From a virus, in IMG/VR virus record IMGVR_UViG_3300045988_104520: 64,000 nt of DNA. One strand, written 5' to 3'. How positions within the stretch are numbered: position 1 is the stretch's first letter; each line of letters opens with the position of its first letter. The notes under the pieces are model-generated. The model was given only the letters and a program-made list of their open reading frames with translations. It made no database searches and was not told the DNA's origin. The position numbers were made by a program, and so were the translations under genes. This document shows, one piece after another, positions 1 to 64,000 of the stretch.

Positions 1-180
1 CAAAATAGGGCAATCTCTTCCCACCAAAATTAAGACTTACAGCGTTTTAAAACAGCATAATGTAGTTTCTTCCCACCAAATAGGGCAATCTCTTCCCCCA
101 AAATTAAGACTTACAGCGTTTTAAAATAGTTTCTTCCCCCAAAATTCAATAGATCAGAGCTTTAAAACAGCATAATGTAG
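1..180. repeat. Iterated direct repeats: two ~73-75-bp units, a 15-nt iteron (A/T)TCTTCCC(A)CC(A)AAAT x4, and CAGCATAATGTAG x2
   Basis: Read directly. AAATAGGGCAATCTCTTCCC..AAAATTAAGACTTACAGCGTTTTAAAA occurs at 4-53 and again at 79-126. CAGCATAATGTAG occurs at 54-66 and 168-180. Iteron copies lie near 15-31, 66-80, 90-105 and 130-146. Confidence 0.8.
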
Positions 181-284
181 GTAAGAGTTAAGGACTGCAT
201 TATGTGAGTATTTTTTTCAATCGGAATGTATAACAATTAAAACATAAACAACATGAACGTATATGACTTTGCGCCTGACTTAGA

Positions 285-475
285 TTTGAGTAAGGAGGGA
301 GAAGGTTCTATTTTTGGAGTGAAAGGAATAGAAGGTAGTGAATGGTATAGTATATGCTAAGGTAGTTAGCTGTGCAGAAGTTAAGGATTACAGTTGTGAT
401 AGGTGTATTTTTTATGATTGTTATAAGGATAAATGTTTGTTATTGCGTAGTGATAGTTGTATAGATAGGGACTGG
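285..475 (+). other. C-depleted (almost G/A/T-only) stretch with recurring AAGG(T)A and GTGATAG short motifs; candidate origin or regulatory region
   Basis: The plus strand has only a handful of C in ~190 nt. AAGGTAGT, AAGGATTA, AAGGATAA, GTGATAGG, GTAGTGATAG and GTATAGATAG were read directly. Confidence 0.45.
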
Positions 476-854
476 TGTTGAGGCTGCCATAGAGGGGGAG
501 TAGGCGGCGCCTTGGGCTAAGGCCTGCGGTTGTAGGTGGAACATAGGTCGGAGCAGAGCCAGGACAGTTTATTGTGGAACGTAAAAAGAAAAAAGATGGA
601 AAGGACAATACATTATATTTGGATAAATTGGGTATCTTCTACAGGTTCGGAAAGTAGTAGGCTAATAAGCAACAGGTCTATGCCGGTATCAGATGCCAAA
701 GAGATGATATTAAGAACGAGTGCTAAAGAATTGCTTAAATACAGAGACCGAGTTGGTTAAAGGACTGTGTTCGTATTAGTGTAAGTGTACAGGATATTAC
801 GACCGGAGAGATCCTGTATAGAAGAACTATAAACATAAAGAAGAAGGAGATAGC

Positions 855-935
855 GATATGAAAAAGGCATTTAAGATATTTTCTATTATGTTTGTCATAG
901 AAATAGTGCTGATAGCTATTTTAGATGCTATGGCG
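855..935 (+). CDS. Possible 26-aa hydrophobic micropeptide (MKKAFKIFSIMFVIEIVLIAILDAMA)
   Basis: ATG preceded by AAGGAGATAGCGAT; in-frame TAA; below the ORF-track size cutoff. Speculative. Confidence 0.25.
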
Positions 936-969
936 TAAGTGAGAAAAATTTCTTCATTAATTTTCTTAT

Positions 970-1085
970 GCCTTAAACAGAGTGCTCCCGTCTGCGAAGA
1001 TCGGAACACTTGCTTTATGGGATTCATGGTGCGGTAGGTCGGTTCGATTCCGGCGATCTCACACAACATTAAAAACAAAGGAGGA
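970..1085 (+). other. Structured leader element A: imperfect hairpin around a TCTGCGAAGA mini-loop, then a T-arm-like GTCGG-TTCGATT-CCGGC, then a conserved block ending ~7 nt before the ATG at 1092
   Basis: A ~40-nt block GGTTCGATTC(C/T)GG(C/G)(G/C)ATCTCACA(C/A)AACA(T)TAAAA(A)CAAA is shared with element B. No acceptor-stem pairing was found, so it is not called as a tRNA. Confidence 0.35.
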
Positions 1086-1091
1086 AAGAAA

Positions 1092-1433
1092 ATGAAAGAT
1101 GGCATTAAATTGCATCCAGAACACGGATTGAATCCGTCTATAGAAGTCTGCATGATATGTGGCGAAGAGATGGGGATTGCTTTATTAGGGAATAACATCA
1201 AGGGGCAGGCGCCGCATCATATATGCACGGGCGAAGTATGTGACAATTGCAAAAAGATAATAGATGATGGAGGTTGTTTTATTATCGAAGTCGAGGATGG
1301 ATCAGATCAAAAGAATCCGTATCGTACAGGAAGATATTGTGCGATAAAGAAAGAGGCGGCAAAGAAAATGTTTGGACAGGAGCATAATATTGTGTACATG
1401 GAAAAGTCTGCGTACAATCTAATAATACCATAA
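1092..1433 (+). CDS. Hypothetical Zn-ribbon protein (CxxC ... CxxC)
   Basis: Intact ORF with AGGAGG-like spacer. Cys pairs CMICGEEM and CDNCKK. Confidence 0.6.
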   Translation: MKDGIKLHPEHGLNPSIEVCMICGEEMGIALLGNNIKGQAPHHICTGEVCDNCKKIIDDGGCFIIEVEDGSDQKNPYRTGRYCAIKKEAAKKMFGQEHNIVYMEKSAYNLIIP

Positions 1434-1481
1434 AAATGAAGAGAGATATGTTTACAAAACATATGGAAAAAGGTATATGAG

Positions 1482-1748
1482 ATGATTGATAGGCAAGAGG
1501 ATGGGGAATACATATGTGTTGCGTTAAGAAATGTAGTGTTTATGTATTTCAAAAAACATAAAAATATCTATGGGTTTCGTTCAGACGAAATGGTGAGAAT
1601 ATATTTCCCGGAATTGGAGGAGAAGATAAGTATGGCCACAGAACCAGAGGAAACAAGAACGTTTTATGGGTGGTTTGGTTGTATTAGTCCAGAAACGAAG
1701 GAGGTAAGGCTGAATATTGTGAAAGATATTATAAAAGAATTAGAATAG
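1482..1748 (+). CDS. Hypothetical protein
   Basis: ORF tiling in the dense plus-strand block. Confidence 0.5.
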   Translation: MIDRQEDGEYICVALRNVVFMYFKKHKNIYGFRSDEMVRIYFPELEEKISMATEPEETRTFYGWFGCISPETKEVRLNIVKDIIKELE

Positions 1749-1794
1749 TATTTTTGTTAATCTATTTTATTCATCAAATTAAGTTTTGGGTTTT

Positions 1795-1920
1795 GGCATG
1801 TCGGTTCGTGAGGATAGGCATGCCTATTTCTGTATCATAGAGGGGATGACGCGGCGTGCCGGTATGTATGTGTCGGTTCTGGTTCGATTCTGGGCATCTC
1901 ACAAACAATAAAACAAAAGA
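1795..1920 (+). other. Structured leader element B: GTCGGTTCG x2, a 14-bp perfect palindrome ATAGGCATGCCTAT (1814-1827), a T-arm-like GGTTCGATTC, and the conserved block ending before the ATG at 1924
   Basis: Shares the ~40-nt block with element A (1881-1920 vs 1041-1085). Palindrome read directly. Confidence 0.35.
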
Positions 1921-1923
1921 GTT

Positions 1924-2154
1924 ATGAGAATATACAAGAATGATATTATAAAGGCGTCAGCGATAAGCACCGGCGCAGACAGAGGTGTGTTACTGTGTTC
2001 AATAATAGATTCGGGATTCACGTCTATAGCGGGAGTAATATCGGCTGTTAAGGATAAGTTACCAGGCAAAGATCATAAGAAGATGATTTTTGAAATACGG
2101 AATGATGGAAGAAACGAATATGGTAGATATAATAATTGCGGAGGAAAAATATGA
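1924..2154 (+). CDS. Hypothetical protein
   Basis: ORF immediately downstream of conserved element B. Confidence 0.45.
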   Translation: MRIYKNDIIKASAISTGADRGVLLCSIIDSGFTSIAGVISAVKDKLPGKDHKKMIFEIRNDGRNEYGRYNNCGGKI

Positions 2155-2363
2155 AATACAGAGGTCTGTTGCTCCCTATGATATTAGCTGCAATGTGCGG
2201 AGATGATGCCTTTGTGCTAAATACTAAAAGGGGAAAAGGAATGCAATCTACATATAGAAGAGAAAAGATTGTCAGAACAGAAAAAGAATTTGATATTAAT
2301 GGTACTAAAGTAATGGCATACTCAAGAAAGGATGCTATTAAAAGATTAAAACATAAGAAGTAG
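2136..2363 (+). CDS. Hypothetical protein
   Basis: Overlapping ORF tiling. Confidence 0.4.
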   Translation: MRRKNMKYRGLLLPMILAAMCGDDAFVLNTKRGKGMQSTYRREKIVRTEKEFDINGTKVMAYSRKDAIKRLKHKK

Positions 2364-2472
2364 AAAACGTATTTTTATGTTAATGTTAGTTTTTTCATTT
2401 TTATTGAAAGGAGCGCCGGCCTGTGAAGGTATGCGCTCTTTGTATTTATATAATGCATAAAACAATAATAAG

Positions 2473-2727
2473 ATGACAGATAATAACATAGATGTGAATA
2501 TCGTACCTGTAAAGAATGGTGCGAAACGTGTTGTGGTATCATATTACCATTATTCACGCAAGGACAAAAATCACATGAGTTCCCAAACGGATTACGTTTG
2601 GGAAACAAAGAATGAAGAAATGTTTAAATACTTTGAGGCCAGGAGGACAAAAGTATTTTATAGTCAGATTCGTGCCATGTGTAGATTCTATGGCAAGAAA
2701 AATGTACGTAAATACAAAAAGTTATGA
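2473..2727 (+). CDS. Hypothetical protein
   Basis: ORF; 4-nt stop/start overlap with the next gene. Confidence 0.5.
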   Translation: MTDNNIDVNIVPVKNGAKRVVVSYYHYSRKDKNHMSSQTDYVWETKNEEMFKYFEARRTKVFYSQIRAMCRFYGKKNVRKYKKL

Positions 2728-3533
2728 TATTAAAAACGACAACCAACGAGTTTTGTTTTATTAACGTAAGTTTCTATGAAACAATAGCAGATCCTCGATA
2801 TTTCTTTGAACAAGATTATGAAGAGATGCCGGAATATGAGGAGGAATTAGATTTTGATTTTGATTCTTATTGCAATAAGTTTATTCCTTTTGCACAGGAA
2901 TGGGCGGATAAGGTGGGCGAACGCCTTTATGAATATGGTGTGAATAACATAAAGGTAATATCGGTAGGACATCCAAAAGAGTACAATTATGGTACTGATT
3001 GGATGGATGTAAGGATAGAGTTTTGTGATGAATGGAGGCAAAAGATGTTATCTAACATTGGTAAGATTGTTAATGATGATAAATGCAAGAAGTATGCGGA
3101 GGCTAATTATCGGTCGGTACCAGGATACATCTTTTTAGGGCCTGAAGATTTAAAGGAATTTGAAAAGAGAATAATAGAAAGAAAGTCGGATTATGGATAT
3201 GATGTAACAATATTATTAAATATGTATCTAACTTTGGCTTTTGTAAAAGAATTTGGATTTAAGGCCGGAGAAGCGTGGAGTGAAATAACAGAATATGCTT
3301 ACGGATGTTTGTCGTATTCCAATTTTGCAACAACAGAGATGCTTATACCAGAAGGTTCGGAGCATTTATTCAAAGACATTTACACGGCAAAGGCCGACGA
3401 ATTATATCATCATGTCCTGGATAAATTCGGATGGGCGTGGCGTGATCCGAAATATAAGTCAGAAACAGAATTATGCGCAATGTTAAAATGGGCAAAAGAA
3501 AAAGGCTTGACCATTGAAGAGTTAAGTATTTAA
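2724..3533 (+). CDS. Hypothetical protein (269 aa)
   Basis: Long intact ORF; ATGA overlap with the upstream gene. Confidence 0.6.
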   Translation: MILKTTTNEFCFINVSFYETIADPRYFFEQDYEEMPEYEEELDFDFDSYCNKFIPFAQEWADKVGERLYEYGVNNIKVISVGHPKEYNYGTDWMDVRIEFCDEWRQKMLSNIGKIVNDDKCKKYAEANYRSVPGYIFLGPEDLKEFEKRIIERKSDYGYDVTILLNMYLTLAFVKEFGFKAGEAWSEITEYAYGCLSYSNFATTEMLIPEGSEHLFKDIYTAKADELYHHVLDKFGWAWRDPKYKSETELCAMLKWAKEKGLTIEELSI

Positions 3534-3560
3534 TTGTTAAACATAAGGCAGTAGTGGTGC

Positions 3561-3845
3561 GTGAGTATAGGTGCTGCCGTTAAAATATTTTATAAGATGA
3601 AAAAAGAAGAGATTCAAACTATTTTATACACAATCAAAGAAGGAGACAGTATTAAGATCAAAGTACAAGACAAAAGTGAAGAGATAAGACTGCGGGATCA
3701 TGTAAGAAGAACGCAGAAATACGGATACAGATTTTGTTTGTCTCATTTGCATGATGGAATTTTCTACTTGGAGAAGTTGGAAGAAGGGGATAAGGATAAA
3801 TACTATAGAGTAATAAACAGAGGAAATGGAAAGACCGGAGTATAA
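3561..3845 (+). CDS. Hypothetical protein (GTG start)
   Basis: ORF tiling. Confidence 0.45.
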   Translation: MSIGAAVKIFYKMKKEEIQTILYTIKEGDSIKIKVQDKSEEIRLRDHVRRTQKYGYRFCLSHLHDGIFYLEKLEEGDKDKYYRVINRGNGKTGV

Positions 3846-4119
3846 TAAGTTACGCAAAATGGCTAAGACTACTCCAGGTCTGATAGTGGACGAGGCGCAA
3901 AACATGATGCGTGTATCGCTATACGATAATGGGGAACTTAAGAAGGTGGTAGTAGTAATGAAATGCGATTCTTTTTTACAGTCAAAAAGTAACATAGAAA
4001 AGATAATGTTATTATCATCTTCTATAGAAGATAGAAAAAACAAAGAAAAAAATAAAACAAAATCAGAAAATGAACAGAATAACAAAAATAAGAGAAGAAA
4101 TAGGAGGAAAACAGGTTGA
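3826..4119 (+). CDS. Hypothetical protein with Lys/Asn/Arg-rich basic tail
   Basis: ORF; C-terminus KNKEKNKTKSENEQNNKNKRRNRRK. Confidence 0.45.
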   Translation: MERPEYNKLRKMAKTTPGLIVDEAQNMMRVSLYDNGELKKVVVVMKCDSFLQSKSNIEKIMLLSSSIEDRKNKEKNKTKSENEQNNKNKRRNRRKTG

Positions 4120-4453
4120 TTTGACCTTTTACGGGCGCTTTTGCAGCCTTATCGAAGGTGATAGAAAGATAATACTAAGGGCGATAAAAAACGGTCGTAA
4201 AAAAGGCGTAATCGGAGCCATTCAGCCTGGAAGACATGATAGAATTTGGACCACATGGTCTATTGCTTTTGATGATCTGGAGGTAGGGGATACGGTAGAG
4301 TTCACTACATCTGGAAAATACAATCCCGGATTTCATACTACGGAAACGTATGTAGGGTGTGTAGAATGGATAAAAGGATCGGAATGTGCGATAAAAACCG
4401 GTAAGGGAATAGCAGTAGTATTAATTAAACACGTAGAAAGGGTAGTAAAATGA
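4070..4453 (+). CDS. Hypothetical protein
   Basis: ORF tiling. Confidence 0.5.
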   Translation: MNRITKIREEIGGKQVDLTFYGRFCSLIEGDRKIILRAIKNGRKKGVIGAIQPGRHDRIWTTWSIAFDDLEVGDTVEFTTSGKYNPGFHTTETYVGCVEWIKGSECAIKTGKGIAVVLIKHVERVVK

Positions 4454-4734
4454 TGGGGTTGAGAGAATTTGTAGAACTTTTTGACAAGAATGAAGTAAAG
4501 AATTTGTTTAATGCATTGTCTTCATGTATAGAATACGTAAGGATAGATTTGCATGTATTTAATATAGGTGCTCATGTTGCGTGTCTGTACAGTAATGATC
4601 CTGAATTGCTTTCACAGGCAGAAGGTTGTAATGTGAATATGATAATAGAGGTGCCCTACTTGTTTGAAGCATTTATGGAATACGCTTCACCGGAACTGAA
4701 AGCTTATTATGATGAACTAACAAAAGAAGTATGA
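4450..4734 (+). CDS. Hypothetical protein
   Basis: ATGA start/stop overlap with the upstream gene. Confidence 0.55.
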   Translation: MMGLREFVELFDKNEVKNLFNALSSCIEYVRIDLHVFNIGAHVACLYSNDPELLSQAEGCNVNMIIEVPYLFEAFMEYASPELKAYYDELTKEV

Positions 4735-5213
4735 AAGAGGAAGTAGAACGGATAAAGAAGTTGGTAGGCATAGATCATAACAGATGGGAGCAACCTTGTA
4801 CATGTGATAAATGCAAGAACATGTGTAAGGTCCCTTGTATTGGTACGCCAAAAGACATAGAAGCTATCATAGATGCAGGATATGCTGACAGGCTAAAAGA
4901 GACAATGTGGATGGTGGGGTATCTTGCAGTGAAAGAAAAACCAATAGCGATGATCCAGCCAACAGAAAAAGACGGGTGGTGCGCATTCCGCCAGCCGGAC
5001 GGTCTCTGCGAGCTGCATGACCGCGGACTAAAGCCGACTGAAGGAGTTCTGGCTTCTTGCAAGGTGGTTGAAGAAGACGATATTCCAACATACGAGACAT
5101 CCGTACTTAGAGCGGTAGCCCACGAGTGGGTTAAGGTAGAGAACTTCGCAACTATAATGAGGGTCGTTTTTAAATACTTGCATTACAATGAACGTAGAGA
5201 ACAAGATAAATAA
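4731..5213 (+). CDS. Hypothetical Cys-rich protein
   Basis: CTCDKCKNMCKVPC cluster; ATGA overlap. Confidence 0.55.
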   Translation: MKEEVERIKKLVGIDHNRWEQPCTCDKCKNMCKVPCIGTPKDIEAIIDAGYADRLKETMWMVGYLAVKEKPIAMIQPTEKDGWCAFRQPDGLCELHDRGLKPTEGVLASCKVVEEDDIPTYETSVLRAVAHEWVKVENFATIMRVVFKYLHYNERREQDK

Positions 5214-5592
5214 GATAGCTAAGATCTTAAAAGAAAAAGGATTTATTGTGTATAAGAAAGGCGGAAAGGAACCAGGTGTGTTTTACGCCAAAGAAGGTGA
5301 CAGCCGGATAGGATTCGTTTATCCCAACAACGGATATATATACGACAGGATAAAGATGTGGTCTTTTTCAAGGATATATAAACCACATAAGAAAACCGGA
5401 TCTTCGTGTTTAATGTGTGTCAGCGACGAATTTACTATAGAAAATGCGATTAAGAACATAGGGGATAGACTGTGGGTAAATTATATAAAAGATGGTAACA
5501 GAAAACGACCAGAAGAATATAAAAATATAAGAGAATTTGTTGGTAGCTTCACTAAATTCTACAACTCTGTAGAATTAGTTGAGGTTAAGTAG
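5188..5592 (+). CDS. Hypothetical protein
   Basis: ORF; followed by a strong terminator. Confidence 0.55.
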   Translation: MNVENKINKIAKILKEKGFIVYKKGGKEPGVFYAKEGDSRIGFVYPNNGYIYDRIKMWSFSRIYKPHKKTGSSCLMCVSDEFTIENAIKNIGDRLWVNYIKDGNRKRPEEYKNIREFVGSFTKFYNSVELVEVK

Positions 5593-5613
5593 TTTTCCAT
5601 GTAAGTTAGTTAC

Positions 5614-5649
5614 CGGCACTGGTCTGCGAAGATAGGTGCCGTTTTTTTT
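5614..5649 (+). terminator. Rho-independent terminator (6-bp GC stem CGGCAC/GTGCCG, structured 16-nt loop containing TCTGCGAAGA, T8 tail)
   Basis: Read directly: CGGCAC TGGTCTGCGAAGATAG GTGCCG TTTTTTTT. Confidence 0.8.
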
Positions 5650-5670
5650 ATTCAAGAAAGGAGGACAAAG

Positions 5671-5922
5671 ATGGAGAAAAGAGACAAGAAGATACCTTAT
5701 GAGGTAGTCATACAGGAAAGAAAAAGGGTGGATTTATACGGTAACATAGTGTATTATATCCATTGGTTTGATAAATATGGGTACAATATCACAAAAGAAT
5801 GGAAATTTTGGAGCAAGGGCCCGAAAAAGAAATACGATAGAGTTAATCGTTATCTAACGGATAGTTGGCTGAAGGAATACTGTGGGAATAACAATTTAAA
5901 GATAAGTAGAATAAAGGAATGA
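5671..5922 (+). CDS. Hypothetical protein
   Basis: AGGAGG-like GAAAGGAGG upstream; ORF. Confidence 0.55.
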   Translation: MEKRDKKIPYEVVIQERKRVDLYGNIVYYIHWFDKYGYNITKEWKFWSKGPKKKYDRVNRYLTDSWLKEYCGNNNLKISRIKE

Positions 5923-6440
5923 AAACGATAAAAGTAGACAAAGTGATATTATATTACATGGATCGGGTAGACCCTGACGGGAACTTATACCGGTTCTATG
6001 TGTATAAAGGAATGGCATCTGAAATAGAATACTTTTGCACTGAAGAGGCAGGTAATATGACCATACCAATCGGAGAAGGAGAGTATGTCAAGATCGTACC
6101 AAAAGAAATAGAGAAAATACCGGTAAGGGGATATAGGAAGCTTGCTGGAATATGGAATTGTGAAACATGTAACGGGAAGGGATGGCATAGGCTTTTTAAT
6201 TATTTCAAATACAAGCCAGACATATGTTATATTAAAAACATAGGGCGTGATAAAAATGGAAACACAAGATATGAAGTATCATTATTTAATGCCACTATGA
6301 ATGTGACAAGGTATTTTAATCTGTGGAGAATGAAGCCAGGGATGCATGCTATGATAACAAACGAGTACGGAGTCTTGGATATTATAAAAGAAAAATTCGA
6401 TAACATAAATATAGTGGAATATAGTGGAATATGGATATAA
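5919..6440 (+). CDS. Hypothetical protein
   Basis: ATGA overlap; intact ORF. Confidence 0.55.
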   Translation: MKTIKVDKVILYYMDRVDPDGNLYRFYVYKGMASEIEYFCTEEAGNMTIPIGEGEYVKIVPKEIEKIPVRGYRKLAGIWNCETCNGKGWHRLFNYFKYKPDICYIKNIGRDKNGNTRYEVSLFNATMNVTRYFNLWRMKPGMHAMITNEYGVLDIIKEKFDNINIVEYSGIWI

Positions 6441-6628
6441 ATAAAAAGAGTAGAAAAGATTATGAGAAGTTTCTTAACTCAATATCTCCAGATAGAGACG
6501 ATGAGGCATGGATCATTGGAGGAAAGAACAGGTATTGCGGTAGAGAGAATTATGGCACTATGATCAAAAGGTATGATCCTATTGGTTTTAATGTAGGATA
6601 CAGGGAGTGGGTAGAACAGCCAGAGTAA
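6431..6628 (+). CDS. Hypothetical protein
   Basis: ORF tiling. Confidence 0.45.
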   Translation: MDINKKSRKDYEKFLNSISPDRDDEAWIIGGKNRYCGRENYGTMIKRYDPIGFNVGYREWVEQPE

Positions 6629-6873
6629 GGCGGCGCCCGTCCTGCCATGAGGCCAGCCTGGCTGTTCGTGGCCAGGGCCATACATTAATCAGATAGTGAA
6701 CGGCGAAAACAATACATAAAATGGGAAACGAATTAAAACTTAACAGCGCAGAAGAAGCAGAAGTAATTTTAAGAAATGGTGGCTGATTATAAAGGTCGCA
6801 TATATGAATATTACGAGTTCAAGAGAGAGGTCATTGATAAGATAAGATAATTATATACCTAAAATAATAGTTT

Positions 6874-7188
6874 ATGGCATTCAAAGAATTTATGAAAGAA
6901 GTGGGCTATAACCTACTGACTACCTTTTGGGAAGATTTTAGTATAGCCGACAAGTATGGTATAGTAAGTGTCAAAGATACCTACAGACGTGCGTTTAGCG
7001 AATGGAAAGACGATTATAAGTTCTTCACGGAATTAACGCTCGTATTGAATCATAAAATCTGGCAGCATTATGAAAGCAATCGTGAACTGGCTGCATTGTA
7101 TGACCGGTTGTGGCGAGAAGCTGACGAGTATGCCATGAGCAACTTTAAGGGAGAAGAACTTGATTATTATTACAGAATAACTGATTAG
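6874..7188 (+). CDS. Hypothetical protein
   Basis: ORF. Confidence 0.55.
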   Translation: MAFKEFMKEVGYNLLTTFWEDFSIADKYGIVSVKDTYRRAFSEWKDDYKFFTELTLVLNHKIWQHYESNRELAALYDRLWREADEYAMSNFKGEELDYYYRITD

Positions 7189-7379
7189 CTATGTTATACC
7201 CGTTTTCATTGACGCTTGACTTATATATACAAGCCGAATCGTTTGAAGAAGCCAAGAAATTAGCAGAAGCATACGTACAAGATGCTTCGTTAGATACAAC
7301 TGACTATCCGGAAATAGTACAGGATGTGTTGGAAGTGGCAGAGTATGGAATAATTGATGTAGAATAATAAATTAATATT

Positions 7380-7655
7380 ATGACAGCAGCAGAAAAATTG
7401 CGTATGGAAATAGCGCAAGAAGCACCATTTAGTAAGGACGAATTTATTAGTAAAATCTCTCGTCTAATTAAGGCGTATGGATATGCAAGTTTTATTTGCG
7501 ACAAGCATATTCGAGAAACCGATGTATCGCCTAACGGTAACACGATTCGTATGGTACATGAACAGATAGCAATTGATTTTGCTCGTTATGAGGGTTTCTT
7601 AGTATCATACAAACATAACAGTTATGGTGTTAGATATATAGTATTCACTCTTTGA
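7380..7655 (+). CDS. Hypothetical protein
   Basis: ORF; its stop overlaps the start of the 35-nt conserved repeat. Confidence 0.55.
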   Translation: MTAAEKLRMEIAQEAPFSKDEFISKISRLIKAYGYASFICDKHIRETDVSPNGNTIRMVHEQIAIDFARYEGFLVSYKHNSYGVRYIVFTL

Positions 7656-7685
7656 CATACTCCCATAGCTAAAGCAAACGGGATT
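7651..7685 (+). repeat. 35-nt conserved element TTTGACATACTCCCAT(A/C)GCTAAAGCAAA(C/T)GGGATT, copy 1
   Basis: 33/35 identical to 38763-38797, same orientation. Read directly. Confidence 0.75.
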
Positions 7686-7841
7686 AAAAGAATGTAGCAG
7701 GGAAGAGGCATTTGACATCATTCAAGGGTGGGATAAAGAGTTTGCAGAGGAATATGGGAATTGTGATTTTGATGGATCATACTATGATGAAATAGATGCA
7801 TTTATCGAAGAAAAATTAAGAACTATTTAAAATATAAAGAC

Positions 7842-8525
7842 ATGGAAGACGATCTTATTACAACAAAAGAAGTAGGCGATTATCGCATTAAAGTGTATTA
7901 TTGCCGTGATTCAGAATGTCCTATAACTAATTGGGGTTTGTTTGGGTCATTCTTTTTTGAATACTCAGATACACATCGATTACATGATGAATGCGATTGG
8001 AAAACTTTCTTCTACGATAACAAGCATGATCTTAGAGATGTTATTGATGCTATTGTAATGAAGCATATAGAACAGAAAGACATTGTAAAATATTTAAAGA
8101 AAGGGGAAGCGAATGGGATCTCATTCACATACAACAGAGGTGGCAATGTATGGGAGTTGAAACATAAGACAAGTCTATATATAGGTCAAGAGTTTTCACC
8201 AGGTGATTTGAAGGACTTTGATTGCAGAGGAGAATTAATAGAGGATCTGGATGATGAAGACCTGTTAGATATCATATCCAAATATGGAAAAGATGTGGTA
8301 GCTATAGAGTGGTCGACAAGGGGTTATAATCAAGGTGATTATATAAAAGGGATAGCATACGTTACAAAAGAAAAATATGATAATGAAGTCTGCAACAAAG
8401 AAGGAGACTGGAAAGAAGATTGTGCCAAGATTATAGATAATGAGGTAAAGTCCATAGGTATGTGGATGTGGGTCTATTCTGGTTGCATTCGGCGAAGAGA
8501 ATGCGGAAGCATTAAGATCTTCTAA
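7842..8525 (+). CDS. Hypothetical protein (227 aa)
   Basis: Intact ORF. Confidence 0.6.
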   Translation: MEDDLITTKEVGDYRIKVYYCRDSECPITNWGLFGSFFFEYSDTHRLHDECDWKTFFYDNKHDLRDVIDAIVMKHIEQKDIVKYLKKGEANGISFTYNRGGNVWELKHKTSLYIGQEFSPGDLKDFDCRGELIEDLDDEDLLDIISKYGKDVVAIEWSTRGYNQGDYIKGIAYVTKEKYDNEVCNKEGDWKEDCAKIIDNEVKSIGMWMWVYSGCIRRRECGSIKIF

Positions 8526-8890
8526 TATTGAAGGAAGATATATACAGGTCAATCAAGAACCGTGTAACACCCATGTAGATTGGGAACAACGTAGATACGA
8601 GATAGCAAAAACCATACTTCCTATCACATCCGTATCAGGACGTGGACCTCACGGTGAATTAATATTGGAAGCGTGTGATAAGGCGGCTGAATTAGCTGTA
8701 ATATATGCGGATGCTTTAATTAAAGAACTGAAATGAAATCAACAGTATATGTTCATCTTGAGAATGATTATAGATTTTATAGACTTCCTCTATTTAGAGC
8801 TACGGCTGTAAAATACGGATGGGATAATCCTATAGGGGAAGACAGCGGGAGAGAAAGAAAATATGATTCACAGTATTAAATGGGTATATC

Positions 8891-9745
8891 ATGAGCACAA
8901 GTAAAGAATGCAAGGCAGTAAGGAACTGTATATTAAATGAACTTCACCTTACCAAAGAAGATATAATCAAAAACATAGAGCCGTTATTGGAGAAACACGT
9001 AAAACGGTACATGGTTAATACATATGGAGGTGACAACCAGATAGAAAACTGGATCAGATGCATGGTGAATGATGAACTCAAACGAAGAGATCATGATTTT
9101 GTAAGAAAAGCGTGCGAGAGCGTCATCAGGGATCATGTATTAAATGAGTTGAATATAATCGTAAGATCCAAAAGTGAGAAATGTACATGTGAAAACAGAG
9201 TACCATCCGAAGAGGATAAGAAAGAGTCAACTGACGGACTGTATATAATCTACAAAGACGGACATGCAGAGCCGTTTACCGGCGATAACTCCAAAGATTG
9301 TGTACGATACATTGGGTTGAAGCACAGATACATGTCATTTGCAATCTCACTGACGGAGCATGATATCGTACAATTGCTTGACGATGATAGCCGTGAAGAA
9401 TCCGGAAGTGGGACATATTATGAACGTGAATGTGATGCGCTGTTTGACATTGACGGACGCGGCAATACGGAACGCCTTGTAGCCAGAAATCCAAAATTGA
9501 GAAATCTGCTGGAAGATGGCGAGTATATACCATCTCTTGGTCAATTAAATTTAATGGCCCATTATATGAACGAACTAAACAAAGCATTCGCTTATGTTTC
9601 GGCATCTCCCCTCTCCTCGACGTGGTATTGGTCCAGCACTGAGAGCAGCCAGGCCGTCGCGTGGTACGTGGTCTTCTCCAGTGGCCTCACGGGCACCGGC
9701 AACAAGCTCGTCGGAGACATGGTTCGGACGGTAATTGATTTTTAA
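8891..9745 (+). CDS. Hypothetical protein with DUF1566 / Fib_succ_major-like C-terminal motif (WYWSSTESS...AWYVVFSSG)
   Basis: The C-terminal ~50 aa resemble the YWSSTE signature of the DUF1566 (Lcl C-terminal / Fibrobacter paralogous) domain family. That segment is locally GC-rich. Confidence 0.5.
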   Translation: MSTSKECKAVRNCILNELHLTKEDIIKNIEPLLEKHVKRYMVNTYGGDNQIENWIRCMVNDELKRRDHDFVRKACESVIRDHVLNELNIIVRSKSEKCTCENRVPSEEDKKESTDGLYIIYKDGHAEPFTGDNSKDCVRYIGLKHRYMSFAISLTEHDIVQLLDDDSREESGSGTYYERECDALFDIDGRGNTERLVARNPKLRNLLEDGEYIPSLGQLNLMAHYMNELNKAFAYVSASPLSSTWYWSSTESSQAVAWYVVFSSGLTGTGNKLVGDMVRTVIDF

Positions 9746-9756
9746 AAAGGATTACA

Positions 9757-10554
9757 ATGATAACATCAGTAAAAATAAAAGACAATACAAAAACTCCTTT
9801 TGAATATGCTTCTGACATAGAAGCGTTTGAAAATAGTAGAGAATTTATTTTCAAGCCAGGAGTGAATGTAATTATAGGTAAAAACGGTAGTGGAAAATCA
9901 ACTTTGCTTAACATCATATCAATGTATGCGTTATGTGAGAAATCCATGTGCTCTGAAATACTGATCGAGGCACTGGATTTTCCACCTATATTTGATGATG
10001 ATGACAAGGTTCTTGATGGGATTGACATATCATCCGATTATGCAGGGAAAGTATTCCGTTTATTGCCATTGGCGGAGATGAATCGAGATAGCGTATTGAA
10101 AAACATCAGCAACTTAGATTTGTATGTGAATAATATTCGAAGATCTTATGGAGAGAAAGTGGTGTTATCATTGGAATCACTTTTCAATTTAATGTTCGGT
10201 CAAAAGGATTATACATTTCCAATACAAGATCTTGTAGAATACAAGAAAAAATCAAATGCGTTTTGGATTAAAAGAATTGATAACCTGTTGAAGTATTATG
10301 AAAAAAATCGCATAACATTAACAAAAAGCAGTTTTGAGTACACGGTTCTCATGGATGAGCCAGACAGAAATCTTGACATTGACAACATAATGCAAATTTA
10401 TAATGTATTGTCATTCCATAAACCACAAACACAAATTATAGCCATAGTACACAATCCGGCGTTGATTTACAAGTTAAGCAAATTAGATTGTGTGAATTTC
10501 ATAGAGATGACAGAAGGGTATCTTAATAAAACTTGTACATTTGTGTCTAATTGA
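9757..10554 (+). CDS. Standalone ABC-type ATPase (nucleotide-binding-domain-like, 265 aa)
   Basis: Walker A GKNGSGKSTLLNII; signature-like SYGEKVVLSL; Walker B/D-loop VLMDEPDRNLD; H-loop IVHNP. Confidence 0.8.
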   Translation: MITSVKIKDNTKTPFEYASDIEAFENSREFIFKPGVNVIIGKNGSGKSTLLNIISMYALCEKSMCSEILIEALDFPPIFDDDDKVLDGIDISSDYAGKVFRLLPLAEMNRDSVLKNISNLDLYVNNIRRSYGEKVVLSLESLFNLMFGQKDYTFPIQDLVEYKKKSNAFWIKRIDNLLKYYEKNRITLTKSSFEYTVLMDEPDRNLDIDNIMQIYNVLSFHKPQTQIIAIVHNPALIYKLSKLDCVNFIEMTEGYLNKTCTFVSN

Positions 10555-10625
10555 TCAAGGCATTTATATGCCATTTTAACACATTTTTTATAAATCAATT
10601 AATTATTCATTTTTAAGTCACAGTC

Positions 10626-10772
10626 ATGAAAACATTAAAAGAAAAAGACAAACAATCTTTTTTAGCAAGAAAAGAAGAAGTTTATTCCTTAATAATGGAA
10701 ATGGGATCATTATTGGCAGATTATGATCATCAATGGTCTAATGAGCTAAGAAGAAAATTTGAAAGGTTATGA
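10626..10772 (+). CDS. Possible 48-aa protein (MKTLKEKDKQSF...)
   Basis: ATG at 10626; its TGA overlaps the ATG of the next gene (ATGA coupling); below the track cutoff. Confidence 0.35.
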   Translation: MKTLKEKDKQSFLARKEEVYSLIMEMGSLLADYDHQWSNELRRKFERL

Positions 10773-10972
10773 CCGACAGAGAGCTTCTTGAAGAAAACAA
10801 TAAGATGTTAAAGGAAATTCTAAGTTTTGTGAGAAAAGTTGATTCTGCTGAATACAGGGATCATCAAGACTTTATGGAATTTCTTAGAAATGTGGCAGCC
10901 GATATATGGGTGGAATATACGGAGCCTGAACAAAGAAGTAAGTTGTTTAATCTAATAAATAAAGAAAAATGA
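10769..10972 (+). CDS. Hypothetical protein
   Basis: ORF. Confidence 0.5.
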   Translation: MTDRELLEENNKMLKEILSFVRKVDSAEYRDHQDFMEFLRNVAADIWVEYTEPEQRSKLFNLINKEK

Positions 10973-11643
10973 AAACAATTTTTGATTTAAGCAGAGATGA
11001 GATTGTGGAATTGACAGACGAAGACATAAGTCTGTATATAGACAAAGAGCTTGCTAATAAAGGTATTCCAATTGAAGCTAAAAACTGGAATATAAAGAAC
11101 AAAAAAGAAATCTCGTACCCCAAAACAGGAGTTCCATTATTTGTATTAAAAGATATCGGCATCGGTTTTAGAACCATAGAAGGTGCAACTGAGGTGGCTA
11201 ATTTGCTTGTCAAGTATAATGCATTTAAAACAGAATCGAGATATCTGGCAGGATCGTATGAACAGTTTTGGATCATGAAGGAGAGTGTTTGCCCGGCTGT
11301 TAAAGGAGAAACAGGATATAGCGAGGAAGAGTTTGATAAGATAGATGAGAAAAATAAAAACCCTGAATTGACAGGTATAAATACCTTCAATGACACCGTG
11401 AAAAAAGCCAATGAAATCAAAGATAGGGTATTGAAATACGTGTACAATATAAAACAAGAGCGTTCATATAACAATGACATGGTTGGCATCTTTGAGAGGT
11501 ATAAGGATATAGCAGATGGCGACATGGAGGTGGCTATGAATTTTATCAAGGAGGCCTATCCATTCAATGAAGAAACAGAGGTGTTTATCAGAAAAAAGTT
11601 CGACATGTTTATACCAGTTCCTATACCTGACGAATTAAAATAG
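10969..11643 (+). CDS. Hypothetical protein (224 aa)
   Basis: ATGA overlap; intact ORF. Confidence 0.55.
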   Translation: MKTIFDLSRDEIVELTDEDISLYIDKELANKGIPIEAKNWNIKNKKEISYPKTGVPLFVLKDIGIGFRTIEGATEVANLLVKYNAFKTESRYLAGSYEQFWIMKESVCPAVKGETGYSEEEFDKIDEKNKNPELTGINTFNDTVKKANEIKDRVLKYVYNIKQERSYNNDMVGIFERYKDIADGDMEVAMNFIKEAYPFNEETEVFIRKKFDMFIPVPIPDELK

Positions 11644-11667
11644 CAGCAATTAAGCTAAATTAAATCA

Positions 11668-11704
11668 TTTTGAATCTTTTTTATTATCGAAAGACATATC
11701 TTTG
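11668..11704 (+). promoter_or_regulatory. Bacteroides-type promoter candidate (-7 box TATCTTTG at 11697-11704; upstream TTTG at 11668-11671)
   Basis: TAnnTTTG match read directly, ~19 nt upstream of the ATG at 11724. The spacing to the upstream TTTG is longer than canonical. Confidence 0.35.
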
Positions 11705-11723
11705 TCCAAAAAAAACAAACATA

Positions 11724-11978
11724 ATGGAAGAAAAAGAGATAAAAGAAGCTATGATTGAAGCCCTGACGCACTTAGAGGGGTGTAAGTATTTCGTGGCTAC
11801 GATAGTAAATGAAGAGGAAAGAAGATTTGATATGAGCCAACGAATGTCACAGCATCAATTGGCGTTAGTTATAAAAGGTATCTTATCTAATAATGAGATG
11901 ATGATGATGGACGTTTTGCAGTGGTGTTCTGAAAGATTTAAAAACAGTATAGAGAAAGGAAAGAAATCAACTAATTAA
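11724..11978 (+). CDS. Hypothetical protein
   Basis: The track ORF begins at 11670 with a non-Met-like extension. The internal ATG at 11724 sits just downstream of the TATCTTTG box and is preferred. Confidence 0.5.
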   Translation: MEEKEIKEAMIEALTHLEGCKYFVATIVNEEERRFDMSQRMSQHQLALVIKGILSNNEMMMMDVLQWCSERFKNSIEKGKKSTN

Positions 11979-11989
11979 ATATTAATACA

Positions 11990-12460
11990 ATGAATCGCTG
12001 GTTTGAAATTACGGTAAAAGCCGAGATTGATAATATCGAGAACGGCAAAAAAAAGAAAGTAACTGAAAAGTATTTGGTGGATGCCTTGTCTTACACAGAG
12101 GCAGAATCAAGATCGTTGGAGATCTTCAAGGATTTGTACAATTCTTTCGAGGTTGTAAAAATTAATCCTATTAAAGTGTCGGAAATCTTCTTCAACGGAG
12201 AAGCTGAGTACTGGTATAAGTGTAAGGTGAATTACATTACACTGGATGAAAAGAAAGGTAAAGAAAAGAAAACGCCATGCTATATGTATGTCCAGGCCGG
12301 CAATCCGAAAGACGCTGAGGCTGTGTTAACTAAAGGTATGCAGGGCACGTTAGGAGACTGGAATTGCGAAGCTATTGCTGAAACGAAGATCATTGATGTA
12401 TTCAAATACGATCTTCAGAAGGGAGCTGAAAAATTAGGCGAGAAGAAGAGTGAAGAGTAA
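11990..12460 (+). CDS. Hypothetical protein
   Basis: ORF. Confidence 0.55.
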   Translation: MNRWFEITVKAEIDNIENGKKKKVTEKYLVDALSYTEAESRSLEIFKDLYNSFEVVKINPIKVSEIFFNGEAEYWYKCKVNYITLDEKKGKEKKTPCYMYVQAGNPKDAEAVLTKGMQGTLGDWNCEAIAETKIIDVFKYDLQKGAEKLGEKKSEE

Positions 12461-12689
12461 GGCTGATGTAGTTTCCAACATAGCGCTTGTTGTGGCGATA
12501 ATATCATTGCTTTCAGCAGGCGCTTTCCTTTTGATAGTGATTAAGACAGACGAGGTATCTAAATTATTAATGAACGTACCTTATCTACTGGCTTCAGCGG
12601 GATTGTTCTTTTCAATAATATCATTATTATTCGAATGGAAAGCAAGGAAAAGAAGCTATACGTCTGCGAACGATGCGGACGAAAAGTGA
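12450..12689 (+). CDS. Small two-TM membrane protein with charged C-tail (holin-like topology)
   Basis: IALVVAIISLLSAGAFLLIVI and LLASAGLFFSIISLLF hydrophobic helices; KARKRSYTSANDADEK tail. Confidence 0.5.
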   Translation: MKSKADVVSNIALVVAIISLLSAGAFLLIVIKTDEVSKLLMNVPYLLASAGLFFSIISLLFEWKARKRSYTSANDADEK

Positions 12690-13159
12690 TGATAAGAAGT
12701 CATGGCTTATGCCAGGCTTGTAGGAGCAAAGAGTTGACTCCGAAGAAAAAAAACAGAATTACATCCATTAAAAACAGCAGCAAGAAGAAAAAGTTAGAGA
12801 ACCCGGATTTATCTGGGTTTTTTCGTCTTATGTTGGAGGAGTTGGGTAGCATTCGAATGTCTATGACTGGTAAGGCTATTCATTTTCCTACAGTATGTAA
12901 CGTCTGTCACATACTTCCAAAAAGGATATATAAGTCGGTTGCCACTTGCAGAGATAATATAGTTTTTCTACATGAATCGGAGCATACGGTATTCGACATG
13001 TATCTTGACCGGATGGAATTTGATAAACTTGAAACAGAATTTCCTTTTGTATGGAAGTATGCGGTAAAGAAGGTGCTGGATATGGAAAGCAGGGGGATGA
13101 TTAAAGAAAGAGGTAGATTAATTATTGAAATAATTGACAGATATGAGAAAGCTTTATAA
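12635..13159 (+). CDS. HNH endonuclease-like protein
   Basis: CERCG...CQAC zinc knuckle; CHILPK...RDNIVFLHESEH fits the H-N-H pattern. Confidence 0.55.
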   Translation: MESKEKKLYVCERCGRKVMIRSHGLCQACRSKELTPKKKNRITSIKNSSKKKKLENPDLSGFFRLMLEELGSIRMSMTGKAIHFPTVCNVCHILPKRIYKSVATCRDNIVFLHESEHTVFDMYLDRMEFDKLETEFPFVWKYAVKKVLDMESRGMIKERGRLIIEIIDRYEKAL

Positions 13160-13319
13160 AATAAGAATAGAAGCTGACAATGAAACTATCTTTTATGCTC
13201 ACATACAAAGAGAGAGTTATGGCAAGGATATAGCTATCGCAGTGAAAGATAGAGATAAAGATGAAGTGGAAACAGTGTTACATTGTATTAAAGAAGAATT
13301 GATTAGAGGAAGATCATGA
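13134..13319 (+). CDS. Hypothetical protein
   Basis: Short ORF in the tiling. Confidence 0.4.
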   Translation: MTDMRKLYKIRIEADNETIFYAHIQRESYGKDIAIAVKDRDKDEVETVLHCIKEELIRGRS

Positions 13320-14632
13320 AAGAGAAGATAAAAATATTGACAGATTTAGGGTTTGCGCCTATGGTAGAAGGAGAAGGAAATACGTTGTTTAGAATGAACG
13401 ATGTTGTGATGTCGGTGTCAGATCCTAACCAAACACCAGAGCAGTTGAAGAAGGAGGTTATGTCTTTAATAAAGAACAGAGACATAGCAGAAAAAGGTGG
13501 ACAGGTTCCAGTAGTTGAAGAGCCGGCGCCTGAGCCAGAGCAGGCCCAGAAGGAGGAACCGGAAGCTCAGGCGGAGGAAGCCGCTCCTAACCCTGAAGAA
13601 GAAGATTCGAATCCGTTTATAGAAAATCAGGAAACATTAGAGCCATTTTATATCTGCGATGAGTTGAAGAAGATTGAGACTCCTAAATTCGTAAGATTGA
13701 CATTAGACGATAATCGTTTTTATGTAAGGAAGATGGATGATGGGACGGCCAAGATATATGCTTCGGTAACAACTTTAATCAAAGATGGGTATGTAGATGA
13801 TAAGACCGCACTTCAGGAATGGAAGCAAGAGATGAAGATGCTTGGTCGCAATCCGGAAGAGGTGGCACAGTATGAAGCTGATAAGGGAACGATCATGCAC
13901 TACTTATACGGATTGTACCTAACAGGTAGAGATATGGTCTTAAATCGAAGTTTTATAGTTAAGACAGTGCAAGAAGGTAAGCTGAAGATATCTAAGAAAA
14001 ATCTTGATCGGTTCTTTAACAGTATTGATGATCTTGATGATATGATTGTCAGAATTATGAGGTTTGCCAAATTTTGTTCGGAGTATAAGGTTAAGCCGAT
14101 GATGATTGAAAGAATATTGTCATTAGAAGACTATTTGGTAGCTACGCCGATAGATGCGATGGTTAAAATGACATTCAAGTACAAAGAAGAAGGTTATTTT
14201 GGAGCCGTGTATCAAAGGGCCACAGGGCAGTTCAAAAAAGGTGATCCGAAGAAGGAGGTAAGAGACGTGGAGAAGGAAGAAGTGGTTATTCTCGACTTTA
14301 AATCAGGGGGAATATGGGAATCATATGCATTTCAATTAGAAGCTGAAAGAAGAATGGTTAAAGCATGGTATGGGATTGATGCACGTATTATGAACTTTTC
14401 TCCAAAAAGCACGAGCAGCAAAGGATATACGCTGAAAGAATGGACAGAAGACAGTATAGCACTTGAAAAGGCGGACTGCGTGTTCCAACAAGGTATGTTG
14501 AATCACCTTAGAAAAGATAAGAAGTTCAAAGTGAGAAAAGGAGTGCTGAATATCAATAAGCCGTACAATGAAGAGGATCATACGGTCGTGTATGATATTG
14601 CAGAGGAAATGTCTAAAAGATTCATAATATGA
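13316..14632 (+). CDS. PD-(D/E)XK (RecB/Cas4-family-like) nuclease with acidic Pro/Glu-rich N-terminal linker
   Basis: Motif II-like TPIDAMV and motif III VVILDFKSGG (compare IVDYKTG); QxxxY-like FQLEAE; EEPAPEPEQAQKEEPEAQAEE low-complexity segment. Confidence 0.6.
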   Translation: MKEKIKILTDLGFAPMVEGEGNTLFRMNDVVMSVSDPNQTPEQLKKEVMSLIKNRDIAEKGGQVPVVEEPAPEPEQAQKEEPEAQAEEAAPNPEEEDSNPFIENQETLEPFYICDELKKIETPKFVRLTLDDNRFYVRKMDDGTAKIYASVTTLIKDGYVDDKTALQEWKQEMKMLGRNPEEVAQYEADKGTIMHYLYGLYLTGRDMVLNRSFIVKTVQEGKLKISKKNLDRFFNSIDDLDDMIVRIMRFAKFCSEYKVKPMMIERILSLEDYLVATPIDAMVKMTFKYKEEGYFGAVYQRATGQFKKGDPKKEVRDVEKEEVVILDFKSGGIWESYAFQLEAERRMVKAWYGIDARIMNFSPKSTSSKGYTLKEWTEDSIALEKADCVFQQGMLNHLRKDKKFKVRKGVLNINKPYNEEDHTVVYDIAEEMSKRFII

Positions 14633-14862
14633 ACGATATTGTTATTCCTGAAGGAGATTATATAGAAATCGTAAAACCGATATGCATCAATCCTTTTGGT
14701 GATTATTTTATTAACATCAAAAGGGGTTCAAGATTAAGATTATCGAAAGATTTGAAAATAGGAGATAAATATGCAATATGTGTACTTGCATCTCATAAGA
14801 AATATGGCAAGACCATCGAAATAATAATGCCTATATTGGTCAGAAATACAAGAAGAGTATGA
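14629..14862 (+). CDS. Hypothetical protein
   Basis: ATGA overlap. Confidence 0.5.
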   Translation: MNDIVIPEGDYIEIVKPICINPFGDYFINIKRGSRLRLSKDLKIGDKYAICVLASHKKYGKTIEIIMPILVRNTRRV

Positions 14863-15209
14863 AAAGAAAAATTAGAAGAACAGGAGAGATAATAGAAGTA
14901 ATCACTTTCAGTAGCTCAACTACAAGAAGCGACCATGACAGAATACAGTTCTATGATAATAATGGGAATGTGATAAGTGAGAGTTTAAATTTTTATCTCG
15001 ATACCCTTCCTGTAAATGACGAAAACAAAGATGTAGACTGGGAGCAACGTAGATTCGATCTTATTAAGGCTTATTCTATTGAGTTTGTTAAAGCACAAAA
15101 TAGAAAAGGTGAAATAGATTGCGGAGTATATGTACCAGATGTGGTGTCATGGTCTATAACTATAGCAGATAGAATCATAGAGGCGATGAGAGGAGTTAAA
15201 AATGCTTGA
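14859..15209 (+). CDS. Hypothetical protein
   Basis: ATGA overlap. Confidence 0.5.
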   Translation: MKRKIRRTGEIIEVITFSSSTTRSDHDRIQFYDNNGNVISESLNFYLDTLPVNDENKDVDWEQRRFDLIKAYSIEFVKAQNRKGEIDCGVYVPDVVSWSITIADRIIEAMRGVKNA

Positions 15210-16215
15210 TTTTAGAAAATACGAAAACGTACCCCGGTTTCAACTTGACCGCAGACCCGGCAGGAGCCGACTGAAGCTAACCTGCCCGGCCTGCGGGAAA
15301 GGCCGGTGCCTTACTCCTTATATTGATGTGGCAACAGGTCAGATTGTTGGAAACGAGTTCGGAAGATGCGATCATGAACGGACTTGCGGTTACGATAAAC
15401 GACCTACCGGCAAGGATGTAGGTGACAAAGATCTTTGGATTTCTGGGAATAAGTGTATAAGAGCTTATCGTCCTCCTGTAAACCCTGATGTTGTAAATTA
15501 CATACCTTTTAGCGAGTTTGAGAGGACTGTGGTTCCAGATGATAGAAATACTGTATTTAGATTTTTATCGTCTCTATGGGGAAAAGAAAGGGTATCTGAC
15601 GTATTTAGAAGATATCATGTCGGAACAATGGACTTATGGGGATGGAAAGGGTGTTGTATATTCTGGCAGATAGATAAGGACTTTGTATGTAGAACCGGCA
15701 AGATCATGGACTTTTATATAAAGACCGACAGCCAGGGGAATGAGATTGATGTAAAAAGAGTGAAAGAAAAAGACGGTGACAATGAGCGGCCTCATGTCAT
15801 GTTTTATCACTCGTTGCATGCAAGGGACTTCTTGTTTAGACAATGCCTGTTCGGAGAACATCTTCTAAGCCAGTATCCGGATAAGGTGGTTAATTTGGTG
15901 GAATCAGAAAAGACGGCTATTATATGCGCTGTGAATAAACCAGATGAGTTATTTGTCGCTACCGGTGGGTTGCAGAATCTAAGGCCGGAAGTGATAGATG
16001 TTTTAAAAGATAGAAAGACCGTAGCTTTTCCGGACAAAGGACAAGCATTTGAGACATGGAGTAAAAAGATAGATGGGATGATGATGAGATCAAGGATAAA
16101 AGTATCGGACTATCTTCAAAATGTTGAAAATGTAGGAGATGGAGATGATGTGGCAGATTTGATAATTAATAACAAGGTAAAAGAGAAATATCATGAGCCT
16201 GGATGTTTATATTAA
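15202..16215 (+). CDS. DnaG-type DNA primase (zinc-binding domain + TOPRIM)
   Basis: CPACGKGRC...CDHERTC zinc motif; TOPRIM-like VESEKTAIICAV ... VATGG ... AFPDKGQA. Confidence 0.7.
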   Translation: MLDFRKYENVPRFQLDRRPGRSRLKLTCPACGKGRCLTPYIDVATGQIVGNEFGRCDHERTCGYDKRPTGKDVGDKDLWISGNKCIRAYRPPVNPDVVNYIPFSEFERTVVPDDRNTVFRFLSSLWGKERVSDVFRRYHVGTMDLWGWKGCCIFWQIDKDFVCRTGKIMDFYIKTDSQGNEIDVKRVKEKDGDNERPHVMFYHSLHARDFLFRQCLFGEHLLSQYPDKVVNLVESEKTAIICAVNKPDELFVATGGLQNLRPEVIDVLKDRKTVAFPDKGQAFETWSKKIDGMMMRSRIKVSDYLQNVENVGDGDDVADLIINNKVKEKYHEPGCLY

Positions 16216-16543
16216 GAGTAAGAAGAAGGAAGATCGTGAATGGGTTGCAAACATCACCCATAACATGAACAAGATGGCACAAAAAATATTCGTATCAGAA
16301 AACAAAGAAACGCTGTACGATTATGTTTGGAGACCAGAAGAATTGTATAGAGAAATATATACCAATGAGATGAAGAATGTACTTACAAAAGGTATATGTA
16401 TTATGATCTCCAAGAGAAAAAGTCTTTTGAAATACGAGCCAGAAAATGGATGGGGGTCTTATGATTCATTTCTTAAGTTTCTTATCAAATACAAAGAGGC
16501 GTGTGAAGATCATCCGGGTTATATAATTGAAGCAAGTAGATAA
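16193..16543 (+). CDS. Hypothetical protein
   Basis: ORF. Confidence 0.5.
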   Translation: MSLDVYIKSKKKEDREWVANITHNMNKMAQKIFVSENKETLYDYVWRPEELYREIYTNEMKNVLTKGICIMISKRKSLLKYEPENGWGSYDSFLKFLIKYKEACEDHPGYIIEASR

Positions 16544-16805
16544 CAACATGGAAAATTATAAAAATACTTTAAATGAGGTAGTGGTGATCGAATCGTCACC
16601 AGAAACGTATTTTGTTTACGCTATTCGTAATGCTATTCGTATCTCTAAATGCGCGTATCCGACAGCCAAGAAAGTAATTTTCAAAAGAGAGGACGTAGAG
16701 GTAGAGATCTCGGAAATGGAAACTGAAAACAGTTTGTATGAAAAGTTTAAAGAAAAACAAAAGAATAGGGTATGGAACTTAATAAGCGCCAACAACGGGT
16801 TTTAA
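16527..16805 (+). CDS. Hypothetical protein
   Basis: ORF. Confidence 0.5.
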   Translation: MKQVDNNMENYKNTLNEVVVIESSPETYFVYAIRNAIRISKCAYPTAKKVIFKREDVEVEISEMETENSLYEKFKEKQKNRVWNLISANNGF

Positions 16806-17338
16806 GAGGCGAAATTTGTCCTTATTGCGGAAGAGAGACTGAGCTGGTAAATGCCGATAAAATATATAGCAGAAAAGGCTTAGGGATGGTTATGATGTGT
16901 AAACCATGCAACGCTTATGTCGGTGTTCATGAATCAGGGCCGAATAAGGGAAAAGCTAAAGGCCGGCTTGCGGGGCCATCACTGAGATCTCTTAAGATAA
17001 GAGTCCATGCCGAACTTGACAGACTATGGTCTACGCCGGAGGAACGGGAAAGGATGTATAAAGATTTATCTGAATTTCTCTCTATACCGGAAGAATACAC
17101 ACATATAGGTATGTTTGGCGAGAAGACGATGGGAAAAGTATTTCAATTCTGTCATGTAAACAAAGAGCGATCAGGTTCGAGAATAGAATGGCATAAACCT
17201 GGAGATAAGTGCCCTAATAAAAACAATCAAATAGTGTCAGGAAGTAGCGCATGTAGAGGATGTCCTGAGTATCTTCATGATGAGAAAGACGGGTATGTCT
17301 GGTGTGATCCTGATATGAGTTACGGCAGGTTGAAATAG
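16772..17338 (+). CDS. Zinc-ribbon protein (multiple CxxC)
   Basis: CPYCGRE...CKPCNAY and CRGCPEY...WCDPD. Confidence 0.55.
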   Translation: MELNKRQQRVLRGEICPYCGRETELVNADKIYSRKGLGMVMMCKPCNAYVGVHESGPNKGKAKGRLAGPSLRSLKIRVHAELDRLWSTPEERERMYKDLSEFLSIPEEYTHIGMFGEKTMGKVFQFCHVNKERSGSRIEWHKPGDKCPNKNNQIVSGSSACRGCPEYLHDEKDGYVWCDPDMSYGRLK

Positions 17339-17356
17339 GGCGAGAATTGCCTATCT

Positions 17357-17668
17357 TTGTGCTATTATCAATCAAAAAAATGTAAGAAGATGGGCAGATC
17401 AACAGAGTACTACAGGACTCATCCCGAAGCCAGGAAGAAAAAGGCTAAAAAAGACAAGGAGATAAATGCCAGACCGGAACAGAAAGCCAAACGCCGAGAG
17501 CTTGGTCGTAAAAACTACGAAACGGACAAGAAGAAGGGTAAGGGCTGGAGAAAAGGAAAGGATTGTTCTCATACCAAGAACGGTCTTAGGTATAAATCAG
17601 TAAAAGCTAATAGGGGATCCAAATCGGATACGAAAGGTGACAAAAATGCAAGAGGATCTGAAAAATAA
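17357..17668 (+). CDS. Highly basic Lys/Arg-rich protein (possible nucleic-acid-binding)
   Basis: KKKAKKDKEINARPEQKAKRRELGRKNYETDKKKGKGWRKGK. Confidence 0.45.
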   Translation: MCYYQSKKCKKMGRSTEYYRTHPEARKKKAKKDKEINARPEQKAKRRELGRKNYETDKKKGKGWRKGKDCSHTKNGLRYKSVKANRGSKSDTKGDKNARGSEK

Positions 17669-27075: not shown

Positions 27076-27792
27076 ATGATTTCTAAAGACAGGTTATTGT
27101 ATGGAGTGGTAATCAGACAGGACATTAAAACTTCCTTTATGTCATTAACTGGATTACAAGAGGCATATACAAGAAAAAGAGTGGAGATGGGGTGGAATGA
27201 TAAGAGAATAGAAAATATTCTTTCGAACAAGGAGAGTGCAGAAAGGATATTTTATATTCTTAGAAAACAGAAATACATAAAAAGTGAAACCTTGAAAGAG
27301 TTTATGGATATAGTGGAAAACAACTCTTTGATAAAAGTAATGAAGTGGTATAATGCCTATAAGACTACAGGAAGAGGAACAAACAGGAATGTCATGTGTG
27401 ATCCCTACATATGGGTATTAGTCGCTATAGAATTAAATCCTATGCTGTATGCAGAAGTCACTGGATGGTTAAATGATAAACTTATTTTGGATAGAATAGA
27501 GATAGGAGATAAATACAATACTCTTTCAAGGTCTGTATCAAAATTTGAAGATGTTGATTACATAGAAATGGCTGATAAATTAAACTGGATTGTATTCAAT
27601 AAACATAAATATGTTTTAGATAACAGAGCAACCCAAGAGCAGTTAAAAGAACTTGAAACGCTTCAATCTAATCTTGCATTTTGTATAGAAATGGGAACCA
27701 TATCCTCTTTTTCCGATTTAATGAACATGATGAGATCTATATATGTAAAGAAATGGGGAGAAGAGGCTGTAACTTCTAAAAACGTAAAATAA
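27076..27792 (+). CDS. Hypothetical protein (238 aa)
   Basis: Intact ORF directly after the long inverted repeat. Confidence 0.55.
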   Translation: MISKDRLLYGVVIRQDIKTSFMSLTGLQEAYTRKRVEMGWNDKRIENILSNKESAERIFYILRKQKYIKSETLKEFMDIVENNSLIKVMKWYNAYKTTGRGTNRNVMCDPYIWVLVAIELNPMLYAEVTGWLNDKLILDRIEIGDKYNTLSRSVSKFEDVDYIEMADKLNWIVFNKHKYVLDNRATQEQLKELETLQSNLAFCIEMGTISSFSDLMNMMRSIYVKKWGEEAVTSKNVK

Positions 27793-27793
27793 T

Positions 27794-28081
27794 ATGGGAG
27801 TAAAAGAAATAAGAGAACTACTTAGACTCTACAATCTCGAACATAGTGTCGTCCAGAACAAAAGCTCTGGGCGCTATTCTATTATTCTTCACAATAACAT
27901 CATAGGAACGAACGTAGATGGAGAGAAGGTAGTTGTATTCAGGACCATTCCGGAAGGAAGCAACACGTTCTCTATGGAACGAAATAGATTCTATGAGGAA
28001 TTTGTAGAGGTTTTTGATGACGATAAGGCGATTGAAGCCGTAAGACAATATTTTGAGAATAACAGGAATGATAGAGTGTAA
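27794..28081 (+). CDS. Hypothetical protein
   Basis: ORF. Confidence 0.5.
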   Translation: MGVKEIRELLRLYNLEHSVVQNKSSGRYSIILHNNIIGTNVDGEKVVVFRTIPEGSNTFSMERNRFYEEFVEVFDDDKAIEAVRQYFENNRNDRV

Positions 28082-28133
28082 GACGAAGATGGATTATATT
28101 ACTATAGAAATGAGGTAAAACAACGATAAAACA

Positions 28134-28691
28134 ATGGAAAAGATGGATGATAACACTAAAAATATCCTTTATCCAAAAGGATCTATTTTTCGCATATTGA
28201 AAGATGATATAATCAGTGCAGAATTTAAAATAGCCAAAGGAGCTATAGCGGAGGCAGTATCAGACATAGAAGTAAATGATAAATATGCTGAGGTTTGTTG
28301 TAATGGGGAGACGTTCGTCATAGAAACGGATATTATGGATATTATTCTTTCCAAAGACCCCGTAGAAAATAAATCGGTGAAAAATGACATCATTGACGAT
28401 AAACTACGATGGGATTTACTTCCAATGGAAGAGATTGAGGACATTGTAAAAGTCTATCATGCCGGCGCCAAGAAATATGGGCCTAATAATTGGCAGAATC
28501 TTGACAACGGCTTTGAACGGTACCGTGCGGCAATGTTTCGACACCTAATGGAATACATGAAAGGGGAAAGAGTGGATTCCGATACAGGATGTTTTCATCT
28601 TGCACAATGTGCATGGAACTGTATAGCTATGCTATGGTATGACAAGCACGGAAAAGGGTTAATGCTATTAAATAAGGAGGAAAAGAAATGA
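28134..28691 (+). CDS. Hypothetical protein with phage nucleotide-pyrophosphohydrolase-like segment (WDLLP...AGAKKYGPNNWQN...FRHLMEY...CFHLAQCAWN)
   Basis: Motif pattern recalled from phage MazG-like/dNTP diphosphohydrolase N-domains; unverified. Confidence 0.4.
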   Translation: MEKMDDNTKNILYPKGSIFRILKDDIISAEFKIAKGAIAEAVSDIEVNDKYAEVCCNGETFVIETDIMDIILSKDPVENKSVKNDIIDDKLRWDLLPMEEIEDIVKVYHAGAKKYGPNNWQNLDNGFERYRAAMFRHLMEYMKGERVDSDTGCFHLAQCAWNCIAMLWYDKHGKGLMLLNKEEKK

Positions 28692-28996
28692 CAAAAGAAC
28701 AAATGATTCAACTGTTAGACACAGAGCTTGATGCAATGAATAAACATAGAAGTAATATTGAAAGAATTAAAAAGGAATATTTCGATTCTGTTTATGGATT
28801 CAAGAAGGGAGATAAAGTGAACGTTCTTTACAAACGTTCGAAAGAACCTCTTGTTGGTTTCTTCAAGAGCGTTCAAATCATGGGTACTGGAACAGTTATA
28901 TTTACAATCCAGGAAGTTAATAAAGAAGAAAGACCTGGAAGAGGATCTTATTTGGTGTATGAAGGCGATTTGAGTGAAATCAAAAAAGTAGAATAA
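28688..28996 (+). CDS. Hypothetical protein
   Basis: ATGA overlap. Confidence 0.5.
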   Translation: MTKEQMIQLLDTELDAMNKHRSNIERIKKEYFDSVYGFKKGDKVNVLYKRSKEPLVGFFKSVQIMGTGTVIFTIQEVNKEERPGRGSYLVYEGDLSEIKKVE

Positions 28997-28997
28997 C

Positions 28998-29528
28998 ATG
29001 ATCAGAGCAAGATTTTATATTAGAAAAGATGACTGTGACAATGATTACCGTCCAGTCAAATGGCCCATAAAATATCCGTATTGGTGTAGTGCAGAATCCA
29101 GTAATTCATTTGTATTGGTGGCGTATGCTGAAGATGAAGACAGCATAAAAGAACTGTGGCCGGAAGCATATGATATTAATGTCTTAGAGAAAGATACCGA
29201 AATTAGATTCACATTAAGATTTCCTAAGCCGGAATGGTATGAATTGTACGAAAGGGAATTAGAAGAATGTGATAGATTTATATGGGTTACGGATGCGTGC
29301 CTGAGAGACGGTATAATAAGAAAAGTAAAAGCTAAAATAGAAGAGTATGGTGGTCTTTTGTTAGCTGACATTCCTGATAGGTTCACTCCTTATGAAATAG
29401 GAAGGGATGCTTTTGAGAGCAAAGAAGAAGCTTTAAAACATGCAGAGGAACGGAGAACGCACCTGATCGAATCTATTAAGAAACAATTGAATGAACTTGA
29501 AAATCTAAAATTTGAATGCGATGATTAA
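28998..29528 (+). CDS. Hypothetical protein
   Basis: ORF. Confidence 0.55.
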   Translation: MIRARFYIRKDDCDNDYRPVKWPIKYPYWCSAESSNSFVLVAYAEDEDSIKELWPEAYDINVLEKDTEIRFTLRFPKPEWYELYERELEECDRFIWVTDACLRDGIIRKVKAKIEEYGGLLLADIPDRFTPYEIGRDAFESKEEALKHAEERRTHLIESIKKQLNELENLKFECDD

Positions 29529-30234
29529 TTACGCAGCAAAAGCCAGAAAAGCTTATTTGATAAATAATTTCGATAAGATTCTTAACAGTCTTAACACGCT
29601 TCATTCAACGGTTGAGACCATGACATTGTTCGTAAACGACCAGGCTTATAATTACATTCTTAAGCTAAAGGAAGTAATTAAAACCAGTCCTATGTATAAG
29701 CACAATATCAAGCGTCTTTTAAATGACATGGACAAAGAGATAAAGAGGTACAATGCTTCTATCTACTACATAAATAAAGAGCGTAGTGAGGTTATAGCTG
29801 ATATAACACAAGCGATGGAAGATTGCCTCATGCCATACATAGACGACCTGGCCGGCGCTATAAGGGCAGCCGTGTGGTCGAGGGGTGTGTCCGAGGAGCG
29901 GACGGAAGCGGCGGTACTGTCCCTAATCGTATCCTCCTTGGCCATGACATCAGGCAGACTTATTTCAGGTGGATATCAGATCATGAAAGAAATGGGTGGT
30001 GGATGGGGTGGTAATCCATTTACGTTTATGAGCATTGATAAGATAAGACACTTATCTACATCATTATCTGATGCTATTACCGGTGGAGAAATAGCTCTTG
30101 AAGAAAAAGAAGCCAATGACATAACTAAGGCAATGGATGTTTTTATTGAGAAAATGTCTGATTCGGATATTGTCGATAAGGTGATCAACATACTCGAAGA
30201 GGCAGAATCTAAAAATAAGGAGGAGCAATCGTGA
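29512..30234 (+). CDS. Hypothetical protein (240 aa)
   Basis: ORF. Confidence 0.55.
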   Translation: MNAMINYAAKARKAYLINNFDKILNSLNTLHSTVETMTLFVNDQAYNYILKLKEVIKTSPMYKHNIKRLLNDMDKEIKRYNASIYYINKERSEVIADITQAMEDCLMPYIDDLAGAIRAAVWSRGVSEERTEAAVLSLIVSSLAMTSGRLISGGYQIMKEMGGGWGGNPFTFMSIDKIRHLSTSLSDAITGGEIALEEKEANDITKAMDVFIEKMSDSDIVDKVINILEEAESKNKEEQS

Positions 30235-30422
30235 ATTATTTGGATGGGTATGTAGAAGAAGTTCTTTCTGAGCCGTACTATGATGATTATGGCTCTGGGA
30301 TTTTTAGGTGGTGGGTGAAAGTATCTTACGTTTGTTGTGGCATAGGAGCTGTCACTACCTTAATGTTTGATACGAGAGAAGAAGCGGAAGCTGTAAAAAC
30401 AGGTTATAAATTTTTATGTTGA
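30231..30422 (+). CDS. Hypothetical small protein
   Basis: ORF. Confidence 0.4.
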   Translation: MNYLDGYVEEVLSEPYYDDYGSGIFRWWVKVSYVCCGIGAVTTLMFDTREEAEAVKTGYKFLC

Positions 30423-30429
30423 AAATAAT

Positions 30430-30666
30430 ATGAGGTATTTTATTTTATTGATGGCACTTGTGTTATCATCATGTTCGCATGATGATAGTCAGGTTAATAA
30501 CGGATGGGTTATATATGATCTACGTCCTTTAGAAGATGGATGTATAATGTATTATGGTGAAGACGAAAGAATTTCAATATTTTATAATAATAGGCTTATA
30601 AAATTCGTTGGATACCAAGGGGAATACAATATCGGAGATTCTGTTAAGATCGTAAAAGTTAAATAA
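30430..30666 (+). CDS. Small lipoprotein (signal peptide + lipobox LSSC, then acidic SHDDS)
   Basis: MRYFILLMALVLSSC|SHDDSQ; Asp-Asp shortly after the +1 Cys resembles the Bacteroidota lipoprotein export signal. Confidence 0.6.
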   Translation: MRYFILLMALVLSSCSHDDSQVNNGWVIYDLRPLEDGCIMYYGEDERISIFYNNRLIKFVGYQGEYNIGDSVKIVKVK

Positions 30667-30667
30667 T

Positions 30668-31156
30668 ATGGAAAAGAATTTAAAACTCATATGTCCAAAA
30701 TGTGGCACCCCTCACCAGCCTCATTCTCCGCACACGATGGATGCAGATGGATTTGAAAGGAGTGAGATAAGAACTGTCATGGAAGACAGGGGATGGTGCT
30801 ACGAATGCTCTTTTTGGCAAAACTTGTACGACAAGCACAAAGACGATCCTGGATGGGTTAGGATAGACGGTGTAAGCTGGGTGCTTAAGCCTATGGTGGA
30901 AAACGTACCGAGCGGATGGAACAGCCTTGGATGTGGTGGAAGAAAAATGTATATCAATATCGAAGGGAAAGGCATTGTTACATCAAATAACTGCTGGTGT
31001 CAAGGTGATGTTTCGGACGCATTCAAGGATCTTATGCCTGATAATGCTACTTGGGCTACGAAGGAGGAATTTGACAAAGCTCCTGTAGTAGGATATATTA
31101 TAGAAGGTGTTGGTTTGGTTTTCACAGATAGGGGAGGTCATGAAGTTAATGCTTAG
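30668..31156 (+). CDS. Hypothetical Zn-ribbon protein
   Basis: CPKCGTPHQPHSPH...CYEC. Confidence 0.55.
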   Translation: MEKNLKLICPKCGTPHQPHSPHTMDADGFERSEIRTVMEDRGWCYECSFWQNLYDKHKDDPGWVRIDGVSWVLKPMVENVPSGWNSLGCGGRKMYINIEGKGIVTSNNCWCQGDVSDAFKDLMPDNATWATKEEFDKAPVVGYIIEGVGLVFTDRGGHEVNA

Positions 31157-31197
31157 AAACTTAGGTAATTATATACCTTTTTTCATAACAAAAGAAA

Positions 31198-31229
31198 CCG
31201 GTTCTCTATCATCTCTGACTGAGGACCGG
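31198..31229 (-). terminator. Hairpin between the convergent blocks (9-bp stem CCGGTTCTC/GAGGACCGG); T-rich flank on the minus strand
   Basis: Read directly. The minus-strand flank is TTTCTTTTGTTATGAAAAAAGG; the plus-strand flank is A-rich. Confidence 0.5.
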
Positions 31230-31366
31230 TAAGAAAACAATTTCAGAAAAAATTTAACCTACATAATCTTTCAAGTAAGAACAAAAAACGTACAATCTAC
31301 TCTTTGACAATGCTAAGATAGTATATTGGGGTCATATCAAAACAATGCAAGCCCAATATTCTTCGT

Positions 31367-34300
31367 CTATTTATAACTTACATCATCATCCCCTTCCGAA
31401 TCAGGGGTGGCGCCGATGAAGAACATCATTGACTTATTGTTCGTCTGCTGCCACCAATTATAGGCGCGCGCTACGTCTTCCGGCGTCTTGATATTATACC
31501 ATTGTTTGATAAACGTCTGTTTGGTGAGTTGCCTAAATAACTTAGACTCTCCTTTGTATGTACCTGACGTCACCTTATCAAGTGAGTAGTTCCTAAGATC
31601 GGTAAGATCCTTAAGTTTCCGTCCCATAACAAATGGGTCGTTAATGATATCAACCACGTTAAGCTCCATAATAAATGGCATCTGTGAAGCTATTTCGTTT
31701 ATGGTTCTGAATCCGACGTAGGATCCGAATTGAGTAAGCCAACTTTCCTCGTTTTCATCATCATCACGCCACCCGGCAAGAAGCATAGATACGGCTTGCA
31801 TGATAAGGAACGTGCCGGCATAGACACTGAGACGTTTTAGATTGGTTTTCTCTACCTCATTCATATTGTCTTTATTTTCGTTCCAAGCATCTATGATGTT
31901 TTTCATACCAGACTCGGAAGCTAAGCTAAATGTTTTGGCTATCATATTCTTTAACGTAATTGACAGTCCTTCCTCTTCTTGCATTGTCTGGAAATTGAAG
32001 CCACGTCTTTTCCACAGACGTTGAGCCGCCAGCACCAACCATCCTCGGTGGGCGGTCATGAACCTGGCTATCCAGTTGCGTGATGCGGCAGTCCGATTTT
32101 CTTCATTCAAAGATCCGTTACATATCTGCGACAAGCTGCGAACTTGATTTCGAGTTATAGCCATCTGGGTTTCGACTTCCTCGGCAGTAACACCCGATCC
32201 AGGTTTTACGACCACCTTCCCATCCACAACATCTACCATACTCCATAAAGTACGATCTTTTAATGCATTCCATTCTCTTTTTATGGTACTCTGTTCTTTA
32301 TTTCGTTCTTTTTCCATCTTGAAATCTTGGAACGTGTAGAACCGGCCTTTATAGTATCGCACGTTATCCATAGTGGCAATCATAACCTGCGGGTCAAGAG
32401 GGTAGTTCAGGATTTCCATAAAAGCATACATCGGTGAACGCATTAAGGTCCTGGCCACTCTATTGTATCCGGCACCATACATACGATTTCGGATATTGAA
32501 TATCCCCATTCTCTCACCTATGACATATAATTTACTTTTTCTATCTATGTCTCCGGTTTCCGCTATACAAGATGGAGCAAGACGGGAAAACTCAGCCGAT
32601 GCGTATTTAAGGGAGTCTTTGCTTATATACTGTCCTACAGCTGATTCCATGATGAGGTTGATATGGCCGGTAAGGGCGCCGGTAGCTGCCACAAACGGAG
32701 ACAGTGCCAAGTTCATGACCGACATAAACCTTTCAATAGCCATCATAATTCTTGTAAGGTCTACTGTGTACCCACCGATGTTCACCGTAAGTTTTTTGGT
32801 GTTCATCCTAATGCCATAATAATGATCGTTGAAGAAGTCCCTGAACATCTGATATGCTTGGGTTGCTTCAGCCTTTTTCCCGCCTTCAAATTGCTTATTC
32901 AGCAACATCTGCTCCAGTCCTTGGGCGAGCTCTATAGACTTCTGCTTTTCGTTGTATAACGATGACTGCATCATAAGCATCGAATAAGAGTAACCAAAAT
33001 CGTGAGATACGTCATCTTGGTTCTCTAATTCATATATGTAGTATTTAGGTATGGACCGAACCCTATCTTCCGGATCATATACCTCACCCTGACGTGTTTT
33101 ACCATACAGGGAGTCATCTACGCGGTCAAGACATAAGTCGGATACGAAGTTCCTGACCGTACTTTTAAGGTTAATACCTAACCCTTCTATACGTTCTATA
33201 TCTTGTTTGGATATCTGTGGAATAGCATACAGATTAGGGCTCTGCTCTTTGTATAGATCAAGGGATTGTCTTTTTATTTCCTTGAGTTTTTGAATCATAT
33301 TCCACTGCTCTACGTTTTTAGTAGCAACTTCATTACCGTCAGCATCATACTTGATACCAAAGTCATTGAAATACGATTCATCACGATACAGGCTTTTCTT
33401 GGGCATACGATGACCATACCCATGATCTTTTACATAATCAGGGTTACGACCGCTATTTTCGGCTTCAGATTCAGCCACCCATGCCCTTGCAGGGTCGAAA
33501 GACAGGTACGATATGTCCATGCCATAATCTTGGGCGGATGTACCATTTTGTACGTCCTTAACCATCTGCGCCACATCTATCTCACCTCGACCGATTTTGT
33601 CGATCATGGCCGCATATCCGGTAGGCGCCATGCGTTTATAGTACGAAAAAACCTGGCTCCTGGCAAATTCATTAACAATAGCATTAGCTTCTTCTATGCC
33701 CGCTTTTATGTCAGCTTCTATACCCTCTTCTCTTGTATTATTTAAAAATAAGCTGGCCATCTTAGCATTAACAGCATTCCTGAAATCTCTACCGTCTAAT
33801 TCTTTGCTTATACCAAGCTTTTCTGACAGGTAGTTGGTTTCAGATACGGTAAACAGATATCGGTTATCAGCAGCCTTAAACAGCTTATCCCTTAAAGCCT
33901 GAATCCTTTTTGCTTTCTTCGCCGTAGTATGACGTTGTACGAACTTCCATTCCACTTCCTTGGAGTCAGCAAGAGCATTTAAATAAGACTGATTTACTTC
34001 GTTTTCAGCCTTACTGCTTTTAGTAAGGTACTTATCAATATCTTCAAGACCCACCATCTTAGCATAATCTATTAATATAGCGTAATCGGCTTCAATAGCT
34101 TCAGATGCGGCCCTAAAAGCATCTCTTTCAGATGAGGTAAATGTCGCTTCGTTAATTTCTCCGATATCAGCCACATCGCGATTGTTTCCGATTATTTCCT
34201 TGATAATGGCCTTATTTTTTTCTATATCTTTCACAATCGAATCCACGTCAGTCGCATCTCTATCACTTGTCGTAGAACTAATGATATCATGCGCCATTTT

Positions 34301-37300
34301 AAGATACGAAGCCTTGTTATTTGATTCGGTACGCGCCGACTGTTCCGATTCTACGTCATTCCAAAACCGATCGTTGAACGACAGATGACCACCCAACATA
34401 AGTGTCTTCAGCGCAGCTTCTCCTCCTGACTCGCTCTGAATCGTTCTCAATTTTTGCAAAAACGATTCTGATACGGCATTGGTAACATTATTTGATTCTT
34501 TTCTCCAAACTTCATTTATGGCTTGTATTTCTTTGGCCATCTTAAGTTGGTCGCCGGTTTTTTCCACTCTCCTGGTTCCTACATATATGTATTCTGAAGC
34601 CGCCTCCTTACGTTGTTTACGAAGCAGTCCTTCTTCTTCGTAATTGCTGCTTTTAAAATAGGAGGCCTCATCAAAATTACCACCGCTATCAATAAAAGGC
34701 TGCCTCAATATCCGTTTTTGCCGGGATAGGGCATTAAGGTATTCTTTGGTTGTTTGAGAAACCGGATGCCCTAATTCTTCTTCAGCCTTTTTGTATATGG
34801 ATTCCATTCTTGTGGCATAACTTTCGCTAAATTCCAGTTCCGAATTTTCAGCATCCCACTTTTCCATCTGTTCCGTATAGATCTTTTCCTGCTCGATGGT
34901 AAAAATATCGGTATTAACCCTATCAGACGATGGTTTGAATTTAGCGTTTTCAGTAACCGTATTTCCATCCTTGTCAATTACTTCTCTTTTAAATACGTAA
35001 TTACGGTTATTGTCAACCACATCACCAATTTCTTCTTCTGATATCTCTATGTTCATGGCAGTCGCAAACGCTCGCATCTGTGCCAACTTCTTATTACGAT
35101 CGTATTTAGCCATATCAAGGGCACTACGAAGGTAATTAGAAGTTTTGCCGTCTACTTTCTGAAGCAGTTTTTCAAATTCAGATTTGTTAAAACCATGCTT
35201 TTTCGCATATGCCAGGAAATCGGATATGGCGGGCTGGGCATTCACCATCGCATTGTAATTGTCTTTGGCAATCATAGCTCCAAGAGCGTTATTGAACGGA
35301 CTGGAAGAATGCTCTAATATACCAAACCACCTACTTATCCAAGAAACATCGTGTTGAACCTTGTCGAAAAATTCTTTTACTCTCTTTACCTTATCTGCCG
35401 GCACATGAAGTTCGTTCATTAACTTATCAAGCAACGTACTTTCATCAAGGTCTTGTACTGATTTAATATCAGACTGAATACCATTGATGTCGGCAATGAC
35501 GGTATTGATCCTATTTGTATAATCCTGCTTTTCACGTTCATCAAATTCGGTACTTCTGTTACGGATATATCCTCGAAGATCGTTCATGATCGGAAGAACC
35601 TGATTGTTGATAATATCTACGTTCTTTCGATCATTGGTATTGAAGTGAAGCTTACCGTCTTTGGTATCACCATGAAGGATAGTATTTACTACGTTGCTTA
35701 AGTATCTAACCTGAGCTTCGGCTGTGGAGATCATGCTGTTCATGGCGACCGCCATCTCATTCTTGTCTATTTCGGTCTCTACCTTATTTATCTTATCTTC
35801 TATGGTCTTAAGCTGCGCAAGGGTCATAGACGTAGTTACAGCCCTATCAGAGCTTATCTGACGTAAGTCTCTTAATGTTTTTCTTAGTGATCTGATCTTA
35901 GACTCAAGAAACTTGTTCTTGTTCATAGAAGAAAGGGAGTATAATGTAAAGTCATTATCCTTTAACAGAGAGGTGTCAAATCCTTTATCTATGTCAGTAA
36001 TGGCAAGATCACGAATGTTTTTAATAACGTTATTCAAATCTTGTCTTTGGGTTGATAAAGCTGATTTAAGCCAGCTTACGATTCCAGAGAGAAGCTGCCG
36101 GACGCGCCCCAGGAAGGAGGTGGGCTCTACCGGCGCCTGTGCTGTGCCGGTCTGCATCTCCCTGGCGAGGATCTTTCCAAGAATTTCTCTCCTAACAGCA
36201 TTATCAAGCTCAGCTCCTTCATATACCTTACCGTATGTATTATAATACTGACCTGCATACTGGTTCCACTCTTCCGTACCTTCTACATCTTGCAGAACAG
36301 CCTCAACAGCATTCTGGTCTCTGTATGCCTCTACAAGGAAGTGGGCTGTTTCTTCTACTAAATCAGATAAAGTAGCATCTTCACCAACTGCTATTACGTT
36401 ATTAGCAATATCCGCCAATGCCTTAGCAGAAGGTTCATGCCCGTATTTGGTTTGGTACTTCTCTATATAATCGGTCATACCTATGACACTAACGCCAAGC
36501 GTTTTCAGTATCTCGACAATAGAATTTCGTTGATCACGTTCCTGCCTGCTATAATCTGATACGATCTTAGCTTTAGTATCAGCATAAAGATCGTTGTCTT
36601 CTAATATGAATGAAACTACAAGCGCATCAAAATGATCGTACTTGGCGTCCAATTCATTGTATCTTCCTGACTTGAGATCGTTCTTTATCTGCTCTTTGCT
36701 AACCCTTTCCGTTCCTCCGGTAGCGAGCCTCATAGTTACCTTGCTATTATCCAACGAGCTTATGGTTATCATACCTTGGTCGTTCATGGAAACATCGGAA
36801 CCAAAATGATTACGGAGCTCGGTGTAGGATAATGCTGAATTGAAAAGTCTAATTTGTCCTGTATGTCCTTCTCCTGTAAGATAATAGCTTCTTGTTTCCG
36901 AATCGAATATCTTAGATCCGGACAAAAGACCTTTCTTTATAAGGTAGTTAATTATACCACCTTTTGTTGATAAAGAAGTAGAAGCAGAAGCGGTCATGAC
37001 CGGTATAAAAGACTTGGGATTATTAAGAACATACTTTCCAGCCTTGTAAGTAATGTCTGCCACGCCATCCACGGCAGATTCTTGAACGGTGCCGGATAAG
37101 AATCCTATTCTAATATCATTCCCGCCAGAGCGAAGAGCTTCTCCGTAATCTTCAAATAATTGATTACGATCGTTCATGAAAAACAAACGAGGCTCTCCGG
37201 TCTGATACGTTACACCCACAGGATTAGAATCTGTCTGTGGTAACTCTTCTGGGCTAAATATCTTAAGACCGTCTTTTATAACCATATAATTAACACCCTT

Positions 37301-37813
37301 ATCCTGTACCATAGATACGGGAGTGAAGTCCGAAGATATAGCATCTTGTAAATACTGCCCGGCGTCTATTCCAGGTCCTTCCGGTACGGAAATACTTGAC
37401 GGGACCATAGCATCTACCAACATAATATTATCACCCAGATCTTGGCTGTAAAATCCAAAGCCCGATTCTCGGATTTCATAAGGTGCATCTGATTTTGATA
37501 CAAGAACAGGATTACTCATCTTAGAAGCCTTATCCAGCACCCTTTCTCTATAAGCTTCCGGAATAAGATCGATGTTGGATTTCACCTTATTGTAGGCCTG
37601 TTTATTAACAGGCACTTTCTTTCTCCAGTCGCCAAAAGCCCTTAAGAACTTATTAGAAAATACGGTTTTAAAAACAGTAGTAGCCCGTTCCCTATTCTCC
37701 ATAAGGGGAATAGATGCTATTTTATCAAACAACATAGACCTCTCCCCTGATCTGGTAGAGACAGAAACAACTTTCTTTTTATTATCTCTTTTAATAATAC
37801 ACGTTGATGTCAT
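31367..37813 (-). CDS. Giant virion-associated protein (2148 aa), last gene of the minus-strand structural/ejection block
   Basis: 6.4-kb uninterrupted ORF with its own TACCTTTG box upstream. No canonical DxDGD RNA-polymerase motif was seen, so function is not assigned. Confidence 0.85.
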   Translation of the reverse strand: MTSTCIIKRDNKKKVVSVSTRSGERSMLFDKIASIPLMENRERATTVFKTVFSNKFLRAFGDWRKKVPVNKQAYNKVKSNIDLIPEAYRERVLDKASKMSNPVLVSKSDAPYEIRESGFGFYSQDLGDNIMLVDAMVPSSISVPEGPGIDAGQYLQDAISSDFTPVSMVQDKGVNYMVIKDGLKIFSPEELPQTDSNPVGVTYQTGEPRLFFMNDRNQLFEDYGEALRSGGNDIRIGFLSGTVQESAVDGVADITYKAGKYVLNNPKSFIPVMTASASTSLSTKGGIINYLIKKGLLSGSKIFDSETRSYYLTGEGHTGQIRLFNSALSYTELRNHFGSDVSMNDQGMITISSLDNSKVTMRLATGGTERVSKEQIKNDLKSGRYNELDAKYDHFDALVVSFILEDNDLYADTKAKIVSDYSRQERDQRNSIVEILKTLGVSVIGMTDYIEKYQTKYGHEPSAKALADIANNVIAVGEDATLSDLVEETAHFLVEAYRDQNAVEAVLQDVEGTEEWNQYAGQYYNTYGKVYEGAELDNAVRREILGKILAREMQTGTAQAPVEPTSFLGRVRQLLSGIVSWLKSALSTQRQDLNNVIKNIRDLAITDIDKGFDTSLLKDNDFTLYSLSSMNKNKFLESKIRSLRKTLRDLRQISSDRAVTTSMTLAQLKTIEDKINKVETEIDKNEMAVAMNSMISTAEAQVRYLSNVVNTILHGDTKDGKLHFNTNDRKNVDIINNQVLPIMNDLRGYIRNRSTEFDEREKQDYTNRINTVIADINGIQSDIKSVQDLDESTLLDKLMNELHVPADKVKRVKEFFDKVQHDVSWISRWFGILEHSSSPFNNALGAMIAKDNYNAMVNAQPAISDFLAYAKKHGFNKSEFEKLLQKVDGKTSNYLRSALDMAKYDRNKKLAQMRAFATAMNIEISEEEIGDVVDNNRNYVFKREVIDKDGNTVTENAKFKPSSDRVNTDIFTIEQEKIYTEQMEKWDAENSELEFSESYATRMESIYKKAEEELGHPVSQTTKEYLNALSRQKRILRQPFIDSGGNFDEASYFKSSNYEEEGLLRKQRKEAASEYIYVGTRRVEKTGDQLKMAKEIQAINEVWRKESNNVTNAVSESFLQKLRTIQSESGGEAALKTLMLGGHLSFNDRFWNDVESEQSARTESNNKASYLKMAHDIISSTTSDRDATDVDSIVKDIEKNKAIIKEIIGNNRDVADIGEINEATFTSSERDAFRAASEAIEADYAILIDYAKMVGLEDIDKYLTKSSKAENEVNQSYLNALADSKEVEWKFVQRHTTAKKAKRIQALRDKLFKAADNRYLFTVSETNYLSEKLGISKELDGRDFRNAVNAKMASLFLNNTREEGIEADIKAGIEEANAIVNEFARSQVFSYYKRMAPTGYAAMIDKIGRGEIDVAQMVKDVQNGTSAQDYGMDISYLSFDPARAWVAESEAENSGRNPDYVKDHGYGHRMPKKSLYRDESYFNDFGIKYDADGNEVATKNVEQWNMIQKLKEIKRQSLDLYKEQSPNLYAIPQISKQDIERIEGLGINLKSTVRNFVSDLCLDRVDDSLYGKTRQGEVYDPEDRVRSIPKYYIYELENQDDVSHDFGYSYSMLMMQSSLYNEKQKSIELAQGLEQMLLNKQFEGGKKAEATQAYQMFRDFFNDHYYGIRMNTKKLTVNIGGYTVDLTRIMMAIERFMSVMNLALSPFVAATGALTGHINLIMESAVGQYISKDSLKYASAEFSRLAPSCIAETGDIDRKSKLYVIGERMGIFNIRNRMYGAGYNRVARTLMRSPMYAFMEILNYPLDPQVMIATMDNVRYYKGRFYTFQDFKMEKERNKEQSTIKREWNALKDRTLWSMVDVVDGKVVVKPGSGVTAEEVETQMAITRNQVRSLSQICNGSLNEENRTAASRNWIARFMTAHRGWLVLAAQRLWKRRGFNFQTMQEEEGLSITLKNMIAKTFSLASESGMKNIIDAWNENKDNMNEVEKTNLKRLSVYAGTFLIMQAVSMLLAGWRDDDENEESWLTQFGSYVGFRTINEIASQMPFIMELNVVDIINDPFVMGRKLKDLTDLRNYSLDKVTSGTYKGESKLFRQLTKQTFIKQWYNIKTPEDVARAYNWWQQTNNKSMMFFIGATPDSEGDDDVSYK

Positions 37814-37836
37814 AGTAAAACATTTTTGTTATGAGA

Positions 37837-37844
37837 CAAAGGTA
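37837..37844 (-). promoter_or_regulatory. Bacteroides-type -7 box TACCTTTG (minus strand) ~23 nt upstream of the 2148-aa gene ATG
   Basis: Plus strand CAAAGGTA read directly. Confidence 0.4.
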
Positions 37845-37873
37845 GTTAAAAATCAAGCATATCATAAAAAATA

Positions 37874-37903
37874 AAGCCATCTAACTTCTCAGTCTGATGG
37901 CTT
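37874..37903 (-). terminator. Rho-independent terminator for the minus-strand small-gene cluster (8-bp stem AAGCCATC/GATGGCTT, T-tract on the minus strand)
   Basis: The plus strand shows an A-run 37862-37873 before the hairpin, which is a U-tract on the minus strand. Confidence 0.65.
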
Positions 37904-37955
37904 AAAAATAATATGAAAAAAAATTATAATCTGACGAAAAATCGTCAAGTTCAGC

Positions 37956-38279
37956 TTATATGTAATGCATGTACCCATCTCGGTGTATAAACCTTCCTGA
38001 TTCAAAGCGCTCAATATCTTCAGGGCAAATAGGGCCTGAATCCTCTCTCCTGGCTTCAAACCAAAGCCCCGGCTTACGAAGTCGGCAAGTTATGATATAG
38101 TTAAAGCAATTGTGCGTAAAATGGAAAACAGATCCTACAGGGAAATACCTATCAGCTTGAAATACGATTCTTTTTCGTTTAGTATCAAACGTGATATCTC
38201 CTACTATCTTAGCCACGTAATAGCTTCTGCCATTTAACGTTTCATCTGTCTGCGGTATCCAATAATAACCTCTTGCCAT
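37956..38279 (-). CDS. Hypothetical protein
   Basis: ORF in the minus block. Confidence 0.5.
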   Translation of the reverse strand: MARGYYWIPQTDETLNGRSYYVAKIVGDITFDTKRKRIVFQADRYFPVGSVFHFTHNCFNYIITCRLRKPGLWFEARREDSGPICPEDIERFESGRFIHRDGYMHYI

Positions 38280-38308
38280 GCCACAAATATAAAAAAAAGT
38301 CGGATAAC

Positions 38309-38629
38309 TTACGTACCCGACTTTATTATTTGTTTAAATAGACCAGTTCCGTCTATTATAATATGACCGTTTCTCATGCGGTCATTATTTGGGTTATAGA
38401 GAAAGTTAAGACCATCCACTTTCTCTTGTTTTTCAAAAGAGTTGATATCCTTTCCTCTACGGGCTCTTTCAAAAGCTTTCTTGAACAACTTGCCTCTAAA
38501 GGTCTTGACGAGGATCTTGGTAGCGTTATTGCCGGCTTTTACCATTGCTTTCCTTGCCTGGTCCTCCGAGACAAAACTGCTTCGGAAAATATACGATGCT
38601 GCTGCTTGTATGTCCTGCTTGGTAATCAT
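38309..38629 (-). CDS. Hypothetical protein
   Basis: ORF. Confidence 0.5.
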   Translation of the reverse strand: MITKQDIQAAASYIFRSSFVSEDQARKAMVKAGNNATKILVKTFRGKLFKKAFERARRGKDINSFEKQEKVDGLNFLYNPNNDRMRNGHIIIDGTGLFKQIIKSGT

Positions 38630-38762
38630 ATGATAAACATTTCTTTCAGAATACTGATCTTTATTCCGTATATCAATTTCATCTCATCTCTATCATATAC
38701 GTCAAAAAAGGATTCACTGGGGTCCTTTGAATCTTCGCTCAATTAAATTATGCAATTACCAG

Positions 38763-38797
38763 TTTGACATACTCCCATCGCTAAAGCAAATGGGATT
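38763..38797 (+). repeat. 35-nt conserved element, copy 2 (TTTGACATACTCCCATCGCTAAAGCAAATGGGATT)
   Basis: 33/35 identical to 7651-7685, same orientation; lies in an intergenic gap of the minus block. Confidence 0.75.
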
Positions 38798-38963
38798 CTT
38801 GGATACAAACGCAAGAAACCCCGATATTACTATCGCTGGAATTACTCTTGCTTTCCAATTCGGAAATGCCCTTCCGAAGAATATTTACTGGACCGTGAGG
38901 CTTGTTCTTGTGATCTTGAACCCATATAGCTGCACATACAACAATTTCCTTATCACACATAAT

Positions 38964-39239
38964 TTACATATTTAAAATACCGTTTTTACCAATATGCTTC
39001 TTTTCTTCTTCAGTAGGCCATTCTTTCTTGAACCTACCATGCCACGTTCCAGGAACCACCACCAGTTTATCATCCTTATCATATTCAATAGCGGCACATT
39101 CAGAACAAAGAGGCTTGCCTTCATATCCCTTTAGCGACTTATCGTAAATACGATTCTTACAAGGTCTTATAAGAGCCCAGTAATATGATGTGGCTGTATT
39201 ATCTATACAGCCACACTTTGAACATACAAACAAACTCAT
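38964..39239 (-). CDS. Zn-ribbon small protein
   Basis: CSKCGC...CSECA. Confidence 0.5.
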   Translation of the reverse strand: MSLFVCSKCGCIDNTATSYYWALIRPCKNRIYDKSLKGYEGKPLCSECAAIEYDKDDKLVVVPGTWHGRFKKEWPTEEEKKHIGKNGILNM

Positions 39240-40015
39240 CCCGCAATCTCCCAGTCATTAGACATAATATCATGTTCGGTTGGATTCCAATTTGATGCTA
39301 CTTTTTGACCTGTATCTATCATCAATATATTTACGTCAAACATACAGATATACTTTTTACCCCAATCGATTCTTTTTATCTTACGACCTAATTTAAGCCG
39401 TTCTAAAGCCTGTTCGAATGTCATGCCATGACGAGGCAGTTTGAGATACTTTTCAAGTCTGTCGGAGGCTTCATTTGGTGTATGGCCATCGTATTCGAAA
39501 GCGGTTTCTCTTTCAGGAACATCAAACAAATCCCAGTATTTGCTTTCATAGTGATTAGATACCTGACCGGTAGGTAGGATCGCCATCACAATAAACCAAT
39601 CATCAGAACCGAAGCATTTTTCTCCATCGCTGTGTCTCCTTGATTTGCAAACTTCAACCTGTCCGTTTCTGGCTAATAGATTAAAGAAGGCAGCGTTATA
39701 CAACATGCGATACCGATACAATTCATTGAAAGTGTGGTATCCGTCAGAGACTTCTCCCACGTCTACAGGCTTCTTGTTTTGAATACTACCCAAAATATTC
39801 TCTATATAGAGCTGTATTTTATACATACCCATTTCGGTGTGGCCGTATTTGTTCAAGATATTATTGACATCGTATTGTATATTAAAATCTTTTTCAAATT
39901 CTACTTCAGGATGATTAGGATAGTAGTAATCTACTGATGCTTCTAACACAGACTTGATATGCTCTACTATTCTCGTGGCATCATCATGTTTAAAAAAAAT
40001 GCTTAATTCCTTCAA
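39236..40015 (-). CDS. Two-domain protein with C-terminal DUF2829-like domain
   Basis: C-terminus MTFEQALERLKLGRKIKRIDWGKK...NPTEHDIMSNDWEI matches the DUF2829 pattern (M.F..AlE.LK.GkK..R..W ... DlL..DWEl). Confidence 0.55.
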   Translation of the reverse strand: MKELSIFFKHDDATRIVEHIKSVLEASVDYYYPNHPEVEFEKDFNIQYDVNNILNKYGHTEMGMYKIQLYIENILGSIQNKKPVDVGEVSDGYHTFNELYRYRMLYNAAFFNLLARNGQVEVCKSRRHSDGEKCFGSDDWFIVMAILPTGQVSNHYESKYWDLFDVPERETAFEYDGHTPNEASDRLEKYLKLPRHGMTFEQALERLKLGRKIKRIDWGKKYICMFDVNILMIDTGQKVASNWNPTEHDIMSNDWEIAG

Positions 40016-40126
40016 CGAATTTAATATCTTCGTTGATTGCTGATTCGAACTCTTCTTTTGTCATCACTCTAATTACATCTTTTTTAAAATCGTCTAATCC
40101 CATGATTTGTTTCAAATTAATTGTTA

Positions 40127-40762
40127 CTATACTTTCTTTATCCTACAATACAAACCCCATAAGAACTCAGCAGAAAAACCATCCCATACATTATTCTTCT
40201 GCCAAAGTTCTACTTTGTTAATAAACCAAGACCATGTGGGACCCTCATATGAAGAATCAGATGATGATCCCAATCCGATTTTCTCTATTTCATTCGCTAC
40301 ATCAGAATAAGGATCTAAATCGACTCCCCTAATCATATTAATAATATCATCCTTGTCTAACGTAAATTGAAACCGCTCCTTGTTAGTAGGCTGATCTTGA
40401 TTCAATTTACCAGTCGCAAGCCATTCTCCATCATGATACAATTCGGCAAGTTTCTTTACCTTATTTTTAAGAAAATAATACTCTTGTATGACTTCTATAA
40501 AATCAGCTTCGTTAGCTTTACCCTCTATGAAGATAACGGTTTTGCTTCCAGGTCTATGATCGTCTAAGCTTGCCGGGATTCCCAATATCGTCCATCCTTT
40601 AAACTCAGCTATCTTAAAACGCATGACATCAAACACCTTATAGAAATCATCACAATCTATAGATTCTATTACCTTAATATCCTCTTCCGTAAATTTACCT
40701 CGTATTGGAATAACGTGATGACCAGGACAGCCATCGGTTCCTAAATATGCGATTCTAACCAC
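40127..40762 (-). CDS. Hypothetical protein (211 aa)
   Basis: ORF. Confidence 0.55.
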   Translation of the reverse strand: MVRIAYLGTDGCPGHHVIPIRGKFTEEDIKVIESIDCDDFYKVFDVMRFKIAEFKGWTILGIPASLDDHRPGSKTVIFIEGKANEADFIEVIQEYYFLKNKVKKLAELYHDGEWLATGKLNQDQPTNKERFQFTLDKDDIINMIRGVDLDPYSDVANEIEKIGLGSSSDSSYEGPTWSWFINKVELWQKNNVWDGFSAEFLWGLYCRIKKV

Positions 40763-40782
40763 GATATTTACAATATTTTAAT

Positions 40783-40998
40783 TTATTTTGCTAAAACATT
40801 CATATAACATAGCACATCTACCACATCTCTTCTACGAAGTCCCTTATCAAAATAGGAAACCATATAAGTATTTTTACCTTCGTGATCAGGTCTGGGATCA
40901 AAGCATTCAAAAACGAATCTTGTTCTACCTTCAAGATGACCAAACATGAAAACAAATTCGCCACCGTATCTTTTATTAGCCAATTCTTCTACGGTCAT
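40783..40998 (-). CDS. Hypothetical protein
   Basis: ORF. Confidence 0.45.
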   Translation of the reverse strand: MTVEELANKRYGGEFVFMFGHLEGRTRFVFECFDPRPDHEGKNTYMVSYFDKGLRRRDVVDVLCYMNVLAK

Positions 40999-41222
40999 AA
41001 TCTGTCCCCTCCTAATCCTGAATTGATGCTAACATACTTGACACGGACATCATTTCCACGTCCAAGCTGACCCCAGCCGGGCGATGGCGTTCCCTTAGCC
41101 GGAGCAGGGACAGCCCTAAGCCGAGGCCAGTCCTGCTTTTGCCTCATGGCTTCAGCCTCTTTGTAATACTGGTTACACAGCTCTTGGTCTTCGTAACCAA
41201 TGTAATCTTCCTTATTTTCCAT
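40995..41222 (-). CDS. Hypothetical protein
   Basis: ATGA overlap. Confidence 0.4.
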   Translation of the reverse strand: MENKEDYIGYEDQELCNQYYKEAEAMRQKQDWPRLRAVPAPAKGTPSPGWGQLGRGNDVRVKYVSINSGLGGDRL

Positions 41223-41691
41223 ATAGAATAGTTTTTCAACAAATGTACGACATTAATGAATTAATTAGATTTAAAATAAAACAATATGAATTAAAATAAA
41301 AACCCGATACGTTAAAATCGCATCGGGCCTGGTATTGAAAAAAAATAGGTTCAGATCTTGGGTAAAGATTCGAGCCAATTTTTAACATCTTTATATTTAG
41401 GGTCTTTGTCTATTCTATCTTTCAGTTCATGCAATGCTGAGTCCATAACCGTATTCGGTACGCCAATCAACTCTCCTATTAAATACAAGGGGGTTTTATT
41501 CGATTTAGATTCGTGTGCTATATTCATGTCCAAAAAAAAGTTATGTGAAACAAACCGGCCACGGGTATTCTATTGCCCGCCGACCGGTATAACATTTTTA
41601 TTCCCTTTTTTCCAAACGGGAAAAACGGGAATGCGGGAATCATATTTTTTACTATGGCTCCCGCACCACCGGAAGGACCTGGGTCTGGATC

Positions 41692-41985
41692 TCAGGTCAG
41701 ATCCTTCCAGTTTATTTTTTCGCCGAGGTAATCTTGCACGGCAAGCCATCTTATAAAGGCTACTCCTTCGGGAGCATCCGGATCATCCAAATACATTAAC
41801 GTAGCTTTCACCAACTCGTTCTCACATTTGAAGACCTTCGGAAAACCATCCGAATAGTACATTGCAAAGACATATTGGACATCGCCCCATGTCGCTTTAT
41901 CCGGCTTCTTCGCTCCGCACTTTTCAAAAATATCTTTTATTTCCGGCTGCTTCCAGATCCTCTTGGATCCATCGACGTTGACCAT
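41692..41985 (-). CDS. Hypothetical protein
   Basis: ORF; nested inverted repeats at its 3' end (41595-41705). Confidence 0.5.
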   Translation of the reverse strand: MVNVDGSKRIWKQPEIKDIFEKCGAKKPDKATWGDVQYVFAMYYSDGFPKVFKCENELVKATLMYLDDPDAPEGVAFIRWLAVQDYLGEKINWKDLT

Positions 41986-42078
41986 CTTCTTTACCGCCTC
42001 ATCAGCGAGAGCATTAGAAAAATGGTAGCCGTAAGTATCTACATATTTCTGATAAGCTGGATCCTCTGCGTCTGCTCC

Positions 42079-42447
42079 TCAATAAGAACGACCTCTGCCA
42101 CGTCCGCGACCTCTACGCATCTGAGGTCCGTCACCGTAGTATCTGTCGTCTCCATAGTAATCGGTCGGGTAGGATTCGTAACCCATCCTCCGGTATTCCC
42201 GGTCCTCCATTTCATGACGACGTTCGCGCTCTTCGAGCCTTCTTTCCCTTTCTTCCAGCTCGTTTTCGCGCTCTTCCATTTCTTTCATCTTCTCATGCAT
42301 ACCGTAATGGTCGTAAATACCACCACCATACCCCATGTACGTCCCATCAGAACGCCGGCTTCTGCCTCTGCCTCCACCTCGTCTGTCTTCTATCTCGTCA
42401 TATCCAGGATATTCTCTGTGTCCTGAATTTAAATCATATACTATCAT
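42079..42447 (-). CDS. Low-complexity RGG/RG- and ER-repeat protein
   Basis: RRGGGRGRSRRSDG, EERENELEERERRLEERERRHEMEDREYRR and RRGRGRGRGRSY read from the translation. Confidence 0.4.
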   Translation of the reverse strand: MIVYDLNSGHREYPGYDEIEDRRGGGRGRSRRSDGTYMGYGGGIYDHYGMHEKMKEMEERENELEERERRLEERERRHEMEDREYRRMGYESYPTDYYGDDRYYGDGPQMRRGRGRGRGRSY

Positions 42448-42454
42448 ATTATAC

Positions 42455-42949
42455 TTATTTCAAACGTTCTACAATTAACTTCTTTAAATCTTCGAATGAA
42501 TCAGTAAGGTCATTCACCTTATTTTCTATACCAGCTATTTTACGATCCTGCTCTCTCGTTTGCTTGAATGCCGGATTGATATCTTCTAATATAGATTCAC
42601 AAGCCTCTATCTTGGCACGATGGGCATCTACGCTGTCTATTATTTCCTGACTGGTGCTTTTTATGGCATTCAGCTCGTTCATAATCGGATCTATACTGGT
42701 AGATAATGTTATGCCCATAGCCTTAGCCACATTCTGGGATTCCGGGACCGTATAGGTCTTGGTTTCGCCAGTGAGCTCTACCGTCAGATCCACCACGCGG
42801 GTCTGCATCGCCTGATACTGACCTGGCTGAGGAGGAAGATACCTGGGTTCGGATACGGCTACTACCTTTCCCAATTCGTATTTAGGTACTGTATTAGTAT
42901 CAAGGGTATGTACCTGAAACCCTTTCTTCAAATCTGAAAACATGATCAA
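42455..42949 (-). CDS. Hypothetical protein
   Basis: ORF. Confidence 0.55.
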   Translation of the reverse strand: MIMFSDLKKGFQVHTLDTNTVPKYELGKVVAVSEPRYLPPQPGQYQAMQTRVVDLTVELTGETKTYTVPESQNVAKAMGITLSTSIDPIMNELNAIKSTSQEIIDSVDAHRAKIEACESILEDINPAFKQTREQDRKIAGIENKVNDLTDSFEDLKKLIVERLK

Positions 42950-42999
42950 AATATTAGTTAGGTGAAAATAGGGTGATGATCTCCATCACCCTACTGAAA

Positions 43000-43386
43000 T
43001 CATTTACCTGCTTTAACTTCAGACGCCTGGGCTGCCGCTACTGGAACACAGCAATCCATTAATCTTAACACGCCACGAACTTTATTGAAGTACAGAAGGC
43101 GTTCTGTGCCATTTACCATAGCGGCACCCGTGACAGCTACGTTAATAGGGTTCACGACATTCACTCCCGTAACCGGGCAACAGGTGTCGGCTCCTACTGT
43201 TGAAACTGTGCTGTTTGCCGGGACCGCAATCTGTACCGGTAGAGCACTTCCGGCTGTGGGGACTACTTGCCTTATCTTAAGAAGGATAAGACCCTCACAC
43301 GGAAGGGCGATCCAAGCCCGTGGGTTAATACCGAAGACTGTATTTGTCGTACTGACAATAACATTCTTCGTAACCATCTCATACAA
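43000..43386 (-). CDS. Hypothetical Val/Thr-rich protein
   Basis: ORF; an antisense ORF of similar size exists, so the strand is uncertain. Confidence 0.35.
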   Translation of the reverse strand: MYEMVTKNVIVSTTNTVFGINPRAWIALPCEGLILLKIRQVVPTAGSALPVQIAVPANSTVSTVGADTCCPVTGVNVVNPINVAVTGAAMVNGTERLLYFNKVRGVLRLMDCCVPVAAAQASEVKAGK

Positions 43387-43391
43387 CGATC

Positions 43392-44261
43392 CTATTTTAG
43401 AAACACATTTTTGAGTTTTCCTTTTATACCATTTAAGGTCACTTCATATCCGGAGCCTGTCATGTATATGGTTTGTTGATTGATTCTATCACCAGAATAC
43501 TTATCTATGAAATAAGACCTATACACTCCATACCCTTTAACTACAACATTGCTATATAGCTCCCATTTGCCAAGACCGTTCCTAAACATGAATTTAGCTT
43601 CTTCAAGGAATGAGCGAAGATTCTTTTCAGCAATAATAACACCATTTTGCTCTAACTTCTTTGCAATATCACGAATCAGCCACATATTGTTATGGTCTAC
43701 TTTCCTAAAAGACTCGGCAAATTCTACATCGGGCTTGTGTTCTTCTATTGTTTTCAAAGCTTGTTGCTTCTCTGCCTCTGCCTGCGACTTTTCGGCTATA
43801 GCTTTTTGAGCAGCTTCATATTGATCAGCCCAGGCTCTTGCTGCATCTGCCGGATTAGAAAAGTCAGGGACCAAAATTCCCTTTCCACCGGAACTTGTTT
43901 TATATTCTCCTGTTTTACGAATAGAAGGAAGAACCTCAGATGTTACCCATTTCTTAAATCTCTTAGCAGACTCTAATTTTGAAGATAATATAAGAGAATA
44001 TAAACCAGATTCATTAATTATTCTTATACTATCTATATATCTGGTTTTCAATATAGATCGTTTTACGCCCCATTGATTATCAGATACTTGCAAAAGCATA
44101 GAATCATCATCATCTACATGTCTTTTTACCGCATCTTTAGCATTTATATATCCAAGAGATTTAGCCACATCTGACGCCACAAACCAAACATCTCCTTTTG
44201 GATCTACAATAATTCTAAGCTCTCCAAAATCCGAACTTTCAAAAACAGAAACTTTATCCAT
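43392..44261 (-). CDS. Bro-N domain protein (phage anti-repressor-like)
   Basis: FGELRIIVDPKGDVWFVASDVAKSLGY...INESGLYSLILSSKLESAKRFKKWVTSEVLPSIRKTGEY matches the Bro-N consensus closely. Confidence 0.8.
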   Translation of the reverse strand: MDKVSVFESSDFGELRIIVDPKGDVWFVASDVAKSLGYINAKDAVKRHVDDDDSMLLQVSDNQWGVKRSILKTRYIDSIRIINESGLYSLILSSKLESAKRFKKWVTSEVLPSIRKTGEYKTSSGGKGILVPDFSNPADAARAWADQYEAAQKAIAEKSQAEAEKQQALKTIEEHKPDVEFAESFRKVDHNNMWLIRDIAKKLEQNGVIIAEKNLRSFLEEAKFMFRNGLGKWELYSNVVVKGYGVYRSYFIDKYSGDRINQQTIYMTGSGYEVTLNGIKGKLKNVFLK

Positions 44262-44971
44262 GATAAAAAAAATAGGCCCAAAAGAGAATGTCAGATCCCA
44301 CTATGACAAACCCTAATGAGCCAAAAATATCTTTCAACATCAAACAACCAGAGGTGGGATCTCGTTGTTCATTGTTTCTGGAGCAAAGATAGGAACAGGA
44401 TTTTAAATAGCAAATATTTTAATACTTTTTAAATCAAACCAGGGCCCGCATCACTGCGAGCCCTGATCTACACTAATCTAAACTAATACCATGAAAAACT
44501 TAAATCTAAAAACTAAAGAACACACAAATGTAGGAAAATATATGCCTTTCACAAAGAATCTGTATCCTGTTCTTTTGTGTGATTCAAGACATGGGATATA
44601 GTTCTGATACTTAATCCGGTTTGATTTTGTATCAGATTATAAATATAGGATTTTGAAACTACAGTTCTTAATTGACCTAAATCATTCATAATGTTTTTAT
44701 ACATAAGATGAATGCTGTTGTTACGTTTGATGGTACTGATTCTCATTTCCTACTGTTATTAGTTACGTTCGGTTCTTACTTTTTCCTTATTTCCATAATC
44801 CCTTCCTGAAACTAATATCGCAAAATTAATAAAAATAATCCATAAACGACGAAAGTCTAACTTTTCTTGTATGTTATTGATATACGTGCATATGCAAGAA
44901 AAGTGAGACTTTCACGAGCCTCACTTTCCAAATCGTAATTATGAAAAAACTATATTATATATATACAAAAA

Positions 44972-47230
44972 TTACCTGCATTCCAATTTGTTAAGATCAT
45001 TCAATTCAGACTTGCTTACGGTCATGTCTTGCGTCAAGCCAGATCTGTTTTGGTATGGAGCGTAATCAGTTTCTACCGTCTTAGCCTTCTGAGTAGAATC
45101 GTATTTCACCTCCGATTCGGTTCCTGTCAGATTTTGGTAGATAGAGCCGGAACTACTCTCGCTTACTTTAGACCATATCTTATTACCTACTCTTATAAAA
45201 TTATCATAAATACCTTCTGCTGTTATAACACCATCTTGCTCTACGATATTAGAACCCGATTTTTCTTTTAACAAATACGGGTGCCTGGTGTAAAAATAGT
45301 GTTCAAAATCATTCCCAGCATACGAAGGGTCATACCTCTCCAAATAAAACAATTCTGATAAAGAAGGGTCGGTACTGGTCATGCTATAATCAAACAACAT
45401 CAACCTGTCTTTTCCAGATAAAGATAATTCTATTGATTTCAAAATATCAGGATCATCAGAAATAAGACCCAAAGATGGACCAGGTTTGAAGTCAAGATAC
45501 TTATAGGCATTATCATATAATTTTGTTTTATGGAGTTTGTTGTCAAGGTAAGATTGGTATAAATCGAATAAGGATAATGGGTTTTCGCTATCTTGTTTTT
45601 TGTTCATGTATCGACTATACTCCCGATCCACATCCACGTAAGGAACGTCAAGTACCGCAGGGTGCCCAAACGCCATCCTGGTCATTATCATGTCCTCTGT
45701 GTTCTGAGAATCCATGAACGATCTGACGTATTTTTTAATGGAAGCCATGAGCGTATTATCATCTACGTTCCGTACTTTCTCTTTATCCAAAACGCCGTTC
45801 TTAAAACAAGATTCAGGATATATTTTAGTAGAAAAATGAGTTAGGTTGTGCTTGGCTAATACTGTTGATATTTGATACATCTCGTTAAGATCATCTTTGC
45901 TGATCCTTTGATATAGATTATCTCCTACCTTAAGCAATGAATGTTTCTCAAATGCCTCTACTGGGTCTATATCGGATTCAGAATAAACGATATTCAAATT
46001 ATCCATATACTCCGGCAATAATCCAAAATAATAGTCTGTACTATCACCAAGAACATCATCTATAGAAGATGCCAGCGTTGGAGCATAATTTACATCATTA
46101 TGCCTGGCCACATAAATATCAAGATCCAGCATCAAATTATCTATCTTATTCAAAGATTCTTCTGTGCCATCATAAGTTTCCGATGTCCCTATTATATCTA
46201 TGCCAAACCACGTACAAGCCTCTTCTATATCCCATATCATGCTTCTTAAATCGGATTCGGTGTCGGCATTAGCCCTATGTAAATAAGCTGATATACGAGC
46301 TCTTAGGAACTCTATTTTGCCAGGATTGTAATAAGACAGATCTTGTAGCTTAGACAAAGATCTTCTCTTGCCTTCCACCACATCATCCCCTTCTATGTTT
46401 ATTACCGGAATCTTATTCGTAGATGAGAACTCATCAAACATAGATTCGGCAAATTCTTTATCAGAAACGAATTTCTCAACCAGTTCAGGATATGAATTTC
46501 TCAACGATTCAAAAGCAGATGAAAATTCAGAAAAGTTTTTTATGCCGGCTACTGTTTTACGCATAGCATAATAAAGCTCAGAAGGATTATATGGTACTTT
46601 TTTACCAAATTGGTTAAACACTCCCTCCTTGTAAACAATAGGACCATACTGATAGTCAATAGACATAAAATAATTATCTTTTTCCCTATCATGTTCGTTA
46701 ATAGAAGAATCTATTAACTTTCTCATGGAAGTCGAAACCTCGTTTAAAACAGAAGGATCGGATAAAATACGACTTATTTCTGTTTCATCATACAAACCGG
46801 ATCTCCTTAATTTCTGCTCATTCAGTATCAAACTGCCATCTACATAAAAATCGAAGAGGATAGCATTAGACAATGAAGACGCATTGAAAAAATAATGAGT
46901 AGACAAAAGGAAATCCCTTACATCCTTAATGTCCTGAGCCGTTAAAGGATCAGCAAAATAAGTCTGACGCTTCATATACGACAGCACGTCTTCTAAAAGA
47001 GGTTCGCCATTGGGATCGGTATTAAACATCTCCCCTGGAGCCGGGTTGTTCCAATGACCGTAATACGACAAAAAACCAGGAGTGTAAGCCTTAGCCCATA
47101 CCTGAAGGGCCCGCTCGCTGTTTCCTAATACTTTTAAAGCACTTTCGTAAAGAACGGAAGGCTCCCCGTTAGGAGCCTTAACCCGTTTTATTTCATTTTC
47201 CTTTTTTTCTATCTGACATTTGACACCCAT
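44972..47230 (-). CDS. Large virion-associated protein (752 aa)
   Basis: Intact ORF; TAACTTTG box upstream. Confidence 0.75.
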   Translation of the reverse strand: MGVKCQIEKKENEIKRVKAPNGEPSVLYESALKVLGNSERALQVWAKAYTPGFLSYYGHWNNPAPGEMFNTDPNGEPLLEDVLSYMKRQTYFADPLTAQDIKDVRDFLLSTHYFFNASSLSNAILFDFYVDGSLILNEQKLRRSGLYDETEISRILSDPSVLNEVSTSMRKLIDSSINEHDREKDNYFMSIDYQYGPIVYKEGVFNQFGKKVPYNPSELYYAMRKTVAGIKNFSEFSSAFESLRNSYPELVEKFVSDKEFAESMFDEFSSTNKIPVINIEGDDVVEGKRRSLSKLQDLSYYNPGKIEFLRARISAYLHRANADTESDLRSMIWDIEEACTWFGIDIIGTSETYDGTEESLNKIDNLMLDLDIYVARHNDVNYAPTLASSIDDVLGDSTDYYFGLLPEYMDNLNIVYSESDIDPVEAFEKHSLLKVGDNLYQRISKDDLNEMYQISTVLAKHNLTHFSTKIYPESCFKNGVLDKEKVRNVDDNTLMASIKKYVRSFMDSQNTEDMIMTRMAFGHPAVLDVPYVDVDREYSRYMNKKQDSENPLSLFDLYQSYLDNKLHKTKLYDNAYKYLDFKPGPSLGLISDDPDILKSIELSLSGKDRLMLFDYSMTSTDPSLSELFYLERYDPSYAGNDFEHYFYTRHPYLLKEKSGSNIVEQDGVITAEGIYDNFIRVGNKIWSKVSESSSGSIYQNLTGTESEVKYDSTQKAKTVETDYAPYQNRSGLTQDMTVSKSELNDLNKLECR

Positions 47231-47247
47231 TGTAATTAACTTTTTTG

Positions 47248-47255
47248 CAAAGTTA
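47248..47255 (-). promoter_or_regulatory. Bacteroides-type -7 box TAACTTTG (minus strand) upstream of the 752-aa gene
   Basis: Plus strand CAAAGTTA read directly. Confidence 0.35.
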
Positions 47256-47256
47256 A

Positions 47257-47796
47257 TTATAAAACCGACTTATACAATGACGGATCCCAAATTCCTTCTA
47301 TATAAATCTCCGGAAAACTCAAACTGCCATCACGAAGAGTGGTGACTTCCAAGCTGGGAATGTTGAAAACAGTACTGGTATCACTAAACTCACCATTCAA
47401 CTTGATAGCATTTCCGCTGTTATTAGCCTCATAATAAAAATAACAATAATTTTCATTAATGCTTGGATCATATTCGTACCAATATGTTAGATCTTGTATA
47501 TGATCTTCTATGTTACCAATTTTGTTTTCACCTAATATAAAAATACCATTATTGCTATGATTATAAACCATAGATTCATAACCACCATAATTCCAATTAC
47601 TATTAAACATTATGTAACTAACATCAGAATCATGATCTTTTAATACAGGTCCTATATGTATATGAATTTTATTAAACTGACATACATAAGGTCTTTTCCC
47701 TCCAAGCCTTTTTATATCCTCATTAGATAACTTATTATAACATCCTCCCACGAAATTATCCGCAGCATTAAAAAATCTCCTTCTCATACTCAACAC
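47257..47796 (-). CDS. Hypothetical Asn/Tyr-rich beta-rich protein (179 aa)
   Basis: ORF; 7-nt overlap with the upstream giant gene. Confidence 0.6.
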   Translation of the reverse strand: MLSMRRRFFNAADNFVGGCYNKLSNEDIKRLGGKRPYVCQFNKIHIHIGPVLKDHDSDVSYIMFNSNWNYGGYESMVYNHSNNGIFILGENKIGNIEDHIQDLTYWYEYDPSINENYCYFYYEANNSGNAIKLNGEFSDTSTVFNIPSLEVTTLRDGSLSFPEIYIEGIWDPSLYKSVL

Positions 47797-50700
47797 TCCT
47801 TGTTTAACTCATTTATCGAATCCGAATTATCAGAACCTTCTACGAGATTCTTATTCCTATCTATCTCTTCCTGACTCATGTTACTCATCATATTTTGTAT
47901 TTTTCTACCAGATTGAGATAAAGAGCGGATGAATGCACTGGAACTTATCTTAACTCCAAGATCCGGTTTTGCCCTAAACGCTTCACCGGTACTGATATTA
48001 TACAAATCATACACACCTGAGTTCATATAGAATTTATATATCCAGTTTCCACCAGCTTTTTTGTACCCTAATTTGGTTAACTCGACTACACTCATACCAA
48101 ATTTAATGCCATTACGACCCATTATCTTCTCCGGTATAGGTTCTACCTTAGCCGGAACAGATGTATATGCTTCATCGCCGCCGTACAGGAAATAAGGGGT
48201 TGTCACCCTTGATATGTGAGTAAGCGGTTCTTCGGATATACGAGGCTCGTCTTTCGCAGCCTTATATTCTTCCCTTGGATTGGATATCCTAATAAAAGGA
48301 TCGTATGTCAAAAAGGTTAAGCCGTATTCTACTTTATAACCTGATACGCCGTTAAGATCCCTTATAGCCTTAGTCGTATGCGAGTGATTGATGGTGTCTA
48401 TACCATACCTTGATTCCATATCGGTCATAATACTATTAACCTCATCTCCCTCTACATAAACCTCTTCTCCTTCCGGGATAGAGGTTATGCCGGCAGCCCT
48501 TCTAAGTAGCCATAAAGTGACTTCAGCAATGTCAGAGAACTTATCTCCGTTCTTCCTATAGTTATCTACTCTTCCTTCTTCATATCCAGGTAATTCGACA
48601 TTTCCTTTAACTTCGACATTTGTTCTGGATTGTCCTTTGCCTTCTCCATCTCCCTTTTTATCGCCATCTTCCTCAGTGCGTACTGCACCGCCTTCTGCAC
48701 TTCCTTCTTTTCCATCATTTAAAATATTATCTGATTCTGACTCTATAGACTCCACGACAGCATCATACTCTGGTATGCCGCTAAGGAAATCTGCTACGTT
48801 ATTCAAAAACTCTATTTTTTCCTCGTTTGTCATATCAAGGCTTTCCACGGGCTCCCATATGGCAGGCAAGTTGTTTGATTTTATTGCAGTAGAAACATCT
48901 TCTACAGTTTTATTATCCACCGTAGGCAAAACTTTAGAAACCAAACTATTGATATCAGATTCCATTTTTTCTACTTCCTCTTTTGTGCCATATTCTTTTA
49001 GGGTATCCATGCCATTGACTCTAAGAGAATAATTCAAAGCCTTACTCGGAACAAAATTAATATATTTCAAAAAGTTTTTCAACTCTGATATAATTTGTTC
49101 GTCAGATCTTGGCCCAACATAATCAACCACCACCTGATCTGTTTGAGAACGAAGCCAAGAAACGTATTCATTTAAGGTCTTACCACCTTTACTGGAAGGA
49201 GTGGATATTTTATCACCTACTGTTCCTTTAGGTTCTAATCCCATTTCCTCCTTAAGACTTTTAGGATTACCTCTCTCACGAAGAAACCTCAAGTCACCTC
49301 CTACAATCTTCCTTGCTATAAAATCAAAAATATTAGCATAAGGCGGCAATCCTTCTTTTTCTATATGAGATTCTATTTCGTTTAACATAAGAGAGAAGTT
49401 TTTCCTGGAGGTACGCTTCTTGCCAGGTAAAGACTGCATAGCTTGTGCCGCAGGAGCCGGCTGAGCTAATGGCGCCGGCTGAGTCCCCCTGACAGCTCCT
49501 TCCTCTGGCATTTCCTCTTCATAAACATCCACGTATTCTTTAGAAGTAACGGTCTTACCCTCATCAGAGAAAGGAAGATCATCCTCTATAAGTGATTTTG
49601 ATCTGGAAGATGATTTACCAAATTGAATCCTGATCTTAGGAGCGACAAACATCTCACCTTCGAAATCTATTCCAGATTCTACTTCAGATGTCACAATGTC
49701 TTTAACGCTCCTACTTCCATCTTCTACCCACTTAACAACATCAGGAACCGTAGATAATTTTTCTATAGCCTCACGAGCTTTTATAAGCCCTGAAATAGGA
49801 TTCAAATACGATACTTGATACGAAGCCGGATCAAGACCTAACTTGGTCAGATACGCATTAAGATCTTGTATGTCATCTTGACCCATCTGCAACAATTCAG
49901 AGTCACCGGATTCAAGCAGCATATCTATAAAAGAAATCCATTTCTTTCCTTCCTCTGATTCTACAGAACGTAGACTAACAGGGAAAAGATAATTAAGACC
50001 GTTTTTACCTTTGATGACAACTACCGGAACTCTTACATTTTTGTAATTATTCCCCTTGTCATTTAATATAGAATAAGCAAATGGGAAGCCTGTGTATTTA
50101 GAGCCGTTCTTAAGCACGACTTTGCCATTTAATACATATCCGACATCAGATACTTTTTCAGCACCTTTTTCGGTAATAGGGAGATTTTCTACCTGGCCAT
50201 ATCCTTGACCGTTCACCCTCATGTTAAATACCGGTCTTCCGGGAAGAGTCTGGGCAACAACATGCGTGCCGACGCTGATGGTAGCCGACCGGCCGGCGTC
50301 CTTCTTCCACTTGTTAAAAGCCGTTCTTCTTATCTTACTTATACCATCTATGCCTCCTGTGTCAGCTTTTACAACAGAAACGAATCTGTTTCCACTCATG
50401 ACCTTGATAACCATATTGGACACCAGTTTATTCTCAGCAGATTCTATTCTTTTTTTATCGCCGGACTGAACAGCGTCATTGTATTCGGCAAAAAGAGACT
50501 GATTATAAGTATCATTTACATCTATTTCGAGATTAACCTTATCTCCTTTTTTCAAAGAAGATAATGCTTCCTGATCTATTTTATCTACTTCATTCTCTCC
50601 GAATCCGACACCTGTTCTGTACGGAACCAACTCATCTGAATCAAGACGCTTATAAACCAAAGAATATGAATTACCCACGTCCTGAATAGACACGTCTGTG

Positions 50701-53700
50701 TAGCGATTAAGAACACGAGCCGATTCTTTGTCTATAGACCATCTTGCATGATAAGGCAGTTCTATCACGGTAGCCGTTTCTCCACCTATGTTAAGAGAAT
50801 ACCTTTTAGTGCCATTAGCGTTCGTTTCAGAGCTTATTTGAATAGGAACCAATGATTTTATAGAAGATATAAATTTATCGGCTCTAAGACCTGCAATTTC
50901 ATACCTTTCGTTGCCATCGTTGGATATTCTTCTAACCATCAACGTCTCTGGATTCTGGGCGCTATCTATGTTAGCTCCAGGCGTATTATCGGATTCATCT
51001 AACTCATTTACAAGAGAATCTATATTGGTATCATCCTCCCCAAAATTACTTAACGTAGATTCGGAAATACGACCTTTATCAATAATCCTGTTTTGTTCGA
51101 TATAAGGAAGGAGATCCGTGATGTTTCCAACCTGGCCAAGATCTTCTATGGTAAATACCGAATCGGCAAGCTTATCTTCGTCAACTTTCTCCCCTTTGTC
51201 CCGTCTGTTCATTATATCAACATACAAAGAAATAGCATCATCAAGTTCCTTCCTTTGATCTGGTTCCAAATTGGATTTAGCCATATCAATAATAGCTTTA
51301 TTATCCTCATACACAGATCGAGGCTCAGTAAGTCTCCTAACTTTATCTGATAAATCTTTTATCATCTTAGCCGGACTGTCTCCAAGAAATGATATGTAAT
51401 CATCAATATCCTGCTTGTATTTATCATATATCTCCTTCTCTCTTGGAGATAAAAGATCTTGATTACCTGTATATATCTTGTCTACTATACGTTCTCTAAC
51501 CTCTATAGGTGCAGACAAAAGATCTTCCATAGCCAACTCATAATCAAAATCAGACAATATATCCTCTTTCGGTTTCTGAGTTATACCATCATTTAAATGA
51601 CCAAATACTTTCATTGTAAATGCCTCATCTGAATCTATTTCACCATTGTTCAGGAGTTCATTTATTTTTTCATCTAAACTGATATTGTCTCCTTCCTGGT
51701 TCTGATAAAAACGCTCACTTTCTATAGGCTTGGTATCAGATGACACCATATCATTTAAGAACTTAGAGAATAAAGAAAAATCGTGTCTCATAAATTTCTT
51801 ATCCTGCATGGAGTTCATGAATGACCGTAGAACCTTATATTGGGTAATAGCTTGCTGGTATTTTACCACCATCTTTCTTAAATCCTCTGCTTCTTTCTTC
51901 CCCTTATTGTTCTCGATATAAGTGCTTAAAGAAGCAACAGAATCATAAGCTTTTAATATATCTTCAGCAGTTATTGTTTCGGATTTAAACAACTCAAGAG
52001 CTGATACTCCAGGATCAAAAGAATAAAATACTTCTTTATAACTACTAAGAAGATCTTCTGACAACCTTCTATATTCCTTATTAAGATTATCGTATTTAAT
52101 AGTTTTTTGTTTTATAGCCTCTGCTTCGGTATCATTGCCATCCTCTACTCTTCTTGGAGTTGTAGCCAACCTTTCTATTTCAGCATTCAGATCATTGATC
52201 TCATTACGCAATTCCCTTAACTGATTAGCTGTATCAAAAGCTTGACTTGATAATGAATAAAACGTATTTATATCATCAAACAAATTATTGTCATTTACAT
52301 AATCAGCAATATCATTTGATGCTTCCATTGCCATATCCTCTGCATCCAACCCCTTAAACACAGCATTAGCAACATTAGATCGATAAAGATCAGATGAAGT
52401 CTCAGCAGTAATAGCCTCAGCAAAAGAAGAAGCTTTTTTATAATTGGCTAACTTCTTATCAAAATCTTTTATAATATCTTCCTTGTATTTTTTAACAGTT
52501 TCTTCATCTACTTTCATTTCAGAAGCCAACTCACTTTCGTCAAGGCTTTTAACCATTGACCTGAAATTGTTAGCCGTATCCTCTAACATTCCCATTCTGT
52601 CAGATAATTCAAATTTAGAATAATAATCTGATTCAGGATCATTCATTTGAGCATTAAATTCGGCTAAATTTCGCATAGAGTCTTTTACAGATTGAGAAGT
52701 AAAAGCATTATTACTATTAAATTTCTCAACATCAGTATTAATAGTACGCTCTTTATTTCTCCTTTCATATAAACCAAAAGCACCATTTCTGGCTCCAAAT
52801 AAACCACCAATCAGGGCTCCTATGCCAATCTCTTTCAATCCTTCTTTGGTTGTAAATTGTTCAGCTATGGCCTTAGAAAAAGAATCAACTATAGAAGACG
52901 TAGCATCAAGATACGTCTTATCATATCTTGATCTAATAAAATCTTCCCCCATGCGCTGAGCAACACCTTGCATGCCTTCCTCCCATACACCTTCAGATAT
53001 GGGTCTTTTAGATACATTCCAAACAGTAGCTAAGGATTTCTGGAATAAATTTGCTTTTACCGTCTGTAATCTTCCAGCATCACCCGCTACCTTCTTAGTC
53101 CCTAATCCAAACAAATAGCGATCTACAAAACTCTTTGATCCCCTATATGTGTTTGATACACCCTTTAATCCAGGTATGTATTTAGAAGCAAAACCAGTGT
53201 CTACTCCAAGATATTTTCCCAGAAGAAGATAATTGGATAATCCAACTATACCCATATTAGCTAAAAATATGCTGTTTGCTGTATCGGAAATAGAACTCTT
53301 AAATTCAGCCATCTCAGACTGATTAGGATTCCGACCATACATATTTTTAAAATATTCCTTGTATTTACTTTCAGAGTCTTTCATGAAGGACTGAGCCTCC
53401 ACGGCAGACTCCCAGCCGGCGCCCACGAACGTATTTACTCCTACCTTGGCCATATTGCCTATGGCCCTGCCGTACATCGCTCCTGCCCTATACGCTCCAA
53501 AAGCTGATTTTACAGCACTTGCCGCAATCTTAGACGCCGCCATCTTTCCGGCCACTCTCATCCCTACTTTAGCGCCAACAGCTCCAAGACTTGACACGCC
53601 CATCCCACCTGTAAGGTAGGCAGACAGAATAGCTCCTGTCGTAAACGATAGACCATTTCCAATAACATCATTAAAAATAAAATTTGCAGTTCCAAGACTC

Positions 53701-54509
53701 TGCAAAAATCCCATATCACGCTCTTCTCTTGTATAATAATGAGGAAGAGAGTGGTTTATCCTTTCATCTATATCATTTATGGCCCGTGTAAAATCATTGT
53801 CAAATGCAGAAGATAACGTACCAGTCTTTATAAGATTATACGCAGCCGGGATAATACCTACTACTCCTGATACACCATATAATGCTGTTTTTGTGACAAG
53901 TTTTCCTATACCATTAACAGCCTTATTCCAAGTAGTTTGCCTTCTTCCGTAATAATCTTCATTATCCCTTCCTGGCATATAACTTTTAAACTTTGCAAGA
54001 CCGATGTTCCCATCGGATAAAAAGTCATATGCTTCATCTAACTTAATAGTTCTTCCTTTACCAAATACACCAAAATCAACAGCAGATGACTGTTGATTAC
54101 CAGCTATAACCTCACCATAAGACGTTTGTTTACCAGAATAAGTATTCCTTGATTTATCTTGAATAGATTTTATCATGGAATTTAACTTATTATAAGACTC
54201 CTCTTTCTTCTTTCTTGGATCATCTCCACCATTCAGAGCCGATTTTAGTCCAGAAAAAGATGTGTCTACATCAAAAGAAGTATCTATTCCGCTAATATCA
54301 GACCCTTTTTCTGAATCATCATCAGGATTTATGGCTGATACCGGGGGAGTATATGAACCTACTTTCATCCTCTCCATCTCTCTTTTTGCTCCCTCAATAA
54401 GAGAAGATTCTTCTTCATATCGCGTAGGAACTACGGCATTATACCCTCTTAATCCAGTAGATGGTAAGAAACCTGATTTCTCTACCAATGTCTGTTCCTT
54501 ATTTTCCAT
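47790..54509 (-). CDS. Giant virion-associated protein (2239 aa) with Gly/Ala-rich hydrophobic segments and Pro/Ala-rich linker
   Basis: 6.7-kb uninterrupted ORF; GVSGVVGIIPAAY... and GAVGAKVGMRVAGKMAASKIAASAVKSAFGAYRAGAMYG segments. Confidence 0.85.
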   Translation of the reverse strand: MENKEQTLVEKSGFLPSTGLRGYNAVVPTRYEEESSLIEGAKREMERMKVGSYTPPVSAINPDDDSEKGSDISGIDTSFDVDTSFSGLKSALNGGDDPRKKKEESYNKLNSMIKSIQDKSRNTYSGKQTSYGEVIAGNQQSSAVDFGVFGKGRTIKLDEAYDFLSDGNIGLAKFKSYMPGRDNEDYYGRRQTTWNKAVNGIGKLVTKTALYGVSGVVGIIPAAYNLIKTGTLSSAFDNDFTRAINDIDERINHSLPHYYTREERDMGFLQSLGTANFIFNDVIGNGLSFTTGAILSAYLTGGMGVSSLGAVGAKVGMRVAGKMAASKIAASAVKSAFGAYRAGAMYGRAIGNMAKVGVNTFVGAGWESAVEAQSFMKDSESKYKEYFKNMYGRNPNQSEMAEFKSSISDTANSIFLANMGIVGLSNYLLLGKYLGVDTGFASKYIPGLKGVSNTYRGSKSFVDRYLFGLGTKKVAGDAGRLQTVKANLFQKSLATVWNVSKRPISEGVWEEGMQGVAQRMGEDFIRSRYDKTYLDATSSIVDSFSKAIAEQFTTKEGLKEIGIGALIGGLFGARNGAFGLYERRNKERTINTDVEKFNSNNAFTSQSVKDSMRNLAEFNAQMNDPESDYYSKFELSDRMGMLEDTANNFRSMVKSLDESELASEMKVDEETVKKYKEDIIKDFDKKLANYKKASSFAEAITAETSSDLYRSNVANAVFKGLDAEDMAMEASNDIADYVNDNNLFDDINTFYSLSSQAFDTANQLRELRNEINDLNAEIERLATTPRRVEDGNDTEAEAIKQKTIKYDNLNKEYRRLSEDLLSSYKEVFYSFDPGVSALELFKSETITAEDILKAYDSVASLSTYIENNKGKKEAEDLRKMVVKYQQAITQYKVLRSFMNSMQDKKFMRHDFSLFSKFLNDMVSSDTKPIESERFYQNQEGDNISLDEKINELLNNGEIDSDEAFTMKVFGHLNDGITQKPKEDILSDFDYELAMEDLLSAPIEVRERIVDKIYTGNQDLLSPREKEIYDKYKQDIDDYISFLGDSPAKMIKDLSDKVRRLTEPRSVYEDNKAIIDMAKSNLEPDQRKELDDAISLYVDIMNRRDKGEKVDEDKLADSVFTIEDLGQVGNITDLLPYIEQNRIIDKGRISESTLSNFGEDDTNIDSLVNELDESDNTPGANIDSAQNPETLMVRRISNDGNERYEIAGLRADKFISSIKSLVPIQISSETNANGTKRYSLNIGGETATVIELPYHARWSIDKESARVLNRYTDVSIQDVGNSYSLVYKRLDSDELVPYRTGVGFGENEVDKIDQEALSSLKKGDKVNLEIDVNDTYNQSLFAEYNDAVQSGDKKRIESAENKLVSNMVIKVMSGNRFVSVVKADTGGIDGISKIRRTAFNKWKKDAGRSATISVGTHVVAQTLPGRPVFNMRVNGQGYGQVENLPITEKGAEKVSDVGYVLNGKVVLKNGSKYTGFPFAYSILNDKGNNYKNVRVPVVVIKGKNGLNYLFPVSLRSVESEEGKKWISFIDMLLESGDSELLQMGQDDIQDLNAYLTKLGLDPASYQVSYLNPISGLIKAREAIEKLSTVPDVVKWVEDGSRSVKDIVTSEVESGIDFEGEMFVAPKIRIQFGKSSSRSKSLIEDDLPFSDEGKTVTSKEYVDVYEEEMPEEGAVRGTQPAPLAQPAPAAQAMQSLPGKKRTSRKNFSLMLNEIESHIEKEGLPPYANIFDFIARKIVGGDLRFLRERGNPKSLKEEMGLEPKGTVGDKISTPSSKGGKTLNEYVSWLRSQTDQVVVDYVGPRSDEQIISELKNFLKYINFVPSKALNYSLRVNGMDTLKEYGTKEEVEKMESDINSLVSKVLPTVDNKTVEDVSTAIKSNNLPAIWEPVESLDMTNEEKIEFLNNVADFLSGIPEYDAVVESIESESDNILNDGKEGSAEGGAVRTEEDGDKKGDGEGKGQSRTNVEVKGNVELPGYEEGRVDNYRKNGDKFSDIAEVTLWLLRRAAGITSIPEGEEVYVEGDEVNSIMTDMESRYGIDTINHSHTTKAIRDLNGVSGYKVEYGLTFLTYDPFIRISNPREEYKAAKDEPRISEEPLTHISRVTTPYFLYGGDEAYTSVPAKVEPIPEKIMGRNGIKFGMSVVELTKLGYKKAGGNWIYKFYMNSGVYDLYNISTGEAFRAKPDLGVKISSSAFIRSLSQSGRKIQNMMSNMSQEEIDRNKNLVEGSDNSDSINELNKEC

Positions 54510-54512
54510 ATA

Positions 54513-57500
54513 TTATTCCCTATTTACACTATTCAACAACTTCATCAACTTGCCGTTTTTATTCAAAGACGCAGGTAAATTACCTCCTTCTTTTGCCGCC
54601 ACCATATCCTTAATCTCCTCTGTTATGGCTGCCACAACAAAATCAACTATTTTTTTCTGAGGCGCAACAGCAAGTTCTTTAGACACATTATCCGCAAACC
54701 ATACATTAGGAGTATCAAACGAATCTATTAACTCAGGTTTACCATTCTCCATAAGATAAAGCCTTGTCTCATATCCATAACCGTAACTTGTCTTAGGATC
54801 ATAACCTTCAACCTTTACACCAAGCTTTCCACTGTTATCCAATATATCTTTAGCTGCATTAAGAAGCCAAACCTTTTGTTCTGGCATATCATCTAAATTA
54901 TTACCAGATTCATTTATCATATCTGATAACACTTTCATCATTGAAGATACAGAAGCATAAGCGGGTGATATATCTGAATTTTCAAGCATCTTCGGATACC
55001 ACATATTGGTATCACTTCCAAATGTAGGTCTTATAATACCACTTTCATATCCACCTATATCGACGGAAGGAGTATTAATACCAGGATCTATGCCATTATT
55101 TATCAACTCTGTTTCAGATACCTCAACAATATCTATTTCCTCTCTTTCACCAGTATGATTAGCAACCAAACTGTAAGTCTTCTCTCCATTGTCGGCTATT
55201 CCCGATTCTGTCAAAGAAAATGATTCAATAGTTGCCGATGATGATTTAGATTTACCAACAGGATGCTCTGCCATTTTTTTAGTAAATAGATCCCTGAGAA
55301 CACCCATCTCTCTATAACCAGCCTCCTTGGAGGTTAATTTGGTTGAATACGTTACTGTGTTAGGTGAATACAGTTCGAGATATTCTTTACGTATCTCATT
55401 TATACCATCATCTTGAACCTTAGTTATTTGATTGGCTATATTAATATCGCTTACTACATCACCTCCAACGCTCTCCATTCCGCTAATAGAATACAGTGTA
55501 TTAAAAAACACCTTTTCTTCACCATCCGAGAAACTATTTTTTACATCATCGTATTTTTTTAAGAAATACCTGCCACTTTTGCTATCCCTCTCAAATACTT
55601 TAGATAAATCAATGCCATCATTTTTCACCCTCTTTCTTATAGTAGCTATATCAGCAGGCGAGAATCCTTTTTCATAATATCTTACTCCAGATTCTACATC
55701 GCCGACTGTACCTCTATTTTTTCTTAAAATATCATTAAGGGATAACGCTGTAGCATAGGCTATATATTCTTCGGGTTTACCTCCTTCCTTCTGCGCGATC
55801 GCATTTGCTATTTCAGATACAATATTATCATAAATCTTATTCTCCTTCTTAATTCTATCATTCTCTATATCCATCTTGTCTACAGCGCTATTAAGCTGCA
55901 TATAAGCATCTGTGGCAGCTTTTCTCTCTGCCACAGGTAGCTTGTCAAACATATCATTAGAGAGACCTCCATTGTCCTTTATATACTTAAGAAGTTTTTC
56001 TTCATCCATAAGATACTTGTATCCTGATGTTTCATCCGTCATATTTCTTGATATGGCAGCTTGAATATTTTTCATGTTTTCAGCACCAAGGGCTGTAGAT
56101 AGTCTACTTCCGGATGTTACAAGATCTGTATATGCCTTATTAAACTTCTTATGAGTTTCTTCTGATATGCTAATATTTTTAGTTTCGATAGGATTAGCTG
56201 AAATAGTTCCACCAGAGTTTGTGCCAACGCCCACCTGCATGGCTCGGCTTCCAGCTCTGCCGCCTGCCGCTCCTGCACCAGAGGACATAAGTTTTGCTAT
56301 TCTGGCTTCATTAAGCCTATTCTGCATCTTCAGACGTTCTTCGTCTAATCCAAATCTGGCTTCATCCTTATTCTTACCATATTCAAACTCTGCAATATCC
56401 CTATTTCTTTCATATTCAAATTCTATCTTCCATTTTTCGAAATTCAAATTAGCTAATCTTTCCCTCTGATTATATTCTTTGGTTTTCCAGTAAAGCTCGT
56501 CGGCTTTGATTATGAAAGACGAATTATCATAAGCATATGAAGCAGCAGCATTATTAATAAAATTATTTTCAATAACCCTCATCGCTCCAAGATACGGATC
56601 GTAAGCCCTTTCATCCATTCTGCTAAATTCAGATTTCATGGAAGCTATTTCAGATTTGGCTCTCTTTATTTCATTTTCAACCATTTCTTTCTTTGCAGGA
56701 TCAGAACCCAAACCGGAAAGATCGGCAGTAAGAGCATCAACATACCTCTGCTTATCACTTATCTGCTTATTCATAAAACCAAGAACAGAATCATACGAAT
56801 ATAAAGAGGGATTAGAGTCTACCATGTAAATAGCCTCCACCTGCATCTGCTGCCTTGCTTTATCTGATAACCCTGACAATGCAAAAGAAGCTATCTGTTC
56901 AGGAGTAAGCATATCCTTAGTTACTTCTTGTACTGCCCCGGTAGGATGACCATCCTTGTCAAGAATAGGAATCTGAACTTTAGCTCCTTTATGAAGCTTG
57001 CTTATAAAATCTATCCTATCTTTTAATTCCTTATTATAATCAGTATAAGGAGTATATTGAAGAGGAGCAAGACGGGAACCAGCCTTTCCATCATTCACCC
57101 ATTCATTATACGGCTTTAAAGCCGCATAAGCATTCGCAGCAGAATAAAGTTCTGGATTATTTATTTGTAAATCAGATAGCATTTTATGCATTCTCCTGCC
57201 TTCTTTTGTGCCGGCAATCGCGTTAATGACCGTATCATCCAACACCGAACTGATCTCTCCTTGTATGGCTCTCGTAACACCATCAGAAGAAAGATCCACG
57301 CCTTTAAATTTTTGATTGATGTTAGCAATCACACCTGACATCTTATCTTCCATATAAGCGCGGGCTTCAGGCTTATCTATCTCTTGACCAATAAGATAAT
57401 CTACCTGGGTATAAATCTTTTCACGAGCAGCATCAACCTTCTGCTGTTTGTACATCATGACGTCCTTAACAAGATCTATGTTGTAAGGACTAACATACGG

Positions 57501-57536
57501 GGCATATTGCCTTAAAATACTATACTGTGAAGCCAC
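54513..57536 (-). CDS. Large virion-associated protein (1007 aa; GTG start in the track)
   Basis: 3-kb ORF; coiled-coil-rich; abuts the neighbouring genes. Confidence 0.8.
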   Translation of the reverse strand: MASQYSILRQYAPYVSPYNIDLVKDVMMYKQQKVDAAREKIYTQVDYLIGQEIDKPEARAYMEDKMSGVIANINQKFKGVDLSSDGVTRAIQGEISSVLDDTVINAIAGTKEGRRMHKMLSDLQINNPELYSAANAYAALKPYNEWVNDGKAGSRLAPLQYTPYTDYNKELKDRIDFISKLHKGAKVQIPILDKDGHPTGAVQEVTKDMLTPEQIASFALSGLSDKARQQMQVEAIYMVDSNPSLYSYDSVLGFMNKQISDKQRYVDALTADLSGLGSDPAKKEMVENEIKRAKSEIASMKSEFSRMDERAYDPYLGAMRVIENNFINNAAASYAYDNSSFIIKADELYWKTKEYNQRERLANLNFEKWKIEFEYERNRDIAEFEYGKNKDEARFGLDEERLKMQNRLNEARIAKLMSSGAGAAGGRAGSRAMQVGVGTNSGGTISANPIETKNISISEETHKKFNKAYTDLVTSGSRLSTALGAENMKNIQAAISRNMTDETSGYKYLMDEEKLLKYIKDNGGLSNDMFDKLPVAERKAATDAYMQLNSAVDKMDIENDRIKKENKIYDNIVSEIANAIAQKEGGKPEEYIAYATALSLNDILRKNRGTVGDVESGVRYYEKGFSPADIATIRKRVKNDGIDLSKVFERDSKSGRYFLKKYDDVKNSFSDGEEKVFFNTLYSISGMESVGGDVVSDINIANQITKVQDDGINEIRKEYLELYSPNTVTYSTKLTSKEAGYREMGVLRDLFTKKMAEHPVGKSKSSSATIESFSLTESGIADNGEKTYSLVANHTGEREEIDIVEVSETELINNGIDPGINTPSVDIGGYESGIIRPTFGSDTNMWYPKMLENSDISPAYASVSSMMKVLSDMINESGNNLDDMPEQKVWLLNAAKDILDNSGKLGVKVEGYDPKTSYGYGYETRLYLMENGKPELIDSFDTPNVWFADNVSKELAVAPQKKIVDFVVAAITEEIKDMVAAKEGGNLPASLNKNGKLMKLLNSVNRE

Positions 57537-60352
57537 TATTTGGTCCTCCTTCTTCTTTTATTTTCGTCATCTTCTTCATTTAAACTTCTCAAGTAAGGTG
57601 TAGAATAATCACCCATATTCATCACATCCTGATTACCTTGAACGTAAATAATTTGACCACTTGGAAGCATTCTCATATTCGGAGCTATGGAAGCTATGGT
57701 ATTCAACGATGTACGAACATTAAACTTATTCTGTATCTCACTGTTTATGCTGTCATAATAACGAGCAAGATTTTCATCCCTTATAGCCATAGCCTTCAAT
57801 AACCCAGATTCATAACGTTGCCTTTCCGCTATGTTCTTATCGTCTGTCTGAACATAAGCCATTTCATTGAATCTATCAGCTTCGTTTATTTGCCTTGCGT
57901 TATTGAAATTTACTTCGTTAATGTACTTGGCTATATTGCTTCCGGCTATGGCGTTCATATTAGCCAGAATAGCGGAGCGCTGGGAGTCGGGCACGTCACC
58001 TACTGCGTCCAACTGAGCCGATGTCGCGCGGTTGAGCTCGTTGATATACTGATCAGCAGATTGAAGAACCGGGTCTATTCTCGGAGCCTGATGCCTTTCC
58101 AGACCTTCTATCTCCAAGCCTGTATCGAGCGTTCTCAGCATCTCCGGGAAAATAGGACCGAACGCCGCCGGTCTGCCCTGTCCTTTAGGTCCGTTGTCTT
58201 CAACCACCTCCTCTGTATCGGTGTCGGTTGCAGTCGTAGGCGTACTTGCTTTCGGTTTTACCTCTATCCTTCCAGTAGATCCAATCTTAGGCGGTGTAAG
58301 GCCTGGTGCTATGGGACCGGCCTCAATAGGCTTCATTTCTGGTTTAACAGACTCAAGAACGAAGTCTATTTCCGGCATTAACCCACTATCTCTTAAAGCA
58401 ACAAACTTATTATAATCGGAGCCCAGAATCTTCTTAGCGGCATCAGATTTATCACCAAATAAGTCAACATAATTCTTTATCCCTTTTTCGTTTAACAATC
58501 TTTTTTGCTCTGCCGAAACAACGTCCAACCCATAATAAGAACGAGTAGCTGTTGTCTGACCAAACTTATCATCTACGGCAAATGAATTATAAGCCTGATT
58601 CCCTCCGTAGCTTCCGGCGTCCTGGCCCCAGAATCCGTATTCATCTCTGAATTTCTTGGCTGCATCAGCATTCGTAATAGCGCCTACATCAGCTAACGCC
58701 CACAATGCATTTAATTGCCTGTTGTATCCTTTCTGGAAACCTTCTGTATCAAAATCACCATCCGTATTGTACTTGTTAGCCCATCGGTTTATGTCGAGCA
58801 AATTAGATACCGCCTTATCATTTACCCTGCCGTATCCTAAATTGCTTCTATGTTGGAGATTCTGGTTGGCATTGACACTGGAATCAGGATTAAGAATCTG
58901 CTCACGACCACTAACATCAGATACAGTCATATTAAGAGTTCGTCCAAATAACTGATTGATAAGCTTATTGTAGCCGATAGCATTCTTTCTAAGTTCCTCC
59001 AGCTCCTTCTGAGTAGGTCCACCTTCAGCCATTTTCCTGGTTTGCTTAACATACTCGTCATATATCCAGTTCTTGGCATCTGATTCTGCAATATTAAAAG
59101 CCTTGGCTTGTTTCTTTACCTGATTCAGATCAACAACCCCGCCATACCTGAAGAAAGCATCCATCTTCTCGTTACGCTTAGATTCTTCCTGTTTGCCATA
59201 AACGATTTCAGCGAAAGAACGAAATTGTACTTCAAGCTCGTCTATCTCTTTCTGGTTTTCATTGACGTACTTGGAAAGAATAGAAGCATTAAGATTAGAT
59301 GTATTTTTATCTTTTACATCTTCATTTTTCTCTAATCTCTTATATACACGCTCCTGATCTTCATACTTATCAGACAAACCGATCTTCTTCTTATATCGAT
59401 CAAGGAGTGTAGCATACGTATCTTTAGACGTTGCCTTAATACCGTAGTTTTCTCTAACGTAAGAGGCGAACTCATCATCTATCTTACGATAATCGGAAAC
59501 AATATAAGCTTCCGGTAAATCAACTGGCGTGCCTCCATTCTCATGCCTGTTTCCTTTAGCTTCCATAGGCCCCACTGAATCAGGCGTCAGCACATACTCG
59601 CCTTTCTCTATCTCTACGTTAGCATTATCCTCCATAGATTTAGGAAGAGGATAAATATATTCGCCGGTCATATCAGACGTATCCATCTTCTGACCGTTAC
59701 CTAAATTCACGCCACCACCTTCACGTTCCCACTTGATGAATTGCTGACGACGCTCCTTGGCAAGTTTTTCCCTTGCAGCCTGCTCGTCTCTGCTGGCAGC
59801 ATATGCAGCAGATGAAGCTCCCATGATATTACGGGTAAGACCTAATCCTAAACTAACACCAGATAAGGCAGCTTGAGCCACGTTAGCGCCCACCTTATTA
59901 CCAGCTCGTATCCTGCCAAGGCTGGATCCGAACATCTGAGCTCTGCTGGTTAGGTCGGGTGAGTAATATGGGATAGTCATAGGATCGAGAGGATTTCCAT
60001 CCTGTGATCGCTTTTCTTTTGATTGATTTTCTTCTTTATCAACACTAACAATAGTTCCTTTGGGCATAGACTTAGGATCGAACGTATTGTTATTACTTAC
60101 ATTCATAGTCGGAATAGAAGGTTCTTGCATTTTTATAGTAGAATAGTCAGGACCTATAATATTGTCAAATCCTGCCTCCATCATGTCTATTTCCGAATTT
60201 ATCTCACTCATACCAGGAACATTGGACATATCCATATCAATATAAGGATTAGATGTCGTATCAGCCTGTTGTGTAACATCCTGAACACTACCACCAGGAG
60301 CGAATACCGGACGATTTTTTATGATTCGTAATCTCATATCATCTTTTTTCAC
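57536..60352 (-). CDS. Large virion-associated protein (938 aa). The track start is GTG; an in-frame ATG 15 nt downstream (about 60337) may be the true start.
   Basis: 2.8-kb ORF; a TATCTTTG box overlaps the GTG. Confidence 0.8.
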   Translation of the reverse strand: MKKDDMRLRIIKNRPVFAPGGSVQDVTQQADTTSNPYIDMDMSNVPGMSEINSEIDMMEAGFDNIIGPDYSTIKMQEPSIPTMNVSNNNTFDPKSMPKGTIVSVDKEENQSKEKRSQDGNPLDPMTIPYYSPDLTSRAQMFGSSLGRIRAGNKVGANVAQAALSGVSLGLGLTRNIMGASSAAYAASRDEQAAREKLAKERRQQFIKWEREGGGVNLGNGQKMDTSDMTGEYIYPLPKSMEDNANVEIEKGEYVLTPDSVGPMEAKGNRHENGGTPVDLPEAYIVSDYRKIDDEFASYVRENYGIKATSKDTYATLLDRYKKKIGLSDKYEDQERVYKRLEKNEDVKDKNTSNLNASILSKYVNENQKEIDELEVQFRSFAEIVYGKQEESKRNEKMDAFFRYGGVVDLNQVKKQAKAFNIAESDAKNWIYDEYVKQTRKMAEGGPTQKELEELRKNAIGYNKLINQLFGRTLNMTVSDVSGREQILNPDSSVNANQNLQHRSNLGYGRVNDKAVSNLLDINRWANKYNTDGDFDTEGFQKGYNRQLNALWALADVGAITNADAAKKFRDEYGFWGQDAGSYGGNQAYNSFAVDDKFGQTTATRSYYGLDVVSAEQKRLLNEKGIKNYVDLFGDKSDAAKKILGSDYNKFVALRDSGLMPEIDFVLESVKPEMKPIEAGPIAPGLTPPKIGSTGRIEVKPKASTPTTATDTDTEEVVEDNGPKGQGRPAAFGPIFPEMLRTLDTGLEIEGLERHQAPRIDPVLQSADQYINELNRATSAQLDAVGDVPDSQRSAILANMNAIAGSNIAKYINEVNFNNARQINEADRFNEMAYVQTDDKNIAERQRYESGLLKAMAIRDENLARYYDSINSEIQNKFNVRTSLNTIASIAPNMRMLPSGQIIYVQGNQDVMNMGDYSTPYLRSLNEEDDENKRRRRTK

Positions 60353-60405
60353 AAAGATAAGAGAAACGAACGAGAAAATCCAACGTTATGGGATACGTTT
60401 AAAAA

Positions 60406-61425
60406 TCAATCATGTACGGAAGACAAACCACCCGAATCAGGGTCGTACTTAAGACCGCATGCCATGCGATAGTTCTTAAGCGCTCTCTTGTACAAAAACA
60501 GCACCGTCTTGGAAACTATTTTCTTCATAGATTTGGTTAAAACCTCTTCTGTTGAAACAGACATCAGACAGCTATTCAAGAACGACCTGACATTAGAACC
60601 GAACAAGGTCTTCACCATTTTTCTAAACGTTCTAAAAATATATGATGCAGAAAGAGACTTTAACCCATTGCGAGCCAGTCTCTTATTAATATAATTAATG
60701 GCTTTTTCAGATAGACAAAGCCTGCTCTTTCCTTGACTGTCCACCTCTGACGAGAACCACGAATACAAGGTGGTAGGATGTTTCTTGAGATGATTGATGA
60801 AGGAAGTCATTATCCCTTCTTTCAAAGTCCTTTTGTGGGCTACACATGCAGCAATCTTCTCTTCTCTTTTTAAAGAGCTGTCAAGGCACCTAAACACCGT
60901 CCTATCGTCTCCAATAAAATACTGAGGACGTTCTTCTTTAAACTTAGCCCGATAAGCGGCATATCCTTCCTTACGGAGCATATCTATCTGAGACCGGATA
61001 TAGAACCTTACACACTTTTCTTCGGCTTCTTGCACGCTTTTAAGATAAGGAACTGACTTTCTCCCATATCGAAGATAGTCATAAACCATAGCCTCTATGA
61101 AGTCATTGTATGGGAAGAATCTTCCAAAACCAAAGTTCCAAACTATGAAACATCGCACTCTATCTTTCCAGTAATCAGATATAAGAAAGTTACTACAATA
61201 TCTCAACTTCCTGTCTTTCTGATAGAAATGATGAGTATGTTTGTCGTAAAATAGATTAAAATATCTCAAATTGCCTAAACACTGACCGGATGGACGGCGT
61301 ACTACATTATACCCTAAGTTGCTGAAGCTATTGTATATAACTTCTATCGGAGAGACCGGCTCTTTCTTAAAGAGCTTGTCGTGTAACTTGTGAGGATCTG
61401 TTATTTCTTTTAACTTTGTGTCCAT
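60406..61425 (-). CDS. Hypothetical protein (339 aa), basic, Tyr/Phe-rich
   Basis: Intact ORF with a canonical -33 TTTG / -7 TATCTTTG promoter upstream. Confidence 0.65.
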   Translation of the reverse strand: MDTKLKEITDPHKLHDKLFKKEPVSPIEVIYNSFSNLGYNVVRRPSGQCLGNLRYFNLFYDKHTHHFYQKDRKLRYCSNFLISDYWKDRVRCFIVWNFGFGRFFPYNDFIEAMVYDYLRYGRKSVPYLKSVQEAEEKCVRFYIRSQIDMLRKEGYAAYRAKFKEERPQYFIGDDRTVFRCLDSSLKREEKIAACVAHKRTLKEGIMTSFINHLKKHPTTLYSWFSSEVDSQGKSRLCLSEKAINYINKRLARNGLKSLSASYIFRTFRKMVKTLFGSNVRSFLNSCLMSVSTEEVLTKSMKKIVSKTVLFLYKRALKNYRMACGLKYDPDSGGLSSVHD

Positions 61426-61443
61426 ATTGATATTCTTTTAGTG

Positions 61444-61474
61444 CAAAGATATGGTTTTTTATCATACGCTCAAA
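61444..61474 (-). promoter_or_regulatory. Canonical Bacteroides-type promoter (minus strand): -33 TTTG, 19-nt spacer, -7 TATCTTTG, ~23 nt to the ATG at 61425
   Basis: Plus strand CAAAGATA (61444-61451) and CAAA (61471-61474) read directly. Confidence 0.5.
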
Positions 61475-61489
61475 GAAGAAAATGCACGG

Positions 61490-61531
61490 CCTTGTATCCG
61501 GTTTGAGAGAAATAGGATACAAGGTTTTTTT
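61490..61531. terminator. Strong intrinsic terminator hairpin (10-bp perfect stem CCTTGTATCC/GGATACAAGG, 15-nt loop, T7 on plus; T-rich flank also on minus)
   Basis: Read directly; sits immediately upstream (minus sense) of the promoter above. Confidence 0.75.
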
Positions 61532-61748
61532 GTTTTATGACGGTTTGGATAAGAGACGGGAAAACGGTTCTGAACGTAACTGACTGACTGTCAGGGGTGG
61601 GACAACAAATCTTGAATTAAAACTACGCCTATTAATAGTCTCCGTTTTCCTTAATATTAAGACCATTTTCAATGATCTTACCCATTATATCATTTATATT
61701 ATTTTATATACTTTAATATTTATTCATATAATTGTTTACAGTGAATGA

Positions 61749-61924
61749 ACTTAACGACCGAAGGGAGTTAAGTGAGTGAACAGATTAACAAATTACTTTT
61801 TCCGTCTATTGTATTGTTTGCCTAATTGTGTTAAAGGATTGAGTATCGTGACCGAAGGGAACGATGCGAAAGAACATATAACATTTAAAAAACGACTGAA
61901 CCTATCGACTGAAAGGAGATAGGT
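61749..61924 (+). promoter_or_regulatory. Three hairpins (61749-61773, 61843-61867, 61900-61924) with 7-bp covarying stems and a conserved 11-nt loop GAC(C/T)GAA(G/A)GGA
   Basis: Stems ACTTAAC/GTTAAGT, GTATCGT/ACGATGC and ACCTATC/GATAGGT. The loop change C to T is compensated by G to A, preserving an inner 2-bp stem around a GAA triloop with flanking tandem G/A. Confidence 0.6.
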
Positions 61925-62184
61925 GATGGAGTGACGTTAATAGTTATATTAGGTAGCCAGTGGAGAATTAGGCAGGCTGGTAGGCGAGACGGGCTCCCAT
62001 GCCCGTCAGGACAGTGGAGGTACGTAGGTCTGTTCTGTTAAACCAAGGCGATGATAGTTCCATCCTTCACGAAATCGCACAAAAAAGCCGGATTATCTTG
62101 ATATCGTTCTTCAACCTTCGGTATCCGCATAACGAGTCTCAAATCCGGCTTCGCTTTATTAATATGATAAATAAAATAATTGTT

Positions 62185-63975
62185 CTAATTGTCAGTGACG
62201 CCTTTAATGCGAAGCTGAATATTGGGAAGCACGGCATTAATCAAAGCCATTTTCTTATCCTCTTCGCTTTCTTTTTGATTCTGTCTATACATCATATTAT
62301 AATCACTGTCATCACCATCCTTTTTCCCGTCTAACGTCAGTAAATGATTTATGATGTCCTTACCATACGTTTCAGTCCATGTACGGAATCTCTCTTCCTC
62401 GGACTGTCCCTCCTGGGACGGGGCTTCCGGGTTAGGGAGGGCGGCTGCCACTTCTACCTCTGGAAGTGTTACCGATGCTGCTATTTCACCATCATCTCCG
62501 AATCCCATTTGGCCATACGAAGATACGGAATTGGAATTTTCTTCAATTTCCAAACCAAGATTTTTAGCAACTTCCATAGCATAGTTATAACGGTCATCAT
62601 TTCTTATAACACTTTTATGAGGACGTCCTGCTCCTTGGTTCCAAGCTACTACAGCATCTTTAAGGTTATCGGCGTTCATAAAATCCTGCCGGCTATAGTT
62701 GTAATACCCTGGTCCTTCTTTTCCTTTTCTTGTGTATAAGAAATTAGAATATCCGGTTTTCCCTTCGTATTCGTCAGCTAAGAACTCAAGTTGGTCTTTG
62801 AATGTGGGTGTAGAATGACCTTTCTTTTTGGCATGCTTGAATAACTTATCCATGCGTTCATTATGCCATTGCTGTATGCCGTATGATGTTCTATTGTCTC
62901 CATATATGTCATCTTTAAGACCGGATTCAGCCATGAGATTACCTATGATGGCAAGCGCCTGTATCTTGGACATACCCCTCTTATTAGTAAAGTAATCATA
63001 TGCTTCACGCTGTTTTCCAACCACTCCACCTTCTTTCATCTTACTTACATCATCTACTACACCTAATGTTGATATAATAGGATTTGCAATATCAAGTACA
63101 TCATCTACCCTATTCCCATATCTTCCCATAAAAGACATATTCCTTATCACATTCGTTCCTCCTATTGCCTCGGCGGCTCCACCAAGTATGCCGGCGTAGT
63201 TAAAAGTATTATCTCCTTCTGGATCTAAGGCAATCTGGCTTCCGTCAACACCCACATTAGACAATCCAGCTATGGTTTGTATTTTGCTACTTTCTGCTAT
63301 TGTCTTAAGAATCGGCATCAACCTTAATCCCATTTTGTTATATAATCTGAGCATTCCTGGTGTAGAAGAAGCAACGTCCGCAAGTGTAAGCAAAGATTCG
63401 GCCATTAACTTATAAGGGTAAGCATCCTCCCTGCTCTTGTTCTCCCTCTCTTCTTTAGCATCATCAATTCCCTCTTTTACCTTATCTATATCTATAGAAT
63501 CTAAAAGATTATTTATAATAGCTCCTATTTCTTCCCCGTTTCCATCTTTGGATATTATCAAATTTCCTATTTCACTATTTGAAAACCCGGCTATTCTTCT
63601 AAATTCGTCCTCATCAATTTCACCTTTTTCAAGATCTGAATGAGCTTGTTCAAGTAATCTCCTCCTCTTTTCTTGCCACTCCCCATTGTCATCTTGTCTT
63701 TTTATAACCTCATCTCTCTTGTCTGGATTGCTCCACCAATACTTAGCTTCTCCACCTTCTTCGTATTTCCTTACAAACCTTTTAGGTAAAGCCTTGTCAT
63801 TATTTCGAAGCACACTACCTTTCTTAGGATCGTATTTGATACGTTCCCTTATTCTAAGAGGGACATCCCTTTCCGGTATGATGTCTTCCGCTATCTTCTT
63901 TCGACTAAAATCATAATCATCCTTCACATCTAACATACCGGCATCAGGATCCCATCTTACACTGAAATTCTTCAA
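62185..63975 (-). CDS. Virion/tail-associated peptidoglycan hydrolase (phage tail lysozyme-like domain)
   Basis: ALAIIGNLMAESGLKDD...YGIQQWHNERMDKL matches the tail-lysozyme pattern (GN..ES ... G.QW). Confidence 0.75.
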   Translation of the reverse strand: MKNFSVRWDPDAGMLDVKDDYDFSRKKIAEDIIPERDVPLRIRERIKYDPKKGSVLRNNDKALPKRFVRKYEEGGEAKYWWSNPDKRDEVIKRQDDNGEWQEKRRRLLEQAHSDLEKGEIDEDEFRRIAGFSNSEIGNLIISKDGNGEEIGAIINNLLDSIDIDKVKEGIDDAKEERENKSREDAYPYKLMAESLLTLADVASSTPGMLRLYNKMGLRLMPILKTIAESSKIQTIAGLSNVGVDGSQIALDPEGDNTFNYAGILGGAAEAIGGTNVIRNMSFMGRYGNRVDDVLDIANPIISTLGVVDDVSKMKEGGVVGKQREAYDYFTNKRGMSKIQALAIIGNLMAESGLKDDIYGDNRTSYGIQQWHNERMDKLFKHAKKKGHSTPTFKDQLEFLADEYEGKTGYSNFLYTRKGKEGPGYYNYSRQDFMNADNLKDAVVAWNQGAGRPHKSVIRNDDRYNYAMEVAKNLGLEIEENSNSVSSYGQMGFGDDGEIAASVTLPEVEVAAALPNPEAPSQEGQSEEERFRTWTETYGKDIINHLLTLDGKKDGDDSDYNMMYRQNQKESEEDKKMALINAVLPNIQLRIKGVTDN

Positions 63976-64000
63976 CGCACCTAATCCGGAAGCTTCGTTT

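Follow-up and report, generated by a model that had tools for sequence, protein, structure and literature searches.

A covarying family of capped hairpins in a mobile cassette of csAssE-type phages and its possible role as a structured non-coding RNA

Why should three hairpins with unrelated stems and a common cap be kept side by side in a non-coding gap of the genome of a human-gut phage? The question was raised by a first-pass annotation of IMG/VR virus record IMGVR_UViG_3300045988_104520, of which a stretch of 64,000 nt (hereafter the window) was analysed. Comparison with related phages identifies the hairpins as a family with covarying pairs and a preferred strand that is under selection, occupies a single locus and is linked to one open reading frame (ORF). 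From there, we infer that the locus gives rise to an RNA, and propose its transcription, ends and long-range fold along with a protein partner and a biological role.

Three hairpins at a single locus

The hairpins, 25 nt each, were found with exactly the sequences and positions first described. On the plus strand, H1 (61749–61773) consists of the 7-bp stem ACTTAAC/GTTAAGT and the cap GACCGAAGGGA; H2 (61843–61867) carries the same cap, GACCGAAGGGA, on the stem GTATCGT/ACGATGC, one pair of which is U·G; and H3 (61900–61924) combines the stem ACCTATC/GATAGGT with the cap GACTGAAAGGA. The stems are unrelated in sequence, and what the hairpins share is the cap pattern GA-NN-GNA-NN-GA. In H1, the cap resolves into a tandem G·A, two C-G pairs and a GAA triloop, and at the base of this hairpin (61746–61776) the flanking TGA...GAG gives an extra tandem G·A and a U·G pair. 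All three hairpins sit within a non-coding block of ~0.7 kb. The gap had been called non-coding at the outset, and rightly so: all three stop types are present in every frame, and no ORF appears under any single stop-codon reassignment.

The cap sequence GACYGAARGGA matched three times in the 64-kb window, always at the hairpin locus, compared with an expectation of 0.16, and none of 100 shuffles reached three matches. It is hence restricted to one locus of the window rather than common by chance, a concern that the first-pass annotation had voiced. A covariance-model search, proposed in the same place, led to the same picture. With a 39-nt model, the window and the whole genome (150 kb) of csAssE-Sib, the closest relative, returned the same three sites only, at E values of 1e-8 to 1e-10 (62.8 bits and E 6e-10 for H1, 57.2 bits for H2, 56.4 bits for H3). 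A putative fourth hairpin inside a neighbouring ORF for a 339-aa protein (60789–60811) received no support from the model and was dropped. Rfam 15 gave zero matches at or above the gathering threshold over the whole window and, for the gap, nothing relevant at relaxed thresholds; tRNA and tmRNA genes were absent from the gap. Nor do H1–H3 qualify as intrinsic terminators, with no U tract after the hairpins and a negative terminator scan.

Beyond the window, the hairpins were present in more than 100 IMG/VR contigs, and among the matches listed in an IMG/VR scan for the same cap, the hairpin-forming ones came only from the csAssE group. Mimicry of a host element was also considered and rejected: across 185,579 species genomes, the exact 20-base pattern had two matches, both non-hairpin chance matches. 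Searches of the literature for csAssE and for non-coding RNA (ncRNA) hairpins of crAss found nothing relevant.

Covariation, selection and strand preference

The 11-nt loop proved not to be invariant, as had been claimed, since variant caps occur both in close relatives (GACCAAAGGGA at 12 loci, AACC... at three, GACCGAAGAGA at two, GAC--GAAGGA at six and TACC... at three) and in other lineages (GACCGGAGGGA, GACCGTAGGGA, GAGCGAAGCGA, GAACGTAGTGA and GACGTGAGGA). The compensatory change reported for cap pair 4/8 is real and has a U·G intermediate, as this inner pair of H3 is C-G at three loci of the population, U·G at 58 and U-A at 14. Cap pair 3/9 covaries as well (C-G, G-C, A-U). Of the two geometries originally put forward, the plus-strand one holds, in which a GNA triloop and a helix of 2 bp are stacked on the tandem G/A, whereas a C(UUCG)G loop on the minus strand is contradicted by GAGCGAAGCGA and by the U·G intermediates.

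Compensatory changes preserve pairing across four lineages. The H1 population variants ACTTGAC, GTTGAGT, ACTTAAT and GACTGAAGGGA all form G·U on the plus strand, four stem pairs of H2 are altered on both sides elsewhere (e.g. GGATATC/GATATGC or ATATCGT/GCGATAT), and the stem of H3 reads CCGAAUC/G-UGAGG in other lineages, with an internal tandem G·A. In an alignment of 43 sequences, 93.8% of the cells are paired, compared with 29–40% when the partners are slid, and nine pairs show changes on both sides versus 3.1 in shuffles; in a 12-unit alignment, 98% of the cells are paired and 7/9 pairs covary. Because independent lineages are few (four), the covariation rests on few events. Unrelated stems thus stay paired via covariation, in line with the idea of a structural instead of a sequence constraint, and the first reading of the locus as a functional hairpin family under such a constraint is supported.

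Across ~77 close genomes, nucleotide diversity (pi) is 0.026 in H1–H3 and 0.021 in an AT-rich block upstream of them, compared with 0.081 and 0.152 at third positions of codons in the two genes on either side. With diversity 3–6 times below that of synonymous sites, H1–H3 are under purifying selection.

Folding of the RNA on both strands, another of the checks initially suggested, yielded more stable structures on the plus strand for all three hairpins (plus vs. minus: −9.8 vs. −6.8 kcal/mol for H1, −11.8 vs. −5.0 for H2 and −10.9 vs. −7.5 for H3). A 296-nt fold had a z-score of −4.3 on the plus and −1.25 on the minus strand, and RNAalifold returned −28.1 and −11.2, respectively. Polymorphisms in the stem and cap pairs of H1–H3 mostly retain Watson-Crick or plus-strand G·U pairing. 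In the aligned hairpin pairs, 66 cells are G·U on the plus strand versus 10 that are A·C, the latter confined to H1 and H3 and tentatively attributed to a shifted register of bulged stems in diverged lineages. Besides, the GA/GA of the caps becomes UC/UC on the minus strand, and the local purine skew runs counter to that of the genome, in which sense strands are rich in G and A. Wobbles as intermediates, the conserved G·A, the energies and the purine skew all point to the plus strand of the window, i.e. the strand antisense to the flanking late genes. Folding with DNA parameters favoured the plus strand too, yet only slightly. As C(GNA)G caps and tandem G·A are hallmarks of unusually stable single-stranded DNA hairpins as well, a role at the DNA level would give a similar strand bias.

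A mobile cassette and its further elements

The non-coding block always precedes, and moves with, a minus-strand ORF (60406–61425) for a basic orphan protein of 339 aa (pI 9.7). Homologs of this protein at 92%, 81%, 60% and 43% identity all have an upstream gap of 0.56–0.76 kb that bears the hairpins; for a remote homolog, the gap measures 1.1 kb and lacks these hairpins. Non-coding block and ORF form a cassette of ~1.8–1.9 kb that is found at two distinct intergenic sites among phages that otherwise share ~92% identity, and the second site has no lysozyme gene. For its own expression, the 339-aa gene has a candidate −7 promoter box of the Bacteroidetes type (TAnnTTTG), TATCTTTG, at 61444–61451 on the minus strand. 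Boxes of this type recur on the gene strand at the equivalent position in 5/6 lineage representatives scanned; the remaining one is L082, whose extracted gap ends before the box position.

The protein itself matched nothing in Pfam, PHROG or PDB. HMMER searches against 1.84 billion representatives retrieved orphan relatives only, with more than 5,000 member sequences in the cluster of the hairpin-linked protein, and the 43% homolog had no relatives in an IMG/VR search. With the AF2 model, which is of poor quality (pLDDT 63), neither a fold match nor a recognisable RNA-binding fold was found. Inspection by eye for an HUH or HNH motif was likewise negative, the CHAH histidine not being invariant.

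The plus strand of the gap contains both promoter-like and terminator-like elements. A candidate promoter, TTTATA-18-TATAAT (61703–61745, plus strand; 10/12 matches), marks the 3' end of the AT-rich block (61631–61740, 85% AT); its TATAAT at 61727–61732 stands ~10 nt before the conserved start ..ACAGTGAATGA. TATAAT-like hexamers, albeit imperfect, are seen at the equivalent position in other lineages, and no canonical Bacteroidetes TAnnTTTG box was found on the plus strand. We infer a plus-strand start site near 61740. Downstream of H3, a purine-rich 3' block on the plus strand (61953–62014; GTAGCCA..GA.AA...GGCAGG...GGTAGGCGAG ... CAGGACAG) is conserved in three lineages, and its local G>C skew is opposite to that of the genome. 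Its UAGGC is tentatively paired with GCCUR at ~61818–61824, which would enclose H2 and H3; this long-range helix is predicted by both RNAfold and RNAalifold and is only partly consistent between lineages. A GACGGGC hairpin listed earlier is indeed present (GACGGGC/GCCCGTC, 61988–62007), but it is weak and poorly kept: 85.7% of its cells are paired, and other lineages have no counterpart.

Further along, a long hairpin, AGCCGGATT...AATCCGGCT (62086–62150), has U-rich tracts after it on both strands and a conserved interior including CC(UUCG)G at 62115–62121, and its stem covaries in L082 and L091 (GCCGAGCCAT/ATGGCTCGGC). It probably serves as the terminator of lysozyme and might also form the 3' end of a plus-strand RNA. 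Being absent at the second insertion site, where no clear plus-strand terminator was found, it belongs to the lysozyme site and not to the mobile cassette. On the other side of the AT-rich block, the CTGAC hairpin of the first description turned out to be a conserved element that is better read as a CTGA-N3-TCAG palindrome (61584–61617; CTGA-CTG-TCAG, then GGGTGGGACAA..ATCTTGAAT): across lineages, the half-sites are conserved around a variable 3-nt spacer, and the element looks like a double-stranded operator. Between the hairpin region and the 339-aa gene stands yet another hairpin, CCTTGTATCC/GGATACAAGG with a 15-nt loop (61490–61536), which is terminator-like in both directions, followed by T7-G-T4 on the plus strand and flanked by an A-run on the opposite side. 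Over four lineages, its stem covaries and its loop GTTTGnGAAAATA is conserved, and its pi of 0.011 is the lowest in the gap. The ACGGTT repeats noted at first are present as well, but the stretch that holds them is variable (pi 0.082), and csAssE-Sib has not retained them.

What the hairpins may do

Among the functional classes initially suggested, sites recognised by an RNA- or DNA-binding protein of the phage are the most plausible. Our leading reading, held tentatively and at a little under an even chance, is that the hairpins are modules of a previously undescribed plus-strand ncRNA of ~280–420 nt that would offer G·A platforms to a protein. Such an RNA would be read antisense to the late/structural genes, starting near 61740 past the TATAAT-like element. 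Each module would comprise a 7-bp helix of free sequence between tandem sheared G·A pairs, closed by a very stable mini-cap that consists of 2 bp and a GNA triloop (one lineage has a GNRA tetraloop on 1 bp instead), and the purine-rich 3' segment would probably fold back via many G·U pairs so as to enclose H2 and H3. The ncRNA gene and the 339-aa ORF would together constitute the portable cassette, with the ORF on its own host-type promoter behind the hairpin and T-run. The presence of several similar capped hairpins in one putative ncRNA suggests multivalent protein binding; the RNA might serve as a scaffold or decoy whose repeated G·A platforms bind several copies of one protein. As to which protein this would be, our guess is first the co-mobile 339-aa protein and second the phage Ro60 homolog.

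Several known RNAs offer partial parallels. Like the CsrB/RsmZ sponges, the putative RNA would display several similar hairpins with a purine-rich apical motif and free-sequence stems in one ncRNA. In contrast to them, GGA is not conserved here, as illustrated by the GCGA and GUGA caps (GAGCGAAGCGA and GAACGTAGTGA), what is conserved being the G·A/G·A platform and the paired mini-cap, and no CsrA-like gene was seen; these caps without invariant GGA led us to reject a Csr-type sponge. K-turns and K-loops share the stem-GA...GA-stem arrangement with tandem G·A near the terminal loop (the sheared geometry being putative here), yet the internal loop is a symmetric 2x2 without the 3-nt bulge and the cap is paired and covarying, which speaks against this class; besides, no L7Ae-like protein, the K-loop partner family, is known or seen in this phage. 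A type III antitoxin RNA (ToxI-like) shares the terminator-like hairpin between repeats and ORF, but it was discarded as well, because the units have structure and not sequence in common, lie on the opposite strand and accompany a 339-aa protein without a toxin-family match. Finally, the crAss-like phage phi14:2 produces abundant long ncRNAs, whose function is not known, from long intergenic regions (bioRxiv 10.1101/2020.03.07.982082). Here, too, a long intergenic region of a Bacteroidota podophage is the likely source of an ncRNA; unlike the early phi14:2 RNAs, it has a different genome position, no sequence or motif similarity to them (similar hairpins in the phi14:2 lncRNA regions were not found) and transcription that is predicted.

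Could the hairpins instead act as DNA? The plus strand, as template, might extrude hyperstable hairpins from supercoiled DNA for a single-strand-dependent phage RNA polymerase (RNAP), giving minus-sense RNAs toward the terminator at 61490–61536 and the 339-aa gene. N4 has three hairpin promoters, of which only the template-strand hairpin is stable, with a GC-rich heptamer loop, a sheared G:A and variable inverted repeats around it (PMC4496689), and the crAss-like virion RNAP gp66 transcribes single- but not double-stranded DNA from early promoters without a linear motif (bioRxiv 10.1101/2020.03.07.982082). The number of hairpins, their one-strand stability, the variable pairing arms and the CC-GNA-GG cap, the same type of element as the N4 heptamer with its GC-rich core and 3-nt G-N-A loop, fit this model, and the plus-strand asymmetry would be equally expected of a DNA hairpin. 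On the other hand, each genome has a single cluster, which sits amid the late operon, and no further sites close to early or replication genes, whereas the N4 sites lie upstream of early genes at the first-entering genome end and each drive ORFs; a genome-wide promoter motif was rejected after both a descriptor scan and the covariance model led to the hairpin locus only. The three sites fall within 175 nt with no downstream ORF before a terminator in either direction, and a search of the giant virion proteins of the window and csAssE-Sib, which a divergent enzyme might escape, detected neither an RNAP-named PHROG nor a DFDxD or DxDGD motif, and hence no RNAP of the N4 or crAss type. In addition, the triloop-closing pair of H3 is T·G in most genomes, which would weaken a DNA mini-hairpin, a tandem G·A (GA/GA internal loop) intervenes here between cap and 7-bp stem, G·T/G·U is frequent, and the phi14:2 lncRNA regions lack comparable hairpins. 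The N4-like promoters proposed at first thus lack support on several counts, and we consider a promoter function of this kind unlikely. Its bolder form seems to us quite unlikely, namely that the plus-strand hairpins are the long-sought entry or promoter sites of a single-strand-dependent virion RNAP in gut podophages, an N4-like solution with an unrelated enzyme that would drive an early ncRNA or the cassette gene from within the late region. Very unlikely, in our view, is a DNA replication or priming element, in which the cassette would be a portable ori-plus-Rep module with the 339-aa protein as initiator. The architecture would suit it, combining the 85%-AT block at 61631–61740, the palindrome, the hairpins and a purine stretch possibly favouring an R-loop in a non-coding block that is tied to one gene and mobile as a unit, and single-stranded phage origins are known to contain C(GAA)G mini-hairpins. 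Yet the stems contain G·T, the 339-aa protein resembles no initiator, the replication module of the phage is located elsewhere, and the turning points of the cumulative GC skew are at 17.4 and 110.8 kb and not at the hairpins, which dismisses a main origin there and lends no support to the packaging or replication element of the first-pass annotation.

The remaining alternatives concern RNA. According to one, which we rate as quite unlikely, the transcript would serve the phage TROVE/Ro60 protein (Rsr) as a multivalent, Y-RNA-like partner, sponge or substrate, each cap showing GNC(C)GAAG like the GGUCCGA and GNCGAAN0-1G contacts of Y RNAs. Y RNAs are found within 4 kb of rsr, and the Ro60-contact motifs are GGUCCGA in vertebrates and GNCGAAN0-1G in bacteria (PMC4201824); the cap GACCGAAGG resembles the vertebrate motif (PMC4201824). 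In csAssE-Sib and the close relatives of the window, rsr is situated ~3.1–3.2 kb from the hairpins, and a natural deletion variant, GACGAAGGA, matches GNCGAAG exactly. GACCGAAG has one inserted C relative to the bacterial motif and is one base off the vertebrate one, and the other caps do not fit. Human Y1 contains a stretch, GUCCGAAGG, that also resembles GACCGAAGG. As with Y RNAs and YrlA, we would thus be dealing with a phage-encoded and putatively protein-tethering ncRNA less than 4 kb from a TROVE/Ro60 gene. Unlike them, the hairpin RNA would be on the strand opposite to rsr, lacks a terminal Ro-binding stem as well as, by ARAGORN or Rfam, a tRNA-like domain with T and D arms, presents its motif three times as a hairpin cap and is linked to another gene; a covariance-model match to Rfam Y_RNA or YrlA was missing from 61300–62300 even at E ≤ 10, and a better but weak YrlA candidate adjoins rsr itself. 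Moreover, rsr is missing from the surrounding 6 kb in L082, L089 and the second-site copies, and cap positions 3/9 covary (GAGCGAAGCGA, GAACGTAGTGA) without keeping their sequence, which argues for structure over sequence-specific reading. Least probable of all, and in fact highly improbable, is a minus-strand mRNA element, be it a stabiliser in the lysozyme 3'UTR, a site of processing or, for the 339-aa gene, a leader/antitermination signal. Both neighbouring genes are encoded on the minus strand, Watson-Crick pairs could form on either strand, and the minus-strand caps CUUCGG, CUACGG and CUCCGG look like UNCG loops, but this register fails for GAGCGAAGCGA and for H3 of the window itself, the U·G intermediates and G·U stem pairs would turn into C·A and the tandem GA into UC/UC, and the minus-strand fold is weak (z −1.25). 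Neither gene fits the part, either: the lysozyme terminator comes before the hairpins, and a separate promoter past the terminator-like hairpin belongs to the 339-aa gene. The structured lysozyme 3'UTR once suggested is therefore at odds with an element that favours the antisense strand, lies beyond the lysozyme terminator and travels with the 339-aa gene to a lysozyme-free site.

csAssE-type phages are common in human gut metagenomes, and with a conserved, selected structured element of clear modular build and one orphan gene in the same cassette they provide a tractable case in which to discover a new RNA–protein or single-stranded DNA–protein pair, in a group that is difficult to study. With the 339-aa protein as partner, an orphan family would gain its first functional handle, and with Ro60, Y-RNA biology would be extended. 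Should the hairpins act as DNA, they would bear on how single-strand-dependent phage RNAPs find their start sites. Either way, the natural module of G·A, 7 bp, G·A and mini-cap is compact and very stable, and might be useful for RNA engineering.

The hairpin family and its conservation

The non-coding gap at 61426-62184 (759 nt) lies between two minus-strand genes, a 339-aa ORF (60406-61425) and the 3' part of a tail-lysozyme gene (62185-63975), and contains three capped hairpins exactly where the first-pass annotation had placed them: H1 (61749-61773), H2 (61843-61867) and H3 (61900-61924). Reassignment of any one stop codon leaves no open frame in the gap, and neither Rfam (gathering and relaxed thresholds) nor ARAGORN returned anything relevant there. 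The sole GenBank phage with similar DNA, csAssE-Sib (OR575929, 151 kb, human gut), is 93.5% identical to the window over the gap; for 80 IMG/VR contigs the figure is 92-98%. Homologs of the 339-aa protein define further lineages at 81% (L082/L083, with L090 and L091 alike; same lysozyme context), 60% (L084-L088; different neighbours) and 43% protein identity (L089; lysozyme context).

Across these relatives and lineages, the 11-nt loop initially described as invariant resolves into several caps, namely GACCGAAGGGA, GACTGAARGGA, GACCGGAGGGA, GACCGTAGGGA, GAGCGAAGCGA, GAACGTAGTGA and, in L089, GACGTGAGGA. One plus-strand scheme fits them all: tandem G.A/A.G followed by a mini-cap, in which pairs 3-9 and 4-8 close a G-N-A triloop or, alternatively in L089, a single pair closes a GNRA tetraloop. 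Pair 3-9 covaries (C-G, G-C, A-U), and so does pair 4-8 (C-G, U.G, U-A), bearing out the compensatory change proposed earlier for loop positions 4 and 8. The stem under the cap comprises 7 bp; some stems pair throughout by Watson-Crick or G.U, and the others share the recurrent form CCGAA(U)C/GUGAGG with a further tandem G.A inside. At the stem base, ..YGA and GAR.. can supply an extra tandem G.A plus a pair that covaries, being U-A, C-G or U.G in four of the five unit types, and the linkers share the motifs GUGAAYGA and GAnnGAAC. Copy number is flexible, since natural tandem duplications of ~63-64 nt each add a fourth unit by doubling H3 in one relative (L070, ~3190-3480) and H1 in another (L073, ~3070-3630), and L089 has two units.

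Among 43 distinct sequences, 93.8% of hairpin cells are paired, compared with 29-40% after sliding the partners; both sides change in nine pairs versus 3.1 ± 1.4 in shuffles (1/500 reaches nine), the covariation score is 0.111 versus 0.067 (0/500), and with 12 units aligned as a single family 98% of cells pair and seven of nine pairs covary, all of these counts reflecting few independent lineages and hence few events. Nucleotide diversity (pi) over ~77 close genomes amounts to 0.026 in H1-H3, 0.021 in the AT-rich block and 0.011 in the left hairpin (61490-61536), the least variable part of the gap, and to 0.081 and 0.152 at third codon positions of the 339-aa and lysozyme genes, respectively. 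This places the non-coding core under purifying selection. The family of hairpins is genuine and conserved; it is absent from Rfam 15, and the literature searched yielded no account of it.

Chance recurrence across the genome, raised as a possible refutation in the first-pass annotation, was not observed in the window: the cap pattern GACYGAARGGA has three matches in 64 kb, all in the gap, against 0.16 expected. A strict descriptor and a calibrated covariance model of the unit (R1, which scores bulged units more weakly) located the motif at this locus only, both in the window and over the full 150 kb of csAssE-Sib. An exact 20-base pattern, run against 185,579 prokaryotic species with one genome apiece, had two chance matches, neither of which forms a hairpin, and no host copy; with a looser pattern run over IMG/VR, hairpin-forming hits were confined to this phage group among the matches listed. 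With this single-locus distribution, the hairpins do not make up a genome-wide signal such as a promoter class. Besides, a 7-bp hairpin at 60789-60811 (plus strand, antisense within the 339-aa ORF; GATGATT-GATGAAGGA-AGTCATT) has the cap GA-U-GAA-G-GA and is conserved in csAssE-Sib, was missed by the covariance model and may be due to chance. On an unrelated 140-kb IMG/VR contig, a purine-rich non-coding stretch (L157, reverse strand, ~7590-7860) is packed with GCGAAGC / C(GAA)G mini-hairpins whose stems contain G.U, and may represent another phage RNA of GNA-capped hairpins.

A portable block coupled to the 339-aa ORF

In each of the 81%, 60% and 43% lineages, a non-coding block of 0.56-0.76 kb precedes the gene with a common layout: a hairpin and T-run, the conserved palindrome CTGA-N3-TCAG followed by GGGTGGGACAA, a stretch rich in AT/pyrimidine, two or three capped hairpins, and the purine-rich GTAGCCA..GGCAGG..GGTAGGCGAG. 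Capped hairpins were not recognisable in the 1.1-kb gap upstream of a remote homolog (P0030, L096-L098). One metagenomic contig with an ORF homolog (L095, 1-94) stops inside the upstream gap, in Illumina adapter (AGATCGGAAGAGCACACGTCTGA), which may be either an artefact of assembly or the physical end of a DNA molecule; the majority of the other contigs traverse the gap.

The L084-L088 DNA is ~92% identical to csAssE-Sib around 41.5 kb, where an endolysin-like gene, a transmembrane protein, a DUF6808 gene and a 292-aa structural gene follow one another, and carries a 1.8-1.9-kb insertion made up of the non-coding block and the 60%-identical ORF paralog. It is located between the DUF6808 stop codon and the next gene's promoter (L084 5267-7100), an intergenic space of 83 nt in csAssE-Sib (41637-41719, L092). 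Because block and paralog are found together at this second site, the hairpin block belongs with the ORF and not with the lysozyme gene, which leaves the earlier idea of a structured 3'UTR of the lysozyme operon unsupported. A Bacteroidetes-type -7 box (TAnnTTTG) specific to the ORF follows directly on the hairpin/T-run in five of six lineage representatives scanned. The encoded protein is highly conserved and basic (pI 9.7), and sequence and structure searches detected no family or fold. At both insertion sites (n = 2) the cassette sits directly 3' of a cell-wall hydrolase or lysis-like gene, so that a plus-strand RNA would converge on these genes and an antisense effect on them is possible. 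A few kb from the second site lies a tail-fibre gene targeted by a diversity-generating retroelement (TR/VR plus reverse transcriptase; csAssE-Sib 45751-47816, L092; L085 11572-12783), and the late region also holds two TnpB genes.

The gap holds further conserved elements. At 61584-61617, the palindrome, followed by GGGTGGGACAA..ATCTTGAAT, keeps its half-sites with a spacer that varies across lineages, a pattern resembling that of an operator bound by a protein dimer. The terminator-like hairpin at 61490-61536 has a stem that covaries between lineages and a conserved 14-15-nt loop (GTTTGnGAAAATA), which together with its low pi is unusual for a plain terminator. Likewise, the long hairpin at the lysozyme 3' end (62086-62150) has a covarying outer stem and a conserved interior (CTTGAT..CGT.CTTCA.CCTTCGG.ATCCG..TAACGAGTCT, including a CUUCGG tetraloop on the plus strand), a structure beyond a terminator's needs.

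Strand and competing readings

Every line of evidence points to the plus strand, which runs antisense to the late genes. Where the stems and cap pairs of H1-H3 are polymorphic, most variants retain a plus-strand Watson-Crick or G.U pair (e.g. ACTTGAC, GTTGAGT, ACTTAAT, cap U4.G8, ACGATAC), a rare variant, GACCGAAGAGA, breaking cap pair 3-9 at two loci. Six hairpin helices (the H5 helix left out) contain 66 G.U versus 10 A.C cells on the plus strand, the latter tentatively attributed to a shifted register of bulged stems in diverged lineages. The conserved GA/GA would read UC/UC on the other strand, and the minus-strand C(UUCG)G register suggested previously fails for GAGCGAAGCGA and for the window's own H3. 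Predicted RNA energies of H1, H2 and H3 are -9.8, -11.8 and -10.9 kcal/mol on plus versus -6.8, -5.0 and -7.5 on minus; the 296-nt region folds with z = -4.3 versus -1.25, and RNAalifold gives -28.1 versus -11.2. Besides, the genome's sense strands are G- and A-rich with a skew that tracks gene direction, and this skew is reversed over the ~300 nt bearing the hairpins. An element of the minus-strand mRNA is thus highly improbable, being contradicted by the strand evidence and also by cassette mobility, while double-stranded protein-binding palindromes would be expected to keep sequence rather than pairing.

The likeness of single-stranded DNA hairpins here to N4 promoters, an analogy by which the first-pass annotation proposed hairpin-type promoters for a virion polymerase, is real: in both, three sites carry a GC-rich heptamer whose triloop contains a sheared G:A, the inverted repeats are free in sequence, and one strand is the stable one (PMC4496689). 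In addition, a crAss-like virion RNAP uses single-stranded templates only and has no known promoter motif (bioRxiv 10.1101/2020.03.07.982082). However, the hairpins cluster at one locus in the middle of the late operon, downstream genes are lacking, and the closing pair of H3 is T.G. Neither a DFDxD/DxDGD motif nor an RNAP-named PHROG was detected in the giant virion proteins of the window (31367-37813, 47790-54509, 54513-60352) or the giant CDSs of csAssE-Sib, a phage whose GenBank classification stops at Caudoviricetes; this phage thus shows no evident crAss-type virion RNAP, and we regard such promoters as unlikely. A hairpin RNA acting as Ro60 ligand would fit a TROVE/Ro60 protein encoded ~3.1-3.2 kb off in csAssE-Sib and the window's close relatives, as well as the resemblance of the cap to the Ro60-contacted GGUCCGA / GNCGAAN0-1G (PMC4201824), which the natural variant GACGAAGGA matches exactly. 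Yet the hairpin RNA is on the opposite strand and does not match any Y-RNA model, positions 3/9 covary instead of keeping their sequence, some lineages lack the Ro60 gene (rsr) nearby, and a weak YrlA candidate adjoins rsr itself, making this link quite unlikely. That Rfam match (28.5 bits, E 0.01, below the gathering score of 69) lies just past the window's right end (L001 11740-11844, locus minus strand; csAssE-Sib ~72.6-72.7 kb), next to tRNA-Tyr and tRNA-Lys and upstream of the TROVE/Ro60 gene, and is possibly a phage Y RNA; the 3' end of the same Ro60 gene also occurs in the close relatives L005, L013 and L075. Finally, the architecture would suit an origin or priming element with the ORF as initiator, but the hairpin locus shows no GC-skew turn and the ORF no initiator similarity, and we consider this very doubtful.

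A putative plus-strand non-coding RNA

We favour a non-coding RNA read from the plus strand, and infer its transcription, ends, partner and role. A TTTATA-18-TATAAT element ends at 61732, conserved sequence starts ~10 nt on, and other lineages have TATAAT-like hexamers at the corresponding place. Where the block adjoins the lysozyme gene, transcription could stop at the 62086-62150 hairpin, which is flanked by U-rich sequence on both strands, and yield an RNA of ~420 nt; the part common to all lineages stops near 62014, which would give ~280 nt. Tentatively, an invariant UAGGC in GGUAGGCGAG could pair with GCCUA, GCC(C)UA or GCCUG upstream of H2, enclosing H2 and H3 in a modelled multi-branch fold with many G.U pairs. 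As one apical design is repeated on stems of free sequence, as in multivalent protein-binding RNAs, we propose that the RNA may be a scaffold or decoy for a protein reading G.A platforms, with the co-mobile 339-aa protein, by genomic linkage alone, as first candidate partner. Abundant long non-coding RNAs of unknown function in the crAss-like phage phi14:2 (bioRxiv 10.1101/2020.03.07.982082) provide a precedent, and no similar motif was found in the phi14:2 ncRNA regions.

In summary, the element is best regarded as a phage non-coding RNA with several hairpins and a probable protein-binding role. Its two unusual features are the module of G.A, 7 bp, G.A and mini-cap, and its linkage with an orphan gene in a portable cassette. 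It is abundant in human gut viromes, and the proposals on its function lend themselves to direct testing.
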